This document shows positions 1-32,000 of a stretch of 32,000 nt of DNA, piece after piece. The notes below the pieces were generated by a model that saw only the letters and a program-made list of their open reading frames with translations, had not been told where the DNA came from and searched no databases. The position numbers were made by a program, and so were the translations under genes. This DNA comes from Candidatus Kuenenia stuttgartensis. Its GTDB lineage: Bacteria; Planctomycetota; Brocadiia; Brocadiales; Brocadiaceae. Numbering within the stretch: position 1 is the stretch's first letter; every line of letters begins with the position of its first letter. The DNA lies in assembly GCF_900232105.1 (NCBI RefSeq), contig NZ_LT934425.1, positions 480,001 to 512,000 on the forward strand, in the 5' to 3' direction.

Positions 1-2
1 TG

Positions 3-425
3 CTGATAAACTATATTTTCGATCTGCAGACCGCAGGCATTATGAAAACGCAATCAACCGGAAATGGCAACCGGGGGTTTTCTTCCCAACCGTCTCCTGG
101 ATACTCCAACATCATCGTTGAAACGGGTGATATGCCGTTTGACTCAATGGTGAAAGATATTAAATGTGGCATTCTGGTTGACCAGGTGCTTGGCGGAGGA
201 CAAAGCAATGTGCTGGCAGGTGAATTTTCCGTAAACATAGATCTCGGATACCTTATCGAAAACGGAGAAATTATTGGCAGGGTAAAGGATTGCATGATTG
301 CAGGGAACGTATTTGATTTATTTAACAATATCGTTGCGATTGGTGATAGGGCGGAATGGCATGGGTCTACAAAAGTACCACCATTTTATTTTAAGTCAGT
401 AAATGTGGCGGGAAATGCGGATTAA
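3..425 (+). CDS. TldD/PmbA-family metalloprotease, C-terminal part (5' end off the left edge)
   Basis: The frame of ORF 42..425 stays open back to nt 3. The translated tail (GILVDQVLGGGQSNVLAGEFSVNIDLGYLIENGEIIGRVKDCMIAGNVF...) shows the conserved C-terminal pattern of PmbA/TldD proteins. Confidence 0.75.
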   Translation: MINYIFDLQTAGIMKTQSTGNGNRGFSSQPSPGYSNIIVETGDMPFDSMVKDIKCGILVDQVLGGGQSNVLAGEFSVNIDLGYLIENGEIIGRVKDCMIAGNVFDLFNNIVAIGDRAEWHGSTKVPPFYFKSVNVAGNAD

Positions 426-474
426 ACTCCTGCGACATAATCGATTGGCTCAATAGTACATTATCAGTAATTTT

Positions 475-857
475 TTGTAACTATTCAGCGTAATTTATTA
501 AACTACCGGAGATCAGAGCGCAACTCGTTCCCAAACGGGTGCATTCCCGATTTTTTGTGACTTCCGCCATGTTTTAATAAAACGTACAGTAGTGTTAACC
601 CTGACAGGGTTTCAAACCCTGTCAGGGTTGTTTTGCCCCAACTCCATGAACACTTACAAAAAATTGGGAATGCAATTGCACTGGAAACTTTGTTTCCAGA
701 GAGGATCAGACTTGACAAATTACAAACTGTCTTAACTCTGTGATTTTATTCCCTATCTATCAGCAAACAGGCGAGAAACCGGAGTTTCTCGAACAAATGC
801 ATTCCCAAACTGGAGTTTGGGAACGAGCCGTGTATCGTTTACGCTGAATAGTTACAA
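475..857. repeat. Nested inverted-repeat element (MITE-like or ~380-nt structured RNA)
   Basis: A perfect 19-bp terminal inverted repeat, TTGTAACTATTCAGCGTAA (475-493) / TTACGCTGAATAGTTACAA (839-857). Nested inside are CTCGTTCCCAAAC (524-536) / GTTTGGGAACGAG (815-827) and GCATTCCCGATTTTTTGT (541-558) / ACAAAAAATTGGGAATGC (656-673). Local hairpins lie at 599-627, 681-699, 773-790 and 802-823. Confidence 0.5.
597..636 (+). terminator. Possible rho-independent terminator downstream of the protease gene
   Basis: A perfect stem, AACCCTGACAGGGTT / AACCCTGTCAGGGTT (597-611 / 615-629), followed by GTTTTG. It sits inside the larger inverted-repeat element, so its role is ambiguous. Confidence 0.3.
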
Positions 858-892
858 TTTTTTTGCATTTTTTGGCAAAATAATTAATGGTA

Positions 893-1112
893 AAATCCGA
901 AGCACGAAATCCGAAATCCGAAACAAATTCTAATGACAAAATGATTTGAAATTCTAAACAAGTGCATCTTTCGTATCTCGCGTTTCATGTTTCATATTTC
1001 ATGTTTCATATTGTTGCCTGCCTGTGCGTGATCGCACGCAGAGGGATGTTTTGGATTTGTTTTGGATTTTATGCTTTGTTATTCGAATTTGTTTCGTATT
1101 TCGTATTTTTTA
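893..1112. repeat. Cluster of short tandem repeats (mostly heptamers) arranged around a central palindrome
   Basis: CGAAATC-type heptamers at 893-924; GTTTCAT x4 at 982-1012; the hairpin TGCGTG-ATCG-CACGCA near 1025-1040; GTTTTGGATTT x2 at 1048-1069; TTTCGTA x2 at 1091-1110. Confidence 0.6.
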
Positions 1113-1270
1113 TTTCCTGCTTGTTTGGTTCCGGCTATGCCAGCTTATGCTTAACTTGTTAGCGTCTTTTGCGGCAATGCCTCTTTCCGGAAAACACCGT
1201 AGTTCTCCCCTTTAAAAATTTATTGCTTAATCTGAATTTCTATTGTATGTTAACCTGTTTCTACTTTTGA

Positions 1271-4162
1271 TTGAATAGTAAATTAAGTAATTATCATTCT
1301 TCACTACACGACCTTATGATACTTGCCGTTATCTTTATAATTGTCTCCGTCATAACGGGTTTTCTGGTTACCTACTTTCTGGCAGCAAAATATTCCCTTT
1401 TTGAAAGGGGCGCATATGGAATTGCCATAGGGTTAGGTTTGCAAACATGGCTCGTCTATCTATTCTCTTTAATCTGGAAGCTGCAATTTATATGTATCTA
1501 TTTTTCCATAGCACTATCATTGTTATTTTGCATCTTATTTTTCATAATAAACCGTAGCGATATAAAACTAAAAATACTCTATGAAGCAACGGACATTAAA
1601 AAAGATTTTCTACTGAATAAAACGTCATATTTTGCACATATTGCCGTTTTTGCCTTTTTTACCGTGATCTTCTGCCGTCTGTTTTACCGCACCATTATAT
1701 GGAAAGAAACCGGCATATATGTAGGTTTATCTAATAATTACGGCGACCTGCCTTTACACCTTGCGTACATTACCTCCTTTGCGTGGGGGGATAACGTTCC
1801 GCCTCTCGATCCGGTTTTTGCAGGCAAAAAACTAACCTACCCCATTTTGTCTGATTTCTTATCGGCTATTTTCCTAAAATCAGGCCTAAATTTCAGAAAT
1901 ATACTATTCATACCAGGTTTTCTATTAACCGTTTCCTTTTACGGCATTCTTTACTATTTTACATATCGCATAACGAAAAAAAGACTCGCCGCAACCCTTT
2001 CCACTTTTATTTTCTTTTTATCCGGCGGATTTGGTTTCTACTATTTCTTTCAGGACCTTGCGAACACCTCTGGTAGCCTATGGGAATTTCTCTCTAATTT
2101 GCCGCAAAATTATACAAAAATCCCCCCATTAAATTATCACTGGATTACCCCGTTGACCTGTCTCAATGTGCCGCAGCGGTCTTTCCTTTTCGGATTTCCA
2201 TTTACTATGCTCATTTTTTTATTCCTCTACACCGGCATACAAAAGAAGCACTGGAAGGAGTTCTTATTTGCAGGTGTCGTTGCCGGGGCATTGCCGTTTT
2301 TCCACACCCATAGTTTTCTTGCCATGTTGATGGTAACAATACCATTAGGAATAATTTACTGGGACTGGCGAAAATGGTTTTTATTCTTTTTTCCGGCTTT
2401 TATACTCTCACTTCCGCAGGTATGGTATTTTTCCAGTCATGTCGACAGTGAACGTTTCTTTAAATTTCAATTCGGATGGATGGCGGGGGATGAAAATTTC
2501 CTGTGGTTCTGGATCAAAAACACGAGCCTATTCTGGTTTTTTGTAATCGGCGGGGGCGTCCTCTTCTTTTTAAAACAAAACACTACTGCTTTAAGCCGTT
2601 TAAAATATTTTCCGCTCACATTTCTGATACTTTTTTTAATACCAAACATCCTCCTATTTGCCCCGTGGGCATGGGACAATATAAAAATGTTTATTTACTG
2701 GTACCTTGGCGTTACCCCTTTGGCGGCGCTCGCATTGACGTATCTCTATGAAAACAAACGTTTGAAGATCCTTTCAAGAACCGTTTTTTTCCTTTCCGCG
2801 TTTTCCCTCATCGCCGCCGGTTTTATCGATGTTTTTAAATTTGCCATAGCCCCTATAAATGGCTGGAAGGAATTCAGCACGGAAGAGATAGAACTTGCCA
2901 AACAGATTGTCAATGAAACTCCTGCCGACGCAATTTTTCTCAACGCAACGGTGCATAACCACCCGGTATTTTTAACTGGACGAAAGTCCCTTATGGGGTT
3001 TCCGGGCCATGTTTGGAGTCATGGACACAGCGGTGGCAGGGAACGGGAAGTCGATATTAATGCAATGTTGAGGGGAAAACCCAATGCCATTTCACTTATT
3101 AACAAATACAAAACCGATTATGCGATTATTGGTCATCATGAAAAAAGAAAATATGCAAACAAGGATTTTTTCAAAAAGAATTATACCTGTATTATCAGTA
3201 CACGAAGCTATCAGGTGTTTGATCTTAACAAGAAAATCACCCCTGATCTTACTTCTGATATAGCAGCCAAAAAAAACGGTTTGTCGGTGCGATATTATGA
3301 CAACGAAGATTGGAGAGGCGCCCCTGTTTTTGAAGAAATTACTGCTGATATCAATTTCAACTGGGCAAATGATGATGATAAATTTGTGCCAAGCCCCTTT
3401 AGCATTGTATACGAAGGATACATTATCATTAAAAATACCGGTCAATATACCTTTACATTGGCATCGGACGACGGTTCATGGCTTTATATAAATGAAAATC
3501 TCCTTATTGACAATGGTGGCGTCCATAGGGTGCAATCAAAATCCGAAACTATTACACTGAAAAAAGGCGTCCACAAAATGGTCATAAAATATTTTGATAA
3601 AGGAGGCGGGGCGGTTTTAAAACTTACATGGAAACCTCTCTCCAGGGGGAGGGAATCCGTTATCCCCGCACGGGCTTTACTTCCCCAAAAGCCTTTGAAC
3701 ACCCTAAAAAACCGGCAAAATGGGCTGTCAGTTAAATACTATGATACTATAGAGTGGCACGGCGAACCCATTTACGAAGATATTGACACTGAAATTGAAT
3801 TTGATTGGCCGAATAATAGTGTAAAGGTTTTTAACAGCCCATTTGGTATTATCTGGGAAGGGTTTATTGATATCGATACTGCTGATACTTATACATTCGT
3901 GTTATTGTCAGATGACGGCTCATGGCTTTACATTAACGATGCATTGATAATTGACAACGGCGGTTCCCATATGGTACGGGAAAAATCCGGCTCTGTTTTT
4001 CTCGAAAAAGGCAAACACAAAATTAAGATTAAGTATTTCGATGAAAAAGGCGGAGCGGTGTTCAGACTGTTGTGGAAGAATTCTGACGGCAGTGTGGTAA
4101 AAATACCTGTAGAAAGATTTTCAGTTCATGAAAATGAATCATCCGAAGCGAACGAAATGTAA
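1271..4162 (+). CDS. Large polytopic membrane protein (GT-C-like, putative) with two tandem C-terminal PA14 domains
   Basis: A 963-aa ORF; the track start is TTG at 1271 and the first ATG is at 1316. About 600 aa form hydrophobic multi-span segments. Two PA14-like modules follow, at roughly nt 3278-3640 and 3722-4085 (GLSV[RK]YYD...SPF..I.EG.I......Y.F...SDDGSWLYIN..L.IDNGG.H......KG.HK..IKYFD.GGGA...L.WK). Confidence 0.7.
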   Translation: MNSKLSNYHSSLHDLMILAVIFIIVSVITGFLVTYFLAAKYSLFERGAYGIAIGLGLQTWLVYLFSLIWKLQFICIYFSIALSLLFCILFFIINRSDIKLKILYEATDIKKDFLLNKTSYFAHIAVFAFFTVIFCRLFYRTIIWKETGIYVGLSNNYGDLPLHLAYITSFAWGDNVPPLDPVFAGKKLTYPILSDFLSAIFLKSGLNFRNILFIPGFLLTVSFYGILYYFTYRITKKRLAATLSTFIFFLSGGFGFYYFFQDLANTSGSLWEFLSNLPQNYTKIPPLNYHWITPLTCLNVPQRSFLFGFPFTMLIFLFLYTGIQKKHWKEFLFAGVVAGALPFFHTHSFLAMLMVTIPLGIIYWDWRKWFLFFFPAFILSLPQVWYFSSHVDSERFFKFQFGWMAGDENFLWFWIKNTSLFWFFVIGGGVLFFLKQNTTALSRLKYFPLTFLILFLIPNILLFAPWAWDNIKMFIYWYLGVTPLAALALTYLYENKRLKILSRTVFFLSAFSLIAAGFIDVFKFAIAPINGWKEFSTEEIELAKQIVNETPADAIFLNATVHNHPVFLTGRKSLMGFPGHVWSHGHSGGREREVDINAMLRGKPNAISLINKYKTDYAIIGHHEKRKYANKDFFKKNYTCIISTRSYQVFDLNKKITPDLTSDIAAKKNGLSVRYYDNEDWRGAPVFEEITADINFNWANDDDKFVPSPFSIVYEGYIIIKNTGQYTFTLASDDGSWLYINENLLIDNGGVHRVQSKSETITLKKGVHKMVIKYFDKGGGAVLKLTWKPLSRGRESVIPARALLPQKPLNTLKNRQNGLSVKYYDTIEWHGEPIYEDIDTEIEFDWPNNSVKVFNSPFGIIWEGFIDIDTADTYTFVLLSDDGSWLYINDALIIDNGGSHMVREKSGSVFLEKGKHKIKIKYFDEKGGAVFRLLWKNSDGSVVKIPVERFSVHENESSEANEM

Positions 4163-4183
4163 CAATTGTTTATAAATTAGCTA

Positions 4184-4440
4184 ATGGCTCATGGCTCATG
4201 GCTCATGGCTTATGGCTCATGGTTCATGGCTCATGGTTCATGGCTCATGGCTCATGGCTTATGGCTCATGGCTTATGGCTCATGGTTCATGGCTCATGGT
4301 TCATGGCTCATGGCTCATGGCTTATGGCTCATGGTTCATGGCTCATGGCTCATGGCTCATGGCTCATAGCTCATGGCAGCAATCAGCTATCAGCAATCAG
4401 CTATCAGCTATCAGCTATCAGCAATCAGCTATCAGCTATA
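4184..4440. repeat. Two abutting heptamer microsatellites: (ATGGCTC)n of about 27 units, then (CAGCTAT/CAGCAAT)n of about 9 units
   Basis: The 7-bp period is read directly at 4184-4376 (variants ATGGCTT, ATGGTTC) and 4376-4440. The repeats fill most of the 317-bp gap between the two PA14 genes. Confidence 0.9.
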
Positions 4441-4479
4441 ATTTGGTAGATCGTTTCTTTAAATTACTATAAAACATCC

Positions 4480-6474
4480 ATGAAAAAACAAACCATACCA
4501 TTACTCATTGCTTTTTTTGTGCCTGTCGTTATCGCATCGCTCTTCCGTTTTTGGGATTTGGATATTCGTCCGCTACATTCCGACGAAGGAGTGAATAGTT
4601 TTTTCCTGCGGAATCTGTTTGAGAGGAATCAATATCGTTACGACCCCGCAAACTATCATGGCCCTTTCCTCTACTATATTGGGCTGATCCCTTTTTATGT
4701 ATTAGGCCAAACAGATTTCTCGTTCCGGCTTATGCCGGTTTTATTTGGGATTATGGTTGTGGCCTCACTTTATCCTTTACGAAAAAGAATGGGGAACATT
4801 GGCCTGCTCACTGCCGGGTTACTCATTGCCATCTCTCCCTCTAATTCTTTTTTCTCGAGAGATACTATCCACGAAACATATTTTATATTTTTTACACTGA
4901 CAACTGTCGTCTCATTCTTTCTCTATTCGGAAACAAGAAAATCCAGATATATCTATTTCGCCGCATCAAGCATCGCTTTTATCATTACCATAAAAGAAAC
5001 CTACATAATCACATTTACCGTATTTATCATATCATTAGTCTGCGCATATGGTTATGAAGTATTGCTTTTTCACCGAGGTACGAGAATCAAATGTATAAAA
5101 CATATTTTTAGTGTTTTTGCGAATACCTGCAGACAAAAATGGCGCGTAATCTGTATCTGCATCGGCCTGTTTCTGTTCATTAATTTTTTATTTTATTCAT
5201 CGTTTTTCACTTACTACGACGGCGTAAAAGGCATTTTGACTACGTTAAAGATATGGACAAAAACCGGCACTCATTCGGCAGGCGGCCATGCAAAACCCTT
5301 CTTTTATTATTTTAAATTACTCTATAAATTTGAGCTTCCCATGCTGGTTATGGGAATTGCCGGGATGTACTATTCATTCAGATACAGAAACAGATTCGCC
5401 ATTTTTACCTCCGTATGGGCGGTACTTATCTATGTCATTTACTCATGCATACCATACAAAACTCCCTGGTTGATCATAAATCTTACCCTTCCGATTGCAA
5501 TCTTATCCGGCATTTTTATAAATGGATTATTTAAAATTATCACACGCAAATGGCATTACGCAATTTTCTTCGCGCTATACACCGGTGTTTTTTGTTTCTT
5601 CTGCTATCAATCTATCATGCTAAACTTTGTAAATTATGATGATGAGCGATACGAGCTTGTGTATGTTCAGACAAAAAGAGATGTTTATAATTTAATAGAC
5701 CGGTTAGAAACGCTTTCAGGCATATGCGGGAAGGACATGGAGATAAACATCGTTTCAAAGGATTACTGGCCGCTACCCTGGTATCTCAGGGAGTACAAAC
5801 ACGCAAATTTCTGGGGAAAAGTGATAGATAATCCCAACGCACCCGTTATTTTAGCGGATAAAAAGGGAGAGAGTGATTTAAAGGGAAAACTAAAGGGAAA
5901 TTACAAAAACGAACGGTTTGTTTTACGTCCGGGCGTATGGATCACCGCCTACATACAACAAGGATTGTATGATAGTGCCTTTGCTCATGAAACCGGGAGA
6001 GAAACATCTACGCGATTGCCTTTGAACGTCTCCGCAGAGGAGCTTGATCCGGGATTAAAGGCTCTGTACTACTATAACATTGAATGCATTGGAAAACCTT
6101 TTTCCTCGTCCATTGAAAAAGACTCTATTTCTTTCACGTATAATGATGAGACCAAAAAACCCTACCGGTCTCCTTTTGGAATAGCATGGGAAGGCTATCT
6201 GCATATTCAAAAAAGCGGGGTTTATCAATTTGCCACAAGGTCAGACGACGGGTCTTTTGTCTACCTTGATGAAAACCTTGTGGTAGATAATGGAGAGCCG
6301 CATGCAGTGCGGTATATTTCGGGAACGACGTTCCTCGAAGAAGGGTATCATGCTATCAGGATTCAATATTTTGATATTGGAGGCGGGGCCATTATGGCGT
6401 TATTATGGAAACCGCCTGGCGGGCAAGAAACGTTGATTCCAGGCGATATATTCTTTCACAAAAAACCGGATTAG
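4480..6474 (+). CDS. GT-C-fold membrane glycosyltransferase-like protein (ArnT/PMT_2, TIGR03663-like N-terminus) with one C-terminal PA14 domain
   Basis: A 664-aa ORF with an ATG start. The N-terminus (FRFWDLDIRPLHSDEGVNSFF...YRYDPANYHGPFLYY) resembles the first-loop motif region of GT-C/TIGR03663-type proteins as I recall it. It has many TM segments. The C-terminal PA14 (about nt 6050-6425) is paralogous to those of the upstream gene. Confidence 0.65.
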   Translation: MKKQTIPLLIAFFVPVVIASLFRFWDLDIRPLHSDEGVNSFFLRNLFERNQYRYDPANYHGPFLYYIGLIPFYVLGQTDFSFRLMPVLFGIMVVASLYPLRKRMGNIGLLTAGLLIAISPSNSFFSRDTIHETYFIFFTLTTVVSFFLYSETRKSRYIYFAASSIAFIITIKETYIITFTVFIISLVCAYGYEVLLFHRGTRIKCIKHIFSVFANTCRQKWRVICICIGLFLFINFLFYSSFFTYYDGVKGILTTLKIWTKTGTHSAGGHAKPFFYYFKLLYKFELPMLVMGIAGMYYSFRYRNRFAIFTSVWAVLIYVIYSCIPYKTPWLIINLTLPIAILSGIFINGLFKIITRKWHYAIFFALYTGVFCFFCYQSIMLNFVNYDDERYELVYVQTKRDVYNLIDRLETLSGICGKDMEINIVSKDYWPLPWYLREYKHANFWGKVIDNPNAPVILADKKGESDLKGKLKGNYKNERFVLRPGVWITAYIQQGLYDSAFAHETGRETSTRLPLNVSAEELDPGLKALYYYNIECIGKPFSSSIEKDSISFTYNDETKKPYRSPFGIAWEGYLHIQKSGVYQFATRSDDGSFVYLDENLVVDNGEPHAVRYISGTTFLEEGYHAIRIQYFDIGGGAIMALLWKPPGGQETLIPGDIFFHKKPD

Positions 6475-6477
6475 CGT

Positions 6478-6610
6478 AACACTTTGTATTTTTAAAAAAT
6501 TTCAATAATCGCAAGGTAGGGACGAAGCATTTGCCGTAAATTGTCATAAAGGCGTTCACGCCCAAACGGGCAAATGCTTCGCCTCTACCTTTTCAAAAAT
6601 ACAAAGTGTT
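6478..6610. repeat. 133-bp double-stem palindromic element between convergent genes (copy 1); possible bidirectional terminator
   Basis: The outer perfect 16-bp stem is AACACTTTGTATTTTT (6478-6493) / AAAAATACAAAGTGTT (6595-6610). The inner stem is GGTAGGGACGAAGCATTTGCC (6515-6535) / GGCAAATGCTTCGCCTCTACC (6569-6589). The core is about 85% identical to the reverse complement of 8758-8830. Confidence 0.7.
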
Positions 6611-6615
6611 GCAGA

Positions 6616-7359
6616 CTAGCCGTAATAGCCTTTCAAATCATTTATTTTTATCACTATAATATCCTTAAGCATTTGCAATGAATGCCTTACAGGACTTACC
6701 TTGCTTAGCGTGGAATTCCGCCATTTGATCGGTATTTCTTTCATCTTAAAATGAAATTTGTTGGAAAGATAGAGCGCCTCAACATCAAATGCAAACCCGG
6801 TTATTCTGCACTTTTCAAAGACCTTTCTCACTGCGTCTCTTTTAAACCCCTTAAATCCGCATTGCGTATCTACCACCCCCCCCATTAATAGCCACCGGAT
6901 AATACAATTAAAGATTTTGCCCATCTTTTCCCTGTACCATGGCTGATGTATTATTATATCCGCTCCAAAAATGCTTCTCGACCCGATAATCACATCATAG
7001 CCTTCTGTTTTAAGATAGGGCAAACATTTATCAATCTCTTCTATTGGCGTAGAGAGATCGGCATCGGTAAAAAAAACATACTCGCCATTTGCCGCCAGCA
7101 TACCCCTTTTTACAGAATAACCTTTACCCTTGTTTTTCTTATTTTTCAAAAGGATTATGCCACTCTTGTTTGCATGTGAAAATTCGTTTATCTTTTTTAT
7201 GGTATTATCAACAGAACCATCATCCACCACAATAAGTTCAGAATGATACTCCTGTTTAGAAAGGAAGGCACAAACACTTTCCAGGGTAGGTAAGATTCTA
7301 TCCTCTTCATTATAAGCGGGGATTATTATCGACAGGAAGCATTCTTTCATTATAACCAT
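6616..7359 (-). CDS. Family 2 glycosyltransferase, polyprenyl/dolichyl-phosphate hexose synthase-like
   Basis: A 247-aa ORF. It carries the GT2 signature LSIIIPAYNEE...VVDDGSVDNT...FTDADLS and has the size of DPM1/ALG5/GtrB-type enzymes. Confidence 0.75.
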   Translation of the reverse strand: MVIMKECFLSIIIPAYNEEDRILPTLESVCAFLSKQEYHSELIVVDDGSVDNTIKKINEFSHANKSGIILLKNKKNKGKGYSVKRGMLAANGEYVFFTDADLSTPIEEIDKCLPYLKTEGYDVIIGSRSIFGADIIIHQPWYREKMGKIFNCIIRWLLMGGVVDTQCGFKGFKRDAVRKVFEKCRITGFAFDVEALYLSNKFHFKMKEIPIKWRNSTLSKVSPVRHSLQMLKDIIVIKINDLKGYYG

Positions 7360-7417
7360 TCACAGAGAGGGTTAAGAGACTTGGAATTTTTTATTATACC
7401 GTAGCACTTGGCAGTCG

Positions 7418-7439
7418 GCAGATTGCAGATTACAGATTG
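7418..7439. repeat. Short heptamer repeat (GCAGATT/ACAGATT x3)
   Basis: Read directly in the GT2/gspF-like intergenic region. Confidence 0.6.
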
Positions 7440-7516
7440 TGGACCGGGAAGTACAGTATTCCACATTAATAAAGGGAGCAAGGGAGTTGTTTACCGCAAC
7501 TTATTGAGAAGGTACC

Positions 7517-8722
7517 TTAGAACTTCATATCATTTACACTAAGAATTGCGGTAAGCATAGAGATAACAATAACACCAATGACTGCCCCCATGAGCAATAT
7601 AAGCACAGGCTCCACCATCGTCACGAGACGTTTCATCCGGCCTTCTACATCCGCATCAAAATTGTCCGCAACCTTAAGAAGCATCCGGTCCAGTTTCCCT
7701 GTTTCTTCACCTACCTTGAGCAAATGGATTGCAATTTCCGGCAGAAAACCTCTCTCCGCAAGTGAAACGGTAATACCTGCGCCTTCTTTTACATTTGTCT
7801 TAACACCGACGAGTATCTCAGAAAGATGCTTATTTGACAAAACATCTTTGACAATATCTAAAGACTTCAGCAACGGAACACCGTTTTCTAACAATGTACC
7901 CATCGTTCTCGCGAACCTGGATATCTGCATTTTCCATAACAGATTTCCCATGAGAGGCAATTTCAATTTTTTCTGATCTATTTTGGCAGCAGTAGTATTA
8001 TCCTTCATCGCCCTTTTATATATGAAAAATAACGCCATAATCACCGCAATAAAAATCCAGCCATATTTTATACCATATTGGCTCATTCCCATAAGTACCA
8101 TTGTTGAGAATGGCAGTGAAATGCCCATCCCTTCGAAGATTTGAGAAAATTTAGGGATAACATAAACAATGAGAGCCCCAATCGACAAGAGACCTGTACT
8201 GCTTAACAACAAAGGGTAAATCATTGCCGAGATAATTTCACCTTTTGTTTTCTGCAATTTTTCCTGAAAATCACCCAATCTTTTCAAAACCTGCGGCAAG
8301 ACGCCCCCTTCTTCTCCCGCACGCACCATGCTGATGTAAATACTGGAAAATAATTTTTCATGATTTTTGAGCGCCTCTGTGAATGACTTTCCCGACTTAA
8401 TCCCATTCAACAAATCTTCAATAACACTCTTCATTGCATTTTTTCCCTGTCCCGACAACAAAATAGACAGGCTTTTATCAATTGGAATGCCGCCTTCAAG
8501 CAGCGTTGCCAATTCCTGCGTAAACGGTAAAACAGCCTTTTTACTTACCCGTTTAAAAAATAATTCAAATTTTTTTCCCTTGTTTATCTGATGTATATTT
8601 AAAATAATATGCCCTGACTTACGGAGGTCGCTTATTAAGCTTGTTTTGTTTTCGGCCTCTTTTTCGCCTTCTACTATATTGCTGGAGCTGGTTAATAATT
8701 TATATCTGAATGTACTCATCAC
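7517..8722 (-). CDS. Type II secretion / type IV pilus platform protein, GspF/PilC family
   Basis: A 401-aa ORF; the track start is GTG at 8722, followed immediately by ATG at 8719. It shows a duplicated GspF-type domain pattern with three TM segments (...LSILLSGQGKNAMKSVIEDLLNGIKSGKSFTEAL... and ...LLENGVPLLKSLDIV...GEETGKLDRML). Confidence 0.8.
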   Translation of the reverse strand: MMSTFRYKLLTSSSNIVEGEKEAENKTSLISDLRKSGHIILNIHQINKGKKFELFFKRVSKKAVLPFTQELATLLEGGIPIDKSLSILLSGQGKNAMKSVIEDLLNGIKSGKSFTEALKNHEKLFSSIYISMVRAGEEGGVLPQVLKRLGDFQEKLQKTKGEIISAMIYPLLLSSTGLLSIGALIVYVIPKFSQIFEGMGISLPFSTMVLMGMSQYGIKYGWIFIAVIMALFFIYKRAMKDNTTAAKIDQKKLKLPLMGNLLWKMQISRFARTMGTLLENGVPLLKSLDIVKDVLSNKHLSEILVGVKTNVKEGAGITVSLAERGFLPEIAIHLLKVGEETGKLDRMLLKVADNFDADVEGRMKRLVTMVEPVLILLMGAVIGVIVISMLTAILSVNDMKF

Positions 8723-8738
8723 TATTTATTTTCATAAC

Positions 8739-8879
8739 AATTTAGTTTTTTTAAAAAGTAGGGGCGAAACATTTGCCAGTTTAGGTATGAACGCATTTAT
8801 GACAATTTATAACAAATGCTTCGCCCCTACACTATGCAGCAAGCATCTCTATTATTGGAATTTTTCAAAAAACTAAATT
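8739..8879. repeat. Palindromic element copy 2 (inverted relative to copy 1), inside the gspC-like/gspF-like intergenic gap
   Basis: The inner stem is GTAGGGGCGAAACATTTG (8758-8775) / CAAATGCTTCGCCCCTAC (8813-8830). The loop (TAAATTGTCATAAATGCGTTCA on the other strand) matches the loop of 6516-6589. The outer stem is AATTTAGTTTTTTTAAAAA (8739-8757) / TTTTTCAAAAAACTAAATT (8861-8879). Confidence 0.7.
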
Positions 8880-8884
8880 TTTAT

Positions 8885-9514
8885 TTATTTTCTAATGTTT
8901 GCCCTCATGACAACAACATGCTCCTGTCCATACCAATCGAGCTTAATCCTGTCTTTCTCAATATTCTTTACCTTGTAGTCAACAATCGACTCCCCTTCTT
9001 CTATAAAAATATAAGCACTTTTATTTTTTTCACGATCAGGATTGAGTATCAGTGCCTTTTTCACATCACCGAGTATTAAAATACCAAACAGCTTAATCGG
9101 TTTTGGGTTGCCTTTTGGTTTTTGTTCTTCAACTTTCGGTATGGGTTCTTCTTTTTTAGGCAAGGGATCTCTCTTTGCGGTTGCGGTTTTGATTTTTTTT
9201 TCTGAGGGCCTCCAATCACTGCGGTCCTGAGAAAATGGATTATTCGACAATAGCGTTTCATAATCATCAATCGTTTTTTTATCCTTGTCGAGAAACGTCA
9301 GTTGTTTTTTATTGTCGGGAGCCTTTTCAATAAAATCACTCCTTTTTATCGTATCCTCAGGAGGTTTATATACCAAAAGCACACTTATGCCAACCATGCC
9401 TAAAAAGCTGACAAGCAATATGAGGTTTATTACCGGTAAATAATTCTTCCAGCGCCTCAGCTTTTCAGTAAGGATTTTGGCAATTATTTGTAAATAGTGC
9501 GTATTTATTTTCAA
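8885..9514 (-). CDS. N-terminally anchored hypothetical protein, possibly GspC/PilP-like
   Basis: A 209-aa ORF with a TTG start in the track. It has one N-terminal TM segment, a lysine/proline-rich linker and a C-terminal beta-rich segment (IKLFGILILGDVKKALILNPD...DYKVKNIEKDRIKLDW) reminiscent of the GspC/PilP core. It lies directly upstream of the GspF-family gene. Confidence 0.4.
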   Translation of the reverse strand: MKINTHYLQIIAKILTEKLRRWKNYLPVINLILLVSFLGMVGISVLLVYKPPEDTIKRSDFIEKAPDNKKQLTFLDKDKKTIDDYETLLSNNPFSQDRSDWRPSEKKIKTATAKRDPLPKKEEPIPKVEEQKPKGNPKPIKLFGILILGDVKKALILNPDREKNKSAYIFIEEGESIVDYKVKNIEKDRIKLDWYGQEHVVVMRANIRK

Positions 9515-9873
9515 GGTTTTTAATGTGTCTTAAGATTTTTTAAATACTTACGAAACATCTTTATTCTAACAGCGCATTCAGGCTTTTCAAGGCATTCTCG
9601 TTTTTGCCTCTTTTGATAATTCAGTTTCGCTTTGTTTGTGATGAACTTTTGGTTTGAAACGAAAATAAAACAATACCATATGCATAATACACAATTTTGC
9701 ATTTTACCGCACCATACCCTTCAACAAAAAGGGGGAAAAAATGTTGGCAACGGCTATAAATGGTATTATTAAAACACAGGACAGGAACTCTGGCGCACTA
9801 CAGCCGTTGCCATTATTACGTTTATAGACATAGCGGCACCGTCAAGTTGAGAAAATAGACATCTTAAACAACT

Positions 9874-10524
9874 GGTTCAATGAGACGCGACATTAGTTTT
9901 TTCCCTTATTCTTGACATCCATGTTTCAATAATGAGACGGGAATATTTCTCGTTTAGATTACTGTATTGATGTTAGTTTCAATTCCTTATAGGTGCAATG
10001 AGACGTCACTTAAGTCTTTTTCACGCAGGCGACTTGTAGCTGTTTCAATTCCTTATAGGTGCAATGAGACAAGCGTCGATGAACAATTTAGAATTGCCCG
10101 TGATAGGTTTCAATTCCTTATAGGTGCAATGAGACAGCTAACGCCTCATAATCCCTGTTGTATATCTTTAGTTTCAATTCCTTATAGGTGCAATGAGACT
10201 GGGTAATCTTAAGAAAAAACTTCCCGACCAAATACTGTTTCAATTCCTTATAGGTGCAATGAGACTGTACAGAAGCAAGGCTTTTCATTAATTCCACTAC
10301 TGTTTCAATTCCTTATAGGTGCAATGAGACGCCTTTAAAACCAATATTATTGCACTTCTTGCACCCGTTTCAATTCCTTATAGGTGCAATGAGACTGGTA
10401 ATGGTGCAAGGCGTGATATCGGCATTGTAACGTTTCAATTCCTTATAGGTGCAATGAGACGCATGTCAAATGCCTTGTCTATTGCACGCTCAACAGTTTC
10501 AATTCCTTATAGGTGCAATGAGAC
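9874..10524 (-). CRISPR. Array block A (trailer end): 9 full repeats plus 2 decayed repeats
   Basis: Full repeats start at 9976, 10041, 10106, 10171, 10237, 10302, 10367, 10432 and 10496. The decayed repeats GGTTCAATGAGAC (9874-9886) and GTTTCAATAATGAGAC (9923-9938) keep 36-37-nt spacer spacing. Confidence 0.95.
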
Positions 10525-10642
10525 CCACCGTGGTGGGTGGGTCACGCCCCATAAGCGCTAACTTGTTTTATTGACAAATTTTATTCATCATGGTATTTTT
10601 ATGTTAATTATCCCGCTAATCACTCTATAGGAGGATAAAGCC

Positions 10643-11746
10643 ATGATGAGAGAAGATTGGGATCTTCTAAGAACTTTCTTCCCAAACGATTGGAAAAGTT
10701 TAGCCGTTGATACAAATGCTTTAAAAGGCTTGCGCAAGGATAAATCTGAAGAAAAGCTTCTTCGAACATTATTAATTCATTTAGGATGTGGCTATTCATT
10801 GCGTGAAACAGTAGTTCGAGCCAAGCGTGCTAACTTAGCAGATTTATCCGATGTTGCCTTATTAAAGCGATTAAAAAAGAGCAAAGAATGGCTATATAAA
10901 TTATGTTTATCTTTATTCCGTGAGCGTGGCCTCCAAATTAATAAACGGAATAATTTTCATCTTCGCTTATTTGATGCAACAACAGTAAAGGAACCTGGGA
11001 AAACAGGAAGTCTTTGGCGCATTCATTATAGTATTGAGGTTCCTTCATTATCTTGCGATTTCTTTAAACTTACGGGAACTGAAGGAGAAGGCACAGGAGA
11101 ATCTTTTCGGCAGTTTCCGATGAAAAAAGATGATTATATTATAGCTGACAGAGGTTACTGTACTGGCCAAGGAATTCATCATGCAACAAGGAAAGGCGCT
11201 TATCTTAGCGTTAGAGTTAATTCGCAATCTCTACGGATATTCGGCGAAGAAAAGAAACCCTTTCCTTTATTGAAAGAAATCCAATATTTAAAAAGACCCC
11301 TTGCTATAAAATCATGGAACGTTTTTATTCCAAACGTTGATAATACTGAATATGTCAAAGGGCGTCTTTGTATAATACGCAAAACAGAAGAAGCCATTAA
11401 AATAGCTCATAAAAAACTTAAAAGACATGCAAGCAAAAAGGGCATTGAACTAAAACCGGAGACCCTTATTTATGCCAAGTACGTAATAGTATTCACAACG
11501 TTTCCTGAAAATCAATTTACCGCTTTTGATATCTTAGAATGGTATCGAGTTCGATGGCAAATTGAACTGGTCTTTAAAAGATTTAAACAAATAGCACAAT
11601 TTGGACACTTACCTAAATACGATGATGATAGCTCAAAAGCTTGGCTTTATGGCAAACTATTCGTTGCTCTTTTGACAGAAAAACTAATAGATTTTGCTAC
11701 GTCTTTTTCCCCCTGGGGATACTTCATTGTCAAGCAAGAAGACTAA
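10643..11746 (+). CDS. IS4-family DDE transposase (frame-broken near the 3' end)
   Basis: A 367-aa ORF containing the Y-2-R-3-E-6-K signature (YRVRWQIELVFKRFK). The C-terminal about 70 aa continue in another frame (11691-11915). Confidence 0.8.
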   Translation: MMREDWDLLRTFFPNDWKSLAVDTNALKGLRKDKSEEKLLRTLLIHLGCGYSLRETVVRAKRANLADLSDVALLKRLKKSKEWLYKLCLSLFRERGLQINKRNNFHLRLFDATTVKEPGKTGSLWRIHYSIEVPSLSCDFFKLTGTEGEGTGESFRQFPMKKDDYIIADRGYCTGQGIHHATRKGAYLSVRVNSQSLRIFGEEKKPFPLLKEIQYLKRPLAIKSWNVFIPNVDNTEYVKGRLCIIRKTEEAIKIAHKKLKRHASKKGIELKPETLIYAKYVIVFTTFPENQFTAFDILEWYRVRWQIELVFKRFKQIAQFGHLPKYDDDSSKAWLYGKLFVALLTEKLIDFATSFSPWGYFIVKQED

Positions 11747-11915
11747 AAGCAAATGGCGTGAATTTGCTTTTATGCTTAATCAAGTAAAACGGGCTATAGA
11801 ACCAGCGTTATCATTACAGGAAGTTCTTAAGTGCTGGAATGACATTGCTTGTTCTTTAGCAGAAAATACAAGAATCCGAAAAACACAGATATCAAAATAC
11901 TTCGAGCGCACCTAA
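11691..11915 (+). pseudogene. C-terminal remainder of the IS4 transposase in the +1 frame
   Basis: The frame is open from 11691 to the stop at 11915 and overlaps the end of ORF 10643..11746. The frame switch must lie within 11691-11743, which contains the T5C5 tract (11704-11713) and a G4 run. Confidence 0.6.
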
Positions 11916-11954
11916 AACAAGTTAGCGCTTATGGGGTCACGCCCTGTCATTGCG

Positions 11955-13063
11955 GTTTCAATTCCTTATAGGTGCAATGAGACAATTACCGTCGTATCTT
12001 TCCCCGTTTTCCGGGATAGGTGCAATGAGACGTTCCTTCCCTCTCCAATTGTAGAACACAATACCGAGTTTCAATTCCTTATAGGTGCAATGAGACTCAT
12101 CAATATTTTCATCTAATGTAGTGGATGCGAAGTTTCAATTCCTTATAGGTGCAATGAGACTTTATCGACGAGGCAGTGCTGTACTGCCTCTCTGACGGTT
12201 TCAATTCCTTATAGGTGCAATGAGACTTTTCGTTTTTCGGCCTGATAAGCTCAGTGATAATGTTTCAATTCCTTATAGGTGCAATGAGACTCTGCCTACA
12301 TAGTTTTGTTGTAGGATTATAGATAGTTTCAATTCCTTATAGGTGCAATGAGACGCTGAAGGTGGTAGATGAGGGGTCATATCTTATTGGTTTCAATTCC
12401 TTATAGGTGCAATGAGACTCGGTTTCCTCGGCTCCGTACATGCCTCCGAAATCCTGGTTTCAATTCCTTATAGGTGCAATGAGACCCGCCACGCCTGCGG
12501 CAAGTAAAATCCTTATTGCTGAGTTTCAATTCCTTATAGGTGCAATGAGACAAATAATTATACTCAGAACTAAAAATCAAATTATCGTTTCAATTCCTTA
12601 TAGGTGCAATGAGACCGCAGGCGAGTCGTGCCTGGCGCGGCATGACAACGCTGTTTCAATTCCTTATAGGTGCAATGAGACTTGATTCGCATATAGACGA
12701 TACAAGCGACCCTCGTTTCAATTCCTTATAGGTGCAATGAGACTTGCGGGTGAGATAGTACATTGCGGCTGATGCGGCGTTTCAATTCCTTATAGGTGCA
12801 ATGAGACAATAGAATCCAGTATCGACATGGCCATGTTTTCAAGTTTCAATTCCTTATAGGTGCAATGAGACATTATTATTGTTTGTGGTTAGTCGTTGGT
12901 TGATCGTGTTTCAATTCCTTATAGGTGCAATGAGACGTGTTTGGGAATTTCTTTTCACGCCCTTCCGAGATTGTTTCAATTCCTTATAGGTGCAATGAGA
13001 CTTGATTCGCATATAGACGATACAAGCGACCCTCGTTTCAATTCCTTATAGGTGCAATGAGAC
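11955..13063 (-). CRISPR. Array block B: 17 full repeats plus 1 truncated repeat
   Basis: Repeats start at 11955, 12068, 12132, 12198, 12262, 12326, 12390, 12457, 12523, 12587, 12653, 12715, 12779, 12843, 12908, 12972 and 13035. A 16-nt repeat 3' part (ATAGGTGCAATGAGAC) lies at 12016-12031. Confidence 0.95.
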
Positions 13064-13067
13064 CCTA

Positions 13068-15079
13068 CTAGCGTGAGTTTATCACAAAATAAGGCATGAA
13101 GCAACGTAACATAAATACAGTCAATGCGTTAAGCACAACATCAATTGTATACACTGAGTCCTTGAAGTTTCAGCCGATGTTTGTGGAAATCCATAATGCC
13201 TAACGCATTCATCAACAGAGATTCCTTGTCGGACATTTCTTCCAATTTGTAGGTAGCCTTAACTCTCCCTCTGGCCTTTGTTTCTTCAAGCATAGCAGAA
13301 AGCCTTATATTATTAAGGGTGTCTAACAGGGTATCTAACGTTCCACTAAATTGTGCGTGCGCTTTTGCCTGATACCACACAATCGCCGCCATTAGGTATC
13401 CGAGGACGCAAATAAAAAAATGCACCCTGATTTTCTGATCCGTCCAGTGAAATTGCGGTTTTAAAGCAAGGTGATAGGGGTTCTTGAGATTTCTAAAGGC
13501 ATGTTCAATTTTTGATTGCCCATAGTAGGCTTTTATAATGTCCGCGGTATCCCAATCGTGATGGTCTGTCATAAGAATCCTGAACCCCAGTTCCCCTTCT
13601 ATTTCTTCGAGCTTTTTCTGGTCGATTGAAAAATTCAATTGAAACTTGCCTTCAGATACCTCTTTTAACGACCAATCGATAACATCCTTCGCAAATTGAC
13701 ATTTCACTACACTTCTTATCGTATCCTCCAGACCCTCTTTGTCCCGCATCTTTCCCTTTGGATTACACAGATGCTGCTGTAAGAGCTTTAACTGATGTTC
13801 TGCCTTTTCCAGAGACTGAGACATTCCCCTTAATTGCCCAACCTTTAATTTCTCGGAAATAAATACGACAACGGTTCTTTCCTGCCCCCAAATAACCCGT
13901 TTGTCATGGTACACCTGTATCTTACTGCCGTCAACGTCATATTCCCTGAAATTACACATGGCATCCCCTACCAACTGCTTGTGATGATACGGTGTAAGCG
14001 CTCCAACGTAATGCAATGCCAATCTCTCTACAATAGCCATATTGTCCATGGAATTGTTTCCACGATCAAAAACAATAGTGTGCTTTTTGCTGTCGAAACC
14101 TAATCCGGTCATCCTGTCTTTTATCGTCTCAAGAACCGCGCTGAACACCTTTGCATCCGCCATGTTCCCCTGATAGGTATGGTGAAACAACGGTATCATG
14201 TCGTTACGTGTAACGACCATCGCCAACCCGACCTGCCTGAGATCGTATCGCTTTTGTTTGTTTTTCCCCCGCCGGGCAATAGTGCATCGCAGATTAGTTG
14301 TGTCGATATACGTGAAAAAATTGGTTGTATCAAAAAACAGTGTGTCGCTTTGAAGGTTGTATGTTTTAAATGTCTTTTCAATTAATTCGCGCTCGATTTC
14401 TGCAATGGATTCTTCAGGAAGTGCATCCATCAAATCCCAGAAATGCTGACTGTCTATTTTACTCAAGCTGTGTCTGAGTAAGTATTCGGCAGTAGTCGTC
14501 TTTGCCCAATCCCACCATCCTCTTTTGCTGGTAGGCACACACACTCTCCCCACGGCACCCAACAAGAGGGTACTTCCGGCGGTCAGATTATTTCGAACAG
14601 GTTTTTTAGCACAATACTGCCGTGGCGACTTTATATATTTATTAATCACGGAAGGGACGTCCAGGGCATTGGCCACACTTAGCAATGCGGCTACCGCGCC
14701 ATGTGAATAAGATTTGAGCCGTAATTTTTCGGTAAGACCTTGCAGTTGTTTTAATAAATCGTCTGCCTTGCCAAGATAGGCCAGGACGATGGGCCTGGGC
14801 TTGCCGTTAACGCGCCGCGATTCGACAATATACCAATATTTATAACCTCTGGAGTTTTTAGATTGAATGGTAGCCATGGCTATTAGTTGTTAGTGTATAC
14901 GTAATAGATTAATACTCCGTGTATAATAGTATATACAGGCATATAATGCAATATAAATATAGTATTATTCAGTGTATACATAATTTTTTAGACAAAAAAA
15001 GTCGCAACCCGATACAAATCATTGGATTGCAACTTGATGTCTTTGTCTTACACCTTATTTCGTGATAAACTCACGCTAG
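13068..15079 (-). mobile_element. IS1634-type (IS4-related) insertion sequence (about 2.0 kb) inserted in a spacer
   Basis: The terminal inverted repeats are (CTA)GCGTGAGTTTATCACAAAATAAGG at 13068-13094 and CCTTATTTCGTGATAAACTCACGC(TAG) ending at 15079, with 1 mismatch. The flanks rejoin to a 36-nt spacer if TA is the duplicated target. The exact ends are uncertain by about 3 nt. Confidence 0.75.
13141..14877 (-). CDS. IS1634-family transposase
   Basis: A 578-aa intact ORF. The N-terminus (MATIQSKNSRGYKYWYIVESRRVNGKPRPIVLAYLGK) and the C-terminal YYGQSKIEHAFRNLK region are typical of IS1634-group DDE transposases. Confidence 0.8.
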   Translation of the reverse strand: MATIQSKNSRGYKYWYIVESRRVNGKPRPIVLAYLGKADDLLKQLQGLTEKLRLKSYSHGAVAALLSVANALDVPSVINKYIKSPRQYCAKKPVRNNLTAGSTLLLGAVGRVCVPTSKRGWWDWAKTTTAEYLLRHSLSKIDSQHFWDLMDALPEESIAEIERELIEKTFKTYNLQSDTLFFDTTNFFTYIDTTNLRCTIARRGKNKQKRYDLRQVGLAMVVTRNDMIPLFHHTYQGNMADAKVFSAVLETIKDRMTGLGFDSKKHTIVFDRGNNSMDNMAIVERLALHYVGALTPYHHKQLVGDAMCNFREYDVDGSKIQVYHDKRVIWGQERTVVVFISEKLKVGQLRGMSQSLEKAEHQLKLLQQHLCNPKGKMRDKEGLEDTIRSVVKCQFAKDVIDWSLKEVSEGKFQLNFSIDQKKLEEIEGELGFRILMTDHHDWDTADIIKAYYGQSKIEHAFRNLKNPYHLALKPQFHWTDQKIRVHFFICVLGYLMAAIVWYQAKAHAQFSGTLDTLLDTLNNIRLSAMLEETKARGRVKATYKLEEMSDKESLLMNALGIMDFHKHRLKLQGLSVYN

Positions 15080-15107
15080 AGCACTTAAGACCTATTGTAC
15101 CTCACAA

Positions 15108-16174
15108 GTTTCAATTCCTTATAGGTGCAATGAGACGTAGGAAAAAACTTGAAATAGTCCGAGACCACCACAGGTTTCAATTCCTTATAGGTGCAATGAG
15201 ACAATCCTTTTTGGAATACCTGTTGTTCCCGCAATCAAGTTTCAATTCCTTATAGGTGCAATGAGACCTGTTGTTCGCCTTCGTTATCACCCTGAACACT
15301 TTCGTTTCAATTCCTTATAGGTGCAATGAGACGATATCACAGAGTGTGAAATGGAGGGGGTCTTTATAGTTTCAATTCCTTATAGGTGCAATGAGACCCT
15401 ATACTTCTCAATAATTGGGAGAATTGTTTCTACGTTTCAATTCCTTATAGGTGCAATGAGACCAGCAGAAATGATCATGCTTGAGAAAATGTGCCACAGT
15501 TTCAATTCCTTATAGGTGCAATGAGACAAGGGTGCTATATAAATACGAGTGTATCTCTTTTAGTTTCAATTCCTTATAGGTGCAATGAGACATTCTCCCG
15601 TTCCAAGCGACGACCCAAAAATTCTCCGTTTCAATTCCTTATAGGTGCAATGAGACGGGGCAACTCTCAATGCAGATGGTACGGTAACGGGGTTTCAATT
15701 CCTTATAGGTGCAATGAGACTGTATGTACTCCAAAAATGTCTTTATTTTTCTGTCAGTTTCAATTCCTTATAGGTGCAATGAGACTACGACGCAGTGTAT
15801 ATATCTGCGCTTGCCCAATACGTTTCAATTCCTTATAGGTGCAATGAGACAAGTGCAAGCCACGTATTCGTAAGATGGAATGTAAGCGTTTCAATTCCTT
15901 ATAGGTGCAATGAGACGCCTCTCTAACATCAGAGGTTAGATCCCTACGTCCGTTTCAATTCCTTATAGGTGCAATGAGACCAAATTCGGTGTCCTTACTG
16001 TATTTCTTCTACCACGTTTCAATTCCTTATAGGTGCAATGAGACTTGTAAGTTTTCGCACGTAATTCCTGCCTTTTTTCAGGTTTCAATTCCTTATAGGT
16101 GCAATGAGACAGGGGATTCTCAGGCTACCAGTTCTAACATATCACGTTTCAATTCCTTATAGGTGCAATGAGAC
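15108..16174 (-). CRISPR. Array block C: 17 repeats
   Basis: Repeats start at 15108, 15174, 15239, 15304, 15369, 15434, 15499, 15563, 15628, 15692, 15757, 15822, 15888, 15952, 16016, 16082 and 16146. Confidence 0.95.
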
Positions 16175-16298
16175 TTGATTTTATTTAGCCATGTATAATC
16201 TCCCCACGGCGCTGTCAAAGTTTTCCATAAGCACATAATATACAAAGATATGTAAAAAAACGTGGACATTCCCCCTAAAATATTTTATATTATAGGGC

Positions 16299-17627
16299 AT
16301 GAACCAGCATACAACACCAATCGATAACACACACAACGAACTACTTCATTCAATTACCGTTCGTCCTGTTTCACAAAACGACCAGGCAAATTGGGACACA
16401 CTGATGCGCCAGCATCATTACCTTGGATTTCGTTCTCTCGTAGGAGAATCAATTCGCTACGTAGCGGAATCACAGGGACAATGGCTTGCCTTGATCGGCT
16501 GGGCTGCCGCAGCATTAAAATGTACCGTTCGCGATAAGTGGATTGGATGGCCGCCATTTTTAAAATCACAACGCCTGAAACTCATAGCAAACAACTCACG
16601 TTTCCTGATCCTTCCTCAGATACACGTACCAAACCTTGCCTCCCGTATTCTTTCTCTTAACCTTAAACGCTTATCACAAGACTGGACTAAGGTCTATGGG
16701 CATCCAATCTGGCTTGTGGAGACCTTTGTCGACCCTCGTTTTTTTAAAGGCGTCTGCTATAAGGCCGCAGGATGGATTTTTTTAGGACATTCAACCGGTT
16801 TTGCCAGATCATCACAAGGCTATCTTCTGCACAATAAGCCAAAGATGGTCTTTGTTCGCTCATTGAAAGCACAAGTCCAAAAACAACTTAACAACCTTAA
16901 TCTTACCATACAATTAAGAAAGGAGACAAAGCCTATGAAATTATCTTTAAAAGATGCGGAATTTCTTGACGAATTATTGCAGCAAATCCCTGAACATCGC
17001 ATGCCCAGAGGCGTTCGCCACAGGAAACGTTCTATCCTGGCAATTTCTATCTGTGCTATCATCTGCAATGCCTGGAGCTTTGCCGCCATTGCAGAGTGGG
17101 CAAAGCGTTGTCCGCAAAATATGCTCAAACGTCTCTCCTGCCGTTATAATACAAAAACGAAACGATACGAACCACCGAGTGAACCTACCATCAGGCGTTT
17201 CTTACAGCAGGTGGATGCAGAAGCAGTTGATAAAGTCCTCTCGCGTTGGTTTCAATCTGTCGGTGATAAAAGCCTGCCCATTGCGGTTGACGGGAAAACC
17301 CTTTGCGGTGCAAGACAGCCTGACGGCAAACAGGTACATTTGCTTGCCGCTTTTCTTCATAAACAGGGTATAGTTCTCGCACAAACTCAGGTAGACCGCA
17401 AAACAAACGAAATACCGATGGTTCCGGTATTGTTTGATGATTTAGACATAAAAGACCGTGTCGTTACTTTCGATGCCTTACATGCGCAAAAGGAAACCGC
17501 CCGTTATCTGGTAGAAGACAAAAAGGCAGAATATATATTCACGGTGAAAGATAATCAAAAAACCATAAAACAAGCCATCAAGGAACTGAATCTCAGTTCT
17601 TTTCCCCCCTCAGCACGAAACAATTGA
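16299..17627 (+). CDS. DUF4338-like N-terminal domain fused to an ISAs1-family (H-repeat-associated) DDE transposase; frame-broken
   Basis: A 442-aa ORF. Residues about 1-195 (HHYLGF...IRYVA...WLALIGWAAAALKCTVRDKWIGW...NNSRFLILP...NLASRILSL...ETFVDPRFFKGVCYKAAGW) look like DUF4338. The remainder (RGVRHRKRSILAISICAIICNAWSFAAIAEWAK...AVDGKTLCGA...TFDALHAQKETA) is ISAs1-type. Confidence 0.75.
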   Translation: MNQHTTPIDNTHNELLHSITVRPVSQNDQANWDTLMRQHHYLGFRSLVGESIRYVAESQGQWLALIGWAAAALKCTVRDKWIGWPPFLKSQRLKLIANNSRFLILPQIHVPNLASRILSLNLKRLSQDWTKVYGHPIWLVETFVDPRFFKGVCYKAAGWIFLGHSTGFARSSQGYLLHNKPKMVFVRSLKAQVQKQLNNLNLTIQLRKETKPMKLSLKDAEFLDELLQQIPEHRMPRGVRHRKRSILAISICAIICNAWSFAAIAEWAKRCPQNMLKRLSCRYNTKTKRYEPPSEPTIRRFLQQVDAEAVDKVLSRWFQSVGDKSLPIAVDGKTLCGARQPDGKQVHLLAAFLHKQGIVLAQTQVDRKTNEIPMVPVLFDDLDIKDRVVTFDALHAQKETARYLVEDKKAEYIFTVKDNQKTIKQAIKELNLSSFPPSARNN

Positions 17628-18057
17628 AAAAGGCCATGGCCGCATTGAAATCCGCAGGATTTGGACCAGCACCGAATTAAACGAATATCTTGATTTCCCC
17701 TACGTTAAGCAGGTATTTTGCATTCATAGAATATTTACAAAAGTCAAGACCGGCAAAAAGACCGAGGAAATTGTTTACGGTATTACCAGCCTGACACAAC
17801 AAAAAGCAAGTCCCAAAACCATTCTTAAGTTTTCCCGCGGACACTGGTCAATAGAAAATGGACTTCATTATGTGCGTGATACCTCCTTCCGTGAAGACCA
17901 TTCTCAAATACGCACACAAAATGCCCCAAGGGCAATGGCTTCTTTGAAGAACCTTGTGGTTGGGCTGTTTCATTTTCTCAATGTACCAAATATTGCAAAG
18001 ACGCTCAGAAATTTTGCGGCAAGACCTTTTCTTGCACTTCAAATGCTTCGCTTGTAA
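17590..18057 (+). pseudogene. C-terminal third of the ISAs1 transposase in the +1 frame
   Basis: The frame is open from 17590 and encodes ...EKGHGRIEIRRIWTS...RGHWSIENGLHYVRDTSFREDHSQIR..., the conserved ISAs1 C-terminus. The switch must lie in 17590-17624, which contains the T4C6 tract (17600-17609). Confidence 0.75.
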
Positions 18058-18282
18058 TGTAGAGAACAAAAAAAAGCCTTTATTTTTTTACTATCTCTTT
18101 CATTACTACAGGGATACTCCCGCTCCATTTTGCTTGTTTTGCTCATTCTTGCCCGTTTACATGAGAACCCTATCGTTTTTAACTTTCTTCTCCACTTATT
18201 GACGGGAGCTTTTGGCACAAATTCTTGATCCGCGTCTTTCGTAGGGTGACTTTGACGTTGCCGTGATAATCTCCCGAATACC

Positions 18283-18766
18283 GTTTCAATTCCTTATAGG
18301 TGCAATGAGACTTGTTGCGCAGAATGTATCATCTGCTCTCGTCCTCAGTTTCAATTCCTTATAGGTGCAATGAGACTAAAATATGAAAAATAAAATATTG
18401 TATTTTTTATTGTTTCAATTCCTTATAGGTGCAATGAGACTCTATTGAGGCCTATCTCCGCTTTTCCATAAATTATGTTTCAATTCCTTATAGGTGCAAT
18501 GAGACGGTTTCCATCGAGGGTGTCGGAATCGCCCCTGAGAAGTTTCAATTCCTTATAGGTGCAATGAGACATATGCCATTTGTTTTTGGCGGGCAGGCGC
18601 AAAAAAGTTTCAATTCCTTATAGGTGCAATGAGACAATAAGGCTGGATACCTCCGATAACCTCGGTATAAAGTTTCAATTCCTTATAGGTGCAATGAGAC
18701 GTTGTACAAAAACTTAATTTAGATTTATTTAAACAAAGTTTCAATTCCTTATAGGTGCAATGAGAC
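18283..18766 (-). CRISPR. Array block D (leader-proximal): 8 repeats
   Basis: Repeats start at 18283, 18348, 18412, 18477, 18542, 18607, 18672 and 18738. Confidence 0.95.
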
Positions 18767-19080
18767 CAGTTTTGTGGGTACAAATAATACAGAGACTTAT
18801 GACTTTTTTTCGTATGAAAAATGGCCATTTTGCTCGTCTACCTCTCATTATGTAAAAAACCCGGCAGGTCGACATGTAGTACTTAAACTGTCATCTCATG
18901 ACGGGATAACCTTCATTTCAATGTATCTAAATAGACCTGCAGAGACGTACGAACAGGTATTTACCCTAAGGTCGACAGGTTTTTTTATAATATTTAGCCA
19001 TCACGAAACACTTACTTATCCAAACAATGAAATACTTTTGTCGTATCATTGTATTCCAACAGTCAAAGCAAACCTAATAG
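18767..19080 (-). promoter_or_regulatory. Inferred CRISPR leader
   Basis: A 314-bp AT-rich non-coding stretch between the cas2 stop (19081) and the first repeat (18766). The position and orientation argument is given under the array. No promoter hexamers are called with confidence. Confidence 0.6.
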
Positions 19081-19347
19081 TCATAATATATTATCAACCG
19101 GTCTTTTGTCAAATCCAACAATCTCTTTATCCAGCCATTTTTCATTTCTTGATTTGAATACAATGAGTGAGTCCTTATCCTCCTCGTTCATGATCTTCTT
19201 TGCCTTTATCTTCAATTCTTCCAGTCTGGCTTCGGTAATTTCTCCCTCAAACACAGAATTTTGTATATGATGGAGGTAACCCCTGCAAAGCTTTAGCATC
19301 TTCGTGCATCGTTTCTGGTCCACATCGTACACAACAACAACGTACAT
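19081..19347 (-). CDS. cas2: CRISPR-associated endoribonuclease Cas2
   Basis: An 88-aa ORF starting MYVVVVYDV...QNSVFEG..., the typical Cas2 ferredoxin-fold start. An ATG start is preceded by GGAGAG. It lies adjacent to cas1 and the array. Confidence 0.9.
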   Translation of the reverse strand: MYVVVVYDVDQKRCTKMLKLCRGYLHHIQNSVFEGEITEARLEELKIKAKKIMNEEDKDSLIVFKSRNEKWLDKEIVGFDKRPVDNIL

Positions 19348-19359
19348 TGTTAATCTCTC

Positions 19360-19517
19360 CGTTCAAACAGATGAAACCGTTCAAGCCGGTTAAAGCCGTT
19401 TAAACCGCTTAAACCGTTTAAACCGTTTAAACCGCTTAAACCACTTAAACCGCTTAAACCACTTAAACCGCTTAAACCGCTTAAACCGCTTAAACCGCTT
19501 AAACCGTTCGAACGGTT
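19360..19517. repeat. 9-bp tandem repeat array a (about 17 units, CGYTTAAAC type) filling the cas1-cas2 gap
   Basis: Units read in register: CGTTCAAAC AGATGAAAC CGTTCAAGC ... (CGCTTAAAC/CACTTAAAC/CGTTTAAAC) x12 ... CGTTCGAAC. The array ends in the perfect palindrome AACCGTTCGAACGGTT. Confidence 0.9.
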
Positions 19518-19525
19518 ATGAAAAT

Positions 19526-20518
19526 TCACCACCAGATCTTAAATCCCTCATACCCTTGCTCACCAATCAGGTGTTTAACCAATTTATAACATTCCAGTCT
19601 TATAAGATACCGGTAAGAGACCTGCCTCTCAAGTTTCTTATGGCTGATAATTGTCTTCAGTTTCTCATCATATTCTTTAACAACGGTCTTTCTTCCCTTC
19701 TCATTAAGGTAACAGCAATTAACATCTGTCATAAAATCCTTCTCCGTAATCTGATGTCTGTTAAGTATGGTAAATATGGTTCTGTCGCTGAAAATAGGCT
19801 TAAAAACCTCCGCCATGTCGAGACTCAGGGAAAACCTCCGTTCACCCGGTTCATGGAGATAAGAGATCAGGGGATTTAACTGCGTATGGTATATTTCACC
19901 CAGACATGTCGTATAGACCATCGAGTTTAGATACGAGATCAAGGCATTAATCATATTGTCCGGAGGCTGCTTTACCCTGCGTTCAAATGCTATCTCCTGG
20001 TCAATAATGGTGGGCCACGCCTTGTAATACGTATTTCGGATGTTTCCTTCTATTCCCATCAACTCCTCCACGACCTCTGTTTTTTCGATCTGTGACCTGA
20101 AGCCTTCAATCGTACTGATATATTCATCCACTCCTTTTCCCCTGTTGCCATAATATCTCAGGTTCTTCAGGATATTGAAACTCGCTGCTTCGATAAACGC
20201 CCTTGCCAGGACAATTCTCTTCTGACGGCTCGTATAGTGGTTCACCTGCTTCACCAGGAGTTGCCCGGAGTTTAAGTATTCCCGCGGATAATAGCTGCCG
20301 GAATAATAACCATAGTAGTTGAATACATGCACCGGTATGCCTTTCTGCGCAAGATAATTAAAGAGTTTCGTATTGAAGTCAATCTCACCGAAAGCATAGA
20401 GGGCTTCTGTGTTCTCAATGGGTATTACGGCCTTAGAACCGTCTTCCTTTTCAAAGAAGATGGTATTTTCCTGTCGTTTCAAACGGCCGTTGTTAAAGAT
20501 GTAATAGTTCTGTTTCAT
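19526..20518 (-). CDS. cas1: CRISPR-associated endonuclease Cas1
   Basis: A 330-aa ORF. The N-terminus (YYIFNNGRLKRQENTIFFE...IPIENTEALYAFGEIDFNTKLFNYLAQKGIPVHVFNYYGYYSGSYYPRE) is characteristic of I-B-type Cas1. Confidence 0.92.
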   Translation of the reverse strand: MKQNYYIFNNGRLKRQENTIFFEKEDGSKAVIPIENTEALYAFGEIDFNTKLFNYLAQKGIPVHVFNYYGYYSGSYYPREYLNSGQLLVKQVNHYTSRQKRIVLARAFIEAASFNILKNLRYYGNRGKGVDEYISTIEGFRSQIEKTEVVEELMGIEGNIRNTYYKAWPTIIDQEIAFERRVKQPPDNMINALISYLNSMVYTTCLGEIYHTQLNPLISYLHEPGERRFSLSLDMAEVFKPIFSDRTIFTILNRHQITEKDFMTDVNCCYLNEKGRKTVVKEYDEKLKTIISHKKLERQVSYRYLIRLECYKLVKHLIGEQGYEGFKIWW

Positions 20519-20530
20519 AGTTTTAAAAAT

Positions 20531-20611
20531 AGTTTAAGCCGTTCAAACAGTTTCAACCGTTCAAGCAGAAAAACCATATCGGTTTAAACAGTTTGAACGG
20601 CTTAATCGGCG
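20531..20611. repeat. 9-bp repeat array b (about 9 units) in the cas4-cas1 gap, folding into a long hairpin
   Basis: The units are AGTTTAAGC CGTTCAAAC AGTTTCAAC CGTTCAAGC AGAAAAACC ATATCGGTT TAAACAGTT TGAACGGCT TAATCGGCG. The segment 20532-20558 is nearly perfectly complementary to 20581-20607. Confidence 0.8.
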
Positions 20612-20625
20612 TAGATTGTTCTTTA

Positions 20626-21138
20626 TTACACCCAGCACATATCCCCATAACTACAATTCTTGCACATCTTCATCCTTTGTATCGGCGGAGGTAATTCGGC
20701 TTCTACAAGCACTTTGATTTCGCTTACTATTGCATGAATCTTCTCATCATCTCCCGGTTCCAAAAACACGTCCAGGGTCTTTCTGAGCTTTGGATAATTA
20801 ATTTTACCCGTAATGCCTTCTACGCCCTTCTGTTTCAGATACCAGAGGTAATACTTCAACTGCCAGATATGCGGCTCTTCCACCTTGTCCGACTTCTTTA
20901 CCTCGTGAATGACCCTGTCTTTCCCGATGAAATCAATCTTGATAGTGCCGTCAATCTCGATCTCCTTATTCTCCCGTTCGTACGATGTCTCGTGGATCAG
21001 CTTACCGAGGTAGACCGCATCGCTGTTGTGCTCCATTTCAATATTTTTGGTAAAATACCAGAGCTTCTTCCTGCAGAGGAAGTAATAGTTAATCTGGGTG
21101 CCGGTGAAGCGGATAGATGTTTGTTCTGTAGTGTTCAT
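20626..21138 (-). CDS. cas4: CRISPR-associated exonuclease Cas4 (RecB-like, 4-Cys)
   Basis: A 170-aa ORF with an N-terminal Cys (YYFLCRKKLWY), a D...EVKK nuclease motif and the C-terminal cluster CKNCSYGDMC. Confidence 0.88.
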   Translation of the reverse strand: MNTTEQTSIRFTGTQINYYFLCRKKLWYFTKNIEMEHNSDAVYLGKLIHETSYERENKEIEIDGTIKIDFIGKDRVIHEVKKSDKVEEPHIWQLKYYLWYLKQKGVEGITGKINYPKLRKTLDVFLEPGDDEKIHAIVSEIKVLVEAELPPPIQRMKMCKNCSYGDMCWV

Positions 21139-21151
21139 TATTTATATCCAT

Positions 21152-21541
21152 TCATTCTTTCAATTTTCTCAATATACTGGCAAACTCACTTTTGTTAAGC
21201 TTTCCCGTTGAAAGGTCCAGCATAGCATCGTAGAGTTTCCCCTGAGAATCTGAAATGCTGATTCCATTAAGTTCGGGAAAAACCAGCGCAGATACCAGAG
21301 CGGTTCGCTTATTACCGTCAACAAAAGGATGGTTTTTACTGATGTGAAATGCATAAGCCACTGCCATTTCACAAATATCGTTATGCAAGTACTCACCATG
21401 AAAAGATGCGTGGGGCATTGCAATAGCTGAAGATAAGAGGTTTATATCCCTTATCCCCGGCAATCCTCCATACAATCTCATCTGATTGCTATGTATATCA
21501 ATGACTTCGGCAAGGGTCAGAAAAAGGATATCTTTCATCAT
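21152..21541 (-). CDS. doc: Doc (death-on-curing) / Fic-family toxin
   Basis: A 129-aa ORF carrying the Fic/Doc motif HPFVDGNKRTA. Its start overlaps the upstream antitoxin stop (ATGA at 21538-21541). Confidence 0.88.
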   Translation of the reverse strand: MMKDILFLTLAEVIDIHSNQMRLYGGLPGIRDINLLSSAIAMPHASFHGEYLHNDICEMAVAYAFHISKNHPFVDGNKRTALVSALVFPELNGISISDSQGKLYDAMLDLSTGKLNKSEFASILRKLKE

Positions 21542-21765
21542 TCAGCCAGCTTCTTAAGTGTTTTTTCGTGTTTTTTATTTATTTTCACTAAAGCCGCTCT
21601 AAACTTTTTATCTCTATCCTTGTCATGAACCGGAGAAATAATAAGATTTTTCCCGTCAGTGGTGATTTCAAGTGGTGTATTCATATCAACCTTGAGGATT
21701 TCCAGTATGGGTTTATCAATAATTAATGCTGCGCTGTTACCGTGTGGGACCAGATTTTTAAGCAT
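21538..21765 (-). CDS. AbrB/SpoVT/MazE-fold antitoxin partner of Doc
   Basis: A 75-aa ORF. The N-terminus (PHGNSAALIIDKPILEILKV) has the swapped-hairpin AbrB-type pattern. AGGAGG lies upstream of the ATG, and the gene overlaps doc by 4 nt. Confidence 0.75.
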   Translation of the reverse strand: MLKNLVPHGNSAALIIDKPILEILKVDMNTPLEITTDGKNLIISPVHDKDRDKKFRAALVKINKKHEKTLKKLAE

Positions 21766-21885
21766 ATTACCTCCTGAAATGTAGCATTTTGTAAATTTTT
21801 AATGCCACTAAGACACCAGGCATCAAAGAAAATACTGATGACTTAGTGACTGTATAGCAACCTCGAATTTTCTTAACGTAAAATT

Positions 21886-21924
21886 ATGTATATACATTGT
21901 ACTACCATAATATACTTCGTTCAA
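21886..21924 (-). promoter_or_regulatory. Candidate sigma70-type promoter plus palindromic operator for the antitoxin-doc(-cas4-cas1-cas2) unit
   Basis: On the minus strand, TTGAAC (21924-21919), 17 nt, then TACAAT (21901-21896). The perfect 12-nt palindrome ATGTATATACAT (21886-21897) abuts the -10. The site is about 130 nt upstream of the antitoxin ATG. Confidence 0.4.
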
Positions 21925-22156
21925 TATTTCTTCCTATTTCAGTGTCTCAAAATTATTTTTGACAGGATTCACGGGATAAGCAGGATATTTTAATCATGTT
22001 CATACTGTCCATCCCTGTTTTGTGAAATTCGTTTTTCTTAGTGTCCATTCGTGGCTAAACCCCTCGTCTTCAACTTTTGTATAGAGAAGATTCGTTGGTT
22101 CGTTGTCATTTAATCCTCCTCATCGGTGAGACGTACCAATTCATTTGTAATACCCC

Positions 22157-22918
22157 TCAAACAATTTTCTTATATTGTGTGAAATGTTTGCTGCTCTGGA
22201 CAAAACTATAAGGAATAACTGTTTTTACCAATATTCGATGTTCACCAAGCTTAACTGTCCCTGAGCCATAAGTACTTATACGATCAAAACCATCTTTGGC
22301 CTTACACAATACTTCCCCAAAATCATCCAGGTATTGAACCCATTGAAACTTACCGGTCAACAATCGCTCCTCCGGCTGTGGAAGTGTGTATCCTTCGGGA
22401 AGATTACCTTTGCAAATCGAATCCTTAATATATTGCCAGAAAGAGCCTCTCTTTCCTATGCAATTAATGTGACTACCTACCCTTCTTATCAAAGATACTG
22501 CATCTCCTGAAAGACCATTAATCCCTATCGCCACTTTCAGTTCAGCATCGGTATAAAAGCAAAACTCACGATAAGCAATGGTGGGAACATAGAAGCCTTT
22601 CGGGGCATCCCTTTCTTCCTGACGAATTTTTATAAAGGTATTCTGCACGATACAACCTGCCGGTGGGCTAAATCTTATTTCGCAGCCTTTAATAAGATCA
22701 AATACCTGCCGTGCCTTGATTTCGGCATTATTTTCATCAAAGCCCCTAAAGCAAGCATCAATCAAGGTCATCTTAAAAGCATAGGGAGTTGGAATCAAAA
22801 GGGTCTTTCCGCCCTTGCTTGTAGCATGGGTCATTCGAAGGGAAAAAAGGCTCACCGGTAAATAGCTTAGAATGAGCCATTTCCCTATTCCCCGGTCAAT
22901 TAATTTTTCCTCAACCAT
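22157..22918 (-). CDS. cas5: Cas5 (Cascade subunit)
   Basis: Positioned after cas7. The N-terminal pattern is FSLRMTHATSKGGKTLLIPTPYAFKMTLIDA (F.R...P.P....G/A). The preferred ATG at 22918 is preceded by GGAGG at 5-nt spacing and lies 1 nt after the cas7 stop. The track ORF starts at ATG 22930. Confidence 0.7.
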   Translation of the reverse strand: MVEEKLIDRGIGKWLILSYLPVSLFSLRMTHATSKGGKTLLIPTPYAFKMTLIDACFRGFDENNAEIKARQVFDLIKGCEIRFSPPAGCIVQNTFIKIRQEERDAPKGFYVPTIAYREFCFYTDAELKVAIGINGLSGDAVSLIRRVGSHINCIGKRGSFWQYIKDSICKGNLPEGYTLPQPEERLLTGKFQWVQYLDDFGEVLCKAKDGFDRISTYGSGTVKLGEHRILVKTVIPYSFVQSSKHFTQYKKIV

Positions 22919-22919
22919 G

Positions 22920-23903
22920 TTAGCCTCCATAAGGTTGAACCTTGCATATTATATCTGCCATTACCCCGCTAAATGCACCAAGCCCGTCAAATGGTGTAAC
23001 TGCTATCGGGTCGCCGGTTGTGGTCCTATTCAGATTACCGGCAATCTTTTTTATCTCGTCTCGATAATTTGAATTCAGTCCGCTAAGAACGGGGGCAGGC
23101 AACGTGCTTGTAGATGTGGCTATAATGCCAGTGAAATCAAGGATATGCGGGTGTTGCGTATTGCGGTGCGCGCCGGTTGGTTTGATAAAGGTATTGAGCA
23201 CACTCTTCAAAAGGGCTTTTATCCTGGCCTGCCTATCAATACCATCCACATAAGCAAGCGTGATATCATTCCGGCCAACCTTATAAAGGTCTACATTCAC
23301 TACTACTGCGTATTGACCGGAAGATGCGGGACGGTGAAAGATATTCTGCCCAAGATTTTCTCCTGCACCGGAGCCTTTTCCACGTCCTTCAGGCACATAT
23401 TTGGCGTGGAAGTATGATTCTGTCCGTGTATTATCAGGACATCCCACAACCCAGCCAAACTCAATGGCTGATTTGCGGGAAAGTGATTTTGTCCCGGCCC
23501 ATCCTGTAAGCATTATCCCTTCGCAATCATCAATGATACATTTAAAGAGTATTTTATCTAAGATAAAAGGATCCTTTTTATTCTGTCTTTCAGCTTCCGT
23601 ATATTCATTTAAAGACATGACATCTTTCTCGTACTCTGCATCAAATTTAATTCTATTTGCGTTGAAAATATCGCAGCCCTTGCATAAGGGAAGGTTATTT
23701 GATTTTGCCTCCATAAACAAATGTTCTGCCTGAATATGCTTGAACATGTCACCGGAAACGGCATTGACCGTATGATTCTTGCCTGTTGCATCCACAATTT
23801 CAACCATCCGCGTCATCATGGTGTTTCCTTCGCTGCCTTCATTGTTAAGGGCGTGCATGTTCATCGTTACAATGCCTGAAATACTTAAAGAGTGCAGTTT
23901 CAT
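22920..23903 (-). CDS. cas7: Cas7 (Cst2/DevR/Csa2-like backbone subunit)
   Basis: A 327-aa ORF. The N-terminal motif ISGIVTMNMHALNNEGSEGN is the hallmark of DevR/Cst2-type Cas7. AAGGAGGG lies upstream of the ATG. Confidence 0.85.
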   Translation of the reverse strand: MKLHSLSISGIVTMNMHALNNEGSEGNTMMTRMVEIVDATGKNHTVNAVSGDMFKHIQAEHLFMEAKSNNLPLCKGCDIFNANRIKFDAEYEKDVMSLNEYTEAERQNKKDPFILDKILFKCIIDDCEGIMLTGWAGTKSLSRKSAIEFGWVVGCPDNTRTESYFHAKYVPEGRGKGSGAGENLGQNIFHRPASSGQYAVVVNVDLYKVGRNDITLAYVDGIDRQARIKALLKSVLNTFIKPTGAHRNTQHPHILDFTGIIATSTSTLPAPVLSGLNSNYRDEIKKIAGNLNRTTTGDPIAVTPFDGLGAFSGVMADIICKVQPYGG

Positions 23904-23905
23904 AA

Positions 23906-25612
23906 TTATTTACCCTCCTTGTTTGTTATCGTTGGATTATCGGTTTCAATCTTTGGCGCTCTTGCGTAGCCATAGGCCAAAAGAAGCATACCGACTAGTT
24001 CACTCTGGTCTTTCCCGTTATTTTCAATAAGAGATATTACCTGATCAAGGTCTTCTTTTGAAACGGTATGATATTTACCTTCAAGCCTGTTTGTAACTTC
24101 CCAGTTATAATCCTGAACAAACTCGGCCAACACCGGGACGAATTCTTTTGCCCCACCTTTAATTTTTTGCTTCCATTTTTGGGCTAGACCGAAACGTACA
24201 TCCCATTTCTTGTTGTTTTGTTGCTGTAACCACAGGGCTGTTATAGTAGCATTTCTAATAGCCCAGGCAACACTTAAGAATCCCGTATTTTCTACAATCT
24301 CTTTCATTCCATATCCCCTTTCAAAAAGTATCGTTAGATTTTCAGTAGAAAATTCTTTTACCCCTTCTTTTTTACCTCGTTTTTCCATAGTATGGACTGC
24401 AAATTTCGCCAAAAAATCAAGCAGGTCTGACACGCTACCAGTTGTAAGCCATTTTCTGTATTGCTGGAGAATGGGAACATCGCCGGAATGGGTTTCATTC
24501 AGAGAGCCAAGACATCCAGGTTTTTTCTGAGCATAGTCTCCGATATGCTCCCTAATTATTTCGATAAACGCAATTGCATCATCTTTATTTTCAATGCGAA
24601 ACCAGTTTGGAATAGGCAAAAATGCATCATTCATCAAGGCTGCCGCTGTTCCCATGCTTTTGAAATATGCTTGCCGCAATCCTCTTATAACCTCAGCAGG
24701 TCTACGTCCGCGCAAACTGATCTTTCCCATAGTATCTTGTACAACATCCGAATGTATTATCAGTTCTTCAGCCAGACGCAATGTGGCCTCTATGTCAAGC
24801 CTTATTCCACCCCACAGCCTCAGATCGAGAAGTTTTCCCCTGAGCATAGACAGCGCCTTCGGCCCTATTTCGGCAGGCTCAATGACAAAGAGTTTAAAAT
24901 CGTCGCCATTACGGTAAGGGAGCATTGCAGCAGAAGCCCCTCTAAATTTCATCCACTCGGCGAAAGGTTCTACGACTTCACTATTGATAGCGCTAGGTGA
25001 TTTGTAAATGGTCTTGGTTGCATGCAAACCTTTTCCTGATGAAGGATTAAAAAACTGGCTGTTGCTTACTTTAGGTATTTCAACCTGTTCAAGGCGATCC
25101 AACCGATTGAGGCGTTCAAGCCATACTAGTTCAGATTGAACCCATTTAAGGACTTTTTCAGGATTTTGAATCACCCATAGATAGACGTCTTTATCGGAAC
25201 TCCAGCCTTTTCGCATTGACTCAAGGATTGCCGAAGGACCGTATTCGCGATTAACGCTTTCAACTGGAGATAAGCCTTGCTCTTCAAGTGCTTTGTTTAA
25301 TGCTTCTTTTTTCTTTTTACTACCCTTTTCCTTTGCTTTTACCCGGCCTTGTTCCTCCTCATAATCCAGCACCATAGTACCCTGTGGTTTTTCCTTTTCC
25401 TTGCTTTTTCGCCAAATGTAGTAAAACCCGGGAGACGGTGGTCTCCATTGTACATCAGGCACATCCGATGAATACTCAATTTTAAAATGAGTTCCCCTAT
25501 CTTGGATAATTGTTCCAACCCCGGCTACTTCTTCAAGTAGGCCTGCGGTGCCTATGGCTCTTAAGGAATCGGCATAAGTCCCCGTTCCTTTTGGAATTTC
25601 CACAACCTTCAT
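23906..25612 (-). CDS. cas8: Large Cascade subunit (Cas8-like)
   Basis: Its size (568 aa from ATG 25612) and its position between cas3 and cas7 support the call. ATG 25612 is preceded by GGAGGAGAGG and overlaps the cas3 stop (ATGA). The track ORF extends to GTG 25684, inside cas3. I recognised no family-specific motif. Confidence 0.6.
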   Translation of the reverse strand: MKVVEIPKGTGTYADSLRAIGTAGLLEEVAGVGTIIQDRGTHFKIEYSSDVPDVQWRPPSPGFYYIWRKSKEKEKPQGTMVLDYEEEQGRVKAKEKGSKKKKEALNKALEEQGLSPVESVNREYGPSAILESMRKGWSSDKDVYLWVIQNPEKVLKWVQSELVWLERLNRLDRLEQVEIPKVSNSQFFNPSSGKGLHATKTIYKSPSAINSEVVEPFAEWMKFRGASAAMLPYRNGDDFKLFVIEPAEIGPKALSMLRGKLLDLRLWGGIRLDIEATLRLAEELIIHSDVVQDTMGKISLRGRRPAEVIRGLRQAYFKSMGTAAALMNDAFLPIPNWFRIENKDDAIAFIEIIREHIGDYAQKKPGCLGSLNETHSGDVPILQQYRKWLTTGSVSDLLDFLAKFAVHTMEKRGKKEGVKEFSTENLTILFERGYGMKEIVENTGFLSVAWAIRNATITALWLQQQNNKKWDVRFGLAQKWKQKIKGGAKEFVPVLAEFVQDYNWEVTNRLEGKYHTVSKEDLDQVISLIENNGKDQSELVGMLLLAYGYARAPKIETDNPTITNKEGK

Positions 25613-28035
25613 CCCTCTCCTCCTTTCTGGCTTCTTTGGTCTGCCAGCCTGAGCCTTCTTACGAGAAATACATAAAGAGGCCACAACCCGGTATCTTCGC
25701 TGTTTGGACCACTAAAAATTAAAAGATCGTCTTGAAAACTACGTTGGGTTAGTTTATCGGGGTTGTCAGTCAATGCAATGCCCTCAATAGAGGATGGCAA
25801 TGTTTCACTGACCCATTTCTTTGTGTCGTTAATAAGCCTAAAGTCTTCCAGCGATGCCGTAAATGCCCCATGATGTCTTGCTATAGCTGTCCAGGTTACA
25901 ACTGCATTAACACCAAAATTATCTCTCAACCACCCTGCCACTGAATATGCGCCTTCAGAAGCATGAGGCGGCTGTTTAGGAAACTTTTTCTTATTTTCAA
26001 AATCCATGTCTGGCGCGTAATCTGAATGAGCAAGGGGCTCGCCAGTCAACATCTGAGGGTTCTTGTGCTGCTGCCACTTTCTTACAGCCTCCTGCCACTT
26101 CATGGAGAGCTTTCCCACATCGTGTAGGGCGCAACAGACATCAGCCAGTGTTTCCAATTGGTTGGCTGACATTTTATATCGTTCGGCCAGTCGTGTTGCT
26201 GCATAGCTATAAAAAGGCTTCATTGCCCGGCACGCTGCAACTACTCTTTGAACATGCTCCCGGTAAGTTTCATAACTGATTTTGTACCGGGGAATAAGCG
26301 GCCTATCGAAGTATCTGATCTCTTCGTGACACCCCTTTACACCGATTTTCAAGCCAACGTCAGGGGAATAAGAAGCAAACTCCGGATTTATAACGACAAG
26401 CCATGAAGCGTTTCTGATCTGGTCTTTTGAAGTAATTCGTTCCCATCCGAAGGATGTCTCGGTTTCGTCTATAATATTGGCATTTTCAATAGGATACCAC
26501 GCAACCGTTTCCCCAAAGTCACGGCATTCTTCAAAAAACGGAGAAAGCTTATAAAGGCTCGAACGGGGAACTGACAGCATCCTCGGCCATTTGTTTTTAT
26601 CAAATCTCAAAACTGAAGGGTCGTTACAGATAACCACATTTATGGAAGCCACGTCCCGCACCAATTCTCTGACGGCAACTTCGTTGCGTCCGTCCATAGC
26701 CTCGTGAATCTTGGTTTTTAAAGAGTATTGATTTTGCCGGTAGGATTCCAGATGCCTTTCCTCAATGTTCGAATGCACCTTATCAAGTCTTTCAAGCTCT
26801 GAGTTAAAATCAAGGATTGCGCCATCCGACGGCAGCCGTTCCAGAACCTCTCTGGTACCTGAAATCAAGGCCTTATGGTCGTTCTCTCGATAGGGACCAA
26901 AATCAGGCAGGCCTTTTTCATTTGTTAGTAATTCATAAATCCAGACAGTTCCAATGCCACGCACACCTTCATATCTTGCACAACGCCCGGCACGCTGTAT
27001 AATGCTGTTCAGAGGGGCAATTTCTGTATGCAGGTTGTCCGCAGAAATATCTATACCTGCCTCAACAACCTGCGTGGTTACCAGGATTACATTCGTTTTA
27101 GTGGCTTCTTTTCCAAACCAACCCTTGAGTTTATCTTCTACCTTTTTTCGATCTTCTGAGTAAAACCTGCTATGAAGCAAGAAAACAGTGGTGTTGCTAC
27201 CTTCCAGGCGTTTCGCCATTTCTTCGTAAATATTCTGCGCCCTCGTAACGGAGTTGAGGATAATGATAGAACGGTTACCATTATGATGATCAAGGATATC
27301 GTTAATCGTGAGTGGTCTGTTTATCCAGCGGTACGCACGTTTTTTTTCTTTGTGAGATGGCAAACTCATTACTTCATCAGGAGTTAGACTGACAAACTGT
27401 CCTCCCAGTATCTCTTTTAATAAATCCAGACTCTTCGTCGTAAGTGTAGCCGTCATGATGACAAACTGGGAAAATGGTTTAAGCCTGTCCAGCATTTCTA
27501 CGGCCGTTCTCATTGCTTTATCGGACTCCAAAAGGTGGAATTCATCAAATACAATCAAACTCCCAAGCAATGCTCCGGCATTGATATTCCCAACTCTCTG
27601 CGGAAGAGAGACAGGACAATTAAGGTAAGAGGAAAGGCACTGGTCAACGGTTGTAAATATTACATCGCCTTCAAAAAAGGGATCGTCCTTTTGTTCACCG
27701 GTTTGTATTGTGATTACAAGTTCGCCTTTTTCACCCCTACGGGCATTTGGATCACACACTACCCTGAAACCACTTTTGCAACACGCTACCGTTTCAGCGT
27801 AAAGGGTAGTAGCTAATGTTCGAAGCGGCAAGACATAAATTAATCTATCAACAAACGTCGTGCCTTGTTTTTTTGCCCAAAGATACGGCAAAATAGCAGC
27901 CCATGTTTTCCCGCTGCCAGTAGGAGCGCGGAGAAAAATATTTCTGCCATCAAGAAGACGTTGTGCAACTTCTTCCTGATAAGGATAGGGGGCAAGTCCT
28001 TTATTGCTCATTAATTGATCGAAAAGTATTCTCAA
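25609..28035 (-). CDS. cas3: Cas3 helicase-nuclease with a C-terminal HD domain
   Basis: SF2 helicase motifs occur in N-to-C order: APTGSGKT, VFDEFH, MTATL, TQVVEAGIDIS, QRAGRCAR. HD-type motifs follow only after about residue 600 (ALHDVGK, LAHSDY, HASEGA, ARHHGAF). The start is either TTG 28035 (overlapping the abiEii stop) or ATG 28011. Confidence 0.9.
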   Translation of the reverse strand: MRILFDQLMSNKGLAPYPYQEEVAQRLLDGRNIFLRAPTGSGKTWAAILPYLWAKKQGTTFVDRLIYVLPLRTLATTLYAETVACCKSGFRVVCDPNARRGEKGELVITIQTGEQKDDPFFEGDVIFTTVDQCLSSYLNCPVSLPQRVGNINAGALLGSLIVFDEFHLLESDKAMRTAVEMLDRLKPFSQFVIMTATLTTKSLDLLKEILGGQFVSLTPDEVMSLPSHKEKKRAYRWINRPLTINDILDHHNGNRSIIILNSVTRAQNIYEEMAKRLEGSNTTVFLLHSRFYSEDRKKVEDKLKGWFGKEATKTNVILVTTQVVEAGIDISADNLHTEIAPLNSIIQRAGRCARYEGVRGIGTVWIYELLTNEKGLPDFGPYRENDHKALISGTREVLERLPSDGAILDFNSELERLDKVHSNIEERHLESYRQNQYSLKTKIHEAMDGRNEVAVRELVRDVASINVVICNDPSVLRFDKNKWPRMLSVPRSSLYKLSPFFEECRDFGETVAWYPIENANIIDETETSFGWERITSKDQIRNASWLVVINPEFASYSPDVGLKIGVKGCHEEIRYFDRPLIPRYKISYETYREHVQRVVAACRAMKPFYSYAATRLAERYKMSANQLETLADVCCALHDVGKLSMKWQEAVRKWQQHKNPQMLTGEPLAHSDYAPDMDFENKKKFPKQPPHASEGAYSVAGWLRDNFGVNAVVTWTAIARHHGAFTASLEDFRLINDTKKWVSETLPSSIEGIALTDNPDKLTQRSFQDDLLIFSGPNSEDTGLWPLYVFLVRRLRLADQRSQKGGEG

Positions 28036-28871
28036 GAAAAAATCTTTCCCAAAGTGTTTTTTAATTCATCTAAAACCCGGTCACTATCTGGTAACTCTCT
28101 CAAATGGCTACCTAAAGATGGTTTCCAATTTTCTTTTACTTGTTCCACCCCATGAAAAAAAGAATCAATTCTCTTGAATTCAATTTCTTTGAGTTTGCAT
28201 TTCTTTTCAAAAAGTAATGCAATTTCCTTAAATCTTAAACTCTCTGAACAAAAAATGGACAAATACCACAGGTCGTAATAATCGCGGGGCCATCCCCGCT
28301 GCAAAATGGTACGAAGCTTTTCCGCATATATCTCTTCGATACTATAACTTTGAATTTTTGCCGTGATATCTTTTGAATCAGAGTATAAATGGAAAATATT
28401 CTTTGAAACTGGAGGGGACAATATTGGTTCTCTTAGTGAAATATCGATCTTAATAGATGTCCTCCATCTTTCAGGAGGAACTATCTTGTCCCTATGTTTA
28501 GCTCCCCAAAAAGGGATTTTGAATTCATATCCCATTAACCGATCATTAGATTGCATATTTTTAATCTGAATAGGCCCAAATAAAATTCCTGCATTTTGGT
28601 AAATTATGTCATGTATTATCTCAAGTTCTTTTTTTATTTTTTCTCGCTCAACCTCTATTAGGCCAGAAAAATCAAGGTCTTCAGAAAATCGGAAATGTTT
28701 GAAATAAAGCTTGCGCAGGCAAGTTCCACCTTTAAAACGAAAGCACTCTTTAAAAAGACTGCGATTGTATAGCCCATTAAGATAGTGCCCAAGCACCCAG
28801 TCTTTATCTACTGTTTCTATAGGAACTCCCCATTCTACTGATTTTTTACTTAACTCCCTAAAAGGAATCAT
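28032..28871 (-). CDS. abiEii: AbiEii/AbiGii-family nucleotidyltransferase toxin (DUF1814)
   Basis: A 279-aa ORF. The N-terminal region (IETVDKDWVLGHYL...FKGGTCLRKLYFKHFRFSEDLDFSG) matches the conserved AbiEii NTase motifs. The ATG overlaps the abiEi stop by 1 nt (TAATG). Confidence 0.88.
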   Translation of the reverse strand: MIPFRELSKKSVEWGVPIETVDKDWVLGHYLNGLYNRSLFKECFRFKGGTCLRKLYFKHFRFSEDLDFSGLIEVEREKIKKELEIIHDIIYQNAGILFGPIQIKNMQSNDRLMGYEFKIPFWGAKHRDKIVPPERWRTSIKIDISLREPILSPPVSKNIFHLYSDSKDITAKIQSYSIEEIYAEKLRTILQRGWPRDYYDLWYLSIFCSESLRFKEIALLFEKKCKLKEIEFKRIDSFFHGVEQVKENWKPSLGSHLRELPDSDRVLDELKNTLGKIFS

Positions 28872-29668
28872 TATAAAGCAGTCCTTGCCATAGCATATAT
28901 CTCTGATTCTGTATGATTAACGATCAATCGCCACTTTTTCAGATGTTTACCCTCAGCCGAAGACAGAGGGTCGAGTAACGTATACTTAGGCAATAGAACC
29001 TGCGCAGCATTTGCCCGAAAATCTTCGAACCCTTTTAATTCTAATATTTCTGATAAATAGCCTAACCGCTTGATAAGTGTATTGTTCTCCATTTTTAACG
29101 CATGGTGCCATAATTTTCCCTTATCTAATCTTTCGTGCGATATAAAGAGACCTTTGACAGCCTCTGTAAAACCCCCAGCATATTCTGGTAAATCGAAACA
29201 ATCAACAATGGTCTTTTCCATATCAGTGATAAAATAAAAATCCCGACCAACCCATTCTTTTCTAATTCCAAAAAATTTATGCGGGCTTATAGTTATGAAT
29301 TGGTACCGAACATTGAGTATTTCCTTATTCTGCTTTCTCTTGCTCGTTTGAATATGAACAATGTTAGAAATTTGTTCTGTTAGCCCATAATAATTCAACG
29401 CTGAAGAATATGCTATCGCCGATGGTTCTATTAGTCTTGTCCCGATTAAGAACGAATCTACATCCCTATTGGAAAGGATATACTTTCCACGCTCTACCTG
29501 AGTAATCAATCCCTTTCGTTTAAGGTTCATTAACAGAGTTGTGCAATTCTTAAATAACCTAAAGGCTTTTATTTCTTTTGTTGAGAAAATAATGTTTCCT
29601 TTTTCAGAAAGGAAATTAAACAAATTTTTTTCTTCTACTGATATCCCTTGGGTATAAACACGTCTCAT
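28871..29668 (-). CDS. abiEi: AbiEi-family antitoxin / transcriptional regulator
   Basis: A 265-aa ORF directly upstream of and overlapping abiEii. It has an N-terminal wHTH-like segment (FSTKEIKAF...MNLKRKGLITQVERGKYIL) and a size typical of AbiEi. Confidence 0.75.
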   Translation of the reverse strand: MRRVYTQGISVEEKNLFNFLSEKGNIIFSTKEIKAFRLFKNCTTLLMNLKRKGLITQVERGKYILSNRDVDSFLIGTRLIEPSAIAYSSALNYYGLTEQISNIVHIQTSKRKQNKEILNVRYQFITISPHKFFGIRKEWVGRDFYFITDMEKTIVDCFDLPEYAGGFTEAVKGLFISHERLDKGKLWHHALKMENNTLIKRLGYLSEILELKGFEDFRANAAQVLLPKYTLLDPLSSAEGKHLKKWRLIVNHTESEIYAMARTAL

Positions 29669-29694
29669 AAGTTACCTTTTATGTAAACATTCCA

Positions 29695-29741
29695 TTGACA
29701 AAAACATAATTTAAATTACACAAAAGGGTATATTTTGTCAA
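29695..29741 (-). promoter_or_regulatory. Candidate abiE promoter with flanking inverted-repeat operator
   Basis: On the minus strand, TTGACA (29741-29736), 17 nt, then TAATTT (29718-29713). The inverted repeat TTGACAAAA (29695-29703) / TTTTGTCAA (29733-29741) brackets the -10. A further TTGACA lies at 29761-29756. The abiEi ATG at 29668 is about 45 nt downstream. Confidence 0.5.
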
Positions 29742-29837
29742 ACCGCCCTCTTTCTTGTCAACTCTTTTTTTGCGCCATCCACCCACGGATTTCCTGTCCA
29801 ATTGAATAATGGAACGATTATCTCCAATAAAAATAAA

Positions 29838-30020
29838 CGTTCAAACAGATAAAACCGTTTAAGCAGTTCAAGCCGATTAAGCCGTTCAAGCAGAAAAAGC
29901 AGTTCAAACTGTTTAAACCGAGGAAACCGTTCAAGCCGAGTAAACCGTTCAAGCCGTTCAAGCTGAAAAAGCGGTTTAAGCCGTTTGAACGGTTTAAACT
30001 GATTAAGCGAATTAAACTGC
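29838..30020. repeat. 9-bp repeat array c (about 20 units) between abiEi and the four-helix-bundle gene
   Basis: Strictly 9-periodic: CGTTCAAAC AGATAAAAC CGTTTAAGC AGTTCAAGC CGATTAAGC CGTTCAAGC AGAAAAAGC ... GGTTTAAAC TGATTAAGC GAATTAAAC. The last units supply the final codons and TAA stop of ORF 30012..30467. Confidence 0.9.
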
Positions 30021-30467
30021 TGAATCCTTTTTTGTATTCATTTTATTCATGATTTCATCCAGTGTCTCTTTCACACTCTTTCTCTTCGGCATCTTGTACT
30101 TGGATCCTTTGTACCTGCTGCCTTTCAGGTGATTCATGAAGTTGTTAATCATTATTGAGATACGCTTGCATTGTTCAATGAGGGGTTTTAATTCATTCTG
30201 GTCAATATAGTTCTGATCTCCTGCTATATACAACTGGCATCGTACCTCACCACAAGAACCTTTAGCAATTGATAAAAACTGTATGAATTCCTGGTTGCCG
30301 CCCCTTTCATAGCCTTCGGCTATGTTAGACATGATGGAGACAGATGCACGCCGGATCTGGTCTCTGAGGCCGTAGTCTTTTGAGAAGGTACCGTCTTTTG
30401 TAATCCCGTAAATCTTGTTTGTTAGTTCTCTTGCTGACTTCCAAACTTCAAGGTCTTCGAAGTACAT
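30012..30467 (-). CDS. Four-helix-bundle protein (TIGR02436 / 23S rRNA intervening-sequence protein family)
   Basis: A 151-aa ORF. The sequence (DLEVWKSARELTNKIY...LRDQIRRASVSIMSNIAEGYERGGNQEFIQFLSIAKGSCGEVRCQLYIA) is the canonical pattern of this family. AGGAGG lies before the ATG. Confidence 0.85.
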   Translation of the reverse strand: MYFEDLEVWKSARELTNKIYGITKDGTFSKDYGLRDQIRRASVSIMSNIAEGYERGGNQEFIQFLSIAKGSCGEVRCQLYIAGDQNYIDQNELKPLIEQCKRISIMINNFMNHLKGSRYKGSKYKMPKRKSVKETLDEIMNKMNTKKDSAV

Positions 30468-30486
30468 GTCTGCCTCCTTTTAGAAA

Positions 30487-30612
30487 ATTAAGCCGGTTAA
30501 AAATGGTTTAAGCAGTTTAAGCAGTTTAAACCGCTTAGACCGTTCAATCCGATTAAACAGTTTGAGCTGTTCAAGCTGTTTGAATGGTTTCCACAGTTTG
30601 AACCACTTCCAC
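30487..30612. repeat. 9-bp repeat array d (about 14 degenerate units), spanning the cas6 / four-helix-bundle gap and the last 14 codons of cas6
   Basis: The units are GGTTTAAGC AGTTTAAGC AGTTTAAAC CGCTTAGAC CGTTCAATC CGATTAAAC AGTTTGAGC TGTTCAAGC TGTTTGAAT GGTTTCCAC AGTTTGAAC. The cas6 tail VVQTVETIQTA and its stop are encoded within the array. Confidence 0.8.
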
Positions 30613-31548
30613 ATACCCACACCCCATGCTATTATTTTGCCCAAAGCCGCATTCCAGACCGATCCTGATTAATTCTTTTGGGCCGGTTACGGTAAAGGGC
30701 TGTAATGTCCCTTTTATATGGATGGGATTCACACTGCCGTCCAATCCCTTCTTGAAGACGGTAAACTGTTTCACAGACTTCCCTTTTGTTTCAAGAAAAC
30801 AAAATTTCAGAGTTTCTCCCTGATACGGTTTACCAAAGAGGGTCTCGTACTTATGCATAAGGTTTTGATTCAAGAGTTCTTCGTATCCGTTATCACCCGG
30901 GAACAAATAAATATCCTGCTGACCCGGAGGCATGGGTTTTTTAATGAAGAGGGGAGATTCTAAGGGTTTTAATGATAAACCGTTTAAACCGTTTAAGCCG
31001 TTTAAGCCGTTTAAGCCGTTTAAGCCGTTTAAGCCGTTTAAGCCGTTTGAACTGTTTACGCTGTTTGAACTGCTTGAACCCGTTGTTGTCTCCAACGGAT
31101 CCGTCAGGGTTTCTACCCGACATACGCTGAATGTTTGTTTGCCAAGCCGCACCTCCTGGCCCTCTCCGAATATACCCTCTATCAAGTGTTGAATGAATTT
31201 ATCTACGGGTGATGCAATCTGAAAGGAAAGGGTGAAGGGGGAAAGATGAGAGGATTTAAAGGAGAAACCGTTTAAGCCGTTCAAGCCGAGAAAACGGTTT
31301 AAACCGTTTAAACCGTTTAAGCGGTTTGAACGGATGATTTTGATAGGACAGTAGAATGATATACCTGAAAAGACAAAGAGCTTAAACCGCTTGTCTTTTT
31401 TATAGGCGAAGCCCTGCTGATGAAGCCATTGGGCATAGTCAGGGTTTGACATGGACAGGAAACTATAGATGATGGCCTGTATCTGGTGTTGATAGTTGAA
31501 GTCGATGATGCCGGATTTATCTGCCGTGAAGGTTATTTTTATCCTCAT
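30571..31548 (-). CDS. cas6: Cas6 endoribonuclease carrying repeat-encoded insertions
   Basis: It starts MRIKITFTADK... (the track ORF starts 22 codons earlier, at ATG 31614). It has the C-terminal glycine-rich loop GLECGFGQNNSMGCGY. Two GLN-rich inserts are encoded by 9-bp arrays. Confidence 0.8.
   Translation of the reverse strand: MRIKITFTADKSGIIDFNYQHQIQAIIYSFLSMSNPDYAQWLHQQGFAYKKDKRFKLFVFSGISFYCPIKIIRSNRLNGLNGLNRFLGLNGLNGFSFKSSHLSPFTLSFQIASPVDKFIQHLIEGIFGEGQEVRLGKQTFSVCRVETLTDPLETTTGSSSSNSVNSSNGLNGLNGLNGLNGLNGLNGLNGLSLKPLESPLFIKKPMPPGQQDIYLFPGDNGYEELLNQNLMHKYETLFGKPYQGETLKFCFLETKGKSVKQFTVFKKGLDGSVNPIHIKGTLQPFTVTGPKELIRIGLECGFGQNNSMGCGYVEVVQTVETIQTA
30977..31084. repeat. 9-bp repeat array e (12 units) inside cas6, in frame
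   Basis: AAACCGTTT x2, AAGCCGTTT x6, then GAACTGTTT ACGCTGTTT GAACTGCTT GAACCCGTT. On the minus strand this translates to ...SSSSNSVNSSNGLNGLNGLNGLNGLNGLNGLS... Confidence 0.9.
31264..31335. repeat. 9-bp repeat array f (8 units) inside cas6, in frame
   Basis: GAAACCGTT TAAGCCGTT CAAGCCGAG AAAACGGTT TAAACCGTT TAAACCGTT TAAGCGGTT TGAACGGAT. This translates to ...RSNRLNGLNGLNRFLGLNGLNGF... Confidence 0.85.
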
Positions 31549-32000
31549 AATTAATGACACCAAAACTTGCTCTTGGCTTGTATAGAGATTACAGGAAATA
31601 GACAGGAAAATCATTTTTCAAGGGTAGCTGGCTAAGTATAATAGCACTTTACAGGAACAAATCAATACAAAATCATGTTGCTACGTCTTAGAATAAATGC
31701 TCCAAAAATGCCCAATTAGTCTCAGAATATTTGAGTCTAATACCCAGCAAATGATTTGAAAAATCTTACCCAGCTACCCCGCCTTTTTTTTATCCTGCGT
31801 AAGTATTTCACTTGATTTTTTGTTCACGTTAAGAAAAATACATCGTTTACCCCGTTAGAAAGAAGTTCCGTCCGTAAGGCGGAGTAAAGCCTCATTAAAT
31901 AGTTTGGAAGGGGTTAAAACCACTTCCAAACTTCCTAACGGCGGTTTACTTCCCAGTTCCCCGTTTTCACGAGGACAAGTTTTGTAAGATTTTTCCGGAA

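Follow-up and report, generated by a model that had tools for sequence, protein, structure and literature searches.

Tandem 9-bp arrays in the cas cluster of Candidatus Kuenenia stuttgartiensis as probable arms of an S23p cassette akin to rRNA intervening sequences

The cas cluster of Ca. Kuenenia stuttgartiensis contains six arrays of the 9-mer NGYTTRAAC between positions 19359 and 31333 of the window (the whole stretch of 32 000 nucleotides analysed here), which raises the question of what this repeat is and how it came to lie among cas genes. The original prediction was that it is either an expanding, hairpin-prone minisatellite that travelled with or targets the cas locus, or a functional RNA or DNA element acting between cas genes. 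The reading that we consider probable is that the arrays are the hairpin-forming arms, and ORF-less leftovers, of a PF05635 (S23p) cassette akin to the intervening sequences (IVSs) of 23S rRNA, lodged between cas6 and abiE/cas3 in the polycistronic cas operon. The positions of the arrays within the cluster were re-derived and essentially confirm those first proposed; the gene calls (Cas6, PF05635, AbiEi/AbiEii, Cas3, Cas8a-like, Cas7, Cas5a-like, Cas4, Cas1 and Cas2) were also checked. The features of interest are as follows.

Array a, 19359–19515, minus strand: ORF-less, fills the cas1/cas2 gap; four head units and 13 near-perfect units.
Array b, 20530–20609, minus strand: ORF-less, in the cas4/cas1 gap; a hairpin whose two arms (3–4 units, opposite orientations) enclose an 11-nt loop.
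Possible remnant, 25085–25120, minus strand: four degenerate units inside cas8, LERLNRLDRLEQ; uncertain.
Array c, 29837–30019, minus strand: putative downstream cassette arm of ~19 units in the gap between the four-helix-bundle gene and abiEi.
Four-helix-bundle gene (S23p, '23S rRNA intervening sequence protein'; 151 residues), 30012–30467, minus strand: putative cassette core.
Array d, 30487–30612 (clear part 30507–30602, degenerate ends), minus strand: putative upstream cassette arm in the gap between cas6 and the four-helix-bundle gene.
cas6, 30571–31614, minus strand: directly upstream of the cassette; hosts arrays e and f and the start of array d.
Array e, 30980–31078, minus strand: in-frame cas6 insert of 11 units, translated (NGL)n.
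Array f, 31268–31333, minus strand: in-frame insert of 6–7 units in the Cas6 N-terminal domain, translated RLNGLNGLNRFLGLNGLNG.

The four intergenic arrays thus occupy the gaps to which they had been assigned. The exact sequence CGYTTAARC occurs 22 times in the window, always within 19397–31323 (shuffled sequences gave 1.27 ± 1.29 copies, maximum 5), and is unrelated to the CRISPR repeat proper of this locus, which is a 29-mer. The head that had been noticed in arrays a, b and c, CGTTCAAACAG(A/T)..AACCGTT, is indeed common to all three, and arrays a and c also share a 3' terminal motif, ATCTGTTTGAAC. Array c starts at the stop codon of the four-helix-bundle gene and ends, with the terminal sequence TTTATTTTTATT, at a T-rich run before the abiEi promoter region. 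Array d begins within the final ~14 codons of cas6, which encode the tail VVQTVETIQTA, and stops ~20 nt before the ribosome-binding site of the four-helix-bundle gene. The predicted cas6 inserts and tail are thus both present. Cas6 is matched by the PF01881/PF21350 and Cas6b models in three interrupted stretches, and array e falls in the linker joining the two RAMP domains, between blocks that align with the solved Cas6 structure 5YI6. As one unit equals three codons, arrays within cas6 would persist only in the stop-free G-L-N frame. The proposed remnant inside cas8 fared less well: three of its four units match with two or fewer mismatches and the segment exceeds its counterpart in Cas8 homologues by 5 + 3 = 8 residues, but the match is weak and one as good occurs by chance in the 428 kb of Kuenenia sequence sampled elsewhere.

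A comparison of unit number between Kuenenia strains, which had been suggested as a check, bears out the description of the repeat as an expanding and contracting, hairpin-prone minisatellite. Array a is the most variable (7, 13, 14, 15, 18, 26 or 27 units), followed over narrower ranges by arrays c (17 or 19), d (10 or 11), e (8–11) and f (6 or 7). These five have the head-to-tail units and strain-variable number of a VNTR; array b has the same unit number in all strains compared. The arrays probably lengthen and shorten by slipped-strand mispairing. Their strain-to-strain change in copy number resembles that of simple-sequence contingency loci, from which they differ in a unit length that is a multiple of three; a change in copy number therefore leaves the frame intact and should not switch cas6 on or off.

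Within Kuenenia the arrays are, as far as sampled, restricted to the cas cluster. None was found in window positions 1–19000, in agreement with the absence that had been noticed in 9.8 kb at the left, or in 428 kb of Kuenenia sequence from elsewhere, about 350 kb of it distinct, a sample amounting to about 8% of the genome and biased towards IS flanks. The unit density is 80-fold higher in the cas cluster than in this sampled remainder; the similar genome-wide density that would have marked the repeat as generic was thus not seen. The hundreds of dispersed palindrome copies typical of REP/BIME elements are likewise not observed, with zero arrays in the ~350 kb of distinct sequence outside the cas locus. 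The ORF-less 9-mer arrays found elsewhere do resemble REP/BIME elements in being short hairpins in transcribed gaps; the Kuenenia arrays, however, consist of 9-mers in tandem and not of one imperfect palindrome, and no RAYT transposase is linked to them.

The gene between arrays c and d is matched by PF05635 (E = 4.2e-40) and TIGR02436 (E = 6.4e-38), and is thus an S23p-type IVS ORF. Its product is homologous to XCC0516, for which a structure has been solved (2GSC; E = 1.8e-15). Diversity-generating retroelements have an accessory protein, Avd, of the same Pfam family. Like the Kuenenia protein it is a four-helix bundle; it is pentameric and binds nucleic acids (PMC10053308), but neither a reverse transcriptase nor a template/variable repeat pair lies near the Kuenenia gene. 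Viral contigs contained no relatives of the Kuenenia subfamily. The gene is intact here, and in CSTR1-type strains a 148-bp internal deletion leaves an 82-residue stump. Because it is truncated in several strains, the protein appears to be dispensable for array maintenance.

The tie between repeat and gene is not peculiar to Kuenenia. Among metagenomic relatives of the four-helix-bundle gene (75 loci, 69 of them distinct, 42–100% identity), where a flank could be evaluated, tandem repeats are present within 250 bp upstream in 69 of 70 cases and downstream in 60 of 61, and nearly all belong to the GTTTRAAC family. Around the 75 loci there are 11.0 and 12.9 units per kb at distances up to 300 bp, but 0.29 and 0.04 per kb at distances above 2 kb. 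Most of these arrays have at least 4–5 units, and the units have drifted where the proteins are more divergent (the 8-mer TTGAACTN; the 7-mers AACCTTG and AAGTTTA). Three further PF05635 genes in Kuenenia have flanking arrays of their own (GCAAAGA ×31 and its complement; GTTGAGTAA; TGGTTTCTC/CCACCTA), the cyanobacterial PF05635 genes examined have heptamer flanks, and all 12 plasmid-borne PF05635 genes from cultured bacteria are flanked by 7–8-mer arrays, with reverse-complementary sides in ten. One of these plasmid cassettes, from Azospirillum, lies inside an LSU rRNA gene and is a genuine 23S rRNA IVS, its ORF flanked by two heptamer arrays that are complementary to each other. Separately, Kuenenia has dispersed heptamer families, TTTCGTA among them, that have no PF05635 neighbours.

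The unit had been described as quasi-palindromic, and folding predictions agree. Array a as sense RNA is predicted to form a near-perfect hairpin (−74.4 kcal/mol, z = −12; antisense −34.3), and structure is also predicted for array b (−34.4 kcal/mol, z = −7.9), array d as sense RNA (z = −4.8) and the array f hairpin (z = −5.8). For array e, structure is predicted in the antisense (z = −6.6) but not in the sense RNA (z = −0.5). In the MFE structure of an 856-nt transcript, arrays c and d form 61 cross pairs (8.7 when the flanks are shuffled); their predicted duplex has −55 kcal/mol (z = −3.4), although the two are more alike as direct (−74.7 kcal/mol) than as inverted repeats (−55.0 kcal/mol). 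Among related cassettes, 24 of 56 have a flank–flank duplex with z < −3, compared with two of 86 control ORFs. Predicted stem-forming flanks, as in an IVS, are therefore present, but local folding of the arms is equally good in some loci: at several, each arm folds on itself in the MFE structure with zero cross pairs. Nor is a stem universal, since the flanks of the Pseudanabaena and Kuenenia L144 cassettes are direct repeats instead of inverted ones. Terminator-like sites were predicted in arrays d, f and a, but their total (16) is not above that in shuffled sequences (11.5 ± 2.5), and a search of the whole window with Rfam returned zero matches at the gathering score, rRNA included.

These observations suggest how the cassette might be borne by its host operon. 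In the cas transcript the quasi-palindromic arms would fold on themselves or pair across the ~450-nt ORF, bracketing the cassette with double-stranded RNA, and RNase III would then probably excise or insulate it, by analogy with the rRNA IVSs. The operon could tolerate the cassette because excision or insulation would leave the flanking cistrons translatable. The ORF-less arrays in the cas1/cas2 and cas4/cas1 gaps and the cas6 inserts would be local derivatives, which may have arisen when arrays recombined or underwent gene conversion with one another, or when the ORF was lost from between two arms. The distance of arrays a and b from the cassette, 9.5–10.6 kb, is beyond the usual reach of arrays in related loci, and their putative cassette origin is read solely from the shared units and the shared terminal motif.

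The parent class, the S23p-bearing IVS, is already known; the statement that no repeat of the Kuenenia kind has been described stands as far as literature searches go. The ORF-bearing 23S rRNA IVSs of Coxiella, Leptospira, Xanthomonas and Brucella have in common with the Kuenenia cassette a homologous PF05635/TIGR02436 ORF, bracketing repeats able to form a stem, adjoining short tandem repeats of strain-variable number, decay of the ORF in some strains and a sporadic, horizontally transferred distribution. In Coxiella, strain-variable tandem heptamers (GACAGAT ×2–3) lie upstream of S23p, the ORF is decaying and the IVS is excised by RNase III (PMC4990558), an excision that for the Kuenenia cassette is a prediction. 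The Kuenenia cassette differs in its site, which is an mRNA operon (between cas6 and abiE/cas3, with no rRNA gene) and not helix 25 or 45 of 23S rRNA, in its quasi-palindromic 9-mer unit and long arms of up to 19 units, and in the extra ORF-less arrays in neighbouring gaps and in frame in cas6.

About a quarter to a third of the related cassettes lie in cas operons, typically directly after cas6, which is the upstream neighbour in 12 of 51; the neighbours as a whole include cas6, cas3, WYL, AbiE and restriction genes and extend to CobU/CobT. Between Planctomycetota and Nitrospirota MAGs the four-helix-bundle protein is 67–79% identical and the adjacent Cas6 25%. We found no empty-site pair and no evident transposition or integration enzyme, and mobility of the cassette is thus inferred from this phylogenetic incongruence.

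The STRR heptamers of cyanobacteria and the TAACTGA repeats of Beggiatoaceae (reportedly the work of Mazel and co-workers in 1990 and of MacGregor in 2015) are intergenic tandem arrays of 7–9-nt units, often directly upstream of start codons and patchy across phyla. The Kuenenia 9-mer is likewise arranged in intergenic tandem arrays and patchy across phyla; it differs from STRRs in its period of 9 rather than 7, in being quasi-palindromic and in its explicit link to one gene family. We raise tentatively, as a doubtful extension of the cassette reading, that PF05635/S23p genes with their cognate repeat arms form a widespread, unrecognized mobile class of 'operon intervening sequences'. Its members would insert between and occasionally within genes and be neutralized at the RNA level. 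They would markedly favour CRISPR-cas operons: in the type I loci of anammox bacteria, Nitrospirota and cyanobacteria the site would be the one that follows cas6, and in a type III-B locus the junction of cmr2 with cmr3. Their toroidal protein might recognize the repeats of its own cassette, or might interact with Cas6 or with the processing of crRNA. If this were true, the enigmatic STRR-type 7–9-nt tandem repeats would gain one source.

A different reading of the same linkage is that the arrays are iterons, (GGUUUAAAC)n or (GGTTTAAAC)n, bound as RNA, ssDNA or dsDNA by a toroidal four-helix-bundle protein, with one 7–9-nt unit per ring subunit, much as TRAP binds triplet repeats, and a cognate unit for each paralogue; by binding, the protein would regulate its own gene or the neighbouring ones. 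A homopentameric toroid is reported for the homologue XCC0516 (Lin 2006, as cited in PMC4990558), arrays usually have at least 4–5 units, each of the PF05635 genes examined is flanked by a unit sequence of its own, and the drift of the units parallels the divergence of the protein. Linked sequences co-diverge regardless, however, so this co-variation is not diagnostic. As the upstream and downstream arrays are mostly reverse complements, a reader of single-stranded RNA would find its motif on one side only. Moreover, the arrays persist and still vary in strains with the 82-residue truncated product, and Coxiella S23p is apparently untranslated (PMC4990558). We therefore regard the iteron reading as unlikely.

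The cassette reading also has to be weighed against the functional element of the original prediction, in which the arrays are intercistronic RNA hairpins selected to process, stabilize or attenuate cas mRNA and the four-helix-bundle gene is a bystander. In its favour are the restriction of the sampled Kuenenia arrays to the cas cluster, the frequency of related cassettes in cas loci, and the far greater structure of intergenic array a as sense than as antisense RNA while coding array e is unstructured as sense. The proposal that the repeat travels with cas loci is itself upheld in other genomes: Ca. Scalindua rubra has a three-unit array in the same cas1/cas2 gap, and Brocadia and one Nitrospirota MAG have the 9-mer in and beside cas6. 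The Scalindua cas4/cas1 gap, however, holds a hairpin built from a different repeat, a 7-mer, and the array–gene–array module also occurs outside cas loci. ORF-less hairpin arrays of the same 9-mer adjoin enolase, nitrogenase, tRNA-synthetase and similar genes in Brocadia, Nitrospirota and others (median length 45 nt, median z = −5.1), in 23 co-directional, ten convergent and two divergent gaps. Unit density peaks at the four-helix-bundle gene, which had been listed just as a neighbour, and not at cas junctions, and copy number varies four-fold between strains. A cas-specific function is accordingly quite improbable. A cas-specific or CRISPR-like repeat was also considered and rejected, as the arrays have no spacers and occur by housekeeping genes and by four-helix-bundle genes outside cas loci.

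That the arrays are a generic, functionless microsatellite unrelated to cas or to the four-helix-bundle gene would fit the abundance of short tandem repeats in Kuenenia (260 reported) and its dispersed heptamer families, but is very improbable given the 80-fold local enrichment, the two-sided tie to one gene family at 75 loci with steep decay over distance, and the conservation of the module across phyla.

The six 9-bp tandem arrays that the original prediction placed in the cas cluster were all recovered by Tandem Repeats Finder, direct reading and our own unit scan, at the following positions.

19359-19515, minus strand: array a, cas1/cas2 gap
20530-20609, minus strand: array b, cas4/cas1 gap
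29837-30019, minus strand: array c, gap between the four-helix-bundle gene and abiEi
30507-30602, minus strand: array d, gap between cas6 and the four-helix-bundle gene
30980-31078, minus strand: array e, cas6 insert
31268-31333, minus strand: array f, cas6 insert

The exact motif CGYTTAARC occurs 22 times in the window (1.27 expected), and positions 1-19000 contain no array. The common head of arrays a, b and c was confirmed by direct reading, as were the location of arrays in four intergenic gaps and their in-frame reading within cas6; the supposed remnant of the repeat inside cas8 is a weak case. The surrounding genes are as follows.

30571-31614, minus strand: cas6
30012-30467, minus strand: PF05635 four-helix-bundle gene
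28871-29668, minus strand: abiEi
28032-28871, minus strand: abiEii
25609-28035, minus strand: cas3
23906-25684, minus strand: cas8 (Cas8a-like)
22920-23903, minus strand: cas7
22157-22930, minus strand: cas5
21152-21765, minus strand: phd/doc
20626-21138, minus strand: cas4
19526-20518, minus strand: cas1
19081-19347, minus strand: cas2

The Cas1 protein of the window is identical to that of strain CSTR1 (CP049055.1) and to copies encoded by contigs from several further Kuenenia assemblies. Comparison between strains, proposed earlier as a check, showed that unit number varies and that the arrays are variable-number repeats: across Kuenenia assemblies array a has 7, 13, 14, 15, 18, 26 or 27 units, array c has 17 or 19, and the cas6 inserts have 8-11 and 6-7. 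The length differences are always whole 9-bp units, so that cas6 remains in frame. An exact-protein look-up of the window cas6 product gave no match, which is explained by an array length specific to the strain. Both Kuenenia inserts fall between blocks that can be aligned to a solved Cas6 and therefore lie in loop or linker regions. Separately, a stop-free (GLS/GLN)n frame (19350-19532, minus strand) runs through array a, opening at a GTG that overlaps the stop codon of cas1 and ending 3 nt short of the cas2 start; gene callers turn it into a protein of 60-102 aa, the length of which follows the array. It is probably an artefact, or alternatively could couple the translation of cas1 and cas2.

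The gene between arrays d and c encodes a 151-aa protein of the S23p (23S rRNA intervening-sequence protein) family that matches the Xanthomonas structure 2GSC with E = 2e-15. A metagenome contig search with an alignment of four close relatives returned 75 loci (69 distinct, 42-100% identity), and tandem repeats were present within 250 bp upstream of the gene in 69 of 70 evaluable loci and within 250 bp downstream in 60 of 61. Nearly all of the units are GGTTTAAAC / CGGTTTGAA / TTGAACGGC. The upstream array stops about 30-40 nt 5' of the start codon and the downstream array begins 1-20 nt past the stop; within 300 bp of the gene the units number 11.0 per kb on the upstream side and 12.9 per kb on the downstream side, compared with 0.29 and 0.04 per kb, respectively, at more than 2 kb. 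More divergent proteins have drifted units (8-mers TTGAACTN; 7-mers AACCTTG and AAGTTTA).

The same design extends beyond these close relatives. Flanking 7-8-mer arrays accompany each of 12 plasmid PF05635 genes from cultured bacteria (Nostoc, Calothrix, Aulosira, Stanieria, Pseudanabaena, Anabaena, Picosynechococcus, Geminocystis, Riemerella and Azospirillum), the two flanks being reverse-complementary in ten. The one from Azospirillum is located within an LSU rRNA gene and is thus a classical 23S intervening sequence. Three Kuenenia paralogues have the same repeat-ORF-repeat design with unrelated units, one of them with GCAAAGA x31 upstream and its complement downstream. The paralogues on CP049055.1 (L144 13272-13539 and 20008-20525; L145 14455-15351) are located in polysaccharide-synthesis clusters, each with its own tandem arrays of 7- or 9-bp units on its flanks, and one downstream array is apparently split by an IS insertion (17817-17875 and 20008-20062).

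Since the early 1990s, intervening sequences that carry S23p have been known, as far as we are aware, only as oddities of 23S rRNA genes, and we know of no function for their ORF. That of Coxiella has tandem heptamers upstream of a decaying S23p ORF, in a strain-dependent number, and is excised by RNase III (PMC4990558). The Kuenenia locus resembles it in having strain-variable short tandem repeats beside an S23p ORF that is decaying in some strains. In the freely accessible literature we found no link between PF05635/S23p and flanking tandem repeats beyond these heptamers and no paper generalizing the repeat-ORF-repeat design. The window has no Rfam match, the four-helix-bundle protein is not among the defence components of PADLOC and viral contigs contained no relatives of its subfamily.

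A genome-collection scan for three consecutive CMGYTYAAR units (one genome per species; Kuenenia is not among the matches listed) gave at least 120 matches, which provide contexts rather than a per-genome census. About half of the matches listed are unrelated coding repeats of high-GC bacteria (CAGCTCAAG, CCGCTCAAG). The heterogeneous 9-mer arrays among them come from Brocadia, Scalindua, other Brocadiaceae, Nitrospirota, Nitrospinota, Desulfobulbus, Syntrophorhabdus and Binatia MAGs. Most of these 9-mer arrays, among the matches listed, occur singly as short hairpins (median length 45 nt; median z = -5.1) positioned after genes, in 23 co-directional, 10 convergent and two divergent gaps, and the neighbours of these solo arrays are ordinary genes (enolase, nitrogenase, tRNA synthetases, ABC transporters). 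A 9-mer family specific to cas genes, as originally suggested, is thereby contradicted, and a cas-specific regulatory role of the arrays has become improbable. Multi-array loci are exceptional among the matches listed and carry homologues of the window cas6 and four-helix-bundle genes: in Brocadia pituitae, cas6 contains three arrays and the four-helix-bundle gene has one on either side, in a Nitrospirota MAG cas6 again contains arrays and the four-helix-bundle gene again has one on either side, and a Thermodesulfovibrionales MAG has the four-helix-bundle gene with one array per side. Scalindua rubra has a three-unit array in the cas1/cas2 gap, as in Kuenenia. When other array-derived ORFs were sought in the protein database with a composite of the repeat peptides (GLN/PFK/LKR/RLN), the matches were unrelated low-complexity proteins and included no Kuenenia locus. 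The cas4/cas1 gap of Ca. Scalindua rubra (L048 5590-5710), equivalent to that occupied by the 9-mer hairpin of array b, contains an ORF-less hairpin with complementary heptamer arrays CACAGAG / CTCTGTG as arms (-64.7 kcal/mol, z = -11.6).

Within Kuenenia, we sampled 20 loci of about 21 kb around two multicopy IS transposases that interrupt the CRISPR array (428 kb, of which about 350 kb is distinct, or roughly 8% of the genome). This DNA contained no array, nor did the 9 kb beyond cas6, and exact units occur at 0.021 per kb against a density of 1.7 per kb for the cas cluster. In the Kuenenia DNA sampled, the family thus does not extend outside the cas locus; the similar genome-wide density that would mark a generic repeat was not seen in this sample, and a meaningless microsatellite is a very improbable explanation. 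Other short tandem repeats were observed. At 4180-4439, the space separating two PA14-domain genes is filled by heptamer arrays (GCTCATG x28 and CAGCTAT x9), with no adjoining PF05635 gene; the region is predicted to fold strongly as RNA (z = -7.0), and in other strains the two genes are only about 129 bp apart. TTTCGTA heptamers, with AAATCCG/GAAATCC nearby, are dispersed over several unrelated loci without a PF05635 gene (window 893-1116; L131 1580-2038; L143 13753-13793; L151 18615-18645), so not every Kuenenia short tandem repeat belongs to a cassette of this type.

Folding was predicted for the array RNAs. The sense RNA of array a is highly structured (-74.4 kcal/mol, z = -12), followed by arrays b (z = -7.9) and d (z = -4.8); the long cas6 insert is unstructured as sense RNA (z = -0.5) but structured as antisense (z = -6.6). 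In the MFE structure of an 856-nt transcript from the end of cas6 to the start of abiE, arrays d and c pair across the ORF, with 61 cross pairs compared with 8.7 for shuffled flanks. A flank-to-flank duplex with z < -3 against shuffles was obtained for 24 of 56 cassettes (ORF plus repeat arms) compared with two of 86 control ORFs; at some loci each arm folds locally in the MFE structure, and in some the flanks are direct, not inverted. For cassette flanks, the sense RNA is predicted to fold better than the antisense RNA (upstream p = 3e-6, downstream p = 1e-3). The bias has the same direction but is smaller in control regions and is absent from solo arrays of other genomes; as a modelled property it is only suggestive of RNA-level selection.

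The cassette recurs beside cas genes. Homologues of window cas or toxin-antitoxin proteins are present in 24 of the 75 metagenomic loci. The immediate upstream neighbour is Cas6 in 12 of 51 (others are WYL, AbiEii, HEPN and integrase genes), and the downstream neighbour is Cas3 in 5-8 of 45, a Cas8-type protein in three and a restriction enzyme in three; the neighbours can also be a housekeeping pair, for example CobU/CobT. Of the 12 plasmid genes, three lie within cas operons (cas6-4hb-cas4 in Pseudanabaena and Anabaena sp. 90, cmr2-4hb-cmr3 in Picosynechococcus, where 4hb is the four-helix-bundle gene). Planctomycetota and Nitrospirota MAGs share 67-79% identity in the cassette protein but only 25% in the adjacent Cas6, which indicates that the module moves independently of its neighbours. 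The insert positions in Cas6 differ between Nitrospirota and Kuenenia/Brocadia, so these inserts arose more than once. The cyanobacterial type I-D-like loci (Anabaena sp. 90 pANA02, L242 1114-1414, 1927-1956 and 2590-2619; Pseudanabaena, L234) have a 300-bp heptamer array upstream in cas6-4hb-cas4 and complementary copies in the next gap (cas4/cas1d), a parallel to the spread of arrays along the Kuenenia operon.

Taken together, these comparisons favour, with some confidence, the interpretation that the arrays are the repeat arms of an S23p-type, intervening-sequence-like cassette within the cas operon, accompanied by ORF-less derivatives inside cas6 and in gaps close by. Array length would change by slippage, the cassette transcript may be processed by RNase III, solo arrays could arise by recombination between arms and the cassette would itself be mobile. 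The main rival is that a toroidal four-helix-bundle protein reads its cognate repeats, for example (GGUUUAAAC)n; a pentameric toroid is reported for the Xanthomonas homologue (PMC4990558). In CSTR1-type strains a 148-bp internal frame-breaking deletion leaves an 82-aa product (L001-L004, L009 and L010, about 213-520, corresponding to window 30012-30467, where the gene is intact), and the arrays on either side persist. Maintenance of the arrays thus seems not to require the protein, and we consider the rival unlikely, if less so than the cas-specific role. Three other candidates were rejected: integron attC sites (there is no integrase, arrays lie inside cas6 and the toxin-antitoxin modules of the operon are not bounded by arrays), a CRISPR-like mini-array (no spacers) and frameshift phase variation (the unit is 9 bp).

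On the cassette interpretation, the S23p module is found here within protein-coding operons, repeatedly CRISPR-cas loci of several phyla, and its strain-variable arms can enter the cas6 reading frame without destroying it. We propose as a general rule that PF05635 genes lie between cognate 7-9-nt arrays, which are usually complementary; if true, some of the heptamer and nonamer repeats so far unexplained in cyanobacteria, anammox bacteria and Nitrospirota would have a testable origin. Such a rule would also provide a handle on S23p function and a new example of how operons tolerate selfish cassettes. In practice the arrays serve as Kuenenia strain markers, and they cause assembly and annotation artefacts (spurious 60-102-aa 'genes' and variable Cas6 lengths).

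The CRISPR array (9976-18766) has 51 identical 29-bp repeats (GTTTCAATTCCTTATAGGTGCAATGAGAC); three IS insertions, whose transposases lie at 10643-11746, 13141-14877 and 16299-17627, divide it into four blocks. This layout agrees with the published account of MBR1, with four CRISPR blocks within 8.8 kb at about 12 kb from cas6; CSTR1 and other strains have a shorter array and fewer IS copies. Upstream of cas6 (31622-31995) are several inverted repeats, including a 33-nt imperfect palindrome (31883-31950) and 15-nt arms (31622-31636 / 31765-31779), which could represent a promoter or leader region, or else a further small element. In the interval from array c to abiEi (29700-29790, minus strand), the motif TTGACAA recurs and there is a promoter-like site, TTGACA-18-CAAAAT with TG; as judged from sequence, this would be consistent with an autoregulated AbiE promoter.

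Follow-up and report, generated by a model that had tools for sequence, protein, structure and literature searches.

Two toxin-antitoxin pairs in the type I cas locus of Candidatus Kuenenia stuttgartiensis: a probable clade-wide AbiE accessory and a putative mobile antitoxin-Doc cassette

Introduction

CreTA is a known toxin-antitoxin (TA) system located within cas cassettes. In the Sulfolobales, vapBC pairs are interspersed in the cas cassettes, with up to four pairs per cassette (PMC4390879, review). This is the nearest, although less specific, precedent for two protein TA pairs that each lead a cas sub-operon, which is the arrangement that a sequence-only reading had proposed for the locus described here, together with the idea that both cas modules are transcriptionally slaved to the TA circuits. 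We found no account of an AbiE pair that is dedicated to cas operons throughout a clade. The operator of the AbiEi antitoxin of S. agalactiae was experimentally defined as 11 bp-N27-11 bp (PMC3985639), and the repeat found upstream of abiEi in this work has a matching layout.

Results

Organization of the locus and gene junctions

The window, a stretch of 32,000 nucleotides, originates from the anammox bacterium Ca. Kuenenia stuttgartiensis and contains a type I CRISPR-Cas locus, the layout of which is identical in every Kuenenia assembly read. The locus, with its promoters and operator-like repeat, lies on the minus strand, in the order cas6, IVP gene, abiEi-abiEii-cas3-cas8-cas7-cas5, a gap of 390 bp, antitoxin-doc-cas4, cas1, cas2, and CRISPR. 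The identities of Cas3, Cas8, Cas7, Cas5, Cas4, Cas1, Cas2, AbiEi, AbiEii, and Doc are supported by Pfam, NCBIfam, or PADLOC. The cas6 gene (30571..31614; Pfam Cas_Cas6_C 3.7e-21; Cas6_I-A) encodes 347 aa, compared with 254-271 aa in relatives, and contains in-frame 9-bp repeat expansions, with TRF arrays at 30976-31066 and 31265-31331. The gene for a 23S_rRNA_IVP four-helix bundle (30012..30467; PF05635 4.2e-40) is inserted between cas6 and abiE and is flanked by 9-bp repeat arrays (30506-30529 and 29838-30008); the same family was also found at other cas junctions in relatives. The interference genes comprise cas3 (25609..28035), with an N-terminal helicase and a C-terminal HD domain, cas8 (23906..25612), cas7 of the DevR/Csa2 type (22920..23903; PF01905 3.7e-78), and cas5 (22157..22918; PADLOC Cas5a 3.1e-65). 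The Cas8 large subunit (568 aa) was recognized by PADLOC as Cas8a (3.2e-40) and has 240 homologues, and it gave no Pfam, NCBIfam, or PDB sequence match. These are followed by cas4 (20626..21138; PF01930 1.7e-56), cas1 of the I-B type (19526..20518; TIGR03641 1.6e-139), cas2 (19081..19347; PADLOC Cas2b 2.2e-39), and the cas2-proximal CRISPR array (18283..18830), the repeat of which reads GTCTCATTGCACCTATAAGGAATTGAAAC on the transcribed strand. Further pieces of the array, at 15368-15527, 12653-13063, and 10237-10535, are set between IS elements. The locus has been invaded by IS elements, the IVP gene, and repeat arrays. A published proteome table suggests that the conspecific strain CSTR1 carries a different (Csh2/Cas5h) interference module, adjoining a Cas1 that is 98.8% identical (PMC7709395 supplement), which would count against the reading favoured below.

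The compact junctions described in the sequence-only reading were confirmed. TAATG (28873-28869) contains both the stop of abiEi and the start of abiEii, the abiEii stop (TGA, 28034-28032) overlaps the cas3 TTG at 28035 as TTGA, with the first ATG 20 nt downstream at 28011, and cas3 and cas8 overlap by ATGA (25612-25609), which is preceded by a strong AGGAGG. Between cas8 and cas7 there are 2 nt, and between cas7 and cas5 there is 1 nt, provided that cas5 starts at ATG 22918. After the 390-bp gap between cas5 and the antitoxin gene, the antitoxin and doc overlap by ATGA (21541-21538), and the doc stop precedes the cas4 ATG (21138) by 13 nt. Tight coupling is not seen further downstream, between cas4 and cas1 (107 nt) or between cas1 and cas2 (178 nt); both gaps are filled with 9-bp tandem repeats. 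TTG 28035 is likely the true cas3 start, as judged from the encoded MRILFDQL, which aligns with the ATG- or GTG-started N-termini of relatives. In each of the nine loci where both genes adjoin, abiEii runs 4-20 nt into the start of cas3, and in four loci (L018, L019, L144, and L145) abiEii and cas8 are separated by 11 nt. No terminator-like site was present on the coding strand at abiEii/cas3, in the cas5-antitoxin gap, or at doc/cas4.

AbiE proteins, putative promoter and operator-like repeat

The abiEi gene (28871..29668) encodes a type IV antitoxin of 265 aa, a winged helix-turn-helix repressor (PADLOC PDLC02267 4.4e-82), whose residues 16-127 match PDB 6y8q_A and 9hlo_A. The abiEii gene (28032..28871) encodes a DUF1814 nucleotidyltransferase toxin of 279 aa (PF08843 1e-40; PDLC02304 7e-83) in which motifs I-IV are intact, with invariant G48 G49, D65 D67, E184 K185 R187, and D197 D200. 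The dN/dS ratio (omega) was 0.09-0.12 for abiEi and 0.17-0.20 for abiEii; both TA pairs of the locus are intact and under purifying selection (omega 0.09-0.20).

The putative abiE promoter TTGACA-17-TAATTT lies where the sequence-only reading had placed it (29741-29713), with a weak -10 element that agrees with TATAAT at only three of six positions. The pair was not among the sites listed by a consensus promoter scan, which listed an upstream TTGACA at 29761. Because promoter-like sites were not enriched in the region (29 found, 26.1 expected in shuffles), single promoter calls are weak and the real evidence lies in conservation across loci. The inverted repeat TTGACAAAA/TTTTGTCAA, which had been proposed to bracket the promoter, is present (29741-29733 and 29703-29695), but the repeat conserved in relatives is a different one, TACCCTTTTGTGTAA-N29-TTACATAAAAGGTAA (29672..29730; arms 29730-29716 and 29686-29672); nowhere else in the window does the motif occur as a pair. 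The distal arm of this operator-like repeat falls in the promoter spacer and the -10 element, and the proximal arm covers the ribosome-binding site of abiEi. Among 14 related loci, 10 have a proximal arm that stops 1-8 nt short of the ATG, a spacer measuring 29-39 nt, and co-variation between the two arms; in relatives, a TA(T/A)T(T/A)A element comes after the distal arm.

A conserved mini-ORF, (V/M)PLFNWTGNPWVD (29738..29827, conserved core 29815-29777), precedes abiEi in L007, L011, L012, L015, and L017, and stands directly upstream of cas3 in L009 and L010, which have no abiE. In the window its ATG is lost, translation may start at TTG 29827, and its stop lies inside the -35 hexamer. The locus does not begin with abiE, which is preceded on the same strand by cas6, the IVP gene, and the mini-ORF. 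As cas6 and the mini-ORF are so placed, read-through from an older promoter may contribute to transcription. In L008, most of abiE is deleted, and the promoter and operator are kept before cas3.

Distribution of AbiE in related cas loci

For comparison, 53 related genome loci were fetched and annotated with the window proteins, and neighbour-joining trees were built from p-type distances without bootstrap support. In the Cas8+Cas7 tree of 54 loci, abiE was confined to one clade (15 of 18 tips, compared with none of 36 outside; no bootstrap), the genomes of which belong to Planctomycetota, Nitrospirota, Omnitrophota, and Deltaproteobacteria/Pseudomonadota-labelled bacteria. In the AbiEi+AbiEii tree, the pairs linked to the Kuenenia-type cas lineage likewise formed one clade (no bootstrap), with a sister of mostly free-standing pairs and two type I-B-embedded ones (L085 and L061). 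The distances of Cas and AbiE were correlated (Mantel r = 0.81, p = 2e-4). The pair lies upstream of cas3 in L007, L011-L015, and L017, and between cas3 and cas8 in L018-L020 and L144, where it was retained despite the move. All AbiEii homologues of at least 46% identity with visible context (fetched loci or contigs read) were in a cas operon, including 3/3 at 46%-52% identity whose contigs were read directly. More distant AbiE pairs occur in canonical type I-B operons as cas7-abiE-cas5 (L080), cas3-abiE-cas4 (L085), cas6-abiE-cas1 (L131), and abiE-cas4 (L061); of 44 loci in which the sequence continues for at least 1 kb beyond abiEii, three had AbiE embedded in a type I-B operon. This distribution argues that AbiE is no chance neighbour and has long accompanied this cas lineage as an accessory in several phyla. 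On the other hand, abiE was absent from L009, L010, and L016 (nested within the clade) and reduced to a deletion remnant in L008 without cas decay. Since the cas genes are intact in these four relatives, abiE is dispensable and any addiction to it escapable.

The antitoxin-Doc cassette and cassette exchange

The antitoxin-doc cassette (21150..22020), which ends at the doc stop codon, is exchanged as one block comprising the promoter, the 5' UTR, and both genes. As the sequence-only reading and the promoter scan indicated, the cassette promoter TTGAAC-17-TACAAT (21924-21896) touches the palindrome ATGTATATACAT (21897-21886), the whole element spanning 21886..21924, and TACAATGTATATACA is conserved in L015 and L011 despite a different upstream context. 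The antitoxin (21538..21765; 75 aa) is AbrB/MazE-like, with no Pfam match and a weak doc_partner match (TIGR02609 5.6e-5) of 23.4 bits, below the cut-off of 55.9. The Doc toxin (21152..21541; 129 aa; Fic/DOC 4.9e-18; DOC_P1 2.8e-15) contains the motif HPFVDGNKRTA at 21331-21302. The Doc pair is common to only two of the related loci. In other relatives, the cas5/cas4 junction holds MazEF with Phd-ParE, MNT-type nucleotidyltransferases, PIN/TumE, a HEAT+SEC-C protein, or nothing. Doc is thus variable cargo, one of many interchangeable TA cassettes at this boundary, and that it leads straight into cas4 is a local feature of this species and not a design conserved among relatives.

Recombination boundaries are sharp for both cassettes, whose dS is about 0.3 (antitoxin-doc 0.33-0.45), compared with 1.8 or more in the cas genes beside them (cas3-cas5). 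The antitoxin-doc block (22020-21150) is 87% identical in nucleotides to L015, whereas its flanks are about 74% identical. By comparing the window with L007, the Cas distance is 0.13 and the AbiE distance is 0.43; the comparison with L012 and L015 gave the reverse pattern, with AbiE closer than Cas. Each cassette brings its own promoter, and both have been exchanged as self-contained blocks among cas loci. The distances to L007, L012, and L015 gave no sign of allele-specific co-adaptation of abiE and cas; free recombination of both cassettes argues against it and weakens a strictly slaved relationship.

Discussion

The earlier interpretation finds partial support, which is not the same for the two pairs. 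Each pair is physically coupled to the first downstream cas gene, and each carries a promoter with a palindrome that is conserved in relatives. Synteny identified AbiE as the conserved partner, retained clade-wide apart from the four losses, a link that goes far deeper than the sequence-only reading had proposed, and the view of Doc as a conserved cas4 partner was refuted by the relatives with other TA types or none. We hold it somewhat probable that AbiE is a clade accessory heading the interference genes, probably with shared, AbiEi-repressed transcription, and that Doc is a mobile cassette heading the adaptation genes.

It is also possible, though doubtful, that both pairs are selfish TA cassettes of a defence island, tolerated at module boundaries, and that they lie so close to the cas genes as a side effect of inserting compactly, with no role in CRISPR immunity. 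Such an origin would agree with the sharp boundaries, with a synonymous divergence far younger than that of the flanking cas genes, with the unrelated TA types or empty junctions at cas5/cas4, and with the four abiE losses; IS elements, the IVP gene, and repeat arrays likewise entered the locus, and vapBC pairs are also scattered through the cas cassettes of Sulfolobales (PMC4390879). If AbiE were purely selfish, it should turn up in many other contexts as well; this explanation is disfavoured for AbiE, which forms a single clade in both trees, was kept across several phyla and after repositioning, retains the overlap with the downstream cas start, and is found in cas operons in every close homologue (at least 46% AbiEii identity) with visible context. 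The fixed long-term position, conserved operator, intact catalytic motifs, strong purifying selection, and separation from free-standing AbiE could instead mean that the cas-linked pair was exapted and is no longer a TA system, with AbiEi serving the interference operon as its dedicated transcription factor and the nucleotidyltransferase AbiEii working on a substrate related to CRISPR, e.g., by tailing nucleic acids or modifying tRNA in response to Cascade/Cas3 activity. We consider this unlikely, as the pair has the domains, size, gene order, and operator layout of any ordinary AbiE pair, the alleles swap freely between divergent cas modules, which speaks against a specific physical tie to Cas proteins, and the pair is dispensable in four relatives.

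Finally, cas3 and cas4 might have their own promoters, located in the 3'-terminal parts of abiEii and doc, which would make the TA operons transcriptionally independent despite the tight spacing. Weak promoter-like matches exist within doc, a short distance before cas4 (TTAACA-16-TATATT, 21198-21171, 10/12; TTGCCA-18-AAGAAT, 21183-21154), and the abiE-less L009 and L010 would express cas3 from elsewhere. However, no terminator-like hairpin follows abiEii or doc on the coding strand, the stop/start overlap is conserved in 9/9 loci, none of the matches listed falls in the last 250 nt of abiEii, and the deletion derivative L008 keeps the abiE promoter and not any internal region, so that internal promoters seem very improbable.

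For the AbiE accessory and mobile Doc cassette that we favour, the following course of events is the most likely. The AbiE pair would have been acquired once, at the base of the cas clade, and kept directly upstream of cas3, or of cas8 in the rearranged subclade. With an AbiEi-type inverted-repeat operator predicted to overlap the abiE promoter and the toxin stop placed over the cas3 start, abiEi-abiEii-cas3-cas8-cas7-cas5 would most likely be transcribed, at least partly, from an AbiEi-repressed promoter. The antitoxin-Doc pair would be a mobile cassette with its own promoter and palindrome, settled at the permissive cas5/cas4 boundary and reading into cas4. Depletion of AbiEi would then raise the output of Cas3 and Cascade and would also release the AbiEii nucleotidyltransferase. 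The AbiE pair may thereby serve as a protein-based guard of the interference module through addiction, as its abortive-infection backup, or as both, and CRISPR immunity may benefit from it.

Organization of the cas Locus

The cas genes were found on the minus strand in the order cas6 (30571–31614), a 151-aa four-helix-bundle gene of the 23S_rRNA_IVP type (bAvd-like; 30012–30467), abiEi (28871–29668), abiEii (28032–28871), cas3 (25609–28035), cas8 (23906–25612), cas7 (22920–23903) and cas5 (22157–22918). After a 390-bp gap, a 75-aa antitoxin gene (21538–21765), doc (21152–21541), cas4 (20626–21138), cas1 (19526–20518) and cas2 (19081–19347) follow on the same strand, and then a CRISPR array (18283–18830) with the same transcription direction as the cas genes and a ATTGAAAC handle at its end. 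The layout is the same in every Kuenenia assembly read. A sequence-only reading had proposed that two toxin-antitoxin (TA) pairs, AbiE and antitoxin-Doc, each head a cas sub-operon, with stop/start coupling. The junctions on which it relied are exact, namely TAATG between abiEi and abiEii, TTGA between abiEii and cas3, ATGA between cas3 and cas8, gaps of 2 and 1 nt on either side of cas7, ATGA between antitoxin and doc, and a 13-nt gap from doc to cas4; both promoter-like strings and both palindromes also lie where they had been placed. Of the two cas3 starts it offered, N-terminal conservation favours the TTG at 28035, which overlaps the abiEii stop and is probably the true start, and the ATG at 28011 was dropped, since the peptide MRILFDQL aligns with the N-termini of the relatives, which begin at ATG or GTG. 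The abiE pair is not the leading element, because cas6, the IVP gene and a conserved mini-ORF come earlier on the same strand. In the downstream unit, antitoxin, doc and cas4 are tightly packed, and the cas4-cas1-cas2 part is loose because its gaps of 107 and 178 nt are filled with repeats. The -10 element TAATTT is poor, and promoter-like matches number 29 against 26.1 in shuffles; as shuffled sequence is equally rich in such matches, the promoter claims rest on conservation and not on consensus score. Co-transcription of TA and cas genes, repression and any benefit to immunity are inferences.

The AbiE Pair

Functionally, an AbiE system has a bacteriostatic AbiEii, an AbiEi that neutralises it with no direct contact between the two, and phage resistance as the outcome. 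The AbiEii of the window is a DUF1814 nucleotidyltransferase of the DNA-polymerase-beta type (PF08843, 1e-40, residues 35–268), with a full-length match to the PADLOC AbiEii model (7.2e-83) and a match to the AbiGII structure 9hlo_B in the PDB (1.6e-6). All nucleotidyltransferase motifs I–IV, as defined previously (PMC3985639), are kept (KGGTCL...FSEDLDF, EKLRTILQR, PRDYYDL), and the motif columns are invariant among 40 homologues. AbiEi is a COG5340-type protein encoded upstream of abiEii (PADLOC AbiEi, 4.4e-82) and gave no match in the Pfam search. Its N-terminal part is a winged helix-turn-helix, in which S. agalactiae AbiEi (6y8q_A) matches residues 16–127 (1.7e-4); the protein has 265 aa against 195–196 aa in solved AbiEi, and the sequence match is limited to that region. 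Both genes are under purifying selection (dN/dS 0.09–0.20).

The pair resembles Lactococcus AbiE, S. agalactiae AbiEi-AbiEii and the related M. tuberculosis MenAT in its bicistronic, overlapping genes, its DUF1814 nucleotidyltransferase with motifs I–IV and its winged helix-turn-helix antitoxin; at the sequence level, its putative promoter also resembles that of S. agalactiae in having a pair of inverted half-sites spaced by some 40 bp (PMC3985639). Characterised AbiE systems are stand-alone two-gene operons, whereas abiEii of the window continues into cas3, the stop and start codons overlapping, and its AbiE subfamily is embedded in cas operons throughout, as far as contexts were read.

Candidate Operator and Coupling to cas3

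The abiEi promoter region contains TACCCTTTTGTGTAA-N29-TTACATAAAAGGTAA (29672–29730), the sole pair of that motif in 32 kb. The distal arm falls in the putative promoter, at its spacer and -10, and the proximal arm lies over the abiEi ribosome-binding site. Ten of 14 related loci share this geometry in their best inverted repeat: the proximal arm stops 1–8 nt ahead of the ATG, the spacer measures 29–39 nt, and the arm sequences co-vary from locus to locus. The S. agalactiae operator was defined experimentally as 11 bp-N27-11 bp, and AbiEi alone represses that promoter (PMC3985639). The layout of the 29672–29730 repeat matches it, which makes this repeat the candidate operator. It supersedes the repeat first suggested, TTGACAAAA/TTTTGTCAA (arms 29741–29733 and 29703–29695), which is conserved just in the closest abiE alleles (those of L015) and degraded in the related locus L012; moreover, TTGACAAAA also occurs at two unrelated sites.

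In each of the nine loci where abiEii adjoins cas3, the abiEii stop and the cas3 start overlap by 4–20 nt, and in a rearranged subclade cas8 begins 11 nt after abiEii. A mini-ORF, (M/V)PLFNWTGNPWVD, was also observed at 29738–29827, with a conserved core at 29777–29815 and changes between loci mostly in the third position. It lies upstream of the abiE promoter in the window and 10–60 nt upstream of cas3 in two loci without abiE (L009, L010), so that abiE sits exactly between the mini-ORF and cas3. Kuenenia has GTT in place of ATG there; whether the mini-ORF encodes a leader peptide we raise as a question only.

Distribution and Exchange of abiE

A Cas8 search gave 240 homologues, and a profile scan with one genome per species gave 53 loci, which were annotated with the window's own proteins. 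The abiEi-abiEii pair directly precedes cas3 in L007, L011–L015 and L017 (Brocadiaceae, Nitrospirota, Omnitrophota and unclassified genomes) and lies between cas3 and cas8 in L018–L020, from three genomes that carry the label Deltaproteobacteria or Pseudomonadota. A neighbour-joining tree built on Cas8 and Cas7 (54 tips) places all abiE-bearing loci in a single clade, where they make up 15 of the 18 tips, against 0 of 36 outside. L009, L010 and L016 are nested in this clade without abiE, and L008 is a deletion derivative that keeps the putative promoter and operator, the first abiEi codons and the last ~125 nt of abiEii before cas3. Three contigs with AbiEii homologues of 46–52% identity, read directly, all carry the pair inside such cas operons, two of them compact (cas6-abiEi-abiEii-cas3-cas8-cas7-cas5-cas4-cas1-cas2) and one in the order cas6-cas3-abiEi-abiEii-cas8-cas7-cas5. 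An AbiEii-profile scan of metagenomes, in which the matches listed all had at most 44% identity, served as an outgroup and not as a census; of the at least 80 distant pairs (28–44% identity) among the matches listed, most are free-standing. In a tree of AbiEi and AbiEii the pairs tied to this cas lineage again form one clade, and Cas and AbiE distances are correlated (Mantel r = 0.81, p = 2e-4).

At least four distant pairs are found within canonical type I-B operons, where they occupy different junctions with gaps or overlaps of 4–17 nt: cas7-abiE-cas5 (L080), cas3-abiE-cas4 (L085), cas6-abiE-cas1 (L131) and abiE-cas4 (L061). Among the matches listed, 44 loci extend at least 1 kb beyond abiEii, and in 3 of them the pair is embedded in a type I-B operon. 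AbiE pairs seem prone to settling at the head of cas sub-operons. In L144 (8782–13306), from the subclade with cas3-abiE-cas8-cas7-cas5, type III RAMP genes directly follow the effector genes, in the place of an adaptation module.

Strict co-phylogeny of AbiE and Cas was set aside despite the high overall distance correlation, and no co-speciation is claimed, because block-wise exchange is evident. Between the window and L015, dS is 0.30–0.32 for abiEi and abiEii and 0.33–0.45 for antitoxin and doc, against at least 1.8 for cas3, cas8, cas7 and cas5. Identity to L015 is 90–95% from ~29800 to ~28130 and drops to ~68% at the 3' end of abiEii, and L007 gives the mirror image (~60%, then 90–94%). 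The Doc block (22020–21150), which ends at the doc stop codon, is 87% identical against ~74% in its flanks. From the dS values and the identity blocks it follows that abiE alleles were swapped between homologous cas loci. These exchanges always stayed inside the cas-linked AbiE clade and always used the same slot. The pattern agrees more with a general role in regulation or guarding than with a dedicated contact between AbiE and Cas proteins; a selfish cassette is also a possible explanation.

The Antitoxin-Doc Pair and the cas5/cas4 Junction

Doc has the Fic/Doc fold (PF02661, 4.9e-18; TIGR01550 DOC_P1, 56.6 bits with a cut-off of 38.65), and its catalytic motif HPFVDGNKRTA (21331–21302) fits HxFx(D/N)(A/G)NKR. 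The hallmark partner of a Doc-type toxin is a cognate antitoxin of the Phd/YefM family. The antitoxin of the window, encoded immediately upstream of doc, gave no PF02604 match in the Pfam search, and its sole family match is TIGR02609 doc_partner at 23.4 bits, under the cut-off of 55.9; by our reading of a GNS motif it looks AbrB/MazE-like. The cassette resembles Phd-Doc of phage P1 and chromosomal Doc in its HxFxDGNKR toxin and in the small upstream antitoxin with an ATGA overlap, and differs from them in its antitoxin, which is not Phd/YefM but weakly, below threshold, doc_partner-like, and in being joined to cas4 by a 13-nt spacer. The putative promoter, with its -10 TACAAT and the palindrome TGTATATACA that overlaps it, is also conserved in L011 and L015, the only other loci with the pair (three loci in all), despite a differing upstream context, so the Doc cassette brings its own control region; the palindrome is consistent with the autoregulation of Doc-type modules.

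The Doc pair cannot be called a conserved companion of cas4, since it is shared with L011 and L015 only and other relatives differ at the cas5/cas4 junction. There, L009 carries MazE-MazF and Phd-ParE, ending 3 nt before cas4, L011 and L007 carry MNT-type nucleotidyltransferases, L013 PIN and TumE, L012 and L015 a HEAT+SEC-C protein, and L014, L016, L140 and L142 nothing. The cas5/cas4 boundary is a variable TA landing site, and the Doc pair a local instance of this hot spot. The HEAT-repeat protein (~300 aa, C-terminal SEC-C motif) was seen at L012 13680–14627, L015 8530–9447 and L017 4853–5752, with a remnant in L011 (~14380–14420). Its position is either upstream of abiEi or at the cas5/cas4 boundary, and the window lacks it.

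CRISPR-Cas Subtype

All components of a type I system are there: a Cas3 helicase-nuclease, cas8, cas7, cas5 and cas6, adaptation genes and an array. The cluster was described as type I-B, with TA genes unmentioned, in a comparative-genomics study of Kuenenia (PMC7709395). That subtype was rejected, as Cas1 and Cas2 alone are of I-B type, and neither a Cas8b signature nor a Cas3 with an N-terminal HD domain was found. Cas8 matches the Cas8a profile only (3.2e-40), with no NCBIfam or Pfam match, Cas5 matches only Cas5a (both I-A profiles), and Cas3 (25609–28035) has the helicase N-terminal and the HD nuclease C-terminal, as in type I-G. Assignment through solved structures failed, Cas8 and Cas7 having no PDB sequence match. 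The system is best left as a type I variant without a named subtype. Distant relatives of its effector genes have long cas1 ORFs (~390–600 aa), which may be Cas4-Cas1 fusions.

In strain CSTR1 (>99% ANI; KsCSTR_13230–13290), Cas1 shares 98.8% identity with its KUST and MBR1 counterparts, and for the Csh2, Cas5h and Cas3 genes beside it no KUST or MBR1 homologue is listed (PMC7709395, supplementary file 4). This suggests that the whole interference module, including abiE, differs between strains of one species. Cascade proteins of the Csh2/Cas5h module were detected in the CSTR1 proteome (PMC7709395); as they appear to belong to another interference module, that proteome is uninformative on the window operon and was discarded as expression evidence.

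Repeats and Insertions

Almost all intergenic gaps in the cas locus are occupied by arrays of a tandemly repeated 9-bp unit (minus strand GGCTTGAAC/GGTTTAAAC). These arrays were located with TRF at 19359–19513, 20527–20568, 29838–30008 (170 bp, between the IVP gene and abiEi), 30506–30529, 30976–31066 and 31265–31331, with none in the rest of the window. They also occur in frame within cas6, flank the IVP gene on both sides, vary in copy number among Kuenenia assemblies and are found at the corresponding junctions of L007, L010, L015 and L017 (Omnitrophota). The IVP gene recurs at differing cas junctions, either following cas6 or lying between cas4 and cas1 (L010 6818–7318; L011 15743–16111; L012 15346–15723; L016 14004–14363; L017 4378–4776), and in several other Kuenenia assemblies it is called as 82 aa, against 151 aa in the window; it behaves like another small mobile cassette.

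The CRISPR array is split by insertion sequences into four pieces (10237–10535, 12653–13063, 15368–15527 and 18283–18830), with DDE transposase genes at 10643–11746, 13141–14877 and 16299–17627. The last of these has a DruA-like (Druantia) and Mom-like N-terminal region, followed by DDE_Tnp_1_assoc and DDE_Tnp_1; a defence-associated domain is here fused to a transposase, which is unusual. In the assemblies L001 and L006 a 1.6-kb insert splits cas1. Further away, long 7-bp tandem repeats (4180–4439; GCTCATG x28, then CAGCTAT x9) cover a short ORF (4191–4472) between two PA14-domain genes (1271–4162 and 4480–6474).

Discussion

The observation of two TA pairs among the cas genes is sound and its interpretation holds in part: the AbiE association is firmer and older than the sequence-only reading supposed, and that of Doc is local only. 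In the open full-text literature searched, no earlier account was found of an AbiE subfamily reserved for cas operons. The creA element that marks CreTA systems consists of degenerate CRISPR repeats around a pseudo-spacer near the cas promoter. The best repeat matches in all intergenic regions of the window reached 13–17/29, at the level of the background (mean 15.5, 95th percentile 17), and Rfam gave no match within the window at gathering thresholds; a CreTA- or CreR-like RNA element was therefore rejected.

CreTA is an RNA TA nested in type I cas loci (Haloarcula I-B, Acinetobacter I-F), where it makes Cascade addictive (PMC10097628, PMC12737573). The AbiE pair is likewise a TA module inside a type I cas locus and a proposed guard of the interference genes. 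CreTA, however, is RNA-based, with a CRISPR-repeat-like antitoxin RNA that requires Cascade, whereas the window pair is all-protein (type IV AbiE) and nothing in the window links antitoxicity to Cas proteins. In Sulfolobales, cas cassettes are interspersed with vapBC pairs, which were suggested to help retain modules (PMC4390879). These too are protein TA pairs, sometimes several, within cas cassettes, a pattern that fits the variable cas5/cas4 junction. By that paper's description they are many and varied and lie in large variable genomic regions; AbiE is, in contrast, one dedicated subfamily that mostly holds a single position throughout a cas clade and has a conserved candidate operator and start/stop coupling.

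We tentatively hypothesize, as a possibility rather less likely than not, that a type I CRISPR-Cas lineage has domesticated a type IV AbiE system. AbiEi would be the repressor that fixes the expression level of Cas3 and Cascade, and the AbiEii nucleotidyltransferase would arrest the cell once the operon is lost, silenced or overwhelmed. Mechanistic coupling of CRISPR to dormancy or suicide has been debated since the immunity-dormancy coupling hypothesis (PMC3632139), and the clearest experimental case to date is the RNA-based CreTA. The window locus is a protein-based and readily testable candidate, with a putative repressor-operator pair of a well-understood kind placed before cas3-cas8-cas7-cas5 and with usable natural variation among relatives, in which abiE is present, moved, deleted with its promoter retained, or absent. 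Furthermore, a boundary between interference and adaptation genes that acts as a landing pad for interchangeable TA cassettes bears on the shuffling and retention of cas modules. In practice, TA genes should be expected within the operon when this cas variant is transplanted or annotated. If the domestication hypothesis is true, the locus would be the protein-based analogue of CreTA and would hard-wire adaptive immunity directly to abortive infection, and the recurrence of AbiE in canonical I-B operons (L061, L080, L085, L131) would point to a general strategy.
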